Shown piece by piece: positions 1-64,000 of a stretch of DNA of 64,000 nt. This DNA comes from a virus. The number at the start of each line of letters is the position of its first letter. Position 1 is the first letter of the stretch. The notes beneath the pieces are model-generated. The model searched no databases, was not told the origin of the DNA, and saw only the letters and a list, made by a program, of their open reading frames with translations. The position numbers were made by a program, and so were the translations under genes. The DNA lies in the IMG/VR virus record IMGVR_UViG_3300027849_000012, positions 5,262 through 69,261 of that record, one strand, 5' to 3'.

Positions 1-134
1 ATTGACATCGCGCTTAATACGAAAATTGATGCAACCCATTTAATATACCAATCAGTGGTATGTTTAGGTGTTGCTGACTTAAAGATCCGCTTTGAATTAG
101 CTATTTCTTTTGGGTCATATTTAATTTCTTTCAT
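1..134 (-). CDS. Small membrane protein, partial (runs off window edge)
   Basis: Manual translation from ATG at 134: MKEIKYDPKEIANSKRIFKSATPKHTTDWYIKWVASIFVLSAMS...; overlaps the stop of the SET gene. Confidence 0.6.
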   Translation of the reverse strand, partial: MKEIKYDPKEIANSKRIFKSATPKHTTDWYIKWVASIFVLSAMS

Positions 135-504
135 CAATTGCACCTTGCATTAAATCATAAAGTTCAAATAGATCAACATCATCATATTCGCTCATACTAT
201 ATTTTAATAGTATTTCATCACCAGCCTCAATATCGCGTGTGGTGAATAAGTAGCACGTTTCTAGATCACTATACTGATCTGGATAATCAATAGCACTGCA
301 GTTAGGATTTTCTGTGTGGTTTATAAACCCGCCGAGTGGAGTTCGTATCCACTCATCATTTATGTAAATCCTAAGCAATCCTAAATTTGTATCTTCTGCT
401 ATATCTTCTATAGCAAATAAGCCGAGACCATGGACACCACTTTCTCTAATTGTTAACGCTTTTGGCAATGGTCTATATGTATTATTGAAGTGTGTCATAG
501 TCAT
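121..504 (-). CDS. SET-domain protein (putative lysine methyltransferase)
   Basis: SET motifs SGVHGLGLFA, FINHTENPNC, RDIEAGDEILLKY. Confidence 0.85.
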   Translation of the reverse strand: MTMTHFNNTYRPLPKALTIRESGVHGLGLFAIEDIAEDTNLGLLRIYINDEWIRTPLGGFINHTENPNCSAIDYPDQYSDLETCYLFTTRDIEAGDEILLKYSMSEYDDVDLFELYDLMQGAIDERN

Positions 505-520
505 GTTCGCGGCCGTTCTT

Positions 521-685
521 CTAGTCTCCCTTTATTGAATCCATTTGTTCAATGTACTGACTCATGTATTCGATTTTCTTACCTATTTTATAAGCAAGAG
601 TATCTTTACCTTTTCGTTTCAGTTTCTTTTGATAGTATATAGCTTCTCGTTGGTCTTTCCGAAGCCTTTCAATTTGTACATCCAT
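521..685 (-). CDS. Hypothetical basic 54-aa protein (below ORF-track cutoff)
   Basis: MDVQIERLRKDQREAIYYQKKLKRKGK...; strong SD GAGGAGG upstream. Confidence 0.7.
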   Translation of the reverse strand: MDVQIERLRKDQREAIYYQKKLKRKGKDTLAYKIGKKIEYMSQYIEQMDSIKGD

Positions 686-769
686 AATAGTTCCTCCTCA
701 TGGTTAATTGAACTCTATCATAATGTAAGGGATTGTTAAATAGGCATTGCCTCCAGTTGGGTTAGGGTG

Positions 770-1198
770 TTATAGTTTTAAAAGGTTAGGAAAAGCATCT
801 TTTATCATGATTTTCGTGATACCTTTGTATTTTATCGACTTGTCCTTTGCAGCACAAACTAATGCAGCTTCACTTGGGTGCAGCTTTTCTAGCAACTGGA
901 CAAACATCGACTCTCTCTTGCTCTGTTTCATTGACGAATACGGACCTTTGAAAAAGTATGCAAACATCTTATACTCTCTGTGGAGATCTGACCAACTACT
1001 GTCATCAGGGGCTTCGTCAACTTTATATGGTGGTGATCCTTCAGGCAATAATGAGATAATATCATCGTCAAAATTGATCCTTAGGATATCCCGCAATGCG
1101 GGTGATGTGTTATCTTGGAGATACTTAACCTTTTCGGCTTTGGTTAGTAGTTTTCCTGCTGAAGTTAGTACTTCAGATATTCTTAGTTTATTCGACAT
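770..1198 (-). CDS. Conserved T4-like hypothetical protein
   Basis: 142-aa ORF with LPEGxPPY and LLEKLHPSEA motifs typical of T4-like phage proteins found next to rnh. Confidence 0.7.
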   Translation of the reverse strand: MSNKLRISEVLTSAGKLLTKAEKVKYLQDNTSPALRDILRINFDDDIISLLPEGSPPYKVDEAPDDSSWSDLHREYKMFAYFFKGPYSSMKQSKRESMFVQLLEKLHPSEAALVCAAKDKSIKYKGITKIMIKDAFPNLLKL

Positions 1199-2048
1199 TG
1201 TAAAATTCCTCTACGACTTCAATCAAATGTGTGCATCGTTTGTTAATTAGATAGTTTAGTACTTTCATTTTCATGGGCAGTTTTTGCCCTTCAAAAGTAT
1301 TTATAATGTTTTGTTGTACAGCATTTGGTATCTCTGTCAAATCAATAAGAGTTTTATTTCTTTGATAGTTTCTGTACTCCTCTTCGGTCATATGACTTTT
1401 GAGGTCATCAGCATTTTCCATCCAGTGGTCAACTTTCGTCTGTCTTAATGGTGTCTGACTAGCGCCTTCGGTAATAAATGTAGCATCCTTGGATAATACA
1501 TTTGGTATACCGTCACCCGAATCACCGCGCATAATGTGATTAAAGAGATATGTTCGTGGGTTCTTATCTGTGACAACTTTCTTTTGAATAGGACTCCACT
1601 GCTTTACGTTATTATAACGTTGCAGTTGGATAAAGTCTTTATCAGATGAAATGATCATAACGGGTTCACCCTTACCAAACTCTTGTGTTTCCATAGCTAG
1701 AGCACCGATAACATCATCAGCCTCACAGCCTTCTATGTGGATAACCTTGTACGGTAAGTTAGCTTGGATCTCTTCACGGACTAGATTTACAATACGGAAT
1801 ATCTCGTTCCAATCCATAGTCGATTCTTCTTTACCTTTCCTGCGTTTTGCTTTGTATTCGGGAAAGTATTGTCTGCGCCAAGTGTTCATACCGTCGGCAC
1901 AAATCACCATCTGACCATACTCTGCTCGGTGACGTTTATTGTACATCCTAATAGAATTTAGGATCATATGTCGAATCATGTTTTCATCATTAAGTTTTTG
2001 CACTATTATGTTGGATAGTGCGATCTGACTATAATCAAGTAGTATCAT
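1188..2048 (-). CDS. rnh: T4-type RNase H / 5'-3' exonuclease
   Basis: ILLDYSQI, WRRQYFPEYKAKR, EADDVIG, SSDKDFIQL, GDSGDGIPN motifs; start trimmed to MILLD. Confidence 0.92.
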   Translation of the reverse strand: MILLDYSQIALSNIIVQKLNDENMIRHMILNSIRMYNKRHRAEYGQMVICADGMNTWRRQYFPEYKAKRRKGKEESTMDWNEIFRIVNLVREEIQANLPYKVIHIEGCEADDVIGALAMETQEFGKGEPVMIISSDKDFIQLQRYNNVKQWSPIQKKVVTDKNPRTYLFNHIMRGDSGDGIPNVLSKDATFITEGASQTPLRQTKVDHWMENADDLKSHMTEEEYRNYQRNKTLIDLTEIPNAVQQNIINTFEGQKLPMKMKVLNYLINKRCTHLIEVVEEFYNVE

Positions 2049-2385
2049 TGTTTTTATGCATCTCATTTATTTTAAGGAATAGATCATCTAGGTCAATATG
2101 TGTTGAATGTTCAAGGCCGAAGTATCTTAAAAACATCGCGTTGATAAGATTAGCAATAACAAACATATCCTTAGATTCTGGGTTATCTTCATTTCTGAAG
2201 TCAAAGTCATCAAAGGGTGTATGTTCGCCTTGTTCGGAGATTTCTACCAATATGGTATCGATTTCCTCTAGCAAGAAAGCAACAAGCTCTGCGGACTCTT
2301 CGGCGCAGAATACTGCCATTTCTTCTTCATCTCGTTTTCGCTGTTCTATTCGCGAAGCTGGAAATTTAATTATATTGTTTTTCAT
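2035..2385 (-). CDS. Hypothetical protein
   Basis: 116-aa ORF beginning NNIIKFP, directly below a sigma70-type promoter. Confidence 0.7.
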   Translation of the reverse strand: MKNNIIKFPASRIEQRKRDEEEMAVFCAEESAELVAFLLEEIDTILVEISEQGEHTPFDDFDFRNEDNPESKDMFVIANLINAMFLRYFGLEHSTHIDLDDLFLKINEMHKNNDTT

Positions 2386-2394
2386 AATAGGTAT

Positions 2395-2423
2395 ATTATA
2401 TCACATAAATGGGCAAAAGTAAA
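2395..2423 (-). promoter_or_regulatory. Early/middle sigma70-type promoter
   Basis: TTTACT-N17-TATAAT with extended TG. Confidence 0.75.
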
Positions 2424-2426
2424 CAC

Positions 2427-2948
2427 TTATTTTAATAAATTTTTAACGGTTCTGCCACCTATTCGGCAAGCTATGATACCGTTATAGTACTCTTCTGTGA
2501 GTAAAACCTCGCGCTCAAACTGTTCTTTAGCTTCCATATATGATAATTCTCCCTTTGCCTTACATAAGTGTAGGATTTCCCTGTAGAACGTATCTGGCCC
2601 CTGTGTTTCTAAATCAGCAACTAGGTGCTTATTCGACCCCCAATATGTTCTCCAATCGGATTCAACTAAAGTTTTCTTTCGCCTTTTCCTTTTCTTGGTT
2701 ATCGGCAATGTTTTTTGACTCCAGAAGAATTTTTTCCCAACATACTTTCGTGATGTTGCTCGGTTCGTTATCATGTATACCATTCCATACGCGTCGTCTG
2801 GACTGAACTCTTCGGGCGGCTGCCATTCGGATCCTTCGTATTGCCATGGGCTATTACTCTTCTCGGTTGTAGTCAAAGTCGTCTTGATAGTCATACGCAT
2901 CCTCATTAATATTGGACGCAATCCCACAGTTGGGGCAGAACCGATCAT
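2427..2948 (-). CDS. GIY-YIG family nuclease (true start probably near 2870-2895)
   Basis: YGMVYMITN...KYVGKK and YWGS motifs, catalytic-like YMEAKEQF, YYN. Confidence 0.75.
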   Translation of the reverse strand: MIGSAPTVGLRPILMRMRMTIKTTLTTTEKSNSPWQYEGSEWQPPEEFSPDDAYGMVYMITNRATSRKYVGKKFFWSQKTLPITKKRKRRKKTLVESDWRTYWGSNKHLVADLETQGPDTFYREILHLCKAKGELSYMEAKEQFEREVLLTEEYYNGIIACRIGGRTVKNLLK

Positions 2949-3072
2949 CGGTATCCCATTCGTCCACTATAGATATATAGGACATTTTTAAGCAGTGGTC
3001 ACAGGATACAATATTCCATGTTAAGGGTACATCAATATCCAACACAGTACTCCTCAAATTGGTTCCAGCCAC
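2854..3072 (-). CDS. Small zinc-ribbon protein (start uncertain)
   Basis: CDHC...FCPNCG pair followed by an acidic tail. Confidence 0.6.
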   Translation of the reverse strand: MAGTNLRSTVLDIDVPLTWNIVSCDHCLKMSYISIVDEWDTDDRFCPNCGIASNINEDAYDYQDDFDYNREE

Positions 3073-3271
3073 CTATACTTTGGCCGTCAATAATAATTTG
3101 TGGGAATGTCCTAGCAGTAGGAAATAGTTCAAACAGCTGCTCTCTGGTAAAGTCGACTCCTAACTTAAATACTTTAAATTCTGCTTTATTAGAATCTTGT
3201 AACGATTCAGCCTTTCTAACTGCCATGTCACAGTATGGACAGTTATCTTTGCTATAAATTGCAATTTGCAT
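3032..3271 (-). CDS. nrdC: Glutaredoxin
   Basis: CPYC active site, TFPQI, IGG; adjacent to nrdAB. Confidence 0.92.
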   Translation of the reverse strand: MQIAIYSKDNCPYCDMAVRKAESLQDSNKAEFKVFKLGVDFTREQLFELFPTARTFPQIIIDGQSIGGWNQFEEYCVGY

Positions 3272-3284
3272 ATTATCTCCTAAA

Positions 3285-4358
3285 TTATAAACTTAAAGTT
3301 GCCATGGTTTCGGTGGTAACATCTTGTTTTACACCACCGGTAACATAACTACTAATTTCGGTTTCCTGTGGCGCTACTTGAACATCACTACCTCCAATCC
3401 ATTTTTGAGTCCACGGTAATGGGTTTGCTTGTGGTGTTGTGTATGGGCAAGGTAGTCCGATAGCTCTCATTCTTTTACATCCAATCCATTCAACATAGTC
3501 TGATAGAAGTTTACCATTCAAGCCTATCATTGACCCATCCTTAAATAGATACTCGGCCCATTCCTTTTCTTGCTCGATCACACTCACATATAATGCAATA
3601 GCATCCGATTCCATTTCCTTTGAAATTTTAACGTAGTCTGGGTCTTCCTGTAACAATTTCTTAATCATTATGGAAGTACCAGCAAGGTGTGTATTCTCAT
3701 CCCTAGCAATAAATTTAATAATCTTAGCATTGCCTTCCATTTTCTTTAACTCAGCAAATGCCCATGAACACGCAAAGGATACATAGAACCTAATACCTTC
3801 CAATGCATTAGCCGACAGTAGAGCCATCCATATAGCTCTCTTGTGATCCATTGTTTTAGTGGCCGTGTTATTACAAGACATTAGCTCGTCATAGTATTTG
3901 GCAATATGTTCGCCGCAATTCATTATTTCTGGGACATTTAACATCTCATCAAATATCACAGATGGGTTGGCATAGATGTTTCTAATGATGTGTGTATATG
4001 ATCGAGAGTGTATTGTCTCAAAGAATGACCACGTTTCGATCCAGTTCTCAACTTCGGGTAGTGATACTATGGGCAAAAATGCGAGATTAGGTGCTCTTCC
4101 CTGCACACTATCAAGGAGGATTTGACGTTTTAGATTAGATGTAAATATGTGTTGTTCATGTTCGGTGAGACTTTCAAAGTCCTTCTTATCTTTTGAAATA
4201 TCAACCTCTTCGGGTCTCCAAAAGAATCCAAGTTGTTTCTCCGTAATTTTATCTATCTGCGGATACTTTAGCTCATCAAATCTTTGTATATCAACCGGCT
4301 CGTCTAAAAACATATTTTTCTCAAGGTGTGACTTTTTATTCTTCTTTAATACTGCCAT
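3285..4358 (-). CDS. nrdB: Ribonucleotide reductase class Ia beta subunit
   Basis: FFWRPEEVD, ETIHSRSY, EGIRFYVSF, RDENTH, VAPQETEISSY. Confidence 0.97.
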   Translation of the reverse strand: MAVLKKNKKSHLEKNMFLDEPVDIQRFDELKYPQIDKITEKQLGFFWRPEEVDISKDKKDFESLTEHEQHIFTSNLKRQILLDSVQGRAPNLAFLPIVSLPEVENWIETWSFFETIHSRSYTHIIRNIYANPSVIFDEMLNVPEIMNCGEHIAKYYDELMSCNNTATKTMDHKRAIWMALLSANALEGIRFYVSFACSWAFAELKKMEGNAKIIKFIARDENTHLAGTSIMIKKLLQEDPDYVKISKEMESDAIALYVSVIEQEKEWAEYLFKDGSMIGLNGKLLSDYVEWIGCKRMRAIGLPCPYTTPQANPLPWTQKWIGGSDVQVAPQETEISSYVTGGVKQDVTTETMATLSL

Positions 4359-4506
4359 AATCAATTTTTCCTGTTTGTCTGAGTCGTTTGTTATATGAGC
4401 GTTTGGCTCTCTTTATCATGTTTTTGTGAGGCTGAAGTAATTTACGCCACCCTGTGTGTACGTCATATTCATCACCACCCTTTAGAGGGATTCTCTCTTT
4501 CTTCAT
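4336..4506 (-). CDS. Hypothetical basic 56-aa protein between nrdA and nrdB
   Basis: MKKERIPLKGGDEYDVHTGWRKLLQ...; ATGA overlap with the nrdA stop; fills the gap exactly. Confidence 0.65.
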   Translation of the reverse strand: MKKERIPLKGGDEYDVHTGWRKLLQPHKNMIKRAKRSYNKRLRQTGKIDYGSIKEE

Positions 4507-6800
4507 ATCTTACAACTCTCGCAGTCTTCGTCGTCAATTTCAGTTATAGGCAGGTCAGGGATGTCTTCATGCTCACCAGCTCCATCATTGGTATTAAAGT
4601 AGTACAGTTGTTTCAGGCCGTATTTATATGCCGTGACTGTATCCTTAATCATCTCTGACATAGGAATCTTATTGTCTTCGTAGTGCGCTGGATTATATGA
4701 AGTATTAACACTAATGCCTTGATCAATATACTTCTGCAAAATAGCACAAATCTTTAAGTATCCATCCGGCGATGTTTGGTCCCACAGCAGATCATACTTA
4801 TTCTTTAGGTGATGATACCCAGGAACTACTTGAGCCATGACACCATCTTTGGACTGTTTATAGCTCACTAACGCACGTGGTGGTTCTATACCATTAGTGC
4901 TGTTAGAAATCTGTGCGGAAGTTTCGGCTGGCATTAAAGCCATGAGAGTCGAATTGCGGATACCATGTTCTATGAGTTGATTTCTAAGCTTGTTCCACGG
5001 TAATCGTTCATTATGCTCTATCAAATTATTTATCGCACTCTTATATGTATCAATTGGGAGAACTCCAGCAGCGTATTTTGTCTCGTTATTTAGTGGAATT
5101 TTACCCTTTTCTTCTGCCAGATTAGCTGAAGCTTTAATTAAATAGTAGCTCCACGCCTCTGCATATTGGTCGACTGTATCAAAGGCGCTCTCGTCATATT
5201 TCATGCCTCGCTTGGCTAAGAAGTAAGCTAAGTTGATAATACCTATACCAAGAGGTCTACGGTTCATAGTTCCCCTCTCTGCAGCACCAATTGGATATGA
5301 TTGGTAATCCAATAACTCATCCAGAGAACGGACGGCTAGATCACAGTATTTTTCAAACTCAGATGGGTCGTTGATTAATCCCCAATTGATAGCAGATAGA
5401 GTACATAGTGATATTTCACCTGTGTCGTCGTTGAAGTTATCCATGGGCGTTGTAGGTAAATCTATTTCACAACACAGATTACTCATCCTAATTGGAGCCT
5501 TCTCTGCAATGAAAGCACCATGGTCATTAGCGTGATCAACATTCATTAAATAGATACGTCCAGTATCCTTTCGTTCTGTTAGAAACTGAGAGAATACTTC
5601 CAAGGCAGTTAACACTTTCTTCCTAATAGATTTGGTTTTTTCATATCTCTCGTATAATTTTTGAAACTTATCCTGATCGGCAAAGAAAGCTTCATATAAG
5701 CCTGGGACATCACTAGGGTCAAACAAGGTAATATTACCACCAGTCAATAAGCGCTCATACATCAGTTTATTGAATTGGAATGCATAGTCCATATGCCTAA
5801 CACGATTCTCTTCGGTTCCCTTATTATTCTTTAGAACAACTAGATCTTCAAATTCATAATGCCAAACGGGTAGATATACTGTTGCTGCACCTCCTCTCAC
5901 ACCACCTTGACTGCACGACTTAACTGCAGATTGGAAGTATTTAAGGAATGGGATTAATCCAGTGTGTACTATAGAACCATCGCCGACCTTCGAACCATTA
6001 GCTCTAACCGAACCAGCTCCGATGCCTATACCAGCCTTCTTACTGATATACTTTACTATTGAAGTGGCAGTAGCGTTAATAGAATCAAGACTGTCACCAG
6101 ATTCAATAAGCACACAGCTCGAAAACTGACGGGTCGGCGTCCGTACACCAGCCATGATCGGCGTAGGAAGCGAGATATAGAATTGAGATATTGCATCATA
6201 ATAATCCTTAACATATTTTAAACGGGTTTCTTTTGGGTATTCGGCGAATAGTGTAGCGGAGACCATCATATAAAGCATCTGAGGAGTTTCATAGTGGGTC
6301 TTAGTTCTTCGATCTTGAACCAAATACTTTCCACGAAATTGTTCCATACCAGCATAGGTAAAGGTATCATCCCGGTCATGTTTTATATGGGAATTAAGTT
6401 CGTGCAACTCGGATAGAGTGTACTTATCCATAATTTCACTGTCATATACTCCTCGAGTTATATTAGCCTCAATGAGATCAGTCAACGTCCAAGGTTCATA
6501 CTTCCCGTAAACCTCTTTCCGAAGTTTATAGTTGATTAGCCTAGCGGCTACAAATTGGTAATTAACAGTGTGTTCCGATATTAGTTCGGCCGCACTTTTG
6601 ATTAGTAGTTCGTGTATGTCATACGCAGGAATCTTGTCGAACAACTGGATATTGGACTTTAGTTCTATCTCTGAGATAGATACTCCAGTTATATCCTTAG
6701 TCGCCCATTCAAGGACTTTGTGTACCTTTTCTAAGTTGAATTCCTGAGTGTTGCCATCACGCTTTGTGACGTTGATTTGCATTATATTAGTCCCATTCAT
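4503..6800 (-). CDS. nrdA: Ribonucleotide reductase class Ia alpha subunit
   Basis: ATP cone (VTKRDG), QFSSCVL, SNLCCEI, LMPAETSAQ, C-terminal CESC. Confidence 0.97.
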   Translation of the reverse strand: MNGTNIMQINVTKRDGNTQEFNLEKVHKVLEWATKDITGVSISEIELKSNIQLFDKIPAYDIHELLIKSAAELISEHTVNYQFVAARLINYKLRKEVYGKYEPWTLTDLIEANITRGVYDSEIMDKYTLSELHELNSHIKHDRDDTFTYAGMEQFRGKYLVQDRRTKTHYETPQMLYMMVSATLFAEYPKETRLKYVKDYYDAISQFYISLPTPIMAGVRTPTRQFSSCVLIESGDSLDSINATATSIVKYISKKAGIGIGAGSVRANGSKVGDGSIVHTGLIPFLKYFQSAVKSCSQGGVRGGAATVYLPVWHYEFEDLVVLKNNKGTEENRVRHMDYAFQFNKLMYERLLTGGNITLFDPSDVPGLYEAFFADQDKFQKLYERYEKTKSIRKKVLTALEVFSQFLTERKDTGRIYLMNVDHANDHGAFIAEKAPIRMSNLCCEIDLPTTPMDNFNDDTGEISLCTLSAINWGLINDPSEFEKYCDLAVRSLDELLDYQSYPIGAAERGTMNRRPLGIGIINLAYFLAKRGMKYDESAFDTVDQYAEAWSYYLIKASANLAEEKGKIPLNNETKYAAGVLPIDTYKSAINNLIEHNERLPWNKLRNQLIEHGIRNSTLMALMPAETSAQISNSTNGIEPPRALVSYKQSKDGVMAQVVPGYHHLKNKYDLLWDQTSPDGYLKICAILQKYIDQGISVNTSYNPAHYEDNKIPMSEMIKDTVTAYKYGLKQLYYFNTNDGAGEHEDIPDLPITEIDDEDCESCKI

Positions 6801-6825
6801 TGTATTCCCGTGTTTAATAGTATAT

Positions 6826-6854
6826 ATTATATCACAAAACCACTGCTATGTAAA
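6826..6854 (-). promoter_or_regulatory. Early/middle promoter for nrdA
   Basis: TTTACA-N17-TATAAT, extended TG. Confidence 0.75.
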
Positions 6855-6857
6855 GTG

Positions 6858-7232
6858 TTATTTTACATTTTTTGTAATATATTTCGCTATACGGGCGGCA
6901 TCCATATTATATATGGTTTCTAGGTCTTCTTCAATTCCGTCGATTCTATCAACCAACTCTTGGTATCCATCGAAGCCATCAAGACCACATGGTGGATGAG
7001 CGATTTTCTCGAGGAGTTCGATACGTTCGGCCATCGCGGGGTATTGCTTTCTGAATTTAGCATCTTTCTTGGCTAACTCAAGATCGTACTTTACAGCAAA
7101 GTGTTGCATAAAGGCGTCTACTTTCTTCTGGAACCATATACCTATTGTAGTACCTTGGAACCAATTATAGAATGATGACCCGATTACGGATGATAGGATA
7201 GACTTTAGGGATAATATCAGTAACCAATACAT
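6858..7232 (-). CDS. Hypothetical membrane-associated protein
   Basis: Hydrophobic/amphipathic N-terminus and coiled-coil C-terminus; last gene of the late operon. Confidence 0.65.
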   Translation of the reverse strand: MYWLLILSLKSILSSVIGSSFYNWFQGTTIGIWFQKKVDAFMQHFAVKYDLELAKKDAKFRKQYPAMAERIELLEKIAHPPCGLDGFDGYQELVDRIDGIEEDLETIYNMDAARIAKYITKNVK

Positions 7233-7233
7233 A

Positions 7234-7995
7234 TTACTTCCCCTTTTTGGCTAATTTCTTCAGTGCTTGTACATAGTTAGGCATTCCATGGTCTACTACA
7301 CCATCAAAGAACTTCCAACGTTTCCATGATTGACCAATACCCTTAAAGAAATCTCTCCATGATGGGCCATCGGCTTTATTACCATCACAATCAAAGTAAA
7401 TCATTTCACCATGATGTACAAATCCTAACCATGCTGGTGGCATTCTACATACTATATCATTGTTATTCATCATTCGGTAATGATCACATTTGATATTCTT
7501 TATAAAGAGTGGTCCTCCGACTCTTGGCGAACCAAAGGTGAAGAGTTCTTTAGGCTGATAACGTGTGGCACTAATGGTAGCCATAGCAGCACCCAGACTA
7601 TGCCCAGTAAAATATACATCTTTGGTTGCCTTTAGTTGACTATTCTTATCTAGAATTTTTACAATTTCCATCCATACATCATCTACTTCTTGTTGGAAAC
7701 CACCATGCACTTTACCACCGGCGACAGCACTATTCTTAATAACTTTAAGATCAGCTAATACATCATTCAATTTAGCGGGTTCTGTACCTCTGAATGCAAA
7801 CCAAAGGTTATGACTATCCTTAGTCACTAACACCTCAGCACCATCAACACTGATTAAATTAGCATTGGTAAATCCTAATTTTTTACATGCTTCAGCTGCA
7901 GGTTTAGGGTCCATATATGCAATGGCTGACAGTTTGGCGGCCAGTTCTGCCCTTTGCCATACAGTCATTGTTTCTTGTATATTATTCGTCGCCAT
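7234..7995 (-). CDS. Class 3 lipase (alpha/beta hydrolase)
   Basis: AFRGT, VHGGF, nucleophile elbow TGHSLG, TFGSPRVG, NDIVCRMP, DH near the C-terminus. Confidence 0.9.
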   Translation of the reverse strand: MATNNIQETMTVWQRAELAAKLSAIAYMDPKPAAEACKKLGFTNANLISVDGAEVLVTKDSHNLWFAFRGTEPAKLNDVLADLKVIKNSAVAGGKVHGGFQQEVDDVWMEIVKILDKNSQLKATKDVYFTGHSLGAAMATISATRYQPKELFTFGSPRVGGPLFIKNIKCDHYRMMNNNDIVCRMPPAWLGFVHHGEMIYFDCDGNKADGPSWRDFFKGIGQSWKRWKFFDGVVDHGMPNYVQALKKLAKKGK

Positions 7996-8482
7996 CCTTT
8001 TTCTCCAGTTTAATTTCCACCCCAGCAGCTTTCTTATCATTTATCGTCACATTCCTATAGTACACTATCACTTCACCCAGCTGATTGATATATCGTTTAA
8101 TTTCTTGAGTATTGTATGACATTAGCTCATAATCAGCAATTGTCATTGCTACGAATACAATATCACCACCATGCCTTTTCTTGATATCATCTACGAATTT
8201 GTCAAAATATGTGTGACCTTCTGGATACAAATCTTCACGGCCTAATTTACAATTGGACTTTTTAGTTTCAGGATCCTTTAAACACCCTTCGATGATTTTA
8301 GCATCTGAAACAACGAACCATTTGGGCTCTTTTAACTTTATGGGTCTTGGTAGTACAGGTTGTACTATATCAATCTGAATAGGTTTAGTTACAATTTTAA
8401 CTTCACGAGGTGCTTGTTGAAGTAAGCTACATCCACTAATCGTTAAGAGCGCTAATACGCAAACTATCTTCTTGAATCGCAT
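7982..8482 (-). CDS. Lipoprotein, o-spanin (Rz1)-like
   Basis: Signal MRFKKIVCVLALLTISG|C with lipobox, Pro-rich segment; overlaps the 3' end of the upstream TM/coiled-coil gene. Confidence 0.65.
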   Translation of the reverse strand: MRFKKIVCVLALLTISGCSLLQQAPREVKIVTKPIQIDIVQPVLPRPIKLKEPKWFVVSDAKIIEGCLKDPETKKSNCKLGREDLYPEGHTYFDKFVDDIKKRHGGDIVFVAMTIADYELMSYNTQEIKRYINQLGEVIVYYRNVTINDKKAAGVEIKLEKKDGDE

Positions 8483-8828
8483 TGAATACCTCCTTTGTTC
8501 CATTATTAATTCGCTTCTCCACTAATCCAGGTTTAGCACTAGCAAGTTGGCCGAGATTGTGTCTACGGAAAACATCCATATACTCTGTCATTTGACTTTG
8601 ATATACTTGGTTCTGAACTTGTTGACCTTGTAGAGCTTTAGAGGTAGTCTCTAAATTATCCTTTATAGCTTCTATCGTAGCTTTTTGTTCCTGTTCTCTC
8701 ATATCCTGTGCTAGAATAACCTTAGCTTGTTCAGCTAATTGCAATTTCATTGGTACTATAGAGAACTGATGATAAAAGTACCCTGATATACCCATTGCGA
8801 TTATAATTCCTATCAATACTTTACTCAT
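8436..8828 (-). CDS. i-spanin (Rz)-like protein
   Basis: Single N-terminal TM, long coiled coil, KPGLVEKRIN motif; overlaps the lipoprotein gene. Confidence 0.65.
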   Translation of the reverse strand: MSKVLIGIIIAMGISGYFYHQFSIVPMKLQLAEQAKVILAQDMREQEQKATIEAIKDNLETTSKALQGQQVQNQVYQSQMTEYMDVFRRHNLGQLASAKPGLVEKRINNGTKEVFNAIQEDSLRISALND

Positions 8829-8831
8829 AAT

Positions 8832-9101
8832 TTATCGCTTTGCTTTCACTGCTTCATAAGCTTGTGCCTGAATCGAGGCTAGATTTTGTTTCTGAGCTTG
8901 AGCTTCCTTTTTGTTAGCATTAGCTTGGCGCTTTAGCAACATTCTTTCAACGAACTTCCGACCTTCTTTGGTCCGGCCGTCATAGGTTGCTTTCTTCTTT
9001 TTCTTAGGAGCAGCATCAGCTGGTAGTGATACTCCTGCACCTGATACAGAGTTTGCCGCAGCATCCTCCCAGCAAGTATTGAATTCTTTGAACTCCTTCA
9101 T
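8832..9101 (-). CDS. Putative internal head protein
   Basis: Capsid-targeting-like leader MKEFKEFNTCWE; basic, contains DGRTKEGRKF. Confidence 0.6.
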   Translation of the reverse strand: MKEFKEFNTCWEDAAANSVSGAGVSLPADAAPKKKKKATYDGRTKEGRKFVERMLLKRQANANKKEAQAQKQNLASIQAQAYEAVKAKR

Positions 9102-9682
9102 TTTTTTATTTCTCCAGTATTAAAGTATGCCACTTGATTAGTTTTGGCCAGATGTCCCTGATAGATGTTAGTACCAAACATGGTACCTATAGGTTTAGTG
9201 TGGTGTGATATTACTATCTTGTCGCCGGGTGTTCCTATTGCTTCACCCGTTAATTCACTAAACAGACTTTCAGTTAAGGTATATTGCCCTGGGTTCATGA
9301 CACCATTCTTTTCAAAAAACACGGATTCGTTTAATGACTCATCAATATCTTCGAGTACTTCATCCAAAACCTTTTTAATTTGTTCTTCCGTTAGCCCTGT
9401 GTTTTCTTTAATTAGAAACAGTGCTGTAGCATAAGATGCCAACTTAGTTTTACCAAATGGCAACTTATTCAGTAGCCTTTTAACATTAAATACTAATCTA
9501 TGAAATACTGTATAGACTTCTTTCTCTTCGGGTGTAGTAAGATCCCTACCTTTCTTAAGGTTCTTACCATCTTTATCAACGATGCCCTGTTCAAAAGCAC
9601 CGGTCTTCTCCCACGGCGTTACTAACAACTTTAGGAATCTAAAGGCGTAGAATAAATCTGCTGTTCTTGAAATCAAACCCAT
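9098..9682 (-). CDS. Conserved T4-like hypothetical late protein
   Basis: FRFLKLLVTPWEK, FHRLVFNVKRLL, LASYATALFLIKE. Confidence 0.7.
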   Translation of the reverse strand: MGLISRTADLFYAFRFLKLLVTPWEKTGAFEQGIVDKDGKNLKKGRDLTTPEEKEVYTVFHRLVFNVKRLLNKLPFGKTKLASYATALFLIKENTGLTEEQIKKVLDEVLEDIDESLNESVFFEKNGVMNPGQYTLTESLFSELTGEAIGTPGDKIVISHHTKPIGTMFGTNIYQGHLAKTNQVAYFNTGEIKK

Positions 9683-10053
9683 TAAAGTTTCCTTAATGTA
9701 TCTACTATGTTAATATCCATAGGTATCTCAACCTTGTAATCTTCGGGCAAATAATGTAGTAACACTAAGAATGGTTTTATATAAGGCCAGTGGATATCCT
9801 CAATCTTATACTCTATCATTCTATTTGCCGACGGGATACCAAATACGTTATAAATCACAATCAAGTGATTCAATATTAACCGTTCCTGTAAGTCCCCGGT
9901 TAATTCATAACGTCTCAGTAATCGCTTGAGGTACTTAAATCTAGCTAAGTCCTCCTTAAACTCTTCTACATCAAGGCATTCAGGATTGGTGTAGTTTTGA
10001 GCTGCAAACATCTCAAAGTTTTTTCTATTCAATGTATCAAATATTTTCATCAT
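9682..10053 (-). CDS. Conserved T4-like hypothetical protein
   Basis: EFKEDLARFKYLKRLL, RLILNHLIVIYNVFG. Confidence 0.7.
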   Translation of the reverse strand: MMKIFDTLNRKNFEMFAAQNYTNPECLDVEEFKEDLARFKYLKRLLRRYELTGDLQERLILNHLIVIYNVFGIPSANRMIEYKIEDIHWPYIKPFLVLLHYLPEDYKVEIPMDINIVDTLRKL

Positions 10054-10081
10054 ATATTATATATAACCCGTAGGTTAGGTA

Positions 10082-10846
10082 CTAGTCTTCCTCATTATCG
10101 GATTCGTAGTTCTTGTCAACATAGTCAAAGAATTCCTTTTTCTTATCGCCTTCTAATTCAGCAGGAGATTTAACGCCAAACTTCTTTAGAGCCGACTGAA
10201 AGAATTTTTTATACTTCTCTTGCTTTGCAGAAGCTTCAGACTGGACACTTTCATTAGCAAGTCTTAGAGCATCGTCTACTGCTTTAGCCTTTGAAAGACC
10301 TTTCTTTAACTTCTCGATCTTCTTAACAGCACCAGTCATGTCACCGCCCATTTCTTTAGCAATTTTTACTGCTTTAGCTTCAAGAGGGTCACCAGCTTCT
10401 TTAACTTCCTTTTCGTCTTCGTCTTCGTCTTCGTGCTTATCTTCTTCAACTTCATCCTTATCACCGTCTTTAGCTTTCTTCTTAGCAATAGCGGCTTTAA
10501 GGGCAGGAGGTAATTCACCTTCAGCAACTTCTTCTGACTCTTCTTTTACAACAGTTCCGTCTTCTTTATCACCAGACTTCTTAACCTTGTGCTTACCTTT
10601 AAACTCTTTCTCGCCTTTGGCTTTAGGCTCTTCGGGAGATTCGTCAACATCAGGTGCTTCGTGGGTGTAACCTTTATCCATAAGGTCTTTGTGTTCAGCT
10701 TCATCTTTAGCTGAAACCTTCTTACCTTCAGGACTCCACATATCATGGGGATACGTGACTTCCTCTTCTTCTTTTATCTTTTTACCTTCAAGCACCGCAC
10801 TGACAGAATCAGCAATGCTCATAGTAATATCATCATTTAATTTCAT
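10082..10846 (-). CDS. Glu/Lys-rich putative prohead core or internal protein
   Basis: Highly charged, with many V/L/I-x-E sites (VLEG, IKEE, VKEE, VEED, VKEA); SD AGGAG before MKLNDD. Confidence 0.65.
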   Translation of the reverse strand: MKLNDDITMSIADSVSAVLEGKKIKEEEEVTYPHDMWSPEGKKVSAKDEAEHKDLMDKGYTHEAPDVDESPEEPKAKGEKEFKGKHKVKKSGDKEDGTVVKEESEEVAEGELPPALKAAIAKKKAKDGDKDEVEEDKHEDEDEDEKEVKEAGDPLEAKAVKIAKEMGGDMTGAVKKIEKLKKGLSKAKAVDDALRLANESVQSEASAKQEKYKKFFQSALKKFGVKSPAELEGDKKKEFFDYVDKNYESDNEED

Positions 10847-10856
10847 AGTAGTTCTC

Positions 10857-11156
10857 CTATTGTATGAAAAGCATTCCTGCAATAGCGGCAGCGGATGCTG
10901 TCAATACTATCCAGAATATCTTGTTTATAACATTTACGGTTGATTGGTTATCTCTAACCATAGCATCCAATGTCTCTATTCTATTTATAACTGCTAGAAT
11001 TTGAGCTCCTTGCTGCTTTTGTATATCCATAAGAGTGGATATCTTCTCTTCAGCTCTTGCAAGTGATATGATGGCATCAGACATAGAATCGAGCTTAGTT
11101 TCGATCCTATTAAGCCGACTCGATTGTTCATTTCTCTGATCTTGTGCTGTTGACAT
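10857..11156 (-). CDS. Coiled-coil protein with a C-terminal TM (XhlA/holin-like)
   Basis: RLNRIETKLD coiled coil followed by IFWIVLTASAAAIAGMLF. Confidence 0.55.
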   Translation of the reverse strand: MSTAQDQRNEQSSRLNRIETKLDSMSDAIISLARAEEKISTLMDIQKQQGAQILAVINRIETLDAMVRDNQSTVNVINKIFWIVLTASAAAIAGMLFIQ

Positions 11157-11421
11157 GTTTAAAAACCCTACATTTTAATGGGGTGGCCCCTTTTATTAAT
11201 CTATGATATTCAAAACTTTTAATATCAAATACCATTCCTTTTTTCAATAACCAAGGGAGACAATTTTGGACTTGGAATTGCCAACCCTCACCACTCATTA
11301 TCTCGATTTCTCTATCTTCTGCATCTCGGTGCCAGACGTATTCCGAGTCACTTGCATCCGGATTAAATTCTCTTATATCCGCATCTTCCCAGTACGGTTT
11401 ACCAAAAGTAAGATCCACCAC
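11128..11421 (-). CDS. Small cupin-fold protein
   Basis: WHRD..DREI and YHRLIKG cupin-like metal motifs. Confidence 0.6.
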   Translation of the reverse strand: MVDLTFGKPYWEDADIREFNPDASDSEYVWHRDAEDREIEIMSGEGWQFQVQNCLPWLLKKGMVFDIKSFEYHRLIKGATPLKCRVFKHVNSTRSEK

Positions 11422-11767
11422 CTTTTAGCCCTAATTGTTTGGCGTATTTCGGAAGGCGACAAGCCCAATACCCAGCCTTGGTTTTGTCATTCTTCGTGTC
11501 GCATTGATGTCTAGCAGCAAAACTCTTTGCTGCACCCTTATCGTTAATCTTAGCAGTAAGTCCAGTTGTGTCTCCAAACTGAATCTTTATAACATTACCT
11601 TTATCGTTCTTAACATAGACATAATATTTCTTAGTGCCGCCCCTCTTAGGCTGATTCAATTCAACATCTTCATCTTTAGTAGCTTCAATCATCGGCTGTT
11701 CTAAGGGAACGTGGTGTCCCTCATAGATTCCGAATCTTTCATCAATATGTTCTAAAAAACTATGCAC
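11399..11767 (-). CDS. Conserved hypothetical protein, putative internal head protein
   Basis: GTG start at 11767 gives MHSFLEHIDE; KKYYVYVK..IQFGD and KSFAARHQC..GYWAC motifs. Confidence 0.65.
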   Translation of the reverse strand: MHSFLEHIDERFGIYEGHHVPLEQPMIEATKDEDVELNQPKRGGTKKYYVYVKNDKGNVIKIQFGDTTGLTAKINDKGAAKSFAARHQCDTKNDKTKAGYWACRLPKYAKQLGLKGGGSYFW

Positions 11768-11771
11768 ATTT

Positions 11772-12458
11772 TTATCCAAACTTCGCTGCAAACTTTTTAA
11801 GTGGGATAGTATCGAATCCACCAAACTCATCTTCAACCCTATATGATAGTTTACCACCACTAATTAGTGGTTTTGCACTATACAATTTACCATCTTTAGC
11901 TCTTAGGCCCGTGACTTCAGACCCCTTTATAGAAACACCTTTCATCTTCGGAGCTTTAGCTTCGTCAACTTCAACTGATTCTTTAACTATTTTGATATCT
12001 TTTCCAGGCACTCCGTTGGCTTCCTTACCATCATCTAAATCAATATCGAAGGACTTATCAGCACCTTTAAACTTGCCATTGTCCATTTGTCTAATGATGC
12101 CTTCTTTTCCAGCAAAGCGACCTTTAGTAATTTTCACTCGGCTGCCTAATTTTTTTGCTTCTTCAACTTCAACCGATTCTTTTACATTCTTACCCTTTTT
12201 AATTATATCTTGCGCAGTTCTTTTATCGAACCCCAAGCCTAAGTCATCGGTATCTGTTATCCAGTTCATCAGTTCTTTTTCAGAACCGGTAACTTTAAGG
12301 GTTCCTTTCTTTTTGTTATAACCGTCTACATACACACCAAAGTCAGCCTTGATATCACCGGACAATTCTCTATCTGGTCGATCCTGATCCCAGTCCACTT
12401 CAACCTGTTTATAGGCTTCGGGTAATATGCTTTGTCTAACTTCATTAAATTTTTTCAT
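11772..12458 (-). CDS. Modular putative internal protein with a KOW-like motif
   Basis: Leader MKKFNEVRQSILPE; two VKESVEV(E/D)EAK linkers; GSRVKITKGRFAGKEGII. Confidence 0.7.
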   Translation of the reverse strand: MKKFNEVRQSILPEAYKQVEVDWDQDRPDRELSGDIKADFGVYVDGYNKKKGTLKVTGSEKELMNWITDTDDLGLGFDKRTAQDIIKKGKNVKESVEVEEAKKLGSRVKITKGRFAGKEGIIRQMDNGKFKGADKSFDIDLDDGKEANGVPGKDIKIVKESVEVDEAKAPKMKGVSIKGSEVTGLRAKDGKLYSAKPLISGGKLSYRVEDEFGGFDTIPLKKFAAKFG

Positions 12459-12892
12459 TTCTTTATAGTCCTCACTATTTTGCTTGTTAGCATTTTAATA
12501 GCAGTCATATAGGCAAAACCTAGTCCGAAAACTGCATGGAATGTATGATTCTTTTCTATTTCTGATTTAGGTCCTAACTTCTTGGTCCAGTTATCTACCC
12601 ACTCGCCTTTGTATCTTAATACAGCATGGGATACTTTCCACTTACTCGGGCCAACTAAACAAATACCAGCTTGATGGGTGATTAACATCCACCACATTTT
12701 AAGGTGTGATTCTCCACATAGTCTATATAGAACAGACAATGCATAGTCTTCACAATCACCTACATACTTACCTGCTGCGTCTTCTGAATAGATAATCTTC
12801 CAAGCATCTTTCATACCATACTGCTCTGAATCCAATCTATACTTCCATTTAGCATTGAAAGCTTTTACTATCTTCTGGTCGTCTTTATTCAT
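12455..12892 (-). CDS. Transglutaminase-like cysteine peptidase (BTLCP-like)
   Basis: GDCEDYA, HAVL, WVDN form a Cys-His-Asp triad pattern. Confidence 0.75.
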   Translation of the reverse strand: MNKDDQKIVKAFNAKWKYRLDSEQYGMKDAWKIIYSEDAAGKYVGDCEDYALSVLYRLCGESHLKMWWMLITHQAGICLVGPSKWKVSHAVLRYKGEWVDNWTKKLGPKSEIEKNHTFHAVFGLGFAYMTAIKMLTSKIVRTIKK

Positions 12893-13557
12893 TTTTTCTG
12901 GCCCTTTATCCATTTTACTGCTATAGCATTTTCTGGAGCCTTAGAGGCCCAGTTTTTTATATCCTTGAATGCTTCTAATGTTGAGGTTTCTATATCTGAA
13001 CCCTCAGAGTTATCAAGAATAATCATACGGTTACGGAACAAACCCTGGAATTTACCAATGTTCTTTTGAACATCTTTCCACATTTTACCTACCATATCAT
13101 CTGGTAGAGAACGTGGTCGGTTATTATTTCTAGTCATTGCCGTTTCTAAATCTGTGTTTACAAATATCATGTGCACAGAATATCCTAATTTTCGTACCTC
13201 ATCAACTTGTTTCTTAATCTTTGCGTAGTCTTTACCAGTACCATCTACTACGATACCCATTCTACCCTCTAAAGCTCTGGTCATTATTTTACCAGTTAAT
13301 GCTTTAGCGCCTGCTCTTACTGCCTGACCTTGCGCGGATGCAATATCCTCTGGGTCAGTAGTAAGGCCTGCCTTTTTCAAGCCCTTTTCAAAAGCATCAT
13401 CAGAGTTAATTAATCTAAACCCTAGTGCTTTCAGAGCAGTCTTACCTACAACAAATGACTTACCCGAACCCGGGCCGCCTGCAAGAAATACTGCTTTAAA
13501 TATAGAAGGATCATTAACACCTTCCATTAAATTAAAATGTTCTTTGAATGTATCCAT
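12889..13557 (-). CDS. P-loop kinase (Pnk/zeta-toxin/AAA_33-like)
   Basis: GGPGSGKS, INSDD, VVDGTG, lid RNNNRPRSLP; leader MDTFKEHFNLME. Confidence 0.8.
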   Translation of the reverse strand: MDTFKEHFNLMEGVNDPSIFKAVFLAGGPGSGKSFVVGKTALKALGFRLINSDDAFEKGLKKAGLTTDPEDIASAQGQAVRAGAKALTGKIMTRALEGRMGIVVDGTGKDYAKIKKQVDEVRKLGYSVHMIFVNTDLETAMTRNNNRPRSLPDDMVGKMWKDVQKNIGKFQGLFRNRMIILDNSEGSDIETSTLEAFKDIKNWASKAPENAIAVKWIKGQKK

Positions 13558-13778
13558 TATTTAAGATCGTATCTGTAAGTTTTGCCTTTGGCCTGTTTGT
13601 CCTTAGACACTTTATACTTAACATGTCTTGCTAGGTTATTAACAAATTCAACATCACCCTTCTTTAATGCGGCCGCAATTACTGGTATAAGTTTCACTGC
13701 AATAGATTTAGCAATGTCATTATCAGCCATTACTAATGGTGCCTCTTCTATTCCTGTTTGCTCTAAAAATGTTTTCAT
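13557..13778 (-). CDS. Putative small internal head protein
   Basis: Leader MKTFLEQTGIEE|A. Confidence 0.6.
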   Translation of the reverse strand: MKTFLEQTGIEEAPLVMADNDIAKSIAVKLIPVIAAALKKGDVEFVNNLARHVKYKVSKDKQAKGKTYRYDLK

Positions 13779-14821
13779 TTCTTACCTTGGGCAGATTTAA
13801 TTTCAGCATCAGTTGGAGCATCCGGATGTCCCTTAGGGTTCATCTTTTTACCGCTCTTCTTTTTCTTACGGATATTGTCCCACAACCCTTTCTCATTCAT
13901 GTCTTTTGTCATATCACTAAATGATTTGAGTACATTTCGTTGTGGCGTTTCAGATGGGGTAACTGTCTTATACTTGTCAGTGACTTTCTTTTCACCAACT
14001 CCACCACAATTCTCAACCAATTCAACTTGATCTAGCCACACTCTTTTCTTCCAAGCGCCGAACTCAACCACTAGATAATTAGTCCCACAAACTAGAATGT
14101 TACCAACATCTGATGTTTCCTTAAGCACTACTTCATCACCTACCTTGAATAGTTTACCCTCAACATAGTCCTCTCGGGTATCTGATACCTTAGGTAGTTC
14201 AATGTGCTCTCTCTTGGCTTCTGATGTAAGACCCATTCCCTTTCTTACTGCTTTATATAATTCTTTAGGATCTGCGCCGGAAGGAACACCTTTAGCAAAT
14301 GTTTGAATTGAACCTTCACCTGCAGCTTGTCGCATTTTTGATGCGGACATACCTGAAACACCTTCTGCATCGGGATCTCTTTCTCCGGCAGAGATGACTT
14401 TAATTCCATCTTTGAATTCATAAAACCCGTGCCGAGATTTAACTCCGTTATACTTGTTTAATAGAATCTCGAATTCGTTAACTCTATCAGACCCAGCAAC
14501 CATTTGGACTGCAGTATAACCTTGGTCGTATAATTTAGTAGCAATATCCATAACGTGTCTGACATCATTATCTGCCATAACACTTCTAGCATGTTTAGGG
14601 AACATCTTTCGCACGAACTTGATTTTATCTTTAAATGATAGAGGATTCTTTTTAGCATCCTGAGACTTGGAAGCATATATGCGGTATGAGCCACTGGATA
14701 CTTCTTTCAACTTATTGAAAAGTTTTTCATGGCCACTTGTTGGGGGATTAAACCTGCCAAAAACAAACGTGATTTCACCCTTTGCTTCTGCGATATATTC
14801 ACTAAAACCTTTTATACTCAT
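13775..14821 (-). CDS. HIGH-family nucleotidyltransferase (cytidyltransferase-like)
   Basis: FGRFNPPTSGH, VAGSDR, GMSASKMR; leader MSIKGFSEYIAE|A. Confidence 0.85.
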   Translation of the reverse strand: MSIKGFSEYIAEAKGEITFVFGRFNPPTSGHEKLFNKLKEVSSGSYRIYASKSQDAKKNPLSFKDKIKFVRKMFPKHARSVMADNDVRHVMDIATKLYDQGYTAVQMVAGSDRVNEFEILLNKYNGVKSRHGFYEFKDGIKVISAGERDPDAEGVSGMSASKMRQAAGEGSIQTFAKGVPSGADPKELYKAVRKGMGLTSEAKREHIELPKVSDTREDYVEGKLFKVGDEVVLKETSDVGNILVCGTNYLVVEFGAWKKRVWLDQVELVENCGGVGEKKVTDKYKTVTPSETPQRNVLKSFSDMTKDMNEKGLWDNIRKKKKSGKKMNPKGHPDAPTDAEIKSAQGKK

Positions 14822-15195
14822 TATATAATTCCTTCGGAAGCATCTTTATTCTTCTGCAGCTTGGCCTTATCTGCAGCTTTGATTTTAGGCAGTAACTTCT
14901 TAGCTATTGCCGCTATCTTACCTTTCATTTTATCTAGTTTCTTTTCTAGTGCTTCACGCGCTGGAAAGGATAACTCGTCCTTACTCTTACCTTTTAGGAT
15001 CTTTTGTGTCAGAAGGTTTCTGGCAGCTTTAATGGCACGGGATTTTAATTGTTCGGGGGTAGCTGCACGCTTGGCAGCCTTTTTTCGGCCCAGGGCTATT
15101 TTACCTTTATTCTTCCTAAAGGTAGCCTTAGCTTTTTGGCGCTGGGCCATTGACATGGCTTCAGTAACGCCTGAGTGCTCTTTGAATGTTAACAT
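14821..15195 (-). CDS. Very basic putative internal/DNA-binding head protein
   Basis: Leader MLTFKEHSGVTE|A; Lys/Arg/Ala-rich helices. Confidence 0.65.
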   Translation of the reverse strand: MLTFKEHSGVTEAMSMAQRQKAKATFRKNKGKIALGRKKAAKRAATPEQLKSRAIKAARNLLTQKILKGKSKDELSFPAREALEKKLDKMKGKIAAIAKKLLPKIKAADKAKLQKNKDASEGII

Positions 15196-15212
15196 AGTAT
15201 CCTCGGTTCCAT

Positions 15213-16457
15213 TTAGTTGGGGCTATCCCAACCTTTTATAATATCTTTGCTAAAGTTGTTTGCAGAAAATTCCATTCTGTCCACAAGTTTAACAGCTCCA
15301 CCTTCCATACGATCTATAGCTACAAAACCTTCGGGGTTGGTAACCTTAAATCCGGATTTAGTCTTAACAAACGTAGATATTTTACTTAGTTTGTTAAGTT
15401 TATTTATAATAATTAATTTACTATCCACCACACTATTCTGTAAATCGAAGACTTTTTGTAAGTTAGATTGGTTGGAACTACTAAAAAACTTCAACAATTC
15501 ATCACGTTTTGTAATTTGAGCAGATTTACCTTTTTGAGAAGAACGCTTATCTATCTCCTTTGCGTATCGGTCTTTAACAAACTTTATTAGACCTGTAACA
15601 TGAGATTTAGTGTTGGTTATCCTTGCGCCGTCGCGCACCATTTTATTATTCCACACATTAATAACTAAGTTTAATTCTTTATTGGCCTGTAGCTCTTTCA
15701 GAATTGGAGCTGATACTTGTCTAAACAGTTTACCAGCTTCAGATAAATGTGCGTTTATACTAGCAGTTTCATCTGCTGTGAGTGTTGCCGTACCGGATAA
15801 ATCGTCCAGTGTAGCATCTTGCATCCATACGTCGTTAGATGATTTCAATTTAGGCACAATTAACTTACCAAAGGAAGCTTGCATTGTTTCAAACGAGTCC
15901 CCAGTATAAATTGTGTGCCACACAACCCCGATCTTAGCTCTTTCAATTGTTTTGGCGAGATCAGATCCCTTAGGCACTGCATAAGCAATAGTATTGGGAT
16001 GAAATACAATGTGTTTGACTCCATCAATTATTTCAGTCTTGAGGTCACTCTTATCAAACATGAAGTCACCTTGGATTACACCCTTAACACCTAAAGGTTT
16101 GATATAATCATATGCCATTTTTAATTTCTTGGATAAGTCACCTGAAGTATCTGCGTCTATGTCAGCATGAGACTTATATATTTTAGGGTTAGCATTAAAG
16201 ATTCCTTTCTTAGCAACAAAGAATTCTCCATCAGATGGATCTTCTCCAGCAAAGACTGCCGGTGCTCCGTCCCATTTAACCGTAACGTCAACCGAGGACT
16301 TTGAACTACCCGATAACATATCTCGTAATGATCTCAGAGCTAGAATGGCTTGCCTGGCACCACTTACTCCACCATCAATAATTAAATCCTCAATATGGGT
16401 CATGTGGCCGGTGTTTTTACTAGCGGCTTCGTGCAAGTGTCCTTTTAAAGTTTTCAT
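15213..16457 (-). CDS. Ligase-fold covalent nucleotidyltransferase (DUF6267-like)
   Basis: TVKWDG (motif I), VIQGDFMF (III), PEGFVA (IV), AVKLVDR (V); leader MKTLKGHLHE|A. Confidence 0.7.
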   Translation of the reverse strand: MKTLKGHLHEAASKNTGHMTHIEDLIIDGGVSGARQAILALRSLRDMLSGSSKSSVDVTVKWDGAPAVFAGEDPSDGEFFVAKKGIFNANPKIYKSHADIDADTSGDLSKKLKMAYDYIKPLGVKGVIQGDFMFDKSDLKTEIIDGVKHIVFHPNTIAYAVPKGSDLAKTIERAKIGVVWHTIYTGDSFETMQASFGKLIVPKLKSSNDVWMQDATLDDLSGTATLTADETASINAHLSEAGKLFRQVSAPILKELQANKELNLVINVWNNKMVRDGARITNTKSHVTGLIKFVKDRYAKEIDKRSSQKGKSAQITKRDELLKFFSSSNQSNLQKVFDLQNSVVDSKLIIINKLNKLSKISTFVKTKSGFKVTNPEGFVAIDRMEGGAVKLVDRMEFSANNFSKDIIKGWDSPN

Positions 16458-17923
16458 TTATACATACTCTTAAATTCTTTTGTCATTACAGCATTGAAAT
16501 TGGGGGCCGATGTAAATGAACCCTTATATCTTAATATGATATTACATATAGTCACCGTACCAATTTTTAAATCGAACTTTAAGTTAGCAGCCTTTGCACC
16601 AGGTTCGAATGCTTGTTTAGCACCTGGTGTAAATATGATTGCCGGTTCACCACCAGAGAATAGCTCATCTAATTGACTAGTCACTGAGTCGATGTTTTTA
16701 TATTCACCTGTCTCAACTACTACTCCTTTTTTAGGGCCGTAGTCTCCTATTCCTGTTACTAAGGTAAAATCAAAATCAACCTTTTGCAAGTCCTTTAAGT
16801 CAGCTTTAAATATTAACTGCACCAACTGGTTTGCAATGAGGTCACTATTATCAATTATAGTCTTACCCATAGTGGCGAATAATGTTCTCTTCCCCTTTAA
16901 TACTCTATTGATTAAAGCATTAGGAATTCTTTGGATATACTGTTTCCAGTTTTTATTTGTGGGTTTATCTTTCTTCATATCCTTAATCATATCTGGAGAT
17001 AGGACCTTAAGTCTAGCAGCTAATTTAATAACATGCAAGTAGAAATCTCCAGCATCTTGTTCTATACCAGCTCGGACTTTTATTAACTCAGGTGAACTAG
17101 TTAACATACTAGTGAATGCTTTATTGATCAAGGTAGGATCAGTTTCTGTTGTTCGTTTCTTTTTCTTTAGTGAAACCCCAAGATATTTCTTGCCCTTGCT
17201 TAATATGAAATCAGATGAATTGAAATCCTTCATGCCATATTTGGTCACCTGAAAGTCAGTGACATCATCATCCCAAGCTTGGCCTGTGAGATAAGCGATA
17301 TCGGAGTTATCCCAACCATTATCATGTATCACCTTAGCAGCTGATATGGCTTGACACATATTACCATAGTCGCCCACTAATGAATCAATTTGGCCTTGTT
17401 TAGCACCTTTGACATTTTTTAATTTACTACCGACAAGTTCAATTAGTAAATCCATTTCATTAGAATTAGTAGGAACAGTCTTGATAACATTAGAGGGAAG
17501 AGTGCATAGAATTGCAGTCATTAATTCGTTTGGATCATCTCCAAAGGAACTTTGTTTACCCGAGGGCCGTACATTCACATAGATGGTTTTACTTAAACCG
17601 TCATATTGGATTGCATAATCCTTTTCTTTTCTGGATCCCGGGACTTTGCCTCTGGACAATTCGGGGTGAGCATCAATAAGTTGGTTGGCTAGAGCAGTAA
17701 ACTTCTCTCTACTCTTATCATCAATTAGTTGTGATATGGCTAACCTTGAGCCAGTTTGTTTCTTAGGTCTTGTATCATATTCGATTTCAGAGTTAATTGA
17801 TCCAATAGCATCGTCTATATCTGATAACAAGTCCAGGGCAAACTTCTTTTCATTGCCCGAAAATTCGAGATTCTGTAAATCTTCGCGGACTTGTTCTCTT
17901 CTGTGTTGAACAAACTTTTTCAT
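16454..17923 (-). CDS. Putative PD-(D/E)xK restriction-like nuclease
   Basis: PNELMTAIL helix, then SSDFIL...GVSLKKK; leader MKKFVQHRREQVRE. Confidence 0.55.
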   Translation of the reverse strand: MKKFVQHRREQVREDLQNLEFSGNEKKFALDLLSDIDDAIGSINSEIEYDTRPKKQTGSRLAISQLIDDKSREKFTALANQLIDAHPELSRGKVPGSRKEKDYAIQYDGLSKTIYVNVRPSGKQSSFGDDPNELMTAILCTLPSNVIKTVPTNSNEMDLLIELVGSKLKNVKGAKQGQIDSLVGDYGNMCQAISAAKVIHDNGWDNSDIAYLTGQAWDDDVTDFQVTKYGMKDFNSSDFILSKGKKYLGVSLKKKKRTTETDPTLINKAFTSMLTSSPELIKVRAGIEQDAGDFYLHVIKLAARLKVLSPDMIKDMKKDKPTNKNWKQYIQRIPNALINRVLKGKRTLFATMGKTIIDNSDLIANQLVQLIFKADLKDLQKVDFDFTLVTGIGDYGPKKGVVVETGEYKNIDSVTSQLDELFSGGEPAIIFTPGAKQAFEPGAKAANLKFDLKIGTVTICNIILRYKGSFTSAPNFNAVMTKEFKSMYK

Positions 17924-17943
17924 TATAACTCCTATAAAATACT

Positions 17944-17972
17944 ATTATACCACAAAAAAGTGTTAATGTATA
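17944..17972 (-). promoter_or_regulatory. Sigma70-type promoter nested just downstream of a late promoter
   Basis: TATACA-N17-TATAAT with extended TG. Confidence 0.5.
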
Positions 17973-17974
17973 TC

Positions 17975-17982
17975 TATTTATA
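17975..17982 (-). promoter_or_regulatory. T4 late promoter heading the internal-protein/lysis operon
   Basis: TATAAATA in an intergenic region, about 50 nt above the 17923 start. Confidence 0.75.
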
Positions 17983-18000
17983 ATAAAAAAAATCTTAATT

Positions 18001-18171
18001 TTACCTCTCGCCACAGTTAGGCGTTACAGCCCCATCTTTATCAACATTGACAATTTTAATTTCTTCCAATTTATCAAGCATCCTTTTGGCGCCTTCCTTA
18101 ATACCAATAGTGTATGAAGTATACGCTAGGCCTGTTCCACAAAACATGAATATAATTGCTAAAGGATCCAT
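18001..18171 (-). CDS. Small membrane protein (56 aa)
   Basis: MDPLAIIFMFCGTGLAYTSYTIGIKEG...; TAATG coupling with the upstream ORF. Confidence 0.6.
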   Translation of the reverse strand: MDPLAIIFMFCGTGLAYTSYTIGIKEGAKRMLDKLEEIKIVNVDKDGAVTPNCGER

Positions 18172-18326
18172 TATACACCTCTTTCAGATATTGAAGCAGT
18201 ATTGCCGTTTTCTTCCATTCTGTCTTTAAATACTGTTGCGGCTTCTAGATCTGCAAAAATATAATCTGCAAGAAGCTCACCTTCGGGTGTTTGAGCAATT
18301 ACTCTATATGCGGTTGATTTTGTCAT
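18171..18326 (-). CDS. Hypothetical 51-aa protein
   Basis: MTKSTAYRVIAQTPEGELLADYIF...; GGAG SD. Confidence 0.55.
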   Translation of the reverse strand: MTKSTAYRVIAQTPEGELLADYIFADLEAATVFKDRMEENGNTASISERGV

Positions 18327-18765
18327 TTACAAACTCCAATATAATGTCACAGTTTTCTAAGAATTCCCGGCCGACACCAACAGCCGCAATATAATCAGTC
18401 TTTACATACACGTGGGTAATCCCACTCTGGTATATCAATTTAGCACAATTAATGCAAGGCATGTGAGTGCAGAATAGTGCAGCACCCTTTGAACTTTCCG
18501 AACTCATTGCTACTTTTGAAATAGCATTTGATTCGGCGTGAATGACTTCTGGTTTAGTTTTAAGTGAATCTTTAGTGGGTCGACCAGTAAATGGAACATG
18601 ATCTTCACACTCGTTAGTCCAACCACTAGGCATACCATTATAGCCGATAGAGATGATGCGATCATCTTTCACAATAATCGCACCAACTTGAGCTCTCTTG
18701 GCCGTACTTAAACGCGCAAATATGGACGCGGTGTCCATAAATGCATATTTAAACTTATCTTTCAT
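18304..18765 (-). CDS. cd: dCMP deaminase
   Basis: VGAIIV, GYNGMP, HAESNAI, PCINCAK. Confidence 0.93.
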   Translation of the reverse strand: MKDKFKYAFMDTASIFARLSTAKRAQVGAIIVKDDRIISIGYNGMPSGWTNECEDHVPFTGRPTKDSLKTKPEVIHAESNAISKVAMSSESSKGAALFCTHMPCINCAKLIYQSGITHVYVKTDYIAAVGVGREFLENCDIILEFVNDKINRI

Positions 18766-19020
18766 TTAGAGCGCTTCCATCAAAGCTTCAACATCCTCAA
18801 TCTCACCAAGAAGTTCTGCCATGTTTTGCTTATGGAATATTCGAGCCATCTTACCTAATACCTTCTTAGGTACATCAACTGCATCTGCTAGATCCATAAT
18901 AGCCTCTTTAACAAACTCTCGTTCGGATTCTTGTCGGCTGTACGAGTTACTAATTTCTTGCATTGCCCCTTTAATCTTAGCAATGTCTGCTGGACTGCTC
19001 GGGATAATAATATTGCTCAT
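18766..19020 (-). CDS. dsbA: DsbA-like dsDNA-binding protein
   Basis: 84 aa from MSNIII; pattern KMARIFHKQN..E.EDVEALME resembles T4 DsbA. Confidence 0.7.
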   Translation of the reverse strand: MSNIIIPSSPADIAKIKGAMQEISNSYSRQESEREFVKEAIMDLADAVDVPKKVLGKMARIFHKQNMAELLGEIEDVEALMEAL

Positions 19021-19241
19021 GCTGCATTCTCCATATATTTTGATGCGGGTTTTAGTTCTATGAATTTTCTTCTCGACTTTGAGAAGCCCTTCATAGGTTT
19101 GGTGAACTGGGTGTATTTCTTTGATACGGTTGAACGGAAACCAACGCAATGGCCTTGGTCGTTCAGGATATAGGTATGATTCAGCACTTTGTAGCCGACT
19201 TCATCCCATGATGTTATTTCTTTAAAAGCCTTTAATACCAT
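19017..19241 (-). CDS. Hypothetical protein
   Basis: KEITSW..NHTYIL..FSKSRRKF; SD AGGA; lies below a promoter. Confidence 0.7.
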   Translation of the reverse strand: MVLKAFKEITSWDEVGYKVLNHTYILNDQGHCVGFRSTVSKKYTQFTKPMKGFSKSRRKFIELKPASKYMENAA

Positions 19242-19272
19242 AATGTAGTTCCTAATCACTTAATAAGAGTAT

Positions 19273-19301
19273 ATTATATCACACTAAAACACTCTTGTCA
19301 A
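19273..19301 (-). promoter_or_regulatory. Consensus sigma70 promoter
   Basis: TTGACA-N17-TATAAT, extended TG. Confidence 0.8.
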
Positions 19302-19304
19302 CAC

Positions 19305-19481
19305 TTATTTACATCTTTTTAAAAATATATTACCCGATGGAGTACTAGTTAACTCAAATTTATCACCTAGTTGATACCCTTTGGGCATCTTCAACACCTG
19401 ATTCTTCTCCCATTCATTGTCCTCATCTACGAAATGGATACCTTCGTCTGTGATTTCAAATTTGTAATCAATGTATAACAC
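19305..19481 (-). CDS. Hypothetical 58-aa protein
   Basis: GTG start after AAGGA; MLYIDYKFEITDEGIHF... Confidence 0.6.
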   Translation of the reverse strand: MLYIDYKFEITDEGIHFVDEDNEWEKNQVLKMPKGYQLGDKFELTSTPSGNIFLKRCK

Positions 19482-19496
19482 CTTATGTTCCTTATT

Positions 19497-19573
19497 TGGT
19501 GCGCCCTTCAGGAATCGAACCTGAAACCTACGGCTTAGAAGGCCGTTGCTCTATCCGATTGAGCTAAGGGCGC
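19497..19573 (-). tRNA. tRNA-Arg (anticodon TCT)
   Basis: GCGCCCT acceptor stem, ACGGC-CTTCTAA-GCCGT anticodon arm, TTCGATT T-loop, encoded CCA. Confidence 0.96.
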
Positions 19574-19578
19574 GAATT

Positions 19579-20232
19579 TTAGTTAATTTCTACGGGGAAT
19601 ACTTTATATATAACTTCAGCACAAGCCTTGGCTATGTCCATATGCTCACGTTGAGTACCATTGGCCATACGTAAATCACAGTAGTGAATCCACGACCTAA
19701 GTGTACCATTCATGTATAATCTGCTTACGGTGTTACCTTCGGGCAAGACGGCCCTAGCTTGTTCTTTAGCAATACCATTTTCGATTGCCCAACTATAGGC
19801 ATCAGTAGCGGCATGAATTACTGCCTGCTGCCTCATATCCCATTGATCTTGGAGTTCAACATTTGCAGCATCAATACTGTTCTGTCTATTCTTAGGATCT
19901 TGCATTCGAGCCCCTCTTCGGACAAATGACAACTCTTTAGTAGGGTCGGCATATCGTTGAGAGAATTCTTGGAAACTAAAGCTTCGGTGACGTAGCATCT
20001 GACGTGCAATGTCCCTAGTGGTTTCTACTTCCATACAAACCGACACCATTTCAAGTGGTGACCAGTGTTTATGTTTCATTAGATATTTAACTAGTTTTTC
20101 CGAAGTTACTTCGTTTTGTTGATTGTCTGGGTTTGATACCCTAGCACAATATGCAACCATCTGGAGAAGGTCTTCGTTAAGATCACTGTCTGCAGGTGGT
20201 TGACTATATGATATAAGTCTCGCATTGAACAT
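19579..20232 (-). CDS. thyX: Flavin-dependent thymidylate synthase
   Basis: ARVS, HWSPLEM, RHRSFSFQEFSQRY, EQARAVLP. Confidence 0.95.
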   Translation of the reverse strand: MFNARLISYSQPPADSDLNEDLLQMVAYCARVSNPDNQQNEVTSEKLVKYLMKHKHWSPLEMVSVCMEVETTRDIARQMLRHRSFSFQEFSQRYADPTKELSFVRRGARMQDPKNRQNSIDAANVELQDQWDMRQQAVIHAATDAYSWAIENGIAKEQARAVLPEGNTVSRLYMNGTLRSWIHYCDLRMANGTQREHMDIAKACAEVIYKVFPVEIN

Positions 20233-20239
20233 ATTATAG

Positions 20240-20413
20240 TTAAGCCTCTTTTTGTACCAATGTGTAAATACCCCAAGCTAGTCCTGCCCAAGCAACTAAT
20301 TTAGCTATACCACCGAATAGAATTACCCCACCGCAAATTGCAATTAGTGTAGCTCCATCCCATGATGTTCTTTCGGGTAGTCTATCTTTTACCCAGTTAG
20401 TTATCATATCCAT
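20240..20413 (-). CDS. Small two-TM membrane protein (57 aa)
   Basis: MDMITNWVKDRLPERTSWDG + two hydrophobic segments; SD AGGAG. Confidence 0.7.
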   Translation of the reverse strand: MDMITNWVKDRLPERTSWDGATLIAICGGVILFGGIAKLVAWAGLAWGIYTLVQKEA

Positions 20414-20422
20414 ATTTATCTC

Positions 20423-21817
20423 CTATATTTTAAAGTCTGCAAACGTGTCTTTGGAATCATTATTACCCCACGTTGCAATTGGTTTATCGGGTATACTCGA
20501 ATCTGACATAATGTCGGACTGAGCTGATTCTTCTACATCATATAATTTCATGCGGGAACGGTCAATGCCTACTACAAATCTCTTATAGTAACTAACGTCA
20601 TTGTACCGATTTTTCAATTGTTTCACCATGATCTGGCCTAATTCTTCCAGTTCCTCTGTAGATATAAGAGCAAACATAAGGTCAGCCGTTGCAGGTAATC
20701 CAAATGATTCCGATGTGTCTTCTAACCCTACATCAGTATTACCAAATCCACTTCTTGTGGTCTGAGTAGCACTCATAATAGGAACATCGAACTCTACAGC
20801 AAGGCCTCGTAATTCTTCTGCAATAGCCTTAATGTAGGTATAACTATTTATACTTCCACCCATCCCTTTCATACGACTTGATGAACAGATGTTTAGGTAG
20901 TCAATATAAATCATATCAGGCATAAAGTTCTTTTTAAGCTTCAATTCATTAAGCAATGCTCTAAAGTGACCAGCATGAGCAGACCCTGTGGGATACTCTT
21001 TAATGATCAACTTACCTATGGAAGCACCAGCAATCTTTTGAATCTTAGTATCGAATACGTTTTTAGGCATCGTATCTAAGTTCTGAATGGGTACGTCCAT
21101 TAAGTTAGCATCTATTCTTTCTGCGACCTTTTCTTCGGACATTTCCAGCGTGATATATAATACATTTTTACCCTGTTCTAGTACATGGGATGCACAATGA
21201 GTCATAAATAGTGACTTACCCACACCCGTACCTGCTAAGGCAATATTCAAGGTTTTATTGGGTAAGCCACCCTTAGTGATCTTATTGAAGTATTCCAAAT
21301 CAAATGGTATCTTGTCTTCGACTCGATTATAGAATTCAAATCTGTCGTCAGCATTGTCAATGTAATCGTGGCCGATGGCCTGATCAAATGAGACACCAAG
21401 AGCCTTTGATAAAATTTCAGGTATAGCACCATCACTTCTTTCAGTATCTTTGCCGTCAATAATTTGAATCGAATCCATTATAGCATTATATACCGCCTTA
21501 TCCTTACACCACTTCTCCGACTCAGTAATAAGGTATTCTGTATCAATATCAGATTTAACTTTGATCTCACCTATCAACTTAGCAGCGTTGTTTAAAACAT
21601 CATCTGGCGCGTCAATCTTTCTAAGCTCTAGGTCAAGGACTTTACTGGTTGGTAATTTGTTATGTTTAGCAACAAACTTAACTATCAAATCAAAGACAGT
21701 TTTATGTGTGCCATCAAAGTATTCCTTCTGCAGATATGGTACTACACGTCTGCAATAATCCTCATTATTTAATAAGTGATTAAGAATGTGTGTCGGTAGT
21801 TGATTCGCTATTTCCAC
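20423..21817 (-). CDS. gp41: Replicative DNA helicase gp41
   Basis: AGTGVGKS, IKEYPTG, IDYLNIC, SATQTTR, QLKNRY. Confidence 0.95.
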   Translation of the reverse strand: MEIANQLPTHILNHLLNNEDYCRRVVPYLQKEYFDGTHKTVFDLIVKFVAKHNKLPTSKVLDLELRKIDAPDDVLNNAAKLIGEIKVKSDIDTEYLITESEKWCKDKAVYNAIMDSIQIIDGKDTERSDGAIPEILSKALGVSFDQAIGHDYIDNADDRFEFYNRVEDKIPFDLEYFNKITKGGLPNKTLNIALAGTGVGKSLFMTHCASHVLEQGKNVLYITLEMSEEKVAERIDANLMDVPIQNLDTMPKNVFDTKIQKIAGASIGKLIIKEYPTGSAHAGHFRALLNELKLKKNFMPDMIYIDYLNICSSSRMKGMGGSINSYTYIKAIAEELRGLAVEFDVPIMSATQTTRSGFGNTDVGLEDTSESFGLPATADLMFALISTEELEELGQIMVKQLKNRYNDVSYYKRFVVGIDRSRMKLYDVEESAQSDIMSDSSIPDKPIATWGNNDSKDTFADFKI

Positions 21818-22103
21818 TTTTTTCCTCTACGTGTGTATTAATAATAACACTAAGTAAATCACCTAGATAGTTTTTAAACTCTTCGCTTTTTTCTAATTCA
21901 TCAGCATTAAATGTCCCGGGCTCTTGCACGTTATATGAAAAAGAGAGAGTGGCGAAATCCGCGTCCTCACTCTCCTTAATTGATACCGTGCCATATACAA
22001 CTACTACCCCAGCATAGGGTGAACTACCTTTAAGCTTGATGCCATAGAATTCAGAAGAATCATTCTCAACGAAACTATAATCATACTCAGAGATACCTGT
22101 CAT
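21780..22103 (-). CDS. Hypothetical protein (gp40 position)
   Basis: 107-aa ORF coupled between uvsX and gp41. Confidence 0.65.
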   Translation of the reverse strand: MTGISEYDYSFVENDSSEFYGIKLKGSSPYAGVVVVYGTVSIKESEDADFATLSFSYNVQEPGTFNADELEKSEEFKNYLGDLLSVIINTHVEEKSGNSESTTDTHS

Positions 22104-23146
22104 TAGATCTGCTCCGGATCAAAGTCAATAAGTGATTTATGTCCAATCTGATACTGGTTGATCAGAAATTCTCTGAACTTAGCAGTATTAACAATAGGTT
22201 TCCAGAACTCGTCCGTTCTAGTTTGCTTCTCTCTTACCTTTGGTTCCACCACTTCACCAGTCTCTTGGTCAACAACATTGTACCAACCATTACTAGGTTT
22301 AATGACAAACCCACCAGCAATAGCAATCTCAAGAAGACCACTGTTACGTTCAACACCACCGTCCCAAGATACAGATACTGGGATCTTAGATTTCTCTTTA
22401 ACCATTCGAGACTTCTCAACATTGATAATAAAATCATATCCCGTAACCTCCATGCCAGTCTTGTTCTGTCTACGACCAATAATCCAGATGTTATCGGCTG
22501 AGTAGTAAATACCCGTGCCACCTGAAACAACTGCTTTAGGGAACAGGCCCATTTCTTGATACGTATGGTTGATTGCCAATAGAGAGACATCTTTCATTGT
22601 CAGGTATGGGGTAACCATACGGAATAGTCCCTTAATAGCCTTAGCTCTGGACATATCAGCAACTGATTTTTCATTCAAGGCGTCTTCTAGTTCTTTCTTA
22701 GAAGCAAGGTTACCGATCGAATCAATGACAATAATCACTTTATCTTTACGATCAATGTTATCTAATTGGCCTACCAGATCAAACTTTAGTTGTTCCACAT
22801 CCGTAATAGGTGTGTGAAGAACACGTGTGGTATCAATGCCAAAGGCTTCAAAGTATGATTGTGGTGATCCGAACTCGGAATCATAAAATAGCATTACAGC
22901 ATCTTTATGTTCTTTGAGATAAGCACTTGCCATTAATAAGGCAAATGATGTCTTAAAGTGTTTAGATGGCCCAGCCAATACAGTAAGACCAGATGTGAGT
23001 CCACCTTCGGGATCGCCCGATAGTGCAACATTAATCATAGGTACTTCAGTTTTAACTGAGGTTTTCTCGCCGAAGAAAATACTATCAGACAGTATATCTG
23101 TAGTTTTAATCTTAGAGTTCTTTTTTAGTTTATCCATTATAGACAT
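22103..23146 (-). CDS. uvsX: RecA-like recombinase UvsX
   Basis: AGPSKHFKT, FYDSEFG, IDSIGNLASKKE, SGGTG. Confidence 0.95.
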   Translation of the reverse strand: MSIMDKLKKNSKIKTTDILSDSIFFGEKTSVKTEVPMINVALSGDPEGGLTSGLTVLAGPSKHFKTSFALLMASAYLKEHKDAVMLFYDSEFGSPQSYFEAFGIDTTRVLHTPITDVEQLKFDLVGQLDNIDRKDKVIIVIDSIGNLASKKELEDALNEKSVADMSRAKAIKGLFRMVTPYLTMKDVSLLAINHTYQEMGLFPKAVVSGGTGIYYSADNIWIIGRRQNKTGMEVTGYDFIINVEKSRMVKEKSKIPVSVSWDGGVERNSGLLEIAIAGGFVIKPSNGWYNVVDQETGEVVEPKVREKQTRTDEFWKPIVNTAKFREFLINQYQIGHKSLIDFDPEQI

Positions 23147-23403
23147 TAATATTTTCTCCTAGGTTGAAAGTTTCCCGACATGCGTTCCTCTTTCTTGGTT
23201 CTAGCTTTGGCCTCTGCCTTCTTGCGTTTCTTCTTCCATGTAGGCTTTTCGTAATATTCCTTCCTACGAACATCTTGCAGAGTACCTGCTCGGTCAACAG
23301 CCTTCTTAAATTTGCGTAATGCAACTTCAAAGGGCATTTCTTTTTGTGGTCGCTTATCCTTGGGGTTCGTGTTTACCCTAGGCGTTAAATTGATGCTTGG
23401 CAT
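23146..23403 (-). CDS. rpsU: Ribosomal protein bS21
   Basis: FEVALRKFKK...DVRRKEYYEKPT..KRKKAEA. Confidence 0.9.
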   Translation of the reverse strand: MPSINLTPRVNTNPKDKRPQKEMPFEVALRKFKKAVDRAGTLQDVRRKEYYEKPTWKKKRKKAEAKARTKKEERMSGNFQPRRKY

Positions 23404-23431
23404 ATCTCTCCTCTTTTTTATGTATGTGTAT

Positions 23432-23460
23432 ATTATAACAGGCTTTAATCAGTTTGTAAA
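23432..23460 (-). promoter_or_regulatory. Early/middle promoter for bS21-uvsX
   Basis: TTTACA-N17-TATAAT, extended TG. Confidence 0.7.
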
Positions 23461-23873
23461 GTGTTTTCTACAACTCTTTTTCGTAAATCGGAAGAGGAGA
23501 ACCTATGATCTCTTTTATTAAAGTAGAAATCAATATCTCGTTGTTTACACAAATCTCTCCCAGTGAAGTCTTTATCTCTATACTCTTCACCCATAATCTT
23601 GACATCTATCTGATACATGCCTAGAATATCCATCAACTCCTCTTCGGTATTATACACTAGGATCTCGTCCACATATCTAATAGCCGATAGTTGAGCTTGT
23701 CTTTCGACAATGTTTTGAATTGGTTGGTTTTTGTTTGGCCGGTCGACCGACGGGTCATTCTGTAGAGCACAGATTAAGTAATCGCAGACAGTCTTTGCCT
23801 CTCTCAACATCATGACGTGGCCCGAGTGTAACAAGTCAAAGGTGGAGCACGTTATTCCTACTCGTTTCTGCAT
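23445..23873 (-). CDS. tagD: TagD-like (glycerol-3-phosphate) cytidylyltransferase
   Basis: TFDLLHSGH, ER..QL, YVDEI, FSSSDLR. Confidence 0.8.
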   Translation of the reverse strand: MQKRVGITCSTFDLLHSGHVMMLREAKTVCDYLICALQNDPSVDRPNKNQPIQNIVERQAQLSAIRYVDEILVYNTEEELMDILGMYQIDVKIMGEEYRDKDFTGRDLCKQRDIDFYFNKRDHRFSSSDLRKRVVENTLQTD

Positions 23874-24559
23874 TAACTCACCCATAATTCAATAGCATCA
23901 TCAATTGATAAACCATTGATGTGCAAGTATTCGCCGTTAGTTTCACTTTCAACCAGGGGGTTATCTTGCAACCATTGTTCTTTAAGGGTCTCGCGTTCGG
24001 GTCCAGCAGGCTTATTGAACTTAACTTTCACTGTTGGGATATATCCAGCAATAGTTGGTACAATAGTTAAATGATACTCTGTACTGTTACCGGACTTTGA
24101 ATGGTATGTGAATTGCTGGCCAGTACTTTGTGAACTCTTGACATGATCTCGGATATACGTGCCGTACAGACTGTAAAATTTTTGTTGTTCATCGGGGATA
24201 TTAATCTGTTGTTTTTGCCATTCAGCGTATAAATCTAATGCGCGCATTTTACACCATGTGTGTGAATACATGCCTGCAATTTTATTAAGTTTTGGGTCAA
24301 ATAGGGTAATCAACAGGGACTCACATGCAGCTTGAACTGCTGCAGTAGCTTCCCTTTCCACAGTAAATTTTTCCGTGTTACGACATATGATCACTAGGTC
24401 GTTTATGTTAACGTCTTTATTTATAAGATGGTCTACACAACGATCCTTTTGCCCTCTACCTATATATTTTGGCGCTATTGACATGTCAAATATGCCATCG
24501 GGCCAATAGCCGTATTGATACTGCCCTAATGATTCCCAAAACTTTGCAGGAATTTTCAT
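23873..24559 (-). CDS. Hypothetical protein with a degenerate GIY-YIG (LEM-3-like) N-terminus
   Basis: QYQYGY...KYIGRGQKDRCVDH...ESLLI...LN. Confidence 0.55.
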   Translation of the reverse strand: MKIPAKFWESLGQYQYGYWPDGIFDMSIAPKYIGRGQKDRCVDHLINKDVNINDLVIICRNTEKFTVEREATAAVQAACESLLITLFDPKLNKIAGMYSHTWCKMRALDLYAEWQKQQINIPDEQQKFYSLYGTYIRDHVKSSQSTGQQFTYHSKSGNSTEYHLTIVPTIAGYIPTVKVKFNKPAGPERETLKEQWLQDNPLVESETNGEYLHINGLSIDDAIELWVS

Positions 24560-24591
24560 ATCACTTTCTCCATAATTTATTTTATATGTAT

Positions 24592-24620
24592 ATTATATCA
24601 CACTTAGCATCAAAAGTAAA
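24592..24620 (-). promoter_or_regulatory. Early/middle promoter
   Basis: TTTACT-N17-TATAAT, extended TG. Confidence 0.75.
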
Positions 24621-24624
24621 GTGT

Positions 24625-24888
24625 TTATGACAATAAAACTCCTTTAATTTCAGCGATATCCACTATTGCGGCGCCTTTGCCTTCATAGTCCACTGGCAAT
24701 CCTTTGGCCCAATTGATGTAAACTTTGTCGCCAACTGATACAGTAGTGACGTCACCTCCTACAGCTAATACAACTCCAGGTTTGGTACCCTTAGTAGTAT
24801 CACCAGTGAGAATGATCCCACCTGTTGTCACTGAGTCAGTTTTCGTATCGGCAACCAATACGTTGTTTCCTATCATTTTAATATTCAT
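24625..24888 (-). CDS. groES: GroES-like co-chaperonin
   Basis: TTGGIIL mobile loop, GVVLAVG, VGDKV. Confidence 0.85.
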   Translation of the reverse strand: MNIKMIGNNVLVADTKTDSVTTGGIILTGDTTKGTKPGVVLAVGGDVTTVSVGDKVYINWAKGLPVDYEGKGAAIVDIAEIKGVLLS

Positions 24889-24895
24889 AATTTTC

Positions 24896-25135
24896 CTAGT
24901 ATGATGATGTAAATTTAAATTCGGGGCCGTCGGTAATGAATTCTAATCCACTCATTGATCCGACGTATTCTCCAAACTTAGTATACGTTAGTTTTAATTT
25001 TACCTTACCTTCAATTAAGACTGTAAGGTATTCCTTCTGTTTAAAGTAATCAACATCTGCTGTCACTACTCTCCCATTGTCTGTGCATTTTAATTGGCAT
25101 TCGGTTTCATAATGATGTGTAACTACTTTCTGCAT
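24896..25135 (-). CDS. Hypothetical protein
   Basis: 79-aa ORF with CTDNG and YVGSMSGLEF, in operon. Confidence 0.7.
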   Translation of the reverse strand: MQKVVTHHYETECQLKCTDNGRVVTADVDYFKQKEYLTVLIEGKVKLKLTYTKFGEYVGSMSGLEFITDGPEFKFTSSY

Positions 25136-25144
25136 GACATGATC

Positions 25145-25657
25145 CTATTTATAAAAAATGTGTTGGTCGATTGTGACTGTTCTATTCAAACTGTCTGCCC
25201 AATATGGGTGAACATTATCTGCGTGATAATGCGTTGCGCCTTCAGTAATATCTTGGTTTCTATAATACATTAAATTAGCTGCAATCTTTAACGATGAATT
25301 CCATGTAGCACTGTCCTCGGGTACATCAGACTTGCCGTCACAAAACCAACTGAATTGGCACATATTTCTTACAGGAACTGAGGTTCCTTTCCAGTTAGTA
25401 AACCATCTAGCTTGATAGACTACACCACAAATATCGTTTGGATATTCATCACTCATGACTCTGTTTAAAACAACATGAGATACTGCAAGTTTACCAGCGA
25501 GTGGTTGATTACCCGCTTCAAAATAGATGTTCTTAGCTAGGCAAAATACATCACCATTCTCATCAAATGCTTCAGCATGGTTTGCTATTAGTGCAAGAAT
25601 CAAACCAGTAGCTACCATTGCAATTGCGTGTTTAACATAAAAGTAATCTTTTTTCAT
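25145..25657 (-). CDS. SleB-like cell wall hydrolase (Hydrolase_2)
   Basis: CLAKNIYFEAG, VVLNRV, CQFSWFCDG, GATHYHA, HIFY; N-terminal signal/anchor. Confidence 0.9.
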   Translation of the reverse strand: MKKDYFYVKHAIAMVATGLILALIANHAEAFDENGDVFCLAKNIYFEAGNQPLAGKLAVSHVVLNRVMSDEYPNDICGVVYQARWFTNWKGTSVPVRNMCQFSWFCDGKSDVPEDSATWNSSLKIAANLMYYRNQDITEGATHYHADNVHPYWADSLNRTVTIDQHIFYK

Positions 25658-25833
25658 AGTCCTATTAACCCCCACCCGTGATTAGCTATAGCATTAAGAA
25701 TGATAAACCAACATGTTGCCATGTGACATATCCACCAGAAGGTACGAATACCAGCAACAGTATTTGCTTGGGTGTCAGACTCCCCAACCTTTTCGCCTAG
25801 GGATTTCGCCCAGATTCTCCACCACTTATGCAT
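25654..25833 (-). CDS. Small membrane protein
   Basis: WRIWAKSLGEKVG..A.IRT followed by a TM segment; start uncertain. Confidence 0.6.
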   Translation of the reverse strand: MHKWWRIWAKSLGEKVGESDTQANTVAGIRTFWWICHMATCWFIILNAIANHGWGLIGL

Positions 25834-26056
25834 CCCATTTACCATCGCTACGTTGTTCTTTCTGTTCACCCCATATCCCAGGAGCCTGAATTGCTGCCTC
25901 TCCCATATGATACTCACCAGGATAATGCTTCAAACATCTATATGCTTCTTTCCTTACAGCACTTGGTATCCGTGGGGTCTTCTTGGGATCCATCAAATCA
26001 CTGAGAAATATTCTAGTATTCTCTATAGCCCATCTTCTTTCATTCGGCATTGTCAT
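25826..26056 (-). CDS. Conserved hypothetical protein (BPSL0761-like)
   Basis: MTMPNERRWAI...TPRIP..VRKEA..CLKHYP. Confidence 0.7.
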   Translation of the reverse strand: MTMPNERRWAIENTRIFLSDLMDPKKTPRIPSAVRKEAYRCLKHYPGEYHMGEAAIQAPGIWGEQKEQRSDGKWDA

Positions 26057-26072
26057 CGTCCTATTAACTCCA

Positions 26073-26243
26073 TTATTGTACCGCCTCTTCAAGTTCAGCT
26101 ACATACTTTTTCAAGTCTAAAATTTCAATCTCTAAGAAGTTAATGTACTCTTCAACAACTGCGCGTTCACACAAGGTTTCACAACAAATTTCTATCTGTT
26201 GTTTAGCTCTAGTTTCTAAGGAGACAGAGGTTCTTCTAACCAT
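26073..26243 (-). CDS. Hypothetical 56-aa protein
   Basis: MVRRTSVSLETRAKQQIEICCETLCE...; TAATG coupling with dexA. Confidence 0.6.
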   Translation of the reverse strand: MVRRTSVSLETRAKQQIEICCETLCERAVVEEYINFLEIEILDLKKYVAELEEAVQ

Positions 26244-26833
26244 TAAATCATCTCCTGTACTAGATATTGCATTCGCATTACATCCATAGCAACGTCATGT
26301 TTAGCATCGTGTGCAACAAACTTATCTTCTAAGCCGGGAACCATAAAGGAGTTCCTAATGGATTTATTTAGTAGAGTCATACCTTCGATAGTTGATCTAG
26401 TGTCTCGAACGTTATAGAATGGGTAAGGGTCTTTCTTACCGACTTCACCTAGCAATGATTCCAAAAACATAGGATCAAAGGTGTTACCCCGAGTATAAAT
26501 CCGCTTGATTTCAGCTGGGTTACCGGCGGCTGTAAGCCATGCATGTAAATTCGCAATGGGCATATCATCTGCTGCAGGCTTAAGTTGTTTCTGTGCTTCT
26601 TCTGATTGCTCACTCCACCAATTTAAAGTGTCTTGGTCTATCTTACGGCCGTAGGTTCGTACTTGGTCTGCAACATCAAACTTAACTGTAACAGCATTTT
26701 CAAGGAGTTCTTCATAAGTGTAACCAGGTTCTCCGAAGAAACTGGAGTCAAATGCTAGTGCAGCAAGTGAAATAACTACGGATTCTCTAGCATTAGTGCC
26801 TAGGGTTTCAAAATCATAAATCAAACTTTTCAT
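26243..26833 (-). CDS. dexA: DexA-like 3'-5' exonuclease (DEDDh)
   Basis: IYDFETLG, TLNWWSEQ, RGNTFD, VRDTRS, HDAKHDVAMD. Confidence 0.88.
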   Translation of the reverse strand: MKSLIYDFETLGTNARESVVISLAALAFDSSFFGEPGYTYEELLENAVTVKFDVADQVRTYGRKIDQDTLNWWSEQSEEAQKQLKPAADDMPIANLHAWLTAAGNPAEIKRIYTRGNTFDPMFLESLLGEVGKKDPYPFYNVRDTRSTIEGMTLLNKSIRNSFMVPGLEDKFVAHDAKHDVAMDVMRMQYLVQEMI

Positions 26834-27671
26834 TAATATAGTCCTGTAAATTGTGTTGTGCGATCCAACCAAGTGCCTTAACTTGATCGGTTTTAAGTTC
26901 TCCGTCCATTCTGTTACCAGCAACGGATTCTGTTATAATAGGTTCTGCTCCTAAGTAACCTACTAGGTCTAATATAGAATGTTTTTCATCGCATCCGATG
27001 CCGTAACCGTCACCTGCTCCGTAAAATCCGGATAATATAAGACCCGAAACAATATCATCAACATGAGTAAAATTCCTTAATTGAGTTCCTGGTGATGTTA
27101 CTGGTAACTGCGTTGCGCCATTCTTTACCATACCAATGAACTTAGCAATAACCGTTGAATAGTTGCCCGTGCCAATTTCATGGTCACCATAAGCATTATA
27201 AAAGTACACGATTGTGTAGTGTAAACCATACCACTCGGAATACCTTTTTAGAAACTCTGTGTTCTGAGCTTTAGTGTATGCATACGGACTCATGGACTTA
27301 CCATCTTCGCCGACAGAGAATTTAGTGGATGAACCTGCATAGACTAACTTTGCTCCGGATTTCTTAGCAAATTTAACCACTTTAGGGAATGACATATAGT
27401 TATATTCCATAACAGTATCAAAATCGTTGAACGATTGTTCAACCCTGGCATACTCTCCTAGATGGAAGATGAAATCGAATTTAACATCTTCGTGGAAATA
27501 GACATCAATTAGCTGAGTTGAACCAGTAATGTAGCTTATTCCTGAGTGATGGTTATCTGAACTGCCAGCATGATAGTTATCTAAGCAGGTGACATCATGA
27601 CCGGCTGAACGTAATTCTTTGCATAAAGCAGAACCGATAAATCCGGCACCACCTGTAACTAATATGTCCAT
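26814..27671 (-). CDS. NAD-dependent nucleotide-sugar epimerase/dehydratase
   Basis: VTGGAGFIG, YAGSS, YAYTK, YFYNAYG, RNFTHVDD. Confidence 0.9.
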   Translation of the reverse strand: MDILVTGGAGFIGSALCKELRSAGHDVTCLDNYHAGSSDNHHSGISYITGSTQLIDVYFHEDVKFDFIFHLGEYARVEQSFNDFDTVMEYNYMSFPKVVKFAKKSGAKLVYAGSSTKFSVGEDGKSMSPYAYTKAQNTEFLKRYSEWYGLHYTIVYFYNAYGDHEIGTGNYSTVIAKFIGMVKNGATQLPVTSPGTQLRNFTHVDDIVSGLILSGFYGAGDGYGIGCDEKHSILDLVGYLGAEPIITESVAGNRMDGELKTDQVKALGWIAQHNLQDYINEKFDL

Positions 27672-27692
27672 ACTTTCTCCTTAATAGTGTAT

Positions 27693-27721
27693 ATTATATC
27701 ACACCCAAAACCATTTGTCAA
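27693..27721 (-). promoter_or_regulatory. Consensus sigma70 promoter
   Basis: TTGACA-N17-TATAAT, extended TG. Confidence 0.8.
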
Positions 27722-27733
27722 CCATTTATTGTC

Positions 27734-27757
27734 AATGGTACCTAATTGGGTACCATT
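27734..27757. repeat. Near-perfect 24-bp palindrome just upstream of the promoter
   Basis: AATGGTACCTAATTGGGTACCATT. Confidence 0.7.
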
Positions 27758-27763
27758 TATCGG

Positions 27764-28099
27764 CTATCTATGTCTATATGGGACAGAATCCACTGGCCGG
27801 TCGTCAGCTTCTTTAATGAATATACCATCAACCATGCGGCCTTTGCGGTCCTTAATGTCATTATAAGCAACTTCCAAACAGGTTCTCATGTTCGTGTTAT
27901 TGCGTTCGGCAATGTTAATTAGAACAACCATAATGTCTCCGATATCGTCCTTAACATCTTTACCCTTACATATATTATCCGATAGTTCACCAACCTCTTG
28001 AATCAGCTTGGCCAGTTGATCCTTATCATTGGCACCGTCGATTAGGTTACGGTCTCTGTGCCATTGTGCAGTGGCTGTAATTAGTTCATCAATTGTCAT
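27764..28099 (-). CDS. mazG: MazG-like NTP pyrophosphohydrolase
   Basis: KLIQEVGEL, DDIGDIMVVL, AYNDIKDRKG. Confidence 0.85.
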   Translation of the reverse strand: MTIDELITATAQWHRDRNLIDGANDKDQLAKLIQEVGELSDNICKGKDVKDDIGDIMVVLINIAERNNTNMRTCLEVAYNDIKDRKGRMVDGIFIKEADDRPVDSVPYRHR

Positions 28100-28108
28100 G
28101 TTTATCCC

Positions 28109-29289
28109 TTAGTTATTTCTAAAAATGTCTCGTGTATAGACTTTGGTTATAACGTCTTCGATTTCTGGTTCTATGCGATTAGTGACGATCACATCAGAAA
28201 GCTTCTTAAATTTCTTGATATCAGTTTCTACGATGCATCCTAGGAATTCATCCTCAGCGATAGATGGTTCATAAATCACGACTTTTATATTGTTATCAAC
28301 GAGACGTGCAATTACACCTTGGATTGCCGAACTTCTATAGTTATCTGATCCAGACTTCATAGTCAGTCGATGGATACCTACAACATTAACACCGTCTACT
28401 TGTAGGATTTTATTAGTAATCCAATCCTTGCGGTTTTCATTAGCATATACAATGCTCTGGATAATCTTATTAGGGATTCTATGTTTACGGAAGTTAGCTA
28501 GTAGCTGTTTAGTATCTTAAGGAAACAGTAACCACCATACCCAAACGATGGATTAGCATAACCTTTACCAATTCTGCCGTCCAGTGTAACACCTTCAATG
28601 ATTTCCTTGGGGTCGATTCCAGTAGCTTCTGCGTACATATCTAGTTCATTAAAGAAAGCAACTCTCATGGCAAGATACGTATTAGCAAACAACTTAATAG
28701 ATTCTGCTTCTTCTGTCCCAGTGTATATGATAGGTGGGCCTGGGTAGTCGGGAATGATAGCTTCTTTAATCAACTCGGCAAAACTCTTACCTAGTTTAAG
28801 TTTATCCCCTATCACAATTCTTTCAGGTCTTAAGCAATCACGTAATGAAGTACCTTCTCGGAGAAACTCCGGCGAGAACATAATGCCGTAATGTCCAAAA
28901 ATTTTCCTCATTTCATCCACAAAACCTACAGGGATTGTAGACTTAATTACTATCGGACACATTGTGTATTCCATAGCATCTCGGATACAACCTCTAATAG
29001 AATCCGTATTGAAGTAATTTCTATCGGCATCATAATCAGTGGGTGTAGCAATTATAATCCAATCAGCATTCTTATATGCAGCTTTTCTATCCAAAGTAGC
29101 TTTTAAAGTGAGTTTCTCTGATGTGAGATATTCTATGATACACTTATCTTCAACTGTAGACTTACCAGCATTAATTAAATCAACTCTAACTGGATCAATG
29201 TCCAATACGGTGACTTCATTATATCTAGCCAACATAGTTGCGTTTGCCATTCCTACATAACCTGATCCTACTACTGTCACCTTTCTCAC
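28109..29289 (-). pseudogene. ugd: UDP-glucose 6-dehydrogenase, frameshifted near 28515-28525 (pseudogene or sequence error)
   Basis: GSGYVG, KSTIPVG, SPEFLREG, KLFANTYLAMRVA, PSFGYGGYC; the -1 frame continues DTKQLLAN...MKSGSDNYRSS...VYTRDIF. Confidence 0.85.
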
Positions 29290-30206
29290 AATGCGCTCCT
29301 CATAACATATTCCAAGGCACGTTCTGCCTCCTTATCTAACGGTCTTTTGTTATACCAATTACCATTATCCATATCTAGCTCTCTACACATCCAAGCAATT
29401 TCTTTTGCTGTTATAGGATATTTAGACTTGATTGCATTGTTAGCTAGAGATACCATAATCTGATACATCTTGTGATACCAACCACTTCCTGTAATGGACT
29501 TGTATTCATTCTCTAGCTTTCTAGGAAAGAATGGGCAATCTCTATACGAATTCCACTTTACGTCTGTGTTAGTCAAAGAGTTTTTCATATGATTGACCAT
29601 AGCTTCTTGCATTTGTTTGGGAAGTTTGTCAAAGAATGTATTAGAGCTCTTTTCAATATAGGTGTGTTTATCCATTAAATCTTCAGGATTAATAGGATCG
29701 CCGTCGTTTGTAAATATGAAATTATGAGCATTAGCATACGTACCCGGGATATAATACATACGTGATAAATCTTTAGTCTGTATATCACCAACTTCACCTA
29801 GTTCTTTATTTAAGGCAAACCAGAAATGTTTAATCTGTTCTCTATTCACTTCAGCAGTGAGTGGGAATACCAATCTGAATTTAGGGGTTTCTACTGTAGA
29901 AGAAGCAGTAGAGTAGCAAACGTATTTGAAGCTGCCACATTTGGCATCCAAAAATTCTTGCATATCTCCGTCCATATCATCAACATCTACTGCACACCAC
30001 CCGCCCCATTTTATGACGTTATCATTCTTTCTTGTGGTTCCGTCTACATAAGATGCAGGAGACATTAGATATGCAGATGTTTTATCCTTTCTAGGGACAG
30101 CTGCTAGTTTGAATAGGATTTTAGCGAAATCATCAAAGGTTTCACAATTGATGGTATTAACGGTCTTGGTCTCATATAGAGATTTGAATAGTGTACCTGT
30201 TATCAT
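29286..30206 (-). CDS. AEP-superfamily primase/primase-polymerase-like protein
   Basis: AVDVDD, YSTASS..PKFRLVFPL, DLSRMYYIP, helical C-terminal domain. Confidence 0.7.
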   Translation of the reverse strand: MITGTLFKSLYETKTVNTINCETFDDFAKILFKLAAVPRKDKTSAYLMSPASYVDGTTRKNDNVIKWGGWCAVDVDDMDGDMQEFLDAKCGSFKYVCYSTASSTVETPKFRLVFPLTAEVNREQIKHFWFALNKELGEVGDIQTKDLSRMYYIPGTYANAHNFIFTNDGDPINPEDLMDKHTYIEKSSNTFFDKLPKQMQEAMVNHMKNSLTNTDVKWNSYRDCPFFPRKLENEYKSITGSGWYHKMYQIMVSLANNAIKSKYPITAKEIAWMCRELDMDNGNWYNKRPLDKEAERALEYVMRSAL

Positions 30207-30213
30207 AATGTAT

Positions 30214-30242
30214 ATTATATCATAAATTGATCAAGATGTAAA
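30214..30242 (-). promoter_or_regulatory. Early/middle promoter giving a near-leaderless mRNA
   Basis: TTTACA-N17-TATAAT; the -10 ends 7 nt above the ATG at 30206. Confidence 0.7.
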
Positions 30243-31387
30243 CCATTATTTGAGTTATTTTTAAACTTTATTATGGCACCTTCACATATGCGTTCCAATC
30301 TTGCCGTGTAAGCTTCTTTACTTGTTGCTTCATAACAAGCATCGGCAATACTCTGTCTGGTATCAAGTGAGAGGTTAGCCCACTCTTTGGTCTTGGCTAA
30401 GAGGTCTGCTTTATTTTCAAAGATGTGGACGTATTTCTTCATCGCCTCGGGCAGCATCTCTTTCGCTGGATGAAGTCCTTTATAATTCTTCACCAAAACT
30501 GGAACCCCGCGGCTAAGAGACTCTAGCGAGGTGATAGTGAATGTGTCGTACGGCGCGATCCCAACGAAGGTACAAGCAGACTTGCCGATTTCCTGCACCA
30601 TCTCGCCGTGGTCTACGTTAGTCCTAGTTGTTCGCTCAGGCCTATTCTCAAATCTATCCATATTCTTTTGGATATACTTACCATTTTTACTGTTGTTATT
30701 GAGATAGTTAAATGCAGTGTATACCTCAGTGTATACCTCAGTGTCATCAAACACGTCATGTATATAGAACGTTGACTTCTCGGTATTAGCTGCAGAACAA
30801 TGTCTGACTACACCATCAGATGGTTGAACTGTTTCCCTCTCGGAATAAGCACAGAATAAAATATCATCTGCTGATACGTTAGCTTCAGGCCAGCGGCCGT
30901 AGAACTTATCGGTTCGCATTTTGTGGTAATCAGAACAGTTTATAAAAGTGTGACCCTGGGTGCAGAAATCATGCATCAAGTCAACGGAGGCTAAATCGCT
31001 CCAGAAGCCAGGGTTTGTCATAGACGAGAATATCACAGGTATGCCAAGGCCCATTAGTCTACTATAGGGATGGTCGTTAAACAGATAGTTTGATAATATC
31101 ACATCCGGTTTAAACTCCCTAATAGACTTAATTAGCTCTTTGGCAATTACACCTCTTTTAGATTTCTCGTAATCCTTAACATCCATACCCTCAGGTATAG
31201 TCTCTTTATAGTAATCAATTCCGTTCATATGATTATGCAGATCAGTGAATGCTGTATACAGTCTTACATCATGACCAGCATCTTGCAATGCTCTAACTTG
31301 ACATAGAGTACCCTGGTCAATGCCAGAAGCTCTCTTATGATACGAAAAGAATGTTCTAAAGGTATATGGAAGTATAAATACTCGCAT
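30215..31387 (-). CDS. GT-B fold (GT4-like) glycosyltransferase
   Basis: ALQDAGHDVRL, FKPDVIL, DTFTITSLESLSRGVPVL (variant of the E-x7-E signature). Confidence 0.75.
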   Translation of the reverse strand: MRVFILPYTFRTFFSYHKRASGIDQGTLCQVRALQDAGHDVRLYTAFTDLHNHMNGIDYYKETIPEGMDVKDYEKSKRGVIAKELIKSIREFKPDVILSNYLFNDHPYSRLMGLGIPVIFSSMTNPGFWSDLASVDLMHDFCTQGHTFINCSDYHKMRTDKFYGRWPEANVSADDILFCAYSERETVQPSDGVVRHCSAANTEKSTFYIHDVFDDTEVYTEVYTAFNYLNNNSKNGKYIQKNMDRFENRPERTTRTNVDHGEMVQEIGKSACTFVGIAPYDTFTITSLESLSRGVPVLVKNYKGLHPAKEMLPEAMKKYVHIFENKADLLAKTKEWANLSLDTRQSIADACYEATSKEAYTARLERICEGAIIKFKNNSNNGLHLDQFMI

Positions 31388-31392
31388 CAGGA

Positions 31393-31704
31393 TTACAGTA
31401 CCTCGTCTATCTCTGGGTTATCCAACTGGTCTTCACCTACATATCGCATTAAGGTATTAGCCTTCTTATCGAGTACTGGGTGCCAAATGCTCTTGGTTTT
31501 ATAAGTCATTCGCTGGCCGAGAAGTTCTTGGAACTCACGATAATCTTCTTCATTCCTAAATCGGACTTTAAGCAACTTATATGCTTCATCCTGTGGCTGA
31601 TTAAAGTCTGGCATTCCATCCCAATCATATGGGGTAGTCTCTTCTTCGCTGCCATCTAGGACAAATAGACTTGCTGGTTCATAGTTAATAGTTTTATTGC
31701 TCAT
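31393..31704 (-). CDS. Small protein coupled to the GREB1-like glycosyltransferase
   Basis: WDGMPDFNQ, VRFRNEEDYREF, TKSIWHP; overlaps the GT stop. Confidence 0.7.
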   Translation of the reverse strand: MSNKTINYEPASLFVLDGSEEETTPYDWDGMPDFNQPQDEAYKLLKVRFRNEEDYREFQELLGQRMTYKTKSIWHPVLDKKANTLMRYVGEDQLDNPEIDEVL

Positions 31705-32653
31705 TGAATTCCTCTCCTTCTTCATCTTTTACTGCTGATTGTTTTAATTTTACTAGCTTCATGCCGTAGTTATCAGTACCTTTAGTTATATTTAGATCAT
31801 CCCGTTTAGTGGGTTTATGATGAGTATACACTGAATAATCAATGTGGTGATGCCATCTGCCCCATTTCTGAGTAATCTTAACAACGTCTGGGTGTTGTGC
31901 ATGTAGGGACTCAGCAAACTCTCGTCTATGATCCCAATCACCCTCTCGGGTTTCTACTGTGCCAGGTTTATCAATACCATACACCTCTTCCGTATTACCA
32001 CCTTTCATTGTCAACGTAGCAACTTTACCACATAGCATTGCATTGAATAGGTAAGTATGGTAACCAGCTTTCAGGACCCTCAGTGATAAATCGGTATCTT
32101 CATTGAAACGGCCTCTCCAAGCGAAATCCGGGTAGATGTCATTAGACAATAGGATACAAGAATATACTCGGGTATTATGATAATATGGTGGCCGCTTTGT
32201 TGCGGCTGGACAAAAGAATGCATAGTTCATACCAGACATTTTAACATCGGTATACCTATCAGTAAAGTCTTCACACACCCTGAAACACGTAGGAGTTGTC
32301 ATCTTGGTCTTACGGTTATTGTGCAACCTATAAAAATTGTGGATATTATCATCTAGTATCCAATGTCTCTTATGACCTTCTTTAATCGAATGTTCCCACA
32401 CCCAGTTCCGAACTGGTATAGACCCACCAATAAGTCCGGTGACTTCACATTTCTTAGCCCATTTTGGATTTTCTCTAAATCCCTCAGGTAACACTAAAAT
32501 GTTTGCTGGGTCTATTACTGCAGAATAAGCAGCATAATCTGCTTGTTCAATTACGATCCTATAACGCGCGCCCATATCTTCCAGTGACTTTACAGTAAGT
32601 CTTGATTCAGCTCGGCCCTTGGAAATAATGTATATCGGATACTTGGATTGCAT
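31694..32653 (-). CDS. GREB1/TAGT-like GT-A glycosyltransferase (nucleobase-modifying family)
   Basis: PIYIISKGRA, VRNWVWEH, WILDDNI, YSCILL, FNEDTDLSLR, MKGGN. Confidence 0.8.
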   Translation of the reverse strand: MQSKYPIYIISKGRAESRLTVKSLEDMGARYRIVIEQADYAAYSAVIDPANILVLPEGFRENPKWAKKCEVTGLIGGSIPVRNWVWEHSIKEGHKRHWILDDNIHNFYRLHNNRKTKMTTPTCFRVCEDFTDRYTDVKMSGMNYAFFCPAATKRPPYYHNTRVYSCILLSNDIYPDFAWRGRFNEDTDLSLRVLKAGYHTYLFNAMLCGKVATLTMKGGNTEEVYGIDKPGTVETREGDWDHRREFAESLHAQHPDVVKITQKWGRWHHHIDYSVYTHHKPTKRDDLNITKGTDNYGMKLVKLKQSAVKDEEGEEFNEQ

Positions 32654-32654
32654 A

Positions 32655-32951
32655 TTAGACCCCAGTTATGATTCCTTGCTTAGGCGGAGTAATAATAGCG
32701 CCTGTAGCTTGTTCGTATTGTGTTACAATATCACCAATAGGTTCTAGTATAAACAGAATGTGTTTTGAATCAACTGTTACGCCGCTTTCTTTGGCCGTAG
32801 TGTAAGGCATATAAGGCATGAAACCCATCTTACCCTCTTCTGCCGCATATAAAGCAATAGGGTTATTAAACGTAACCTTCTCACCTTGAATATCTACTGT
32901 AGCAATGATTTCTTCGCCACTTACTAATCTAATTAATTTGATGTTGTTCAT
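32655..32951 (-). CDS. Small Sm-like conserved T4-like protein
   Basis: IKLIRLVSGEEIIA, FMPYMPY, IITP. Confidence 0.7.
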   Translation of the reverse strand: MNNIKLIRLVSGEEIIATVDIQGEKVTFNNPIALYAAEEGKMGFMPYMPYTTAKESGVTVDSKHILFILEPIGDIVTQYEQATGAIITPPKQGIITGV

Positions 32952-32972
32952 ATTTTTTCTCCGTAATAGTAT

Positions 32973-33001
32973 ATTATATCATACTTTTGTGCAAATGTAA
33001 A
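32973..33001 (-). promoter_or_regulatory. Early/middle promoter for the glycosyltransferase operon
   Basis: TTTACA-N17-TATAAT, extended TG. Confidence 0.75.
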
Positions 33002-33004
33002 CCC

Positions 33005-35509
33005 CTATCCGAAAAAATCTTCAAGTGAGGATTGTTGTTCAGAAGACCATCCAACGGCCTTTAGAATTGGTTCGATCGGACCCAAGAAGGTCTTAGCAAA
33101 TTGTAGTTCGTAGTCTATGTATTTAGACAAGGCAAATTCGTCGGGTAAATATTGAGTGAACCCAACGACATTCTCCTTTAAACTGTTTGGAACTTTTAGG
33201 TATATAAATTTGATCTTCTCGCCATTCTTGATAGGTTCATACTTCTTGTCGAGGCTGTACTGTTCTAGCAACTTGTTGTGCAGTAATGCAGCTCGGACAT
33301 GGATAGGTGAACCCTTCTTATAAATTGTAGCACTATCCCGATAGTCGGTGACGTTGGATACACCACGTGGGAAAGCAATCTTATCAGCAGGAAGTGTCGA
33401 GAAGTATTCTTTGAATTGTTTAATTGATTTCTGGACGGTCGCCTCATCTGATATCATAATAACCTTAAAGATGGCTTTAAGAGCATCACGGCATGGTTCT
33501 GGTGTAGAGGATTTAATAGCCTCGATACCCATGATTTTGAGTTTGGGTTCTGCATATCGAACACCCTCGTTATCAAACACATTAAGGATGTAGCGTTTCT
33601 TAGCAGTCCAGATACCACGATCAGCAATAACCTCACGTTTCATAACCATACGGTTCTCAATGCCACCCATCATTTCAAACAGATTAGCATAAGCCTCTTC
33701 AAGCACAGGTTCTAGTTTCTCAGAAGCAACTGTATCAAGAAAGTCAATGGGGTTGGACGGGTTAACAGCCTTGACCAGATCATCCATAGCTACATAAAGT
33801 GAATCCGTGTCAATAGCAATAACATAGTCTTTCTTAGTTTTAAGAATACTCTGCATATATTTGTTAATGGCAACTTCTGCCCATCGGATTGTGAGCTGAC
33901 CAGATAATGTAATAGCCTCGGCAATGCGTTGATCAAAGAATTTAAAATATTTGTTACCCATAGCACCATAAAGTGAATTAAGTAGAATCTTGATAGCCAT
34001 TTGTCGGTTCTCGGCAATATTGATTCTGCGTTCTATGGCATAAACATCTTGTTTACTTCTCTTGTCAACCTTCTGCAAGTCCTTCTGCGCTTGGATCATT
34101 TCTTTCTTGATCTCGACTCTCTCGCTGTACATACCGTCAACTAAGGTTGGCATAAACCCTTTCTTATCTGTACGGAATAACTGGCCGTTACCACCAATGC
34201 CTTTGCCTGGGTTATCAAATTTGTACCCATTAAGCAACTTTTCAATGTCCACGTTCATAACTTCACCATTAGCAATTGTCTCGGTAGACATATTGTACTG
34301 CATAATGAGCGACGGATATAGTGAGTTAAGGTCAAAGGATACTACGTTTTTATGCATTCCAACCATCGGGTCTTTTACATAACCACCAGGATAATCGGAC
34401 TTAATCTTGTTTTCATAGAACGGTGCGACGGTCTTATTAGCGTGTAAGTATCGGTAAATGATACATTCCCAAATAGAGGTAACGCCGAAGGTGTCTCCAT
34501 AATTCACGCCACCCTGATAAGCCATAGTAAGACATAGAGTAATCAAACCCATCTTATCCTCAAGCCGCTCTACGATTTCAACGTCTTTGATATTATAGTC
34601 AATAAACTTCTGGTGATCAAATTTATATAATGTGTGTAACGAGCCGTGTTCTGCATATGACAATTTCCTCTCGCCGAGGACAACATTTGCGATATGATCA
34701 AGTCTATAGGATTCTTGGTTGCCGTATGAGTACCCGAATTTCTTAAAGAGCTCTAGGTAATCAAGAGTGTCTATGCCTTTGAGATCATATGTAGCCTGTG
34801 ATCTATTCATGATCTTGACGTCATATCGGTCTACTAATCCCCAGGGCGAGAATCGTTTAACCATGTCCTCACCGAGTATTTTAAGTGTTCTATTAACGAG
34901 ATACGGAACATCAAAGAATCGAACATTCCAGCCGGTGATAATGTCGGGGCAGTTTTTAGGAAGTGACCAGTGATATATGAAATCTGATAACAGTTCAGCC
35001 TCAGAGCCGCACTTCTTATAAATGACTTCTTTGTCTGTTAACTTAGCAGATACGTCATAGTCATTAAGACCCCAAACGTAATAGATGTTATCAATATTGT
35101 TTCTTAAAGCAATAGAGATAACTGGATAATTAGCATCTTCGGGTAATGGGAAACCCTCATCAGAAGCAACCTCGATATCAAATGACGTCACATTAATCTT
35201 AGCACGATCCCACTCAATGATTCCGGGGAACTCATCGTTGATAAAGGAATGTATGTGTTTGTCGTTTCCGAATATTAACCTACCAGCAGTCTGTTTATTA
35301 GCAGCAATCCATTCTTTGGCATCTCGCATAGACTCCATCTGCACAGGTGCAACAGGAACTCCAGTCAGAGATTTCCATGGTGTAGGTTTAGGTGTGTTAA
35401 CAAATAGTGTTGGTTTGTACTTGATTTTTTCTTGAACTTTGCGGCCGTTCTTATACCCACGATAGAGTAACATATTGCCATAACGAGCTACGTTAGTGTA
35501 AAATTCCAT
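33005..35509 (-). CDS. gp43: Family B DNA polymerase gp43
   Basis: FDIEV, GWNVRFFD, SFDLNSLYPS, KILLNSLYG, IDTDS, KKRY. Confidence 0.97.
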   Translation of the reverse strand: MEFYTNVARYGNMLLYRGYKNGRKVQEKIKYKPTLFVNTPKPTPWKSLTGVPVAPVQMESMRDAKEWIAANKQTAGRLIFGNDKHIHSFINDEFPGIIEWDRAKINVTSFDIEVASDEGFPLPEDANYPVISIALRNNIDNIYYVWGLNDYDVSAKLTDKEVIYKKCGSEAELLSDFIYHWSLPKNCPDIITGWNVRFFDVPYLVNRTLKILGEDMVKRFSPWGLVDRYDVKIMNRSQATYDLKGIDTLDYLELFKKFGYSYGNQESYRLDHIANVVLGERKLSYAEHGSLHTLYKFDHQKFIDYNIKDVEIVERLEDKMGLITLCLTMAYQGGVNYGDTFGVTSIWECIIYRYLHANKTVAPFYENKIKSDYPGGYVKDPMVGMHKNVVSFDLNSLYPSLIMQYNMSTETIANGEVMNVDIEKLLNGYKFDNPGKGIGGNGQLFRTDKKGFMPTLVDGMYSERVEIKKEMIQAQKDLQKVDKRSKQDVYAIERRINIAENRQMAIKILLNSLYGAMGNKYFKFFDQRIAEAITLSGQLTIRWAEVAINKYMQSILKTKKDYVIAIDTDSLYVAMDDLVKAVNPSNPIDFLDTVASEKLEPVLEEAYANLFEMMGGIENRMVMKREVIADRGIWTAKKRYILNVFDNEGVRYAEPKLKIMGIEAIKSSTPEPCRDALKAIFKVIMISDEATVQKSIKQFKEYFSTLPADKIAFPRGVSNVTDYRDSATIYKKGSPIHVRAALLHNKLLEQYSLDKKYEPIKNGEKIKFIYLKVPNSLKENVVGFTQYLPDEFALSKYIDYELQFAKTFLGPIEPILKAVGWSSEQQSSLEDFFG

Positions 35510-35539
35510 AATGTAAGGTCACCTTTTTAATATATGTAT

Positions 35540-35568
35540 ATTATATCACATTGCGAGACAAAAGTAAA
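35540..35568 (-). promoter_or_regulatory. Early/middle promoter for gp43
   Basis: TTTACT-N17-TATAAT, extended TG. Confidence 0.75.
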
Positions 35569-35603
35569 GGGGTTTCTGCATAAGTTTACACTTATGTGTA
35601 CTT

Positions 35604-35632
35604 AAAAGTTTGGGGGAGTTTTTACGTCCCCC
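35604..35632 (-). terminator. Probable intrinsic terminator of the hsp20 transcript
   Basis: GGGGGA/TCCCCC stem followed by AAACTTTT on the minus strand. Confidence 0.5.
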
Positions 35633-35662
35633 GCATGATGTCAAATAGATATTCGATTGGCC

Positions 35663-35797
35663 TTAGTTAGCGGCTAAAATAATAACAGCAGGTGCAATTC
35701 CTAAAATTGCAATTCCACATACTATTGTAAATAAGCTACTAATTAAGGTCTCACTAATATCGTCATACTTTCTTGCTAATTGCATGATAGTCTTCAT
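35663..35797 (-). CDS. Small single-TM peptide (44 aa)
   Basis: MKTIMQLARKYDDISETLISSLFTIVCGIAILGIAPAVIILAAN; GGAG SD. Confidence 0.6.
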   Translation of the reverse strand: MKTIMQLARKYDDISETLISSLFTIVCGIAILGIAPAVIILAAN

Positions 35798-35853
35798 AGT
35801 GTTGCTCCAGTAAAAGTTTATTACTTCCACTGGGTTTTCGCTGCTCACCGGAG

Positions 35854-36306
35854 TTACTCTTGCAAGAACTCCTTCTTCTTTGATGCCCCAGCAGACCCTA
35901 ATTGAATCTTCCTAGGACGCCTCTCCTCTGGAACTTCAACCCTGGCATTCACCACGAGTATTCCGTTCACTAGATCAGCACCGTCTATAACTACAAATTC
36001 AGAGAGTCGGAAGGACTTCTCAAATTTGCGGGATGATATACCTTTATATGCATACTCTCTTTCATCACTAGCGCTTTCGCCTTTAACTAATAGAATTCCA
36101 TCCTTCACTTCGACGTTGATGTCTTCTGGTGAAAAACCCGCAACTGCAAGTTCAATAATGAAATTTTCATCATCGACCTTCACTACATTGTGGGGTGGAT
36201 AGTTATCTTGGGATCTTCCAGCTGAGTGGATTCTTTCAAGTTCGTTTAGTATGGGTTCAAACCCGATGAATAAAGAACGCGGCACGTTCATAGTATTTCT
36301 TACCAT
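35854..36306 (-). CDS. hsp20: Small heat shock protein Hsp20
   Basis: YPPHNVV, IELAVAGF, YKGISSRKFEKSFRL, NGIL. Confidence 0.93.
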   Translation of the reverse strand: MVRNTMNVPRSLFIGFEPILNELERIHSAGRSQDNYPPHNVVKVDDENFIIELAVAGFSPEDINVEVKDGILLVKGESASDEREYAYKGISSRKFEKSFRLSEFVVIDGADLVNGILVVNARVEVPEERRPRKIQLGSAGASKKKEFLQE

Positions 36307-36312
36307 TTTTAA

Positions 36313-36357
36313 TTCCTCTTATGAGCAAAGTTTTCGGACCCGACCAATTCGGCATCC
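36313..36357 (-). promoter_or_regulatory. ROSE-like RNA thermometer in the hsp20 5' UTR
   Basis: UUGCUC-AUAA-GAGGAA hairpin over the SD, preceded by a GC-rich hairpin. Confidence 0.6.
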
Positions 36358-36363
36358 TGTAGT

Positions 36364-36371
36364 TATTTATA
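36364..36371 (-). promoter_or_regulatory. T4 late promoter for hsp20
   Basis: TATAAATA. Confidence 0.75.
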
Positions 36372-36399
36372 ACGCACAGTTAAGTGAATTACAAATTAG

Positions 36400-36483
36400 T
36401 TATACGCAGAATTGTTTAACTACTTTATTCAATCTGCCGGATTTCATTATTTTATGAAATCGCTTAAAAATCCTTCTTACCAT
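36400..36483 (-). CDS. Basic 27-aa peptide
   Basis: MVRRIFKRFHKIMKSGRLNKVVKQFCV; AGGA SD overlapping the regA stop. Confidence 0.45.
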   Translation of the reverse strand: MVRRIFKRFHKIMKSGRLNKVVKQFCV

Positions 36484-36489
36484 TCTTTC

Positions 36490-36915
36490 CTACTGCTTGC
36501 TGCTACCTATGTTATACTTGGGACATAATTCCCAATAGCTTTTTTCCTTGTGAGGGATTACCTTGATCTGTCTTAGTGGCGCGGTATTCTGTGCAACACT
36601 AGGGTTAACAATAGTAACAAGTCCCCAATCGGATAGCAATGTCGATATGGTATTTCTTCGTTCTAGGTCATTAACCATCAATGATGACGGCTTACCATCA
36701 AGTAAGAATAGCTCTTTAAAGTGAACTATAAAGTATCTGCCTTGCTTGTGTAATATGTGACAGGACTGATAGAGCTTTTGATCTTTCCTAGAAGCAACAC
36801 CTATACGTGTAAGGGTTTCTCTAATTTTTAAAAAATCATCAGGTTCGTTCAGGGTAATTTCAAGCATGGACGCCGGAGTCCAATCCTTGACTTCAATGTT
36901 ATTTTCGTTTTCCAC
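36490..36915 (-). CDS. regA: Translational repressor RegA
   Basis: DDFLKIRETLTRIG, LYQSCHILHKQG, YFIVHFKEL, PKYNIG. Confidence 0.95.
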   Translation of the reverse strand: MENENNIEVKDWTPASMLEITLNEPDDFLKIRETLTRIGVASRKDQKLYQSCHILHKQGRYFIVHFKELFLLDGKPSSLMVNDLERRNTISTLLSDWGLVTIVNPSVAQNTAPLRQIKVIPHKEKSYWELCPKYNIGSSKQ

Positions 36916-37279
36916 CTTTGTAAATCCTCAATTTCAATTGTTCAATACTTTCATTATTAAATAATGGTAATACGGACTTAGCCTTTTCATTGCTATAACC
37001 ATAATATTCTTTAATGAGCTCTAGGTTCTCCACCTCAGTTGGCTTAAGCCACTTTGAGAACCGTTTCTTCTTCTTAATTATATTTATAAGAAAATGATAT
37101 TGAAGCTTTGAATCTAGGTGGTGATTAACATTCATTTCATTAGCAAACAAAACCGTATCCATAAAGTAGGATAAAGCTCTATTTACCATAAATGGCGCGT
37201 AGGCCTTCTCGGCCACATCATCGTGCATTATATCCTTCTTGGATAAATTAATACTATTAACATACTCAAACGGATTCAT
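36899..37279 (-). CDS. gp62: Clamp loader small subunit gp62
   Basis: YAPFMVNRALS, ANEMN, KKKRFSKW, YYGYSNEKA. Confidence 0.9.
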   Translation of the reverse strand: MNPFEYVNSINLSKKDIMHDDVAEKAYAPFMVNRALSYFMDTVLFANEMNVNHHLDSKLQYHFLINIIKKKKRFSKWLKPTEVENLELIKEYYGYSNEKAKSVLPLFNNESIEQLKLRIYKGGKRK

Positions 37280-38211
37280 TTGAAAGATACTCCGGCCATG
37301 ATCTCCGTGCAACAAGCAACAAGGTTTAACTCATGGTCAGCAACGAATGCGTTTTTGTACTGGTAGTCTGCAAGTATTAACACTAGCTGAGGGATAGAGG
37401 TCGGTGAGACATATTCACCCATGTTATCGTATATCTTACGGAACACAGCAGCTGGTTCAGTGTCAATGTTATCTGCAACCCATTGTCGCATCTTCTTGAA
37501 ATCTTTCTTAGTCAAAGCAACCATGAGTTCATTAACTGACACAGTTGATAGTGATACCAATATACCAGTATCAATAATACCTGACGTTGAATATCTTTGC
37601 AACTCATTGAGCACTCTACGCCAATCGGGCATATGTTTCATGATCAATTCAGCAACAACTGGAGTATCATATTGGATACGCTCTTTGGTAAGAATGAACT
37701 GACAGCGTTTTAGGAACTGGCCGCACAATTCTGTGGAATCTTTCTTGGATATGTTAAATTCAATAACTGAACAACGACTATGCAGTGGTTCAATGATTCT
37801 GTTCTTGAAATTGCAAGTTAATATAAACCTACAATTAGCAGAGAACTCCTCAATGAAACCACGCAAAGCGGGCTGAGTCGATTGGGGATTAAGGTAGTCT
37901 GCCTCATCCAGAATGACTACTTTATAGCCACCCTGTAAACTTACTGATGATGCAAACTGCTTAATTTTATTCCTAAGGGTATCAATTCCACCCTCTTCGG
38001 ATCCGTTGATTAACAAAAAGTCAACGCCCAATTCATTACACAGAGCCTTGGCGACTGTAGTTTTACCTAGACCAGCCGTGCCGGTCAGAAGCATGTTGTG
38101 TAGTTCACCCCCTTTAACAACTTGCTTCATAGTTTCTTTTATGTGTTTCGGTAAAATACAATCGTCAATTATCTGTGGTCGATACTTCTCAACCCAAAGG
38201 AAGTCATTCAT
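37276..38211 (-). CDS. gp44: Clamp loader large subunit gp44
   Basis: LWVEKYRP, GLGKTT, ILDEAD, HSRC. Confidence 0.95.
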   Translation of the reverse strand: MNDFLWVEKYRPQIIDDCILPKHIKETMKQVVKGGELHNMLLTGTAGLGKTTVAKALCNELGVDFLLINGSEEGGIDTLRNKIKQFASSVSLQGGYKVVILDEADYLNPQSTQPALRGFIEEFSANCRFILTCNFKNRIIEPLHSRCSVIEFNISKKDSTELCGQFLKRCQFILTKERIQYDTPVVAELIMKHMPDWRRVLNELQRYSTSGIIDTGILVSLSTVSVNELMVALTKKDFKKMRQWVADNIDTEPAAVFRKIYDNMGEYVSPTSIPQLVLILADYQYKNAFVADHELNLVACCTEIMAGVSFK

Positions 38212-38468
38212 TAAAGAACCTCCCAGCCAGTAACAGTGCTCACCCGAAACGATCGCCATGCATCTTTATCAAGTGACCATACGGCCAAATGTGCGGATTC
38301 AGGACTAACGCTTTCGACTACAGATTTAATTCCGTAAGCTTCTAATACGACTGGGTTTAACGTGCAGGGCATGACTCGAATTTCGTCTGAGTCAATCTTT
38401 TGAAAGGTTACAGTGACTGTACCTTTAAGTAAAGCCTCGATAAGGCTCTTGCATTCATTGAGATTCAT
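38211..38468 (-). CDS. SH3/WYL-like small protein
   Basis: VTFQKID..RVMPCTL, VWSLDKDAWRSFR. Confidence 0.75.
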   Translation of the reverse strand: MNLNECKSLIEALLKGTVTVTFQKIDSDEIRVMPCTLNPVVLEAYGIKSVVESVSPESAHLAVWSLDKDAWRSFRVSTVTGWEVL

Positions 38469-38484
38469 AATATATTCCTTAATA

Positions 38485-38518
38485 ATAAAAAGTGGCAAGA
38501 CCCGATTAGGGTCTTACC
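38485..38518 (-). terminator. Intrinsic terminator
   Basis: GGTAAGACCC-TAATC-GGGTCTTGCC followed by ACTTTTTATT. Confidence 0.7.
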
Positions 38519-38560
38519 GAATGGCCAGACCCCTTATGAGGGTCTAGCTCAATTGCCTAC

Positions 38561-38806
38561 TTAGGCGTCTTCAGCTACTTCGGCATCAGCTACAGGAACT
38601 TGTCCTTCAGGCTGCTCACCTTCTGCCGCTTTGTTCGCTTCTAGGAACTTAACGATCCTGTTGCGAAGTCCGCCGACGGCTTCCATTTCAGGTCCTTCGA
38701 ACCCGCCACGCTTTGAACAGATATCAATTACCTGTACGCATGTTGCAATGTCCTGTAAGGACAGGTTTACTTGCTCTTCTTGAGCTTGAGTTACTTCTTC
38801 AGTCAT
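38561..38806 (-). CDS. Conserved acidic hypothetical protein
   Basis: LSLQDI..VIDICSKRGGFEG.E..VG; GGAG SD. Confidence 0.75.
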   Translation of the reverse strand: MTEEVTQAQEEQVNLSLQDIATCVQVIDICSKRGGFEGPEMEAVGGLRNRIVKFLEANKAAEGEQPEGQVPVADAEVAEDA

Positions 38807-38917
38807 AGTATTTCTCCAGAGTTTAGACTAATTTAAGGGACCCCGATTATTCGGCAGCCCCCATATTATCCTTATTATATAAACATAACAAGGTATAATT
38901 CGGTTGTGTAATGTTAT

Positions 38918-39589
38918 TTATACACCATAGCTACTAGATCTCTCTAGTGCGATAAAATATTCTACAGGGTAATTGGTATTCTGCCAATTAGATATCAACT
39001 TAGATGAAATTGATACATAGTAATCACCCGGCAATAGTTTCAAGTTAGGGATATTAACCACAAAATTGAATGTTTCCTTACATGCGTTATCCCTGTCAAT
39101 GATGATATCGAATGTATTAGCAGTGGCATCTTTAACATCTAGCACCTTGGCAGTAATAACACCACCATCGCCACTGATTGACAATTCTAAGTGACCCAGT
39201 ACTGCAGCTGCCTTCTTGATTTTATCCAAGATAGCCTCTGATAGATTGATACCAACTTCTGCATTAGGCATCGTGATATCTTTAGTGGGCTGAGTTAGAA
39301 TATCAGTCTCTGCGTAGTAGTATTGGATTCGTTGATCACCACTAGCAACTTCCATTGATTTCTCATTGAAGGATACTTGTGCGTTTTCAATCAAGCTGTG
39401 GACAGAGAGGAATTCATTAAGATCATAGACCCCAAATTCGACGGGAAAGTCCTCAGTGATTTCAGCAATTGCCATTATATTTTTAGCTTCAGAAATTGTC
39501 TTAACTTTCTGGCCAGGTTTCATCACTAGGTTAGGGTTAACGGTAGCAAAGTTTTGTAACACTTTGAGGGTGTCGGTTGAAATTATCAT
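38918..39589 (-). CDS. gp45: Sliding clamp gp45
   Basis: LQNFATVN, FGVYDLNEFL, NLKLLPGDY, YFIALE. Confidence 0.93.
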   Translation of the reverse strand: MIISTDTLKVLQNFATVNPNLVMKPGQKVKTISEAKNIMAIAEITEDFPVEFGVYDLNEFLSVHSLIENAQVSFNEKSMEVASGDQRIQYYYAETDILTQPTKDITMPNAEVGINLSEAILDKIKKAAAVLGHLELSISGDGGVITAKVLDVKDATANTFDIIIDRDNACKETFNFVVNIPNLKLLPGDYYVSISSKLISNWQNTNYPVEYFIALERSSSYGV

Positions 39590-39620
39590 ATAGTCTCCAT
39601 CATTTCAGTTAGTAGTATAT

Positions 39621-39649
39621 ATTATATCACAAATTGGGCCAAAAGTAAA
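39621..39649 (-). promoter_or_regulatory. Early/middle promoter for gp45
   Basis: TTTACT-N17-TATAAT, extended TG. Confidence 0.75.
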
Positions 39650-39665
39650 GTGTTTTGTCATCAAT

Positions 39666-39950
39666 TTATAAATTAATTCGGTCATGTTCATATAATGCAA
39701 GTAGACCATAATGTAACACCTTCATTAGATCCTTTCTATGATCTTCTGGGGTGTCGCCTTTTTTGCCATAGCGAGCATTGTATTTGTCTACATTACCCAA
39801 AAAGAATCCCATGCCATGGCCACGATCAACAATGACTTCAGAAGATTGTAATCCACCTTGGCCATAATGAGCGTTGTAAGTTGAGTTTATATAATTATGG
39901 AACTCTTCAATAAGAGTCCCTTCGTTAAATTTATATTTTGGTTTATTCAT
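39666..39950 (-). CDS. DUF3310-like protein (putative nucleotide hydrolase)
   Basis: TYNAHY, GFFLGNVDKYNARYGKK, DLMKVLHY. Confidence 0.7.
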   Translation of the reverse strand: MNKPKYKFNEGTLIEEFHNYINSTYNAHYGQGGLQSSEVIVDRGHGMGFFLGNVDKYNARYGKKGDTPEDHRKDLMKVLHYGLLALYEHDRINL

Positions 39951-41082
39951 AAGAAGCTTCCTGAGTTGTTTCATTTGTACTGTCAGCAAGAACCACACCT
40001 TGATCAACCTTTGTGTAAAGATCCAAGAAGGCAGACTTTGTATCTTCATCAAATCGAGCAATACATAGGTCAATGGACTTCATCTTATCCTTGAAGATAG
40101 AGAAGGTCTGCACAATGTGTGACAGCCTTCTAGTTGATATTACCTCATCCACACCATCGTCATAGAAGGTCTTTCTGATAATATCGGCCCAGTTTACAAG
40201 ATTCTGTGCAAACTCTGTATCCATGATTTCAAATTTCTTCATGTGGTTGATCACGATCTTTTTCTCAACCGAAACACTAGGAAACTGTTGATCCACTGCA
40301 ACGGTAAATCTTTCAAGAAAAGCATCATCAATGATGGTTGCCGCCGTGAATCTGCCGTCTTCTGATCCCTTGCCTTTTGTATTAGCCGTAGCTATAACAT
40401 TGAAGCCAGGTGAAGGAGTAATTGTTTCACCCGTCTTTTTAACAAGGACAGGTTTACCTTCAAGTATACCTTGAAGACACATAATTTTATTTGTAGCTCT
40501 ATCAATTTCATCGAGCAGTAGAATTGCCCCATCCTCCATAGCCTTAAGTACCGGTCCTTTTGAAAAGACAGTCTCGCCGTCAATAAGTCTAAATCCACCA
40601 AGTAAGTCGTCCTCGTCTGTTTCTGGGTTAATCTGCACTCTGATGAATTGTCTACCTAGTTTAGCAGCAGCTTGTTCAACCATGAAGGTTTTACCGTTTC
40701 CAGATAAGCCGCTAATATAGACGGGGTAGAACATTTCAGATTTGATAATTTTAACAATATCATTGAAAGCTCCCCAGGGTACAAATGTGGGGTCCACTTT
40801 GGCATATGATCTTTCGTCATTGACTATGGACTGCATTGCGGCGGCCAGTTTTGGAATGGCCTCGGGTGATGTTTGAATTTGTGATTTAAGTGGTGAGATA
40901 AAGGTCTCAAGATTGTATGTCCCGACTCGTACTCTGTTAGCCCCATCAATGAGAGGATAGACAGACTTCATTGGATAACCTAGCTTCTTAGATGCATCTA
41001 CGATAGCGCCTTTACGGAACTCGGTCTGATCTGGGTAGGTTGTCATTAGGTCTTGGACAATGATGTTAGTTGAATTATTCAT
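39943..41082 (-). CDS. cobS: CobS/MoxR-type AAA+ ATPase
   Basis: GLSGNGKT, ETDEDDLLGG, LLLDEID, ATANTKGKG, AFLERF, STRRL. Confidence 0.88.
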   Translation of the reverse strand: MNNSTNIIVQDLMTTYPDQTEFRKGAIVDASKKLGYPMKSVYPLIDGANRVRVGTYNLETFISPLKSQIQTSPEAIPKLAAAMQSIVNDERSYAKVDPTFVPWGAFNDIVKIIKSEMFYPVYISGLSGNGKTFMVEQAAAKLGRQFIRVQINPETDEDDLLGGFRLIDGETVFSKGPVLKAMEDGAILLLDEIDRATNKIMCLQGILEGKPVLVKKTGETITPSPGFNVIATANTKGKGSEDGRFTAATIIDDAFLERFTVAVDQQFPSVSVEKKIVINHMKKFEIMDTEFAQNLVNWADIIRKTFYDDGVDEVISTRRLSHIVQTFSIFKDKMKSIDLCIARFDEDTKSAFLDLYTKVDQGVVLADSTNETTQEASYE

Positions 41083-41112
41083 AATATAGTGTTTCCTCAA
41101 TTGATTTTATAA

Positions 41113-41168
41113 GTATATTATACCACAAAACCGTGTGCATGTAAAGTGTTTTCTTCATTTATTTTCAT
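41113..41168 (-). repeat. Early promoter repeat, copy 1 (UP element + TTTACA-N17-TATAAT)
   Basis: 55/56 nt identical to 41553-41608. Confidence 0.9.
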
Positions 41169-41176
41169 TATATTGA

Positions 41177-41524
41177 CTATAACTGAGCTTTATACTGCTT
41201 TTCAATCCAAGATGATTTAAACTCTTCTAATAAGTAGCCATTCTCAGCTGCCTCTAATAGAGTATCTCCATTGCAAATAGTAACTTCAGACGGATCAGCA
41301 TTGTCCATGATATAGTCATTATAATCACTAAAAATATCATTACGATCTTCAGCCATAGCTTCATTAAATACCATATTTAAATAGTCTGTATTCATTGTGC
41401 GGCCTGCCGCTCTGCGCGCATCACCCGCTTTGCGTGCTTTGAGGAAATCTGCAATGGCTTCGGCCGTTGTGAGTTGCCTCGAGGGGGTGGTAATAGTTGG
41501 TGTTTCGTTCTTATTCATTTTCAT
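41177..41524 (-). CDS. Hypothetical early protein
   Basis: 115-aa ORF between the promoter repeats. Confidence 0.65.
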   Translation of the reverse strand: MKMNKNETPTITTPSRQLTTAEAIADFLKARKAGDARRAAGRTMNTDYLNMVFNEAMAEDRNDIFSDYNDYIMDNADPSEVTICNGDTLLEAAENGYLLEEFKSSWIEKQYKAQL

Positions 41525-41552
41525 AATTCTTTCTTCTGATTGGTTAATATAG

Positions 41553-41638
41553 GTATATTATACCACAAAACCGTGTGCTTGTAAAGTGTTTTCTTCATTT
41601 ATTTTCATATAGTCACTATTCATAGCACGAATAGTGGC
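41553..41638 (-). repeat. Early promoter repeat, copy 2, with upstream stem-loop
   Basis: Promoter repeat plus the inverted repeat GTCACTATTC/GAATAGTGGC. Confidence 0.85.
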
Positions 41639-43858
41639 CTAAGCCACAGCCTTACCGAACTTCGTCATTAAGACTTTGTTAAGCTTCTTAGATTTGGCAT
41701 ATTTCTTAAAAGCATTTCGGATTGAAGTATTAGAGGCATCTTCTTCTGTACTGAATTCATCTTCCTGTGTTTCAAGATTCTTACCACCTTTGACTAGGTA
41801 GTATTCATTATAGCCTAACACATCATTATAGGTAGCACATTTGTTTTGTCTATACTGCTGATTAGCATCTTTTCGGGTATCATCACTATTCTGTAGTAAT
41901 GCATCAGCCATAATGTATAATCGGTTTCTCCAATCTGAACTGGATTCAGCCATAAAGAACCCTAGGTTATTAGTGTTATATCGCTTGGCCATATTAAGTA
42001 GAAGAGCAGTAGTTAGCCTTCTTCCAGACCTAGAAGAACAGTTGACTATCTTACCGTCAATTTTAATAGCAATTTTATCCCTCGTGGTATCAACTCTATT
42101 GTCATCAGTAAGTTCATTTGACCTTTGAGCAACAGTGAGTCTGTTGGCATCACCATCAGTGAATGTGATGAAATTCATTTTTTCAATCTGATGTTTCATT
42201 TTGAATTTTTTGATCAATGCGTGTGAAACAACTAGTGCCTGATTGAGCGGAGTAGAACCCCAGTCCTCATAGAGATTGTGACGATCATATGTCCAGTGGG
42301 TACATTTAGTTCTGGCATATAGTGAATACATAGCATCTAGATAATCTGCTTTCTTTAAACTTGAAGAACATAGTAATGGCATAGAAAGCCCATCCATGTC
42401 TAAATGTCCGTTGGTGTAAAGTATGTTCTCAGCTTTGTAGTCAAGATCGGGGTTAGTAGACGTGAATCCGTAAACCTCGAATGGTATGTTTGTTGTCTTG
42501 CAGAACACTATCAAGTGCATGACTTGATCCATAACATATGGCATTGAACCACTCATTGAACCGGACAGATCAATTAGAAGCATCATTCCGTGATTCTTTG
42601 CATTGGCTAGTTTAGTTGACTGTAGGAAGATGTCTTCGCTAGTCTTATAAGACCAAAGTTTATTCACATCAATTGTACCAGTCTTAGCCGTAGTAGCTCT
42701 AGTGTTCTGGTATGCAGACTTTCGCATTTCAAATTCTCTTACTGCAAAGGATGCATTAGTCTTTAGGAGCTTCATCTGTTTAGCAAACCCTTCCCTAGTA
42801 ACCGATGGGTCACCATTAGGCCTTAAAAGTTGATGTTCATCCCTCGCAGCCTTAAGTTTGGCATAAGGTATTACTGCCAGGTCTAAGATTTCCTTATTAA
42901 TTTCATCTGCATAGATTGGCTGAGTACCACTGTCGTCTACATCAAGTAGTGATTCCTCCTTTGATCTGTATATTTCATCAGTAACCGATATGTCTTCATC
43001 TTGGTTAGCGGCACCGTTTGATGTCACACCCGAAAGAGCTTCATCTAGTTCCGCTTCGATCTCAGCATCTTTTTGTTCTTTAAGTTCTTTTAAGAGCTTT
43101 TCGAGTTGTTCCTCAATTTCTGATGGAACTTCATAAGAGGTTTCTGATGGAGAGTCTTCAGTGTTGCTTTCTTCACTAGGAGAGTCTTCAGTGTTGCTTT
43201 CTTCCTTTTCATAATCATCATGGCCGCTTTGAGTAGGATCTTGTTCTTCGGGTGAACCTTCTCCAGACTCTTCGGGTTGTGGTTGTGGCTGATTAATCAA
43301 CTCAGGAGTATTCTCTTTAGTAAAAGCAAGAATATCCTTAACCAACTCAACTACTTCCTCAAAGGTTTGTGTTGTCATAGCTCTATTATAGAATACAACT
43401 TCCTCATCAGAAAATGGTACTTCAATTCTCGTGCCTAATTTAGTTTTTAAGTTGATTTTATCAATAAGTTTTACTGTATCATAGTCAACTGAATCCATCT
43501 CTCCGAAGAATCCATTTTCAAGTAACTTACTATAGCCTCTGTTAAAACAAGCGATTAGTCCAGGGTATCTAGATTGAATTTTTCTCTCGATTCTGGCATC
43601 TTCTATTACATTGAGGTAAGACCTAGGACAACCTTTTAATGTTTCAGTACTATCGTGCCAACCTTCAAATGGAGTCTCTAAAGCGTGACCCACTTCATGG
43701 CCGATGAATAAATCGTTTACATCTTTACCCATATCTTTCCACATAGGTAAGCCTAATACACGGTTCTTAATATCAAACCATGCAGTTGAGTAGTTACCAT
43801 GCTGGATGGTAATATTCTCTTTAGCGAGTAATTTGGGAAGTAATGATGATGTTTGCAT
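41639..43858 (-). CDS. CobT-like protein (HExxH metallopeptidase + acidic linker + VWA)
   Basis: HEVGHAL, NVIEDARIE, MIDAS motif DLSGSM, STPLN, FTDGD. Confidence 0.85.
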   Translation of the reverse strand: MQTSSLLPKLLAKENITIQHGNYSTAWFDIKNRVLGLPMWKDMGKDVNDLFIGHEVGHALETPFEGWHDSTETLKGCPRSYLNVIEDARIERKIQSRYPGLIACFNRGYSKLLENGFFGEMDSVDYDTVKLIDKINLKTKLGTRIEVPFSDEEVVFYNRAMTTQTFEEVVELVKDILAFTKENTPELINQPQPQPEESGEGSPEEQDPTQSGHDDYEKEESNTEDSPSEESNTEDSPSETSYEVPSEIEEQLEKLLKELKEQKDAEIEAELDEALSGVTSNGAANQDEDISVTDEIYRSKEESLLDVDDSGTQPIYADEINKEILDLAVIPYAKLKAARDEHQLLRPNGDPSVTREGFAKQMKLLKTNASFAVREFEMRKSAYQNTRATTAKTGTIDVNKLWSYKTSEDIFLQSTKLANAKNHGMMLLIDLSGSMSGSMPYVMDQVMHLIVFCKTTNIPFEVYGFTSTNPDLDYKAENILYTNGHLDMDGLSMPLLCSSSLKKADYLDAMYSLYARTKCTHWTYDRHNLYEDWGSTPLNQALVVSHALIKKFKMKHQIEKMNFITFTDGDANRLTVAQRSNELTDDNRVDTTRDKIAIKIDGKIVNCSSRSGRRLTTALLLNMAKRYNTNNLGFFMAESSSDWRNRLYIMADALLQNSDDTRKDANQQYRQNKCATYNDVLGYNEYYLVKGGKNLETQEDEFSTEEDASNTSIRNAFKKYAKSKKLNKVLMTKFGKAVA
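43149..43204. repeat. In-frame 30-nt tandem duplication (EESNTEDSPS x2)
   Basis: GGAGAGTCTTCAGTGTTGCTTTCTTC at 43149 and 43179. Confidence 0.9.
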
Positions 43859-43889
43859 ATCCAGACCTATTTCTTTATTTTATAGGTCC

Positions 43890-43983
43890 ATTATACCACA
43901 GAACTGTGTGCTTGTAAAGTGTTTTCTGCATTTATTTTCATTTATTTTTATATAGTCATTATTCATAGCATGAATAGTGGCTA
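43890..43983 (-). repeat. Early promoter repeat, copy 3, with upstream stem-loop
   Basis: TTTACA-N17-TATAAT, same UP element, inverted repeat at 43953-43983. Confidence 0.85.
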
Positions 43984-44031
43984 GGGAGCAGTTTTAAACC
44001 AGACATACTCAGGTCATGGCCCTAAGGTGGG

Positions 44032-45747
44032 CTAAACTATCTTGGAGAAGTTTCGGTCCTTATAAAACTCGATCTTTGACCTGAATTTGTTCTCTAGCAT
44101 ATCACCCTTGTGGGATATAATAAAGACATTGGAATCAGCATCTAATGTGTCAAGGATCTTGGTTAACTGCTCGACACCATCTACATCCAAACTACTATCA
44201 AATGTCTCATCTAGTACTAGCAGATTAGTTGCTGCAGAGTTCTTCATCTTAGCAATCTGTCTCCACGTAAATAGTAATGATAGGTCAATCCGTTGTTTCT
44301 CACCCTCGGAGAATGATGCGTAATTGAAGTTGTCACGATGCCTAGATCTGATTGTCTCATTGAAGCTCTCATCTAAGTGAAAAGCAACAAAGAAGTCCAG
44401 AACCTGTAGGTATTGGTTAATCAGACGGTTCATCACGGGTAGATACTGCTTAATCACTTTAGTCTTGATACCAGTGTCTTTGAGCATCTCACCAATAACT
44501 TCGTTGTAGGTTCTCTCCTCAACAAACTCTAGCTTCTTCTCGGTACAAGCTTCTTTCTCTTTTCTATAGTGAGTCAGATCTTTCTTTGCGCCGTTTAGGT
44601 CACCACTTTGCTGTGATAGGTTGTTTACATCTTTTTGAACCTTATCTATCTCATTCTGGATAACAGAAATTTTATCATTGTTTGAATTGATTTTCTGTTG
44701 TCTCTGTCGGAGCTGGTTCAGCCTATCCATAATCTCATGGCCTTCTTTATCAGCAGTCAATATCTCCTTCTCAAGTAGAGCCATGTCAGATTGAACACTA
44801 CCAGCTTCATCTTTAAGATTGCCAAGTTTAGCAGTCTTAATAGTTTCAGTTATATCTTGATCGCACGATGGGCAAGTATCATTGTCTTCATAGAATCTAG
44901 CGTCCTTAACTAAGGCTTTAATCTTATTATTGTTTTGGAGCTTATACGATTTAATTTCAGACATACGATCTAGAAACTGCTTATGTAGCTTCTCTTCTGT
45001 AGATAGTAGTACCGACAAGTTCTCACCAGAGGTTTTAGAATCATCAAACAGTCTAGCAATTTCAGTCTTATGTTCTTCCATATTATTGAGTTTCTGCTCA
45101 ATCATATCCTCATTAAGAGCTTGTAGGTCAGCTATGTATTTAGTTTGCGCCTCAATCTTTGACTTATATAACTCAATATTGTGGGTTATATCAACTAGTT
45201 CTTCTTTGATCTTGGAGTTTCTTTCCTTAAGCAGCAGATTCATCTTTGAGAATATCTGTATATCCAATAGGTCTTCAATTACTGCTCTACGTGACCATGC
45301 TGGAAGTTGCATAAATGGGATAAAGGAACTACTACCCAAAACTACTACTTGGTGGAATGACTTATGGTTAAGCTTTAGAATATTAGCTTCTAAGAATTTC
45401 TGGTAATCTCGAGCATTAGACGATTGATTAATCATGTTACCGTTCTGCCAGATTTCAAACTTGTTAGGTTTAATTCCACGTACGATTTTGAATTCAGAAT
45501 TACCTATATCAAACTCCACTTCAACCAAAGCTTTCTTACCATTGATTGAGTTAATCAACTGGTATTTACCTATATCTCTGTGTGGTTTACCGAATAGACC
45601 GAAGGACAAGGCATCGAGTAAAGTTGACTTACCAGCACCATTTTGGCCGACTATAAGTGTAGTAGGAGACTTATTCAATTGGATCTCAATGAAATCATTG
45701 CCCGTAGACAGAAAGTTCTGCCAACGGCACGTTTTAAAGTGTATCAA
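44032..45747 (-). CDS. gp46: Recombination endonuclease subunit gp46 (Rad50/SbcC-like)
   Basis: GQNGAGKS, CPSC zinc hook, FSEGEKQR, LDETFDS, ISH. Confidence 0.95.
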   Translation of the reverse strand: MIHFKTCRWQNFLSTGNDFIEIQLNKSPTTLIVGQNGAGKSTLLDALSFGLFGKPHRDIGKYQLINSINGKKALVEVEFDIGNSEFKIVRGIKPNKFEIWQNGNMINQSSNARDYQKFLEANILKLNHKSFHQVVVLGSSSFIPFMQLPAWSRRAVIEDLLDIQIFSKMNLLLKERNSKIKEELVDITHNIELYKSKIEAQTKYIADLQALNEDMIEQKLNNMEEHKTEIARLFDDSKTSGENLSVLLSTEEKLHKQFLDRMSEIKSYKLQNNNKIKALVKDARFYEDNDTCPSCDQDITETIKTAKLGNLKDEAGSVQSDMALLEKEILTADKEGHEIMDRLNQLRQRQQKINSNNDKISVIQNEIDKVQKDVNNLSQQSGDLNGAKKDLTHYRKEKEACTEKKLEFVEERTYNEVIGEMLKDTGIKTKVIKQYLPVMNRLINQYLQVLDFFVAFHLDESFNETIRSRHRDNFNYASFSEGEKQRIDLSLLFTWRQIAKMKNSAATNLLVLDETFDSSLDVDGVEQLTKILDTLDADSNVFIISHKGDMLENKFRSKIEFYKDRNFSKIV

Positions 45748-46809
45748 TTATACCACCTCCAAGTTCTGTGCTTCAGTGTAGAGTCCTCTCAATTTTACTT
45801 TTATATGCTCTTTATCAAGATCGGTATCAACTGCTTCGACATAGGTGTCTAATAACTCGGTGGTATCCTCTAAGGATATCTTTTCATCGTCTACACTTTC
45901 ACCTAAGTATTCCTCAAAGCTCTCTGCAATCTTGAGCTCATATGTATCCACACTTTGGAGTTTGTCTATGAATTTGTCGAACATATACAAATCCGACTTG
46001 TTTATCACTATCAACTTGATAAACTTATGGACGCAATCACTTAAATCATAGTCGCTGTAATCAACCTTTTGATCGTCATATATGATCTTTTTAAACATAG
46101 TAATAGGGTTTCTTACAGGGGTGAGCTCTCTAGTTTCGGTATCTAGCACGTGGAAATATTTAGGATCATCAACATCGGCCCAAGTGAATTCCATCTGTGA
46201 TCCAAGATAGTGTACGTTACCTTGACTAGATCTGGTATGGAAGTGACCTGTTAGAACACTCTCAAACCTAGAGAATATGTCTGCATTCATTCCGTGAGGG
46301 TTAGGCATACCAGCCATCATTTCAAAACCCTTTAACTCAAGGTGAGCACCAAGTATAGGAGCATTACAAGTCATAGCAAACTTGGTATATTCTTGATAGT
46401 TTTGGTTGTTTATCCAGGGTATAACACCGACCTTAAGGCCGTCATAATCTAAAACTGTAGGTTTCATTATGATATTTACATTGCTAGTAAAGTATCCAAG
46501 AAGTTCTTTAAGGGAACATAGTTCATTGGTGTTCTTAAAATACACATCATGGTTACCAGGAATGATATCCATAGTGATACCCATATCACGCATAGGCTCA
46601 AGAAAATGCTTACGATTGGCGTGGAGAGCTTTAAAGTTGACGAACTTTCTGTGCTCATAGTAATCACCTAAATGCAGTATGTTTATGATTCCATGTTCCT
46701 TTAGATAAGGAAAGAATATTTCCTCATAGAATCGAGCTTGATAGTTTAAAAATATATCTGATGAGTTTCTTACACCACAATGTGTATCGTTCAATATTGC
46801 TACTTTCAT
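45748..46809 (-). CDS. gp47: Recombination endonuclease subunit gp47 (Mre11/SbcD-like)
   Basis: NDTHCG, HLGD, GNHD, GHFH. Confidence 0.95.
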   Translation of the reverse strand: MKVAILNDTHCGVRNSSDIFLNYQARFYEEIFFPYLKEHGIINILHLGDYYEHRKFVNFKALHANRKHFLEPMRDMGITMDIIPGNHDVYFKNTNELCSLKELLGYFTSNVNIIMKPTVLDYDGLKVGVIPWINNQNYQEYTKFAMTCNAPILGAHLELKGFEMMAGMPNPHGMNADIFSRFESVLTGHFHTRSSQGNVHYLGSQMEFTWADVDDPKYFHVLDTETRELTPVRNPITMFKKIIYDDQKVDYSDYDLSDCVHKFIKLIVINKSDLYMFDKFIDKLQSVDTYELKIAESFEEYLGESVDDEKISLEDTTELLDTYVEAVDTDLDKEHIKVKLRGLYTEAQNLEVV

Positions 46810-46813
46810 AATA

Positions 46814-47386
46814 TTATACCATAAATAGTTCTAGTTTTTCCCGAGCTTTCTCTTCTTTAGCAAAGACCTTAATTGCTTCATCCTTGGTTTTAATAGTACT
46901 GATTCTTTGTCTTAATGTATCAACATAGTTCATAGTCTCTTGAGCGCCTTGGCCGTCCATTCCCATAGAAACAAAGTCTTCAATACCCATCTTTTCAATG
47001 AACTTAAACTTGATATCCTGTTGCTTCTTCTCTTTGGTTATTCGTCTGATAAAGGCGAAATAACAGATCTGAGTGAAGTATGAGAATGCATTAGGTTTAC
47101 CCGTACGTGTAGCGGTTTCAATGTTATAATTATTGATTGCTCTTAAACAGTTCTCAACAGCATCCATTACCATTTCTTCACGGTAAGTATAACGTACAAA
47201 GTTTGGTCTATGCGATAAACCCTCGGAAATCTTCATAAAGCACGTAGCAATATAATCAGGAACAACAGGTGGTCTAACCTCTCGTTGTTTAGAATCCCGG
47301 GCAATTACAGCATAATCAAACACAGCTTCTGAGAAGTCTCTATTGTTAACGTAATGTGGTTTTTCTTTCGGCTTAAGTTTGGTCAT
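46814..47386 (-). CDS. gp55: Late-transcription sigma factor gp55
   Basis: HYVNN, LSHRPNF..YTYREEM, NAFSYFTQICY.AFIRRI.KEKKQ. Confidence 0.93.
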   Translation of the reverse strand: MTKLKPKEKPHYVNNRDFSEAVFDYAVIARDSKQREVRPPVVPDYIATCFMKISEGLSHRPNFVRYTYREEMVMDAVENCLRAINNYNIETATRTGKPNAFSYFTQICYFAFIRRITKEKKQQDIKFKFIEKMGIEDFVSMGMDGQGAQETMNYVDTLRQRISTIKTKDEAIKVFAKEEKAREKLELFMV

Positions 47387-47407
47387 TGTTTTTCTCCATA
47401 ATAGTAT

Positions 47408-47436
47408 ATTATATCACACTTTAGGGCAAATGTAAA
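47408..47436 (-). promoter_or_regulatory. Early/middle promoter for gp55-47-46
   Basis: TTTACA-N17-TATAAT, extended TG. Confidence 0.75.
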
Positions 47437-47455
47437 CAACTATTTTTATTAAATT

Positions 47456-47509
47456 AAATGAAAATAAATGCAGAAAACACTTTACTTTTACTGCTAAATG
47501 TGATATAAT
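47456..47509 (+). promoter_or_regulatory. Divergent plus-strand early promoter with no downstream gene
   Basis: UP element AAATGAAAATAAATGCAGAAAACAC + TTTACT-N17-TATAAT (extended TG). Confidence 0.75.
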
Positions 47510-47545
47510 ATATAAGTCAACCGGAGGGGTAGAGGTATACCACTA

Positions 47546-47923
47546 TTAATGTACGGTTCTACCGTCCATATTATCATCTTCTTCTTCATCATACAGGTTA
47601 TCACTGAACTCTTTAAGTTTCTCAAGTAACTCCATATTGGATTGAGGTGTGGCTAGGTCACGTTTGGTCATTGCAAATTTAATATAGGACTCTTTTATAG
47701 ACTGTACCACGTTGCTTTCACCTACTATCTGGCTCTTGTCCAGTTTGTATGCTCTCTGATCTGAGAACGGGAACCATGGTGTGAACTGAAACCCACCCAT
47801 CATATTAAACTCTACTAATACAGGTGTCTCAACCATATACGTGTTGTCGTTATTATGTTGGATGAATGCTAGAACATCATCGCCATTGATCATCTTAAAA
47901 TGTCGTATATTAATATCTTCCAT
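47546..47923 (-). CDS. Sm-like conserved T4-like protein
   Basis: HFKMINGDDVL, TPWFPFSD; lies between uvsW and gp55. Confidence 0.7.
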   Translation of the reverse strand: MEDINIRHFKMINGDDVLAFIQHNNDNTYMVETPVLVEFNMMGGFQFTPWFPFSDQRAYKLDKSQIVGESNVVQSIKESYIKFAMTKRDLATPQSNMELLEKLKEFSDNLYDEEEDDNMDGRTVH

Positions 47924-47924
47924 A

Positions 47925-49436
47925 TTATATATTTATATCGTATAGCTTGTAGTCGAAGTGTTCCTTACTATAGATTTTAATCCTTTCAGCAGCATGCTGA
48001 AGAGTATAGTTCTTCTTGGACTTCCAATGTAAGTCATCAGCTATGTCATACACCTTAGTATTTTGGCCGTCTGATGACTTTCTTAGTCCCCTTCCGATAC
48101 TTTGGAGAACCCTAATTTGGCTCTTACTAGGACTAGCAAATACAATGTTATGTAAACGCTTAATATTAATACCAGTAGAAAATGTGCCCATACTAGCAAC
48201 AATAATTGCGTCATTTTGGGTTTCTGTGATAGCCCTAATTTCTTCCCTCGTGTCCACATCGGTCTCACCTGAGACATAGAATAACCTCCTAGCATTCCTT
48301 GGTAGTTCATTAAATTTCTTTTGCAACATGTCGTGTAGTGGTTTACCATGTTTGTCGACATATTGGAATAGTATAAGTGTGTTACCCTCGCAATCCATTG
48401 CTAGATTAGAAATAAAGTTATTCCTAGGCGTATATGATACTATAAAATCAAGCTCTTGTTGGTACGTCCCTTTGGATACAAGCTTACAATATTCAGGGCC
48501 GTACTTCAATAACAGTACATTAATATCCAACTGAGCTAGGTCGTTACTGTCCATAAGTTTCTTAGTAGTAGTAACTCTATGAACCGGCCCAAATAGACCT
48601 TCTAGGACAAGCTGATGTGTTTGTGTACCATCTAATGTTCCTGTAGTACCCATACGATATTTAGCCTCTGTGCATTTTTCGAGGATAGCAGTCAATGACT
48701 TAGCTTTAAAGTTATGTGCTTCGTCACCTACCACCATTCCAAATGGCTGGAACCACGCATGAGTCATTTTATAAATGGACTGCCATGTAGTTATTATAAC
48801 TCTAGGTTTAATATCATATTTCTCTTTGCCCGCATAAATCTTGTGGCAGTTCTCTGTGACGTTCCATTCATCAAACTGGGAATAGTCACCAAAGTCCGAA
48901 TACATCTGTTCAACCAAAGATGTTGTGGGTACAATCAGAAGTACACTCTGATCTGATTCTTCCAAGAAAAATCTAATAGATAGATAAATGATTAGCGACT
49001 TACCAGAAGCCGTAGGTGATAGTAGTAGTGACTGGCCATTAGTTAAAGCATGGTGTACTGCGTCCAACTGATAATCTCTAGGGGTTATCTTATCGCCGCC
49101 AGCAGTCAATGTCACCTCAGCCAACAATGACTCTAAATCAATGACATTCTGAGTACCAGCCATACCATAATAAGAATTAGGCTCAAACTCTAGGTCATAC
49201 TGTCTAGCATCGGCAAATTCTTTTAGATATTTGAACAGACCTGTATATAGAACTTTCTTCCTTAGATCATATAGTCTAATCTTGCCATCCCACATGCGAT
49301 TTTTATATGCAGGCATAAACTTATAACCCGGGACATAAAAACAGAAGTGTTCACTGAGTTCCATTTCTATAGAAGGATCTGTTGCAATCTCTAGGAAGGC
49401 TTCGTTTTTCTTCTTGATTTTGAGCGTGTCGACCAC
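47925..49436 (-). CDS. uvsW: SF2 helicase UvsW
   Basis: PRDYQ, SPTASGKS, DEAH, TGT, FSTGINI, QSIGRGLR. Confidence 0.95.
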   Translation of the reverse strand: MVDTLKIKKKNEAFLEIATDPSIEMELSEHFCFYVPGYKFMPAYKNRMWDGKIRLYDLRKKVLYTGLFKYLKEFADARQYDLEFEPNSYYGMAGTQNVIDLESLLAEVTLTAGGDKITPRDYQLDAVHHALTNGQSLLLSPTASGKSLIIYLSIRFFLEESDQSVLLIVPTTSLVEQMYSDFGDYSQFDEWNVTENCHKIYAGKEKYDIKPRVIITTWQSIYKMTHAWFQPFGMVVGDEAHNFKAKSLTAILEKCTEAKYRMGTTGTLDGTQTHQLVLEGLFGPVHRVTTTKKLMDSNDLAQLDINVLLLKYGPEYCKLVSKGTYQQELDFIVSYTPRNNFISNLAMDCEGNTLILFQYVDKHGKPLHDMLQKKFNELPRNARRLFYVSGETDVDTREEIRAITETQNDAIIVASMGTFSTGINIKRLHNIVFASPSKSQIRVLQSIGRGLRKSSDGQNTKVYDIADDLHWKSKKNYTLQHAAERIKIYSKEHFDYKLYDINI

Positions 49437-49594
49437 TGAATAGTTCCATTGTAAAGTGTATAGTTATATTTATTAGTGCTCAAAGTGATACCATCAAAGT
49501 CGAGGATCTTTTCATTTGAGTTAGCTTGGATGTAGTCTCTTAGTTGTGAAAGCGAATTCCACCGGCCGTTACGTTTTTCTATCTGTTCTATCAT
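49391..49594 (-). CDS. Hypothetical protein
   Basis: Short ORF coupled between uvsY and uvsW. Confidence 0.55.
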   Translation of the reverse strand: MIEQIEKRNGRWNSLSQLRDYIQANSNEKILDFDGITLSTNKYNYTLYNGTIQWSTRSKSRRKTKPS

Positions 49595-49595
49595 A

Positions 49596-50042
49596 TTATA
49601 CGCCACTAGTGAATTTTCTCCACTCGATCATATTCTTGATATTCTGATGTCTCCACTTCACATTTTCCATGATCTCTTTAAGTATATCACACATCTCTTT
49701 TTGGTATTCAATTCGTGCCTGTGCCTTTTGAATTATAGGGTCGGCATCATACCACTTATCCATATCGCCTTTCAGTACGGTCAGGCCATTTAGTGGATCG
49801 TATTCCCACCCCTTACTATCTAATTCTACTTGTGATAGTTTCCCGTTGTAGTGCATGAACTTATCTCTAAGCGTAATCTTAAAGTCAAGCTCTAGCTTCT
49901 TCAACGTCATTCTATTAACGCTTAGTAGTTCTAGGTATTTGGAGTGTAATTTGGCTGAATCTCTGGAGGTTTCGTCCAATCTCATTTCATCAATGATGGA
50001 GTCCTTCTTCCACATATCCAGTATTTTTTCTAAGTTATTCAT
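49596..50042 (-). CDS. uvsY: Recombination mediator UvsY
   Basis: WKKDSIID, LHSKYL, YDAD, IKNMIEWRKF. Confidence 0.9.
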   Translation of the reverse strand: MNNLEKILDMWKKDSIIDEMRLDETSRDSAKLHSKYLELLSVNRMTLKKLELDFKITLRDKFMHYNGKLSQVELDSKGWEYDPLNGLTVLKGDMDKWYDADPIIQKAQARIEYQKEMCDILKEIMENVKWRHQNIKNMIEWRKFTSGV

Positions 50043-50084
50043 TATGTGCTCTCACTGGTTTAAGAATAGTCTGTTTTAAGTACT

Positions 50085-50113
50085 ATTATACTATAAAACC
50101 AACCAAAAGTAAA
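50085..50113 (-). promoter_or_regulatory. Early/middle promoter for uvsY
   Basis: TTTACT-N17-TATAAT. Confidence 0.65.
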
Positions 50114-50116
50114 CCA

Positions 50117-50578
50117 TTATTTTACTTCAAAGTATGTATATTTAAAGGTTGCATCCGCTTGCAGATACTCAATGTCGGTTTGTTGCGTTGAAAATTCTAG
50201 TGCAGATAGTGATGTTGGGAAACAATCTCTGAATGTGATTTCCTTAGAGACATTGTTGTGTGAAGTTAGTATGCTTAAAGTAGCATCAAACTTATAATTT
50301 TCGCCATCATTAATAATGTTATGCATCCAATTGAACATTTCGATGTAATTATCCATGTCTTCGGTTACATTAAAACGAATAGCTAGATCACTAAAGGTCA
50401 ACCTATCACCAGTAAACGCGATATTTGAACCTCTGTATGGAGTAGCGGCTTCGGCTAGAGAGATGTCAGGTAGAGTGACAGCAGTACAAAAATATCCCAC
50501 ATTTGGAAAACTTGCTTCATCTATTTTAAACTGAAACCCTGTAGGGCTCAGAAAATTCTTGTTTGTAGTTAATGGCAT
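50117..50578 (-). CDS. gp3: Tail tube terminator / tail completion protein gp3
   Basis: NFLSPTGF, FNVTEDMDNY.E..NW, FPTSLS; tail-tube fold; follows gp23 as in marine T4-like phages. Confidence 0.8.
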   Translation of the reverse strand: MPLTTNKNFLSPTGFQFKIDEASFPNVGYFCTAVTLPDISLAEAATPYRGSNIAFTGDRLTFSDLAIRFNVTEDMDNYIEMFNWMHNIINDGENYKFDATLSILTSHNNVSKEITFRDCFPTSLSALEFSTQQTDIEYLQADATFKYTYFEVK

Positions 50579-50599
50579 ATTTATTATCCTCTATGATAT

Positions 50600-50607
50600 T
50601 ATTTATA
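50600..50607 (-). promoter_or_regulatory. T4 late promoter
   Basis: TATAAATA. Confidence 0.75.
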
Positions 50608-50612
50608 CACAT

Positions 50613-50637
50613 AAAAAAAGGGATTCCGAAGAATCCC
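50613..50637 (-). terminator. Intrinsic terminator after gp23 (UUCG tetraloop)
   Basis: GGGATTC-TTCG-GAATCCC-TTTTTTT. Confidence 0.9.
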
Positions 50638-50668
50638 TTTTAAACGTTTCAAGTTAGACTTGATGTGT

Positions 50669-51997
50669 TTACGCCATGATATTGTCGACTCTAAAGATTC
50701 TGAAGTAAGGGTTAGCACGATTAGTACCAGCTCCTGCTGCAGTTCCTACGAATGGGTTCTGTTGAACGCCATATCTAGTCTTGAAACCAATTCTTGGCTG
50801 GAAGTCATTCTCGCCAACAGCTTTAACCATAGTTAAAGGTACGTATGGGCAGTAGAAAATACCAGCATCATACGGGTTTTGGCCTCTATAACCAACACAA
50901 GCAAAGTCGCCTGTAGCATAAGGATCAATATAGACTTTCATTCTTCCGTTAAGTACACCAGCAAAAGTATTACCAGTATCATCAACATTCAAAGTAGTAG
51001 CAAGTGCAGGACTGTAATCCAATACACCAGCAGCAGCAAGTGCAGAAGCAACATCAGAAGAACAAAGAACAAAGTTGCCCTTTCCACGTCTAGTTTCTTT
51101 AGCAATTACGTTAGCTTCTCTTTCAAGTTGCATTACTAGGCCTTTGAACTTCTCAGCCATCCAACGTCCGTCTGAATCAGAACTCATGTTGAAGATACCA
51201 GAGATAGCAGTTGAAGCCTGAAGAGCACCAATCTTAGCTTTAGTAAGAACTGTTCTAACCATTTCTCTGTTGATTTCCGCAAGGATTTCAGAAGAAAGGA
51301 TGTTAGCAAGTTCTGCTTCAGCATCTAGACCGTGTACAGCTTTAAGGTCTTGAGCAAGTTCCATAGTGTACTCAGCTTTAAGAGCTCTAGAAGTTGCAGT
51401 AACAGTAGCTTTCTCAATTGAGAATGCCATTTCACCGAAAGATCCATCGCCAGATGCGCCAACACCTAGTCTTTCTGCAGCAGCAGTAGTAAGGCCAGCA
51501 CCGTGAGTAGAAACTGTATCAGCTTCGTCAGCAATAGTAGCATCCGAATCGGCATCACTAACACCAACAAGACCAGTAGGATCTGCTTGATGAGTACCAG
51601 TACCAGAGAAATCGGTATCAGCTTCATCATGAAGAGCTTCAGTTCCACCCTGAGTACTATATCTAGACTTCATTGCAAAGATAAGACCAGTAGGTCCAGT
51701 CATTGGCTGAACGCCAGCGATATCATAAGCAATAAGGTTAGGCATTGCACGTCTTACCAAAGAGATAAGAACGGGATCAAAAGTACCGAGTGCAGCAGCA
51801 CCGATGTTGTTAGCAGCAGCTGCTTCAGAAATCATATTTCCTTGGCTGCTTCTTTGGTCTTCTCTCAAAGACATTTCTTGGTTTTCCAACAAGCGAGCTA
51901 CAGTAGCCTTCTTGTGCTTATCAGTAATAGAAGGCACTTCAGCGTGCTCTAGTACTGGGTTCCATTTTTCAATTAAGTTTGAATCTGTGTTAAACAT
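50669..51997 (-). CDS. gp23: Major capsid protein gp23
   Basis: LVRRAMPNLIAYDIAGVQPMTGPTGLIFAM, SRALKAEY, EINRE, FYCPYVPL, IGFKTRYG. Confidence 0.98.
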   Translation of the reverse strand: MFNTDSNLIEKWNPVLEHAEVPSITDKHKKATVARLLENQEMSLREDQRSSQGNMISEAAAANNIGAAALGTFDPVLISLVRRAMPNLIAYDIAGVQPMTGPTGLIFAMKSRYSTQGGTEALHDEADTDFSGTGTHQADPTGLVGVSDADSDATIADEADTVSTHGAGLTTAAAERLGVGASGDGSFGEMAFSIEKATVTATSRALKAEYTMELAQDLKAVHGLDAEAELANILSSEILAEINREMVRTVLTKAKIGALQASTAISGIFNMSSDSDGRWMAEKFKGLVMQLEREANVIAKETRRGKGNFVLCSSDVASALAAAGVLDYSPALATTLNVDDTGNTFAGVLNGRMKVYIDPYATGDFACVGYRGQNPYDAGIFYCPYVPLTMVKAVGENDFQPRIGFKTRYGVQQNPFVGTAAGAGTNRANPYFRIFRVDNIMA

Positions 51998-52018
51998 TTT
52001 ATGTTTCCCCTGTTAAGA

Positions 52019-53146
52019 TTATTTGTTATAGTTTGAGATAGCTTGTGAGTATCTAGACATAGAGTCAGAATTTACAGCAACTGGTGCTGAATCATTCCCT
52101 ACTACGGCAGATGCCTCGTCCACTGATTCGCTAATATCTTTAGTAAAGTAAGATTCTCTAACAACTTTAACTTTCATTTCAAAGTTATCTTTGTTATCGA
52201 ACTCAATGTCTTCAACTAAAGAAGATAGTTTTTCAGCTTCTGTGTGAGCAAGTCCCGAAGATTGTTCTCTAACTACTTCTGATCTTTCTAAAGTCTGAAC
52301 AGACTCATGTAGTTGGATATTATCTTCTGTGGTTTTGTTTAAAGTTTCTTCAAGTTCAGCAACCTGTGAAGACAGTTCGTCTACTAGGTCAACCTTACCT
52401 TCTGGAACTTCGATGTAATGTTCTTTGAACACTGATTGAAGCGAAGTCATGAATTCATTAGCAATTTCAGTCCTAAGACCTTCTGTTACTGCAACTTCAT
52501 TTTCTTTCATCCAGTTAGAGACTACATAGTTCAAGTAGGAATCAACCTTCTCAACTAATTCACCTTTAACATCGGATACTTCTTCTTCTAAGTTCTGCGC
52601 GTATTCAGTTTCTAGCCTTTCAACTTCATGAGCTAACTTACTAGTAAGTACAGCTTCAAAAATCGCTCCAGCCTTTCCTCTAAATGCATCAGATAAAGTA
52701 GCTTCTTCTGCAATCATTGCATCCAAATCTTCTTCAAAGTCTACAGATTCAACCTTAGCTTTGGCCTTTGATTCAGCTTTAGACTCTTCATCATCGTCTT
52801 CGTCTTTATCATCGGTTTCGCTTACAGCAGTCATCTTTGCAAACATCTTTTGCGCGTCTTCTTTTCTAGCAGCTTTCAACATATCAACGGCAGCTTGAAT
52901 TACACCAGCTTTGGTTTTCGGTGTAGTAGGTGCAGCTTCTTTGACTTCTTCGTCATCTTCAGCTTCATCTTCTGCATCGTCTTCCTCAGACTCGTCTTCC
53001 TTCACTTTACCTTTAGCTTCATCAAGAACTTCTTCGTCTTCAACTTGTTGGTCTTCAACGAGCTCGTTCTCAAGCTCTTCAGCATTTTCTGATATGTCTT
53101 CTAGACCTACTAGAGTTTCATCTAGTTTATTTTCGTCTTTTGACAT
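52019..53146 (-). CDS. gp22: Prohead core scaffold gp22
   Basis: Acidic; IFEAV, VDSYLNYVV..W..EN; between gp21 and gp23. Confidence 0.9.
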   Translation of the reverse strand: MSKDENKLDETLVGLEDISENAEELENELVEDQQVEDEEVLDEAKGKVKEDESEEDDAEDEAEDDEEVKEAAPTTPKTKAGVIQAAVDMLKAARKEDAQKMFAKMTAVSETDDKDEDDDEESKAESKAKAKVESVDFEEDLDAMIAEEATLSDAFRGKAGAIFEAVLTSKLAHEVERLETEYAQNLEEEVSDVKGELVEKVDSYLNYVVSNWMKENEVAVTEGLRTEIANEFMTSLQSVFKEHYIEVPEGKVDLVDELSSQVAELEETLNKTTEDNIQLHESVQTLERSEVVREQSSGLAHTEAEKLSSLVEDIEFDNKDNFEMKVKVVRESYFTKDISESVDEASAVVGNDSAPVAVNSDSMSRYSQAISNYNK

Positions 53147-53161
53147 TTTTGTATTCTCCTA

Positions 53162-53818
53162 TTAAGAATTTACAAGTTTAGAGAGGAAATTCTTAAAAGC
53201 TTTAATCTCAATATCCGACGAACGCATACCTCGAGCTTCCCTTATTTCAGTCTCAATTTTTTCAATTTCTTGTGGACAAAGAATACCGTTTTCCCATATC
53301 CATTCAACACCTTCCATGATTCCATTGACAAAAGCCTCTGGAGCGGAAGGGTCTTGGACTATATCTACAGTGGATAACATAAAGTCATCTCCCACATACG
53401 ACGTTCCTTTCTTGTTCACAAGAGTTCCCATACCACGACTTGATACACCAAGCTTAACTCCACCTTCAAGAAGACCTTCAACGATCTTGCCCATAGGGGT
53501 ATTAAGAATTGATGCTTTTCCTACAACATTACTACCTTCAAAACGAAGTTCAGTAATTTTGTGTGAAACTTTATCTAAGTTAATGGTCGGACCTTCGGGA
53601 TGATTTAGTTCACCCACTGCTCGACCAGTACTTACCTGTTCTTTTACATACTTATTCACAGCACTTTCTAAAATGCGCTTCTCGTATATTCTGCCGTTCC
53701 TATTTTTAGAATCGGCTTGCATGAAAACACCCTCAATGAAATAACTCTTTGTGCCGTCTTTTTTGGCCTCAGTTATAACTTCAAGGTCACTATCATGATA
53801 CTCACTAATCAGTCTCAT
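53162..53818 (-). CDS. gp21: Prohead protease gp21
   Basis: NRNGRIY, GELNHP, GVSSRGMG, DIVQDPSAPEA. Confidence 0.95.
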   Translation of the reverse strand: MRLISEYHDSDLEVITEAKKDGTKSYFIEGVFMQADSKNRNGRIYEKRILESAVNKYVKEQVSTGRAVGELNHPEGPTINLDKVSHKITELRFEGSNVVGKASILNTPMGKIVEGLLEGGVKLGVSSRGMGTLVNKKGTSYVGDDFMLSTVDIVQDPSAPEAFVNGIMEGVEWIWENGILCPQEIEKIETEIREARGMRSSDIEIKAFKNFLSKLVNS

Positions 53819-54048
53819 TCTAGTTCTTCTCCCATTAATTTTATAAAATCATTTGCAGATTTTTCTGCATCTTTAGGCGACTTAAAGCTATCATCTAGCT
53901 TATCGCCGTTAATATATACAATGTACTTTGATCCCTTCTGGGATATGACAATGTCTACCTTCTTAGATTTACCACCCTTAAAAGCATTAACCTGTTTTTC
54001 GCCGGAACCAAGTGTAAACTTCTCTCGGAGTTCTGCAAATGATTGCAT
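53815..54048 (-). CDS. Prohead core protein (gp68-like position)
   Basis: MQSFAELRE leader; synteny. Confidence 0.55.
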   Translation of the reverse strand: MQSFAELREKFTLGSGEKQVNAFKGGKSKKVDIVISQKGSKYIVYINGDKLDDSFKSPKDAEKSANDFIKLMGEELE

Positions 54049-54050
54049 TG

Positions 54051-54212
54051 TTATTCCTCTTCTGTAGAAGCTTTACCTATCTGAGATGCGATATCAATCT
54101 TTTTTGCATCTAGGGCAGTTTGCATTTTACTTGACATTAGTCCTTCAAAGTCTTTTTGAGCTTGTACGTTATCACCGCCCTTTAAACTATCCACTAAATT
54201 TTCTATTGTCAT
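54051..54212 (-). CDS. Prohead core protein (gp67-like)
   Basis: MTIENLVDSLKGGDNVQAQKDFEGLMSSKMQTALDAKKIDIA; SD AAGGAG; synteny. Confidence 0.7.
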   Translation of the reverse strand: MTIENLVDSLKGGDNVQAQKDFEGLMSSKMQTALDAKKIDIASQIGKASTEEE

Positions 54213-54229
54213 TGTATGTTCTCCTTATA

Positions 54230-54237
54230 TATTTATA
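54230..54237 (-). promoter_or_regulatory. T4 late promoter
   Basis: TATAAATA. Confidence 0.75.
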
Positions 54238-54255
54238 CAAAATGATCCTTCTGGC

Positions 54256-55755
54256 TTAATCATCCCACCTAGGATCGTCATCTTCTGGCGCATCAAGCTC
54301 ACCAGCTTTTTTCTCAGCTTCAATCTGTTTCTGCATATCTTTGATATCATCATCAGTTTGACGTAGAATACTCTTTCTTACCCATTCATTAGATATATAC
54401 TTACCCACGTATTCATCTACTGAAGCTAACATTTCAAACCGTTCTCTTACGATCTCAGTTTCTTTTAGCTCGGCAAAATAGTTATCTTCGATATAATCAA
54501 ACGCAATATAACTCTTCCAATCGTGCCAATCTTCTTTAGTGATAATACCTTTCAGTAATAGTTGTGTTTTAAGTAGCTGCATGAATGTATCAGAGAATCT
54601 CTTCCGTAATCTATCAATAAACTTCTTAAACTTAATCTCATCACGTGATATTTCAGTGCTTCTACCTAAGGAGAATGTGTTCTCCGACTCCAATCTTTGA
54701 GCAGGAACATTGAGAGACTTGTATAGCTTCTTTTGGAAGTATATGATATCATCTATCTGACCTAGGTTTTCGCCACCAGGCAATGTAGTGATTTCTGTAC
54801 CCCTACCACCTTCTCTACGCGGCAAGAAGAAATCTTCCAGCATTGACATATGCTTACGATCATCTTTAATGTCACCAGTAGAAGCATCATATACCAGTTT
54901 ATTTCTATACTGATTCATAATGCCTTTTAAATATTCTTCTGCTTTACCCTTAGGTAAGTTACCCACGTCAATATAAAAGATTCTTCGCTCTGGTGCTCTA
55001 CTTATTCTGTAGATTACCAACGAGTCTTCCATCATCCTTAACTGATTAACTGGCTTAATAGCCTTCTGCAGATATGATAAAATTCGTTTTCTAGTTGGGT
55101 CTAACATACCCGATGTTGAATACATGATAGAATCGGGGTGTATCCGAACACCTTGCCCACCAGCTGCCATTCCTTCGTCTTGAAACAAGAAGTATTCCTG
55201 TTGATTGACGATGATCGTTGCACCTGTTTTAGGGTCTTTCTTTTCTTCGATTTCTTTAACCTTCCTAAGTTTAGTAGGGTCAATGTATCGTAATTCTTTA
55301 ATACCTTGCAATGGTTTCTTATCATCAATAATGATGTGATAAGGTAGTCTACCATCTATGTACCACTTTCTGAATATATCATGAGCATGGGAATTGAAAT
55401 TCAATAATGATAGAATCTCTTCAAACTCTTCTCTCACAGTATCTTTAATCTTGTCTGAGATATCAAGTTGATCTAAAACTAAATTGACAGGTGATTCATC
55501 ATTGTCGCCTATGATAGCTTCATTGACAATGTCTTCAACCGCGGCATCGCATTCTGGTTGAGCAGCAACGTCTCTATACTTTAAAATTAGTTCTATTTCG
55601 TTCTTGGATTTATCACCATCCAAATCCAAATACGCACCAAAGTGACCGCCGGTGGTGATTACACCAGTTCCGTCCTCGTCAGTTTCGGGTACAAATGAGG
55701 GCCGTATAGGTTCCTCACCTTTCTTCTTTATCTCAAATCCAAAAAATTCAGCCAT
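54256..55755 (-). CDS. gp20: Portal protein gp20
   Basis: WYIDGR, NQLRMMEDSLVIYRISRAPERRIFYIDVGN, LPRREGGRGTEITTLPG. Confidence 0.97.
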   Translation of the reverse strand: MAEFFGFEIKKKGEEPIRPSFVPETDEDGTGVITTGGHFGAYLDLDGDKSKNEIELILKYRDVAAQPECDAAVEDIVNEAIIGDNDESPVNLVLDQLDISDKIKDTVREEFEEILSLLNFNSHAHDIFRKWYIDGRLPYHIIIDDKKPLQGIKELRYIDPTKLRKVKEIEEKKDPKTGATIIVNQQEYFLFQDEGMAAGGQGVRIHPDSIMYSTSGMLDPTRKRILSYLQKAIKPVNQLRMMEDSLVIYRISRAPERRIFYIDVGNLPKGKAEEYLKGIMNQYRNKLVYDASTGDIKDDRKHMSMLEDFFLPRREGGRGTEITTLPGGENLGQIDDIIYFQKKLYKSLNVPAQRLESENTFSLGRSTEISRDEIKFKKFIDRLRKRFSDTFMQLLKTQLLLKGIITKEDWHDWKSYIAFDYIEDNYFAELKETEIVRERFEMLASVDEYVGKYISNEWVRKSILRQTDDDIKDMQKQIEAEKKAGELDAPEDDDPRWDD

Positions 55756-55777
55756 GTCTTATCCTCTAATAATGTCG

Positions 55778-55813
55778 GGAGGGGCAAAACCCCTCCTTCT
55801 ATTATTATTTATA
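55778..55813 (-). promoter_or_regulatory. Late promoter plus 5' leader hairpin of gp20
   Basis: TATAAATA at 55806-55813; GGAGGGG/CCCCTCC stem at 55778-55796. Confidence 0.7.
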
Positions 55814-55820
55814 CACCAAA

Positions 55821-56348
55821 TTATGATGTAGTATCTGACTCCCAATACTGAACTTGTAGCTCAACTGTGAATTCCTCGATTGTATTCTCGGTTTCATAGC
55901 TAAGGTCTATAGTACTCAGATTAGTAGGGAATGTTCCTCTAAGGTCATACTTTTTAGTTACATTACCTTGCTTGTCTAATTGTTCAACAATCATATCAGC
56001 TTGGTAATCAACTGGATTGCTAAGGCCAGTGTTATTAGCATGTTGGTTAATACCATCCATCCATCTCTCAAACGACCCACGAACACTGTAGCTAGAATCA
56101 TTGATAATTGTAAGAGTCCATGGTTCAAACGTCCTATCACCAGCTATTTGCAACTGTCTACCACGGAAAGGTACCATGATAGGTGCAATAATTGATGCGG
56201 GTATCGTAGCACCTTTACATAAAAATGAAGTTAGCTCAACATCGCCTTGGGCATAAGAGGGAAAGTTGCATGTTACTTTAAACATGTTAGCGCGTGCACC
56301 GCCACCAACTAGTTTCGATTTAAAATCGTCTACGCCTAAAATTGCCAT
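55821..56348 (-). CDS. gp19: Tail tube protein gp19
   Basis: GGARANMF, GDRTFEPW, QLD, IEEFTV. Confidence 0.95.
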   Translation of the reverse strand: MAILGVDDFKSKLVGGGARANMFKVTCNFPSYAQGDVELTSFLCKGATIPASIIAPIMVPFRGRQLQIAGDRTFEPWTLTIINDSSYSVRGSFERWMDGINQHANNTGLSNPVDYQADMIVEQLDKQGNVTKKYDLRGTFPTNLSTIDLSYETENTIEEFTVELQVQYWESDTTS

Positions 56349-56359
56349 TATTTCTCTCC

Positions 56360-58036
56360 TTAAACGCCGGAGATTTCAGAGAAATCTACACCGGTTCTTG
56401 TTGCTACAAAGTTTAAAGTAATGAAGTTAATGGATCTTGCAGGCTTGATATAAATATCAGCAACAAAACCATTAGTATCAATCACTTGACCTGTATTGTT
56501 AGTAGTATCACATATAACTGAGAAGTCTGTAACTCCTCTGCGGCCTTTAACATCTCTCAAGAAGGGCTCAATAATATTTCTAAATTGAGCTCTAGTAAAT
56601 TCATCATTGAATTCAAAGAGTTGAGCTTTGGCTGCAGTTGAAATAGCCTTTTCAAGGACTATAAACAGTCTACGCACGTTAATTCTATCGAAAGCAGATG
56701 GTCTGCTAAGCAGTGTTTTATCACCGAATAACATAGTACCTTGGCCCGGCAGAGAAACGATAGGGTTGACTCTTGCTTTATACAAAGAATCTCTATCAGC
56801 TTTCTTAGGGTTGAACGCCAACTTAGTAATACCTAGAATCTGACCACGGTTTACACCAGCAGGTGAGAACCAAGCATCAGCTACATTGTCTGTATTAGCA
56901 CATAATCCTGCAGTATGACCAGCCGCTCCAATCCAACGATATTCATCATTGTATTTATCATACACATACAACGCAGTAGAATCTGCAGATGCATATGAAG
57001 TTGAAGTGAGTGTGTCTGCCCAGACTTTAACATCAGCAGCAGGACTTGAAGTACCTACAGTATCTTCAATAGGCGGTGATACAAATGCCATACAATCTTT
57101 TCTTGCAACTGCAATAGAGATAATATCATTTGATATATCATTTGCAGCATTCACATCAGGATATGCAAATAATAGATTTACTTCAACAGTTTCTGCATCT
57201 TCAAAGTGATCAAAGCCTACTGCAATCTCACCAACAGTTGGTAGATTATCATCAGTAGCTCCACTTAAAGAATTTGTGACTGCTGCAGTTGGTGCGGCAA
57301 AACTAGCAGTTGCTGCTACAGTTGCACCTGAGTTGGTTAGTCCAGTAGGAACGCCAATCCACCAAGCATACTGTGAGTTGTTATTAATAACATCTTTGTA
57401 GTAGTTAGAAGTGCCGTCTGCTTTCTTAGCATCAGAACCTTGTGAAAGATATTCAAAAGTTTCTAATACAGTTCCTGCTGTTCCTGTCCATGCCCCATCT
57501 TCATCAATTACTACTGCATGAAGTTCATCATTTGCAGAAGTTTGACCTAGATTAGTTGCATATTCAGAAGTCCCAGGTTGACCCTGGAATGATGATGCGT
57601 ATGCCCAACCGGCCCATGCAGTTGCATTGGCTGGACAGACTGATACCTTAAGACTGTTTCCTTTAGCGCCAGGGTATTTTGCAGCCCAAGCTCCTTGTGA
57701 TAGTCCCGTTAGGGTATCATAGTGATCCTTATTTTTAATTAATAATCCACCGCCTTGAGCAGTTGCATTGTCATGCCCTGTCAAAACCCGAACTACCTTA
57801 AGTGCATTGCCATATTTTAAAAATGACGCTGCGGTAAGGAAGTATTTAAATGTACTGGAATCTGGTGCACCGAAAGTTTCTGCTAATTCTTTCTCCGAAG
57901 AGACAGTTACTATCGTGTCAACAGGACCCCAATTAAATGACCCAGCAAATCCGCCAATAGATGTTGATACTGCAGGAACTACTCCTGATGCATCAATTTC
58001 CTTGACTTGGACGCCTGGTGATACTTGAAATGCCAT
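56360..58036 (-). CDS. gp18: Tail sheath protein gp18
   Basis: SPGVQVKEID, WFSPAG.NRG, FDRINVRRLF, IKPARSINFI. Confidence 0.97.
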   Translation of the reverse strand: MAFQVSPGVQVKEIDASGVVPAVSTSIGGFAGSFNWGPVDTIVTVSSEKELAETFGAPDSSTFKYFLTAASFLKYGNALKVVRVLTGHDNATAQGGGLLIKNKDHYDTLTGLSQGAWAAKYPGAKGNSLKVSVCPANATAWAGWAYASSFQGQPGTSEYATNLGQTSANDELHAVVIDEDGAWTGTAGTVLETFEYLSQGSDAKKADGTSNYYKDVINNNSQYAWWIGVPTGLTNSGATVAATASFAAPTAAVTNSLSGATDDNLPTVGEIAVGFDHFEDAETVEVNLLFAYPDVNAANDISNDIISIAVARKDCMAFVSPPIEDTVGTSSPAADVKVWADTLTSTSYASADSTALYVYDKYNDEYRWIGAAGHTAGLCANTDNVADAWFSPAGVNRGQILGITKLAFNPKKADRDSLYKARVNPIVSLPGQGTMLFGDKTLLSRPSAFDRINVRRLFIVLEKAISTAAKAQLFEFNDEFTRAQFRNIIEPFLRDVKGRRGVTDFSVICDTTNNTGQVIDTNGFVADIYIKPARSINFITLNFVATRTGVDFSEISGV

Positions 58037-58095
58037 CGCTTTATCCTCTCATTGAGTTGGTTAATATGTTAACATAATATGAATGTTCACTGTTA

Positions 58096-58109
58096 TTATT
58101 TATAAATAA
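58096..58109. promoter_or_regulatory. Late promoter for gp18 within a palindrome (TATAAATA on both strands)
   Basis: TTATTTATAAATAA. Confidence 0.7.
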
Positions 58110-58116
58110 CCGAATC

Positions 58117-59736
58117 CTATCGTAACATATCATCAAATGTACTTGATTCCATCCACAAGTTGCCATCACCGTCTCGTTCAAATCTGGGAACTTCGGCACT
58201 ATCGCTATCAGGAGTGAAACCAAATGGTAACATATCATCTTGTATTTCTGCTAATCGTTCTTTATATAGCATGTTTTTCATATTTATATCAGTTAGATTA
58301 CTAAACACGTCGGTTGAAGTAAACCATCCAAACATAACTAAATTCATCATTAAGTCATCGTGGTTAGGAGCCTTGGCCGCATATGAATTACCTATAGCAA
58401 CGAATGTGCTCATTTCTATAATAGTGTCAGCATCGTAAATTCTTAGTTTCTGCTGTTCAACCAAATCCTTAATAGTAGAACAACCAATCCGTTTTACTCG
58501 TTTAGTCATTGTAGCACCAATAGCATTAGCTTTAATTGACGATTCAACAAACATGTGTTCATATTCCAAGTCATAGTATAGTCCATTACATACTACAGCA
58601 CCTTGATCATTAGATTCTATTATGACATAGGCTTCATTATATCCATTGGCCCATTTGTATATAACATCGGGCATTAGCATGGGAGATATGTTATTATCTC
58701 TGAATGTGCAAACTTGTTCAAATGGTATTGTGCTAACATCAATGATATTAAACGTACTATAATCCTGCCCACGTCCACGGCACACGTCTACTGTCATTAT
58801 ATAATCATGACCTTCTATTGGGTTTGAGTAGACCTTGATGTTCTGTCCATGCGAGATGGGGTCATTAGCCGATTGAGATAATAAACAATTAGCATCAATG
58901 AGGGTATTGCCGCGGCCGTGGAATGAGTTACCAAATTCTTGGTCAAACTGTAATTCCGAAGTATTCGCTATAGTCTGACGTTTCCATTCTTCGGTTCTGC
59001 CAGGCACATCCCACCAGTCCACTCTAAAGGCTTTATATTCATTGGTACCCTGTGATGCTCCTTCCCATATCTTATGATACACATTACCAATTCCGTTAGC
59101 AGTAGATGTGATAATAACCTTGGTGTCCTTACCAGACGACACTACGGGATATGTAGATGTATAGAATTGAGCATCATTCTCAACAAAGGCAAACTCGTCA
59201 AGGAATAGAAGGTTGATAGATAGACCACGAATTGATGACCCACTAGTAGCAGCGGCCAATATCTTGGAGTTATTTGAAAATTCTATACTACCTTTATTTA
59301 GAGCTTTACATCCTGGCTGCAAGAAGAACGGTAGGTTTTCAAGCATTAATGTTACTCTGGCCAACATTTCTCTAGCGGTAGCACCTTTGTTAGCAAGTAT
59401 AGCAATATTCTTTTCGGGGTGGAAACATGCAAACCACAGTAAGTAACCCACCGATGATATGGATTTACCTGACTGCCTACATGCTAATACAATGGAAAAT
59501 CGGTTATCATCAAAGTGCGAAAACATCTCTTCTTGATAAGGATATAAAGTGAAGGGTACTAAACCTTTATCAAGAGAGATAACTTTTAGATACGTGCGAG
59601 CAAAGTATGCAGGCTCATTCATGCACTTCTTGTATTCTCGGACTTCATCTATGGTAAATTCGGTTTCGACTCCGTCCCGCTTTACATTGGGATTACCTAG
59701 ATATCCAAACTCGCTATTCCGTAACTTCGCCATCAA
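58117..59736 (-). CDS. gp17: Terminase large subunit gp17
   Basis: LYPYQ, RQSGKS, FLDEFAF, ITSTANG, VDVCRGRGQDYS, HDDLMM. Confidence 0.96.
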   Translation of the reverse strand: MMAKLRNSEFGYLGNPNVKRDGVETEFTIDEVREYKKCMNEPAYFARTYLKVISLDKGLVPFTLYPYQEEMFSHFDDNRFSIVLACRQSGKSISSVGYLLWFACFHPEKNIAILANKGATAREMLARVTLMLENLPFFLQPGCKALNKGSIEFSNNSKILAAATSGSSIRGLSINLLFLDEFAFVENDAQFYTSTYPVVSSGKDTKVIITSTANGIGNVYHKIWEGASQGTNEYKAFRVDWWDVPGRTEEWKRQTIANTSELQFDQEFGNSFHGRGNTLIDANCLLSQSANDPISHGQNIKVYSNPIEGHDYIMTVDVCRGRGQDYSTFNIIDVSTIPFEQVCTFRDNNISPMLMPDVIYKWANGYNEAYVIIESNDQGAVVCNGLYYDLEYEHMFVESSIKANAIGATMTKRVKRIGCSTIKDLVEQQKLRIYDADTIIEMSTFVAIGNSYAAKAPNHDDLMMNLVMFGWFTSTDVFSNLTDINMKNMLYKERLAEIQDDMLPFGFTPDSDSAEVPRFERDGDGNLWMESSTFDDMLR

Positions 59737-60142
59737 TCACTTTTTCAGGTTCTAGTAGCATCCGTTGTAGATCGGTAGTACTACCAACAAACACATTATT
59801 ATTGGTTATTCTTTTAGCGTTTTCTTCGGCTTTAGTCTCTACGGCTAAATCCTTCTTATTCTTTTGAAGAGCCATTAGCTTATCAGTAGTATCACCTATG
59901 TTCTTTATTGCTTGTGATAGTACTTCGAATGCTCGGGGATGTTCAGATTCTCTTGCCAGTTCAGCAAGAACATCCAAAGATCCGACGCCAGTGTTTATTA
60001 AATCTTTATAGGTCTTCCGAGAGAATTCATAGTCATCTTTGATTTCCTTATTGTCAACTAGAGTTTGATCAATAGGGACTGAGGGCAAATTCTTGCCCAG
60101 AGAGGCTTTTAGTTTTTCTTGTTTATTCATCATATTTATCAT
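59714..60142 (-). CDS. gp16: Terminase small subunit gp16
   Basis: DYEFSR, ESEHPRAFEV, NNVFVGSTTDLQ. Confidence 0.93.
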   Translation of the reverse strand: MINMMNKQEKLKASLGKNLPSVPIDQTLVDNKEIKDDYEFSRKTYKDLINTGVGSLDVLAELARESEHPRAFEVLSQAIKNIGDTTDKLMALQKNKKDLAVETKAEENAKRITNNNVFVGSTTDLQRMLLEPEKVIDGEVTE

Positions 60143-60147
60143 ACCAA

Positions 60148-60894
60148 TTAAGTGACTGTCACAGTTACCGTATAGTTATCATCTTCATCTGCCGACGAGG
60201 GTGTAATAGCAAAGTCCATTTCTTCTAATATGTCAGAACCACCTGAGTTACCATTTAGATCAATATTCACTGTTCTAATAACACCCTGATTACCTGTAGG
60301 TCCAAAGAATTTCATTTTCATAGTGAAGTCTAACTGGTATATAAGAGCTCGTCTGGTAACAAAGTCACCTTCATAATCATCGCTCATTGTAACACCTGTA
60401 AGAATTATGGGCACATCTTGTTTATATGCAAACCCACTTACTGGATTAATGGTTAGGTTATATTCTGGTTGGAAGTATGGAAGTATCTGCTCTACAATTT
60501 GTAGTCCATCATCTTGGTTTTTAGTTAGGATATACAACGATACGTTAATATTATATGCAACCTGATGTTTAATAGTCTTCTTCTTAGTAGCATCTGATGC
60601 ATGTGATTCAACTATTACATTCCTCTTGGCTAGTTTCTGAGTAGAATCGAGCTCCAAACTAGTTATCTCAAAGCCCATTCTAGGCAATTTAATAGCCATA
60701 GATGAATCTGAACCAGTAGCTTGATCTATTCTAGCCAGCATCTTAGCTTTCGGGCCATAGGCAAGAGGTACTTTAAGTTGACTTATAATAGAGCCATCTG
60801 CTTTAGTCCTTAAGACATTAATGTCATTAAAGAGTGTACCAAAGACTGCTACAGCCTTTCTTACGGTTGAGTGGTAGAAGTGCTGTCCAAACAT
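60148..60894 (-). CDS. gp15: Tail sheath stabilizer gp15
   Basis: FYH..R..V.FGTLFN, VPLAYGP, LPRMGFE, QIVEQILPYFQP. Confidence 0.93.
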   Translation of the reverse strand: MFGQHFYHSTVRKAVAVFGTLFNDINVLRTKADGSIISQLKVPLAYGPKAKMLARIDQATGSDSSMAIKLPRMGFEITSLELDSTQKLAKRNVIVESHASDATKKKTIKHQVAYNINVSLYILTKNQDDGLQIVEQILPYFQPEYNLTINPVSGFAYKQDVPIILTGVTMSDDYEGDFVTRRALIYQLDFTMKMKFFGPTGNQGVIRTVNIDLNGNSGGSDILEEMDFAITPSSADEDDNYTVTVTVT

Positions 60895-61823
60895 TAATAA
60901 GTCTCCGAAGGGTCGCCGAATGGATTTGATTCAGAGAAGTCTATGAATGAGTCTCCGCTTATTTCAAATTGCACATTCTGCGCATTACCATCATTAGCAA
61001 AGGTGTTAGTAGTATCAGCAATATCATATAACTTAGTTATATAGCAAGTAGAACCACTTTCGGCTCCCACTAATCCTACAGTGGATGATACCATAAACTC
61101 TGTCATGCTACCAGAACTGCCGGTAACACCGATATTTGATATACTCACTGTTGCAGATACATCCGAAATTTTAGTCACAGTAGCAACTTCACCTGTAACT
61201 ACAATGCCAGCCGCAACGATCTGTGACACAAGTTCACCTCTAACAAAATGAGCTCCACCAACTACTGTTAAATCTACTGAGGTTAGATATGCTTCATTCT
61301 GCGATAAATCATCTATTAATGTATTACCCGTTTCAAAGTCCTCATCAGAGTACTCAAACAATGCACAAGTAAGTTTATAAACAGGTAGGTTAGATAGTTG
61401 ATAAAATGGTTGTTCGTGTTCAACAAATGTAATTTCAAAGAATTTATTTGTCATCGGAAGGAATAGAATATCACCTTCCATAGGCTTGATGCTTGATACC
61501 GTGTTATTCCATAGGCCTACTAATTTATTCCATTGAGATCTGGATATAACAAACGTAGCTTCATCTCGGATCTCTAAACCAAACTTGGAATATAAGTCAC
61601 CTGCGCCTTCAAAACCTTCTTGATTTTCAATATATGCTTCAATCATATAGGCATCATTGAATGCCGAGGATGAGTCCTCGCCTAAAATAGTGTCTCTATT
61701 AACTAGAGTTCTGGGTATATAATAGACATCTTGGCCAAATATCTTTAGCGATTCTATTATCAGGTCTTCGTAAAGGTTCTGTTCGGATTTTACGGCCTGT
61801 GAAAAGTATACATTTCTTGGCAT
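60894..61823 (-). CDS. gp14: Neck protein gp14
   Basis: EQNLYEDLIIESLKIFG.DVYYIPR, SKFGLEIRDE, PFYQL, DFSESNPFG. Confidence 0.93.
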   Translation of the reverse strand: MPRNVYFSQAVKSEQNLYEDLIIESLKIFGQDVYYIPRTLVNRDTILGEDSSSAFNDAYMIEAYIENQEGFEGAGDLYSKFGLEIRDEATFVISRSQWNKLVGLWNNTVSSIKPMEGDILFLPMTNKFFEITFVEHEQPFYQLSNLPVYKLTCALFEYSDEDFETGNTLIDDLSQNEAYLTSVDLTVVGGAHFVRGELVSQIVAAGIVVTGEVATVTKISDVSATVSISNIGVTGSSGSMTEFMVSSTVGLVGAESGSTCYITKLYDIADTTNTFANDGNAQNVQFEISGDSFIDFSESNPFGDPSETY

Positions 61824-61826
61824 TGT

Positions 61827-62795
61827 TTATCCTATGAAGAAATCAACGGGTTGTTCCCAATTCAATCTTAGCTCTTCTTCGAGTTTGGTAATCTCTTCTT
61901 TGGCATCATCAAATAGCTGACGGCCATTGAATGATACACCACCCGGCATTTGCATACCCTCAAACTTTAATAGGTTCTGACCCCATTGCTGTTTAATAAG
62001 TGCTGTAGCATATTTCTTTAAAAAGTAATCATTATACACATCAGCATATGACGTGGGGTCTATGATTCTATAACACTCAACTACCACATACTGACCAATG
62101 ACAACCTCGGCATCCCAATTCATGTCAACCCTAAGTTGGTTCTTATGTCTGTCAAAACTGATATGTTTTGTACCAGAATTAACAATTGAATCTAGCAAAG
62201 ATAGCCATTGTTGGGTCATAGTATAATCAACCAGTGATCCTAAGAACCCTAATGAATATACATCATTTAAGTGTATCTGGTATTTCACATCAAATAGACT
62301 TGCAGAAGATGAAGTGGCAGTAAGAGGAAGTATCTGAACAACATCAGTAACTAAACTGTTAATTGGCAGATACTTATTCTGAATATCACCGACAGTTATA
62401 GAAGATACTACTGCAGTTGTAGCACTAGTAGCGCCTGTAATAGTCTCGGCTTGAAATGCAATTTCATCTAGGTGCGTTAAATCTGTGTATACTAATGACG
62501 AACCAGTTGAGTCTTTATGCACAACTGCAGTAGCCCCAGAAGTGCTACCCGTAATAATCTCGCCTACAGTAAAGTTAGCGGCAGTAGCAGTAGAGAGCGT
62601 TAATGTGCTCCCAGTAATTTTGTGCTTTAGAAAAACCTTTTCAATAGCGTCTGCATGATATGTTTGATACAGCTGTAAGGCTTCATCAATTCTATCATCG
62701 CATTGATCGTCGTCTATATTAATTTCAATTACTGGAGCGCCAAGCGATCTTAGACAGTATTCTATTAAGGTGCTTCTTGAATTAGGTTTTGCCAT
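61827..62795 (-). CDS. gp13: Neck protein gp13
   Basis: YCLRSLGAPVIEIN, KKYATALIKQQWGQNL.KF, PGGV. Confidence 0.93.
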   Translation of the reverse strand: MAKPNSRSTLIEYCLRSLGAPVIEINIDDDQCDDRIDEALQLYQTYHADAIEKVFLKHKITGSTLTLSTATAANFTVGEIITGSTSGATAVVHKDSTGSSLVYTDLTHLDEIAFQAETITGATSATTAVVSSITVGDIQNKYLPINSLVTDVVQILPLTATSSSASLFDVKYQIHLNDVYSLGFLGSLVDYTMTQQWLSLLDSIVNSGTKHISFDRHKNQLRVDMNWDAEVVIGQYVVVECYRIIDPTSYADVYNDYFLKKYATALIKQQWGQNLLKFEGMQMPGGVSFNGRQLFDDAKEEITKLEEELRLNWEQPVDFFIG

Positions 62796-62819
62796 TTTTA
62801 TATTCCCGGGTCTATATTC

Positions 62820-62827
62820 TATTTATA
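62820..62827 (-). promoter_or_regulatory. T4 late promoter
   Basis: TATAAATA. Confidence 0.75.
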
Positions 62828-62845
62828 AGGCTACAATTTCTACAC

Positions 62846-63397
62846 TTAACTATAGGTGAATTTTAATGTAGTTAAAATATTACCATCAATTGTTGTATCA
62901 GTTTCAGTGACAGTATAATATGGTGCCGCTGGTTTCGTTGTGTGGTAGTTATATAATGACTGATTTTTAATACAACCTATTTTATAACCTACAACACTAT
63001 ATGAGTCTAGGAAAAATGTCCTAGATGCTGTAACATAATCTGCATCATATATCCACGCCCTAGAATCATTAGCATCAGGCCCTACTAAATTATAATCGTA
63101 AGTAAGATACAAAGGAACTACTGTCTCATCTTGTTGTGGCTCAATTAATGCAATAGCATATTGTACTGCCGTATCATCTTTTTCCCATAGGATGGCTTTA
63201 TAATTACTAATATCAGCAGATGCAGTTTGGTCAAATCTAGTTTTCATCGCTTCCATTCTAAGAGCTTTTGTTGTCAAGTTCTGTCCTAGCATACCCCAAT
63301 CCATGGTACCTGCTATCATTTTATCGTAAGAAGCATTAAATAAAGACTCAAATATAGTAGAATCAATTGTGTTAACTTCACTAACTGTATAACTCAT
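62846..63397 (-). CDS. Hypothetical protein (tail-fibre region)
   Basis: 183-aa ORF, ATGA-coupled to the upstream gene. Confidence 0.65.
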   Translation of the reverse strand: MSYTVSEVNTIDSTIFESLFNASYDKMIAGTMDWGMLGQNLTTKALRMEAMKTRFDQTASADISNYKAILWEKDDTAVQYAIALIEPQQDETVVPLYLTYDYNLVGPDANDSRAWIYDADYVTASRTFFLDSYSVVGYKIGCIKNQSLYNYHTTKPAAPYYTVTETDTTIDGNILTTLKFTYS

Positions 63398-63879
63398 GTA
63401 TTCCTTCCACCGTAAAATTGATTCATAGATATTGTACCACTAGCTGGGATACCAGTATTTACTGTGACACTAGAACCTGTGACTCTTCGTCTCTGGGCAT
63501 AATAGTAAGTTGTGTGTGTTCCATATTTGCCCGGGTAGGTTATAGTCCAAGCAGTAGCAGCTCTTTGGTAATCATACCCACCAATTGCGCCTGTTATTAA
63601 TGACGAGTTGTGCGGGTTAGTTGAGCTTACAGCATAAATTGTTGAACCAACCCACCTCATAGTATAGGTGGTGGCGCCACCACTAGACGCGACTGAGACA
63701 ATCAACGCATAGTTTACATGATTCGGGCCGTAGGAGGACCACGCACCGGCCGCAGTACCTACTGTTGTGGGTACATTAGCGCCACCTCTATAGTACTCAT
63801 TAATGCCAATAGGATTTGATCCACCAAACTCGCTTTGGAGTTGGCCAAAATCTATTACCCCAGAAGTCTGTAAAGCCAT
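63394..63879 (-). CDS. Putative tail-fibre tip/adhesin-like protein
   Basis: MALQTSG.I...Q.EFGGSNPI...EYYRGG N-terminus, SGTISMNQFYG C-terminus; aromatic/Gly/Ser/Thr-rich core. Confidence 0.55.
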   Translation of the reverse strand: MALQTSGVIDFGQLQSEFGGSNPIGINEYYRGGANVPTTVGTAAGAWSSYGPNHVNYALIVSVASSGGATTYTMRWVGSTIYAVSSTNPHNSSLITGAIGGYDYQRAATAWTITYPGKYGTHTTYYYAQRRRVTGSSVTVNTGIPASGTISMNQFYGGRNT

Positions 63880-64000
63880 TACGCGTTAGTCACTACGCCA
63901 ACAGAGACTTTATGTGCTACTCCTGCACCAACTTCTGCAATACGAGCATCAGTTGCAGCATCGTCATAAGTAGTACCATCGGCTGCAAAGCAAACGTTTA
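63879..64000 (-). CDS. 3' end of a hypothetical protein (partial)
   Basis: ...NVCFAADGTTYDDAATDARIAEVGAGVAHKVSVGVVTNA*; TAATG coupling. Confidence 0.6.
   Translation of the reverse strand, partial: NVCFAADGTTYDDAATDARIAEVGAGVAHKVSVGVVTNA

Follow-up and report, generated by a model that had tools for sequence, protein, structure and literature searches.

Members of the TAGT glycosyltransferase family have been described in T-even phages, in which the T2/T6 member adds glucose to glucosyl-hmC DNA and the T4 alpha-glucosyltransferase (AGT) co-purifies with gp45 (PMC13216743). The gp45 clamp is also where the T4/RB69 polymerase docks, through a hydrophobic-acidic peptide at the C-terminus of gp43, and the tails of gp43, gp55 and gp33 are described as interchangeable gp45 ligands (PMC2988020). 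Phage thymine dioxygenases working on dsDNA have ParB-like activators composed of a ParB_N domain and a C-terminal domain, and section 12 of the same source lists glycosyltransferases (31%), ParBs (27%) and sugar epimerases as co-occurring with 5mYOX (PMC13229309). Here we describe a cassette from a widespread, uncultured T4-like phage of the ocean that contains two transferases, a helper and sugar genes, yet lacks the enzyme by which a base is usually made ready to accept a sugar.

A glycosylation cassette beside the DNA polymerase gene

We called genes from open reading frames (ORFs) in the window, by which we mean the whole stretch of 64,000 nucleotides analysed (IMG/VR record IMGVR_UViG_3300027849_000012, positions 5,262 to 69,261), and assigned them to families by Pfam, PHROGs and NCBIfam profile searches (Table 1). 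Next after gp43, on the minus strand, come genes for a TAGT-family GT-A enzyme, a 110-aa partner (p110), a GT-B enzyme, an AEP primase-like protein, Ugd, MazG, an SDR epimerase-like protein and DexA. Every gene that an earlier note on this DNA had named at the locus was found on that strand and at the place given for it, and these assignments have HMM E-values well outside what chance would give. The carrier belongs to the pelagimyophage group, its gp23 being ~60% identical to those of HTVC008M, Melnitz and C48C1. The promoter match between gp43 and the cassette is a lead only, because sigma-70-like matches in the region total no more than in shuffled sequence. The gp43–uvsX interval also carries unrelated cargo, namely ribosomal protein S21, Cpn10 and a cell-wall hydrolase.

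Table 1. Features of the window (positions count from its first nucleotide)
Feature	Position	Strand	Evidence and remarks
dCMP deaminase	18304-18765		
ThyX	19579-20232		canonical RHRxxSxxxxSxR motif
Cytidylyltransferase-like nucleotidyltransferase, 146 aa (RfaE domain II / TagD-like)	23445..23885	-	Pfam, PHROG, NCBIfam
DexA-like	26243-26923	-	Rv2179c-like E 7.1e-19
Short extended-SDR, nucleotide-sugar enzyme (4-epimerase or decarboxylase type)	26814..27671	-	Epimerase E 2e-37
MazG-like all-alpha NTP pyrophosphohydrolase	27764..28099	-	phrog_715 E 1.2e-34; Pfam 21.8 bits (cut-off 22)
ugd (UDP-glucose 6-dehydrogenase)	28109..29289	-	split: 28498-29289 and frame-shifted remainder ending 28109
AEP/PrimPol-like protein, helical C-terminal domain	29286..30206	-	phrog_9765 'DNA primase' E 1.7e-50; no Pfam match
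GT-B (GT4-like) glycosyltransferase, swappable slot	30215..31387	-	Glyco_transf_4 sub-threshold, E 6.2e-5, 23.5 bits vs 28.5
p110, acidic TAGT partner, 110 aa	31393..31725	-	no Pfam/PHROG/NCBIfam family; pI 4.66
TAGT-family GT-A glycosyltransferase, conserved enzyme of the cassette	31694..32653	-	PF20691 E 6e-45, 154.1 bits (cut-off 27.5); phrog_842 E 6e-42
DUF6561-like 98-aa ORF, role unassigned	32655..32951	-	kept between gp43 and TAGT in 61/80 loci
Sigma-70-like promoter match	32973..33001	-	TTTACA-17-TATAAT with TG; between gp43 and cassette
gp43 DNA polymerase	33005..35509	-	DNA_pol_B E 7.6e-29; phrog_262 E 1e-296; ends ...SSLEDFFG
gp45 sliding clamp, presumed tail docking site	38918..39589	-	Pfam gp45-slide_C
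gp55 late sigma factor	46814..47386	-	phrog_234 E 7e-49; ends ...KLELFMV, third tail-motif protein of the contig

The glycosylation cassette is conserved among marine viral contigs: a TAGT relative is encoded by 184 of 191 pattern-matched viral stretches. Among the 80 of these loci kept for neighbourhood counts, 78 have gp43, 77 have p110, which adjoins TAGT, and 62 have AEP. Thirty loci span the whole gp43-to-uvsX interval, and across these the interval contains an SDR in all 30, a Ugd-type gene in 29, a cytidylyltransferase-like gene in 24 and MazG or a PRA-PH-like relative in 21. Distant subclades have a different Ugd/SDR pair swapped in and a phosphomannomutase added, and the function is not lost. 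The proposal that this is a DNA-hypermodification locus is partly supported, in that a coherent glycosylation module lies in the replication region; several of the inferences attached to it are weakened.

TAGT and its partner p110

In 26 sequences the TAGT residues D101-D102-N103 and E185-D186-x-D188 are invariant; the enzyme has a pI of 8.55 and no hydrophobic 19-mer. The acidic p110 aligns with residues 1-110 of the Aeromonas phage 65 TAGT protein (hhalign 97.9%, E 6e-13), in which it is fused N-terminally to a TAGT domain at residues 112-323, and a fusion to TAGT was also seen in 4 of 23 long p110 representatives tested. In addition, p110 forms the C-terminal part of ~210-aa proteins with a ParB_N domain, which was detected at E <= 4e-6 in two of the 23 long representatives and more weakly in two more; with residues 131-211 of one such protein the match reaches 99.2% (hhalign, E 1.4e-19). 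We liken these proteins to the published dioxygenase activators by their described architecture. No p110 similarity was found in the ParB-like protein beside the TAGT of Lactobacillus phage phi jlb1.

A swappable second transferase with a polymerase-type tail

The gene after p110 is a swappable cassette, as slot statistics indicate. In this contig it encodes a protein whose GT-B fold is confirmed at the level of an AlphaFold2 model (pLDDT 85.4, pTM 0.87): the top Foldseek matches are GT4-type GT-B enzymes (E 3.7e-13, TM 0.70/0.78), and T4 AGT (E 2.3e-11) and the glycosyltransferase of phage HY126 (E 2.1e-12) are also among them. Its sequence relatives in cultured phages are confined to Pootjesviridae (8 of 8 records, ~25% identity, E 3e-6 to 3e-4).

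Residues 382-390, at the C-terminus of this enzyme, are disordered in the model and read ...GLHLDQFMI. The strict tail motif, [LI][EDS]xF[FM]x? at the C-terminus, occurs in 3 of the contig's 86 ORFs, those for gp43, gp55 and GT-B, and the same pattern is found internally at a frequency of <= 0.0006. Among 1,232 ORFs of 80 related loci, it is carried by gp43 (78/78), the U318 family (9/9), GT-B (6/10) and TAGT-family proteins (3/95), and by no other ORF. GT-B and two unrelated slot alternatives end in a gp43-type peptide; by the strict definition, the tail is missing in 3 of 10 GT-B homologues, in 8 of 17 second TAGT paralogues and in all 11 U262 proteins. U318 resembles a GT32-type DXD transferase (Atlas score 0.96, a lead), and if it is truly of that type, three transferase families of the same slot carry the tail. 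The position of TAGT is occupied in C48C1 by a Dam-like DNA methylase ending STLDAFFG. The clamp-peptide tail is recognised as a sequence motif, making binding to gp45 putative; we infer that the tails dock on this clamp.

Sugar-nucleotide genes and the AEP-like gene

Both pieces of ugd match NCBIfam PRK15057 (E 3.5e-90 and E 2.3e-24). They are separated by a 1-base deletion just past the catalytic Cys, near 28516-28520, and contigs from four of four runs of other metagenomes, in four studies, contain the extra base, which restores the frame to read GGYCFPKDTKQLL. Relatives encode an intact Ugd of 388-409 aa. The frameshift is peculiar to this assembly, and the gene is intact in the population. 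An acidic, uronic acid-derived sugar, as first proposed, is only one option and is unproven; a pentose is equally possible because the SDR could be either a 4-epimerase or a decarboxylase.

The locus also extends beyond the interval originally assigned to it (26814 to 32653), as a cytidylyltransferase-like gene that accompanies TAGT is located outside it. This 146-aa nucleotidyltransferase, possibly a maker of sugar donors, is present in the contig under study (G000) and in G001 and G002, and is absent from the TAGT-less C48C1 and from HTVC008M. The AEP-like protein, in which D74, D76 and D146 are invariant, had been counted as a member of the modification locus. Most likely it is not one: G000, G001, G002 and the complete relative C48C1 contain no homologue of the gp61-type primase of HTVC008M, and the AEP gene probably encodes the replicative primase that replaces gp61, outside the sugar pathway.

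Search for an enzyme that makes the acceptor

The claim that the window holds no hydroxymethylase or TET/JBP gene was supported, and none was found in two 120-kb relatives either. PF00303 (ThyA family) is absent from all six records searched (G000 to G004 and C48C1), and PF12851 (TET/JBP) was absent from G000, G001 and G002 in a search run without a working positive control; the Pfam label is missing on ~17% of phage 5mYOX contigs (PMC13229309, section 12). Among 88 ORFs scanned in G000 and 69 in G001, none was assigned by Pfam to a 2OG oxygenase or a C5 methylase. GATC is strongly avoided in G001 (8 sites observed, 392 expected), which speaks against one base being wholly masked. The window does encode thyX and a dCMP deaminase, from which normal dTMP synthesis had been deduced, and ThyX with its canonical motif counts against DNA glycosylation. 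T4 has both td and cd, so the two genes remain compatible with a modified cytosine.

Proposed function and alternatives

We consider it likely that DNA of the phage itself is glycosylated by the cassette, while it is being replicated or soon afterwards. DNA is the most probable target, a view supported by the clamp-peptide tail of the second transferase and by the domain that p110 shares with ParB-like proteins. As family membership and domain fusions suggest, the conserved TAGT and acidic p110 would act on DNA as a pair. The slot would provide a second transferase, here the GT4-like GT-B, with a flexible C-terminal peptide like those of gp43 and gp55; from its motif and distribution, this peptide may tether the enzyme to the gp45 clamp behind the fork, as for the T4 alpha-glucosyltransferase. 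Ugd, judged by its family, would produce UDP-glucuronate, from which the SDR would form a 4-epimer or a pentose; a second sugar donor may come from the 146-aa nucleotidyltransferase and, more speculatively, MazG may trim a dNTP pool.

It is unlikely, though worth weighing, that TAGT, p110 and the slot enzyme glycosylate DNA alone, from host UDP-glucose, with ugd, SDR, MazG and the nucleotidyltransferase being neighbours of other function; the DNA would then bear no uronic-acid sugar. C48C1, which has no TAGT, retains a short Ugd and an SDR next to gp43, which means that the sugar genes may act for a different acceptor; in marine T4-like phages, MazG and thyX are frequent cargo. One sigma-70-like promoter match stands ahead of AEP-ugd-MazG (30242-30214) and a separate one ahead of SDR (27721-27693), and in two loci (L077 and L078) the nucleotidyltransferase is found outside the interval. 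Against this reading, SDR and Ugd-type genes share the interval with TAGT in nearly all spanning loci, distant subclades replace the Ugd/SDR pair rather than losing it, and known phage DNA-sugar clusters have private donor pathways (PMC13326640, sections 25 and 27). We regard as quite unlikely that these are host-surface or metabolic auxiliary genes, remodelling envelope glycans or nucleotide-sugar pools, for example to block superinfection, and leaving the DNA unmodified. C48C1 again fits, having a glycosyltransferase and a carbamoyltransferase elsewhere, as do the unrelated cargo of the interval and the failure of the PF00303 and PF12851 searches to find an acceptor-making enzyme; the pelagimyophage paper, in its treatment of such genes, reads UDP-glucose 6-dehydrogenase, rfaE and glycosyltransferases as O-chain related (PMC7029224). 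However, a hydrophobic stretch of 19 residues is missing from TAGT, p110 and GT-B (maximum hydropathy <= 1.01), a polymerase-type tail on second-slot enzymes would be useless at a membrane, p110 shares its domain with ParB_N proteins, and the sole characterised TAGT-family member acts on DNA (PMC13216743).

Glycosylation of virion or replisome proteins by TAGT and p110, perhaps with the second transferase, strikes us as distinctly improbable. Vibrio phage 1.076.O (48 kb) has a fused p110-TAGT gene flanked by portal and MuF genes, and 36 ORFs scanned there include no nucleotide-modifying enzyme besides one N6/N4 methylase. GREB1, a eukaryotic TAGT relative, is reported to glycosylate a protein, and phage transferases glycosylate virions in mycobacteriophages. 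The position in 1.076.O is ambiguous, since DNA-modifying genes such as Mu mom also occur in late or packaging modules. By contrast, the marine clade and Vibrio phage henriette keep the TAGT gene in the replication module, adjoining DNA polymerase, and DNA is the target suggested by both the tail and the ParB link.

Comparison with known systems

Glycosylation of DNA by this cassette would resemble the gentiobiosyl-hmC pathway of T2/T6 (AGT plus the TAGT beta-glucosyl-HMC-alpha-glucosyltransferase), as both combine a GT-B with a TAGT GT-A in a T4-like phage; T4 AGT binds gp45 (PMC13216743), and the GT-B described here has a polymerase-type tail and AGT among its fold matches. Unlike that pathway, the cassette occurs in a phage with no dCMP hydroxymethylase by PF00303 searches, couples TAGT to a p110 partner that we term obligatory, uses GT-B as one of several interchangeable cassettes and has its own ugd/SDR donor genes. 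The link to T2/T6 is by profile only (PF20691, phrog_842), with no T2/T6 record among the matches listed in BLAST searches with this TAGT or its Aeromonas relative. The glycosylated 5-hydroxycytosine clusters of RB69, DLP3 and Rhizobium phage RL38J1 likewise have a GT4-like GT-B, a private NDP-sugar pathway and a dCTPase-type NTP pyrophosphatase (PMC13326640, Table 1), and RL38J1 gp151 shares the listed best PDB folds 7fg9 and 8x3q with our GT-B (PMC13326640). As that paper presents them, however, these systems start from a ThyA-family 5hodCMP synthase, absent here, use arabinose or galactofuranose donors rather than Ugd products, and include neither TAGT nor p110 (PMC13326640).

Phage 5mYOX (TET/JBP) clusters with ParB-like activators, and base J, offer a further parallel in that short ParB_N proteins have a C-terminal domain that p110 matches. 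A post-replicative route of this kind would fit the presence of thyX. Neither a 5mYOX nor a ParB N-terminal domain was found in this contig or G001. Finally, the LPS/O-chain genes of pelagimyophages belong to the same phage group and include the same gene types, ugd, rfaE-like and glycosyltransferases (PMC7029224). The O-chain reading, as argued there, rests on GT8 enzymes of the tail-fibre hypervariable region (PMC7029224), whereas the cassette described here lies in the replication module with a TAGT, a ParB-like partner and clamp-type tails.

The cassette and the phage that carries it

The contig that holds the window (bases 5262-69261 of its 69,261) is 38% complete according to CheckV and carries nearly all of its genes on the minus strand. 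Using Pfam and PHROG we identified the gene set of a T4-like myovirus (gp43, gp44/62, gp45, gp46/47, uvsW/X/Y, gp41, nrdAB, gp23, gp20 and gp17) as well as marine cargo genes encoding PhoH, ribosomal protein S21, Cpn10, Hsp20 and a CobS-like ATPase. In its major capsid protein the phage shares 59.6-61.4% identity with Methylophilales phage Melnitz, phage C48C1 and Pelagibacter phage HTVC008M, which places the contig in the pelagimyophage-like marine group. The phage is widespread: at least 20 runs from 8 studies contain the searched stretch, and 17 contain at least half of its words. Cargo in the window (121-504, 23146-23403 and 24625-24888) includes a SET-domain protein, ribosomal protein S21 and the Cpn10 co-chaperonin; that of G001, a related marine phage record, includes CsgG/CsgF curli genes and a CHASE2-cyclase.

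An earlier note had described a candidate DNA-hypermodification locus beside the polymerase gene, and ORF calls, Pfam, PHROG and NCBIfam placed every gene it named where it had put them.

Genes of the cassette and its flanks, in transcription order
Feature	Position	Strand	Remark
gp43	33005-35509	-	first in transcription order
98-aa DUF6561-like ORF	between gp43 and TAGT	-	
TAGT	31694-32653	-	PF20691, E 6e-45
p110, 110-aa ORF	31393-31725	-	no family
GT-B, 390-aa	30215-31387	-	Glyco_transf_4 match, sub-threshold
AEP-like protein	29286-30206	-	phrog_9765, E 1.7e-50
ugd	after AEP, before MazG	-	
MazG	27764-28099	-	
Extended-SDR 'epimerase'	26814-27671	-	
DexA-like exonuclease	after SDR	-	last in listed order
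146-aa nucleotidyltransferase	23445-23885	-	rfaE domain II, E 7e-20; TagD-like, E 3e-18

Two glycosyltransferases and a partner protein

The first transferase matches PF20691 (TET-associated glycosyltransferase, TAGT) over profile positions 1-205 with 154.1 bits against a cut-off of 27.5, and phrog_842 at E 6e-42. Its acidic DxD-type motifs, D101-D102-N103 and E185-D186-x-D188, are invariant among 26 sequences and are presumably catalytic. The GT-B fold proposed for the second transferase is borne out by an AlphaFold2 model made with 10 homologues (pLDDT 85.4, pTM 0.87). With this model Foldseek returned 259 PDB chains at E <= 0.001, the best of which are all GT-B enzymes; the closest folds are the GT4-type 8x3q and 7fg9 (TM 0.70/0.78), and the glycosyltransferase of phage HY126 (9ir0) and T4 alpha-glucosyltransferase (1xv5) are also among the matches. 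Sequence searches of the PDB with TAGT, GT-B and the AEP-like protein gave no significant match.

The earlier note had called the small ORF p110 a partner of TAGT, and domain fusions support this. A p110 profile built from 26 sequences aligns to residues 1-110 of a 398-aa protein of Aeromonas phage 65 (hhalign 97.9%, E 6e-13) whose TAGT domain occupies residues 112-323, and BLAST with that protein revealed the fused form in further Vibrio, Paraglaciecola and Pectobacterium phages. These fusions indicate that p110 is a domain of the enzyme that has become a separate protein. When HMMER was used to compare the profile with 1.84 billion representatives, 2,759 proteins matched at E <= 0.001, of which 918 reached E <= 1e-10; the majority of the matches stand alone and are 80-120 aa long. 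Among 23 longer matches scanned with Pfam, four are fused to TAGT, two combine the N-terminal domain of ParB (ParB_N, E <= 4e-6) with a p110-like C-terminal part, two more are weakly ParB_N, one has a weak LAGLIDADG match and 14 belong to no family. This very widespread domain is also found duplicated in tandem, in proteins of 176-200 aa, and in a single 423-aa protein, the one with the weak LAGLIDADG match (cluster representatives P0129, P0135-P0137 and P0160).

The profile aligns to residues 131-211 of one ParB_N protein, P0263 (213 aa), at 99.2% (hhalign, E 1.4e-19). Activators that enable a phage thymine dioxygenase to act on double-stranded DNA are described in the available part of PMC13229309 as proteins of ~210 aa with a ParB N-domain and a C-terminal domain and without a DNA-binding domain. 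The ParB_N-p110 proteins share this architecture, a likeness drawn from that description and not from sequence. Since Pfam found neither ParB_N nor a TET/JBP-type oxygenase (5mYOX) on the contig, where the C-terminal-like domain p110 stands by itself, p110 resembles a part of such activators and is not a member of their family. In Lactobacillus phage phi jlb1, by contrast with these proteins, the ParB-like neighbour of TAGT has no detectable p110-like domain.

A conserved locus with an interchangeable second transferase

An IMG/VR scan yielded 191 stretches, 184 of which encode a TAGT relative, and we kept 80 loci, many of them truncated and some possibly near-duplicates from different samples. 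By tblastn, gp43 was found in 78 of these, p110 in 77, the AEP-like gene in 62, the N-terminal part of Ugd in 52 and the SDR in 44; MazG (28), the 146-aa nucleotidyltransferase (28) and GT-B (14) were rarer. Of the 30 loci reaching from gp43 to uvsX, all encode an SDR, 29 a Ugd-type protein (18 of the long kind), 29 the AEP-like protein, 24 the nucleotidyltransferase, 21 MazG or a PRA-PH-like pyrophosphatase and three a phosphomannomutase. In more distant subclades the Ugd-like gene is short and the SDR differs, and a phosphomannomutase or FkbM-type methyltransferase is sometimes present. Only five genes (TAGT, p110, MazG, thyX and the 146-aa nucleotidyltransferase) are common to the TAGT-bearing contig, G001 and the related record G002 and absent from C48C1 and HTVC008M, both TAGT-less by HMM.

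The position between p110 and AEP, which GT-B occupies in the window, could be scored in the 62 loci where both flanking genes are present. It holds a second TAGT paralogue in 16, a 262-aa protein (U262) in 11, a 318-aa protein (U318) in nine, GT-B in nine, an SDR in three, a 99-aa ORF in two and another gene in one, and is empty in 11. Three of the second TAGT paralogues were checked by Pfam (E 4e-24 to 6e-35). Different cassettes occupy this slot in phages whose TAGT is 77-81% identical to that of the window, and such variety among close TAGT relatives is the pattern of a diversifying locus. U318 is likely to be a GT-A enzyme of the DXD type: of the named Atlas clusters, those closest to it are PF04488 families (score 0.96, a lead without alignment), Pfam returned nothing for it at E <= 1, and its predicted structure (pLDDT 37.6) was not usable. 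For U262 Pfam gave only weak hints of a SAM-methyltransferase (E 0.017). Neither protein is similar to the TAGT profile, and we rejected both as TAGT relatives.

Polymerase-type tails on second-slot enzymes

The GT-B protein ends in GLHLDQFMI, much as gp43 ends in SSLEDFFG and gp55 in KLELFMV. A pattern for this tail, [LI][EDS]xF[FM]x? anchored at the C-terminus, matched 3 of 86 ORFs in the contig, which are exactly gp43, gp55 and GT-B, and matched random internal positions at a rate of at most 0.0006. Among the 80 related loci (1,232 plus-strand ORFs), the tail was present on gp43 (78/78), U318 (9/9, as SSLDEFF or TSLDDFF), GT-B (6/10) and 3 of 95 TAGT-family ORFs, all three of them second-slot paralogues, and the strict pattern was found on no other ORF. 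Looser forms of the tail are found on a further GT-B homologue (SNLNEFFVA) and on another five second TAGTs (NLLDFL, ITEFYG). Even with these forms counted, the tail is missing from three GT-B homologues (CLFFQ), from eight second TAGTs and from every one of the eleven U262 proteins. In C48C1 a D12-class adenine DNA methylase lies directly after gp43, in the position of TAGT (locus L082, 8101-8985), and ends in STLDAFFG, nearly the tail of its polymerase (ATLEDFFG). Elsewhere in the window, a 322-aa protein of the neck/structural region (61827-62795) ends in PVDFFIG, a looser tail of the clamp type.

In T4, gp43, gp55 and gp33 have hydrophobic-acidic C-termini that can replace one another as ligands of the sliding clamp gp45 (PMC2988020, partial text), and gp45 co-purifies with T4 alpha-glucosyltransferase (PMC13216743, partial text). 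From the motif and this T4 precedent, the second-slot enzymes may ride the gp45 clamp by way of their tails, in which case DNA would be their substrate. Tail residues 382-390 are disordered in the GT-B model, and a single complex prediction for gp45 with GT-B residues 330-390 scored 0.19, below the mark of 0.32, and counts neither for nor against docking.

Genes for a nucleotide-sugar donor

In the window, ugd reads GGYCFLK and then shifts frame through a 1-base deletion that splits a gene in which the N-terminal, central and C-terminal domains are all present. Contigs from four other runs (four studies), compared over 27700-29400, all have one extra base behind 28516 and A>G at 28520, so that the restored coding strand, GGYCFPKDTKQLL, carries the usual catalytic motif GGYCFPKD in a single frame. 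Because all four restore the frame and the gene is intact in relatives (388-409 aa), the break is either a mistake in the assembly or a rare variant. The two pieces score 302.9 and 86.2 bits against the NCBIfam equivalog, below its cut-off of 757; by its domains the protein is most probably a Ugd.

The identity of the SDR is less clear. In NCBIfam it scores best against ADP-heptose 6-epimerase (76 bits, cut-off 275), GalE and RmlB; 4-epimerases and UDP-glucuronate decarboxylases are among its relatives in the PDB, and its 7,114 homologues bear only automatic 'UDP-glucose 4-epimerase' names. Judged by these relatives, its product could be UDP-galacturonate or a pentose. The acidic, uronic acid-derived sugar of the earlier note is one option, and an SDR of 4-epimerase or decarboxylase type allows a pentose as well. 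Both NCBIfam matches of the 146-aa nucleotidyltransferase, to rfaE domain II and TagD-like, fall below their cut-offs.

A 228-aa ORF at 23873-24559 (p228) often lies among the sugar genes of relatives. We rejected it as a stand-in for phosphomannomutase: it has no family match, and in its alignment the N-terminus, read by eye, shows a GIY-YIG-like pattern (YVYGY...YIGKG...R...H...N...E). That p228 might be a nuclease discriminating modified from unmodified DNA is conceivable.

The AEP-like gene is best read as a primase

The AEP-like gene had been counted as part of the modification locus, an assignment that we set aside because no gp61-type primase was found in the AEP-bearing phages searched and a relative is an annotated primase. 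In HTVC008M the gp61-type primase gene adjoins nrdA (locus L093, 34254-35246). No homologue of it was detected by tblastn in the present contig or G001, nor by whole-record searches in G001, G002 and the complete C48C1, in which HTVC008M itself scored 1.4e-228. The best cultured relative of the AEP-like protein, 49% identical, is the annotated primase of C48C1. AEP/PrimPol enzymes have three motifs, DxD (I), sxH (II) and hD (III). Among 20 sequences of the present family D74/D76 and D146 are invariant and no His is, the C-terminal half is conserved and helical, and neither Pfam nor PDB sequences gave a match. The simplest reading is that the gene is a non-orthologous replacement of the gp61 primase beside gp43 in this clade.

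The enzyme that would prepare the acceptor base

The absence of a hydroxymethylase or TET/JBP gene from the window, as the earlier note had it, held for PF00303 and PF12851, both of which were unmatched. Beyond the window, the ThyA family (PF00303; control positive in 10 of 14 genomes) was found in none of six records, namely the contig, G001 (120,810 bases), G002 (120,963 bases), two shorter relatives and C48C1, which apart from C48C1 are 38-67% complete. PF12851 (TET/JBP) was found in none of the contig, G001 and G002, in a search whose positive control was silent, and ~17% of phage 5mYOX contigs are without a PF12851 label (PMC13229309, partial text). Pfam named no 2OG oxygenase or C5 methylase in 88 ORFs of the contig and 69 further ORFs of G001, a scan that took in gp32/gp59, the curli genes and the baseplate. 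The wider search for a hydroxymethylase, a TET/JBP enzyme and a C5 methylase, which the earlier note had called for, thus came up empty in the relatives searched, with the silent PF12851 control qualifying its TET/JBP part. In the records searched, then, TAGT has no genomic association with a maker of hydroxylated pyrimidines of the TET/JBP or ThyA family.

ThyX carries the canonical motif. It travels with TAGT in the contig, G001 and G002 and is absent from the two TAGT-less relatives; in the more far-reaching reading given below it would be one candidate acceptor maker. We rejected the ThyA homologues of the cultured TAGT phages Aeromonas 65, Vibrio henriette and Kuja as dCMP hydroxymethylases or 5hoC synthases, since all have N177 and D169; such homologues are of the dUMP type, that is, plain thymidylate synthase or dUMP hydroxymethylase.

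Does the cassette act on DNA?

Glycosylation of DNA by the cassette is the best reading and, in our judgement, a reasonably probable one. Hypermodification, as originally proposed, emerges with its DNA target strengthened by the partner fusions and the clamp-type tails, but no acceptor-making enzyme was found. In a pelagimyophage study (PMC7029224, partial text) ugd, rfaE and glycosyltransferases are assigned to the O-chain. C48C1 retains an SDR and a short Ugd without TAGT, with another glycosyltransferase elsewhere, which speaks against a DNA target. So does the 48-kb Vibrio phage 1.076.O, in which the fused p110-TAGT gene has the portal and MuF genes on either side and no nucleotide-synthesis genes were found among 36 ORFs scanned. 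The three cultured TAGT phages checked, with only dUMP-type ThyA homologues, also count against it, as does the extreme avoidance of GATC by G001 (8 sites against 392 expected), which is not seen in the contig of the window (210 against 288).

Avoidance of palindromes as a proxy for DNA masking gave a mixed result that does not decide the matter; TCTAGA occurs 3 times in G001 against 32 expected, and HTVC008M avoids many palindromes. Between them, two stretches of locus L122 of Vibrio phage 1.076.O (23246-23875 and 6534-7703) encode the fused p110-TAGT and a dATP/dGTP diphosphohydrolase domain of MazZ-like type (PF18909, E 8e-30), so that here too TAGT and an NTP pyrophosphatase occur together.

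A more far-reaching reading, which we consider rather unlikely, is that a very abundant ocean clade of T4-like phages bears a uronic-acid- or pentose-containing glycan on its DNA without a ThyA-family or recognisable TET/JBP enzyme. A canonical base would then be glycosylated directly, or the acceptor would come from an unrecognised enzyme (candidate ThyX), with interchangeable clamp-tethered transferases and a ParB-derived helper that would open DNA for TAGT.

Implications and relation to known systems

If the cassette does act on DNA, a globally distributed phage group would have hypermodified DNA that nobody has measured, which would affect the sequencing and quantification of marine viromes and the encounters of these phages with restriction and CRISPR defences. 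It would pose a chemical question, that of a sugar-accepting base without a known hydroxylating enzyme. It would also give a function to the 'solitary' TAGTs, found in 288 of 753 phage genomes and called undefined in function in the available part of PMC13216743. Unrelated transferases would have acquired the clamp peptide of the polymerase, and in T4-like phages enzymes that act on DNA could then be found simply by the sequence of this peptide. In the literature searched we found no description of the cassette as a DNA-modification system; supplements may bear on the point.

Among cultured phages, all relatives of GT-B (8 of 8 records, ~25% identity, E 3e-6 to 3e-4) are proteins of Rhizobium Innesvirus, themselves with a weak Glycos_transf_1 match. 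The family to which these phages belong includes RL38J1, whose DNA is glycosylated, a kinship at family level in which the matched gene may or may not be among the three transferases named for RL38J1. Overall, the cassette is most like the AGT and TAGT pair of T2/T6 and the clusters of RB69, DLP3 and RL38J1, in which GT4-like transferases for DNA are paired with a sugar pathway of their own (PMC13326640, partial text). Unlike these systems, it is without a base-preparing enzyme in the records searched, it has the p110 partner and a Ugd-based donor route, and its second enzyme is interchangeable and tail-bearing.
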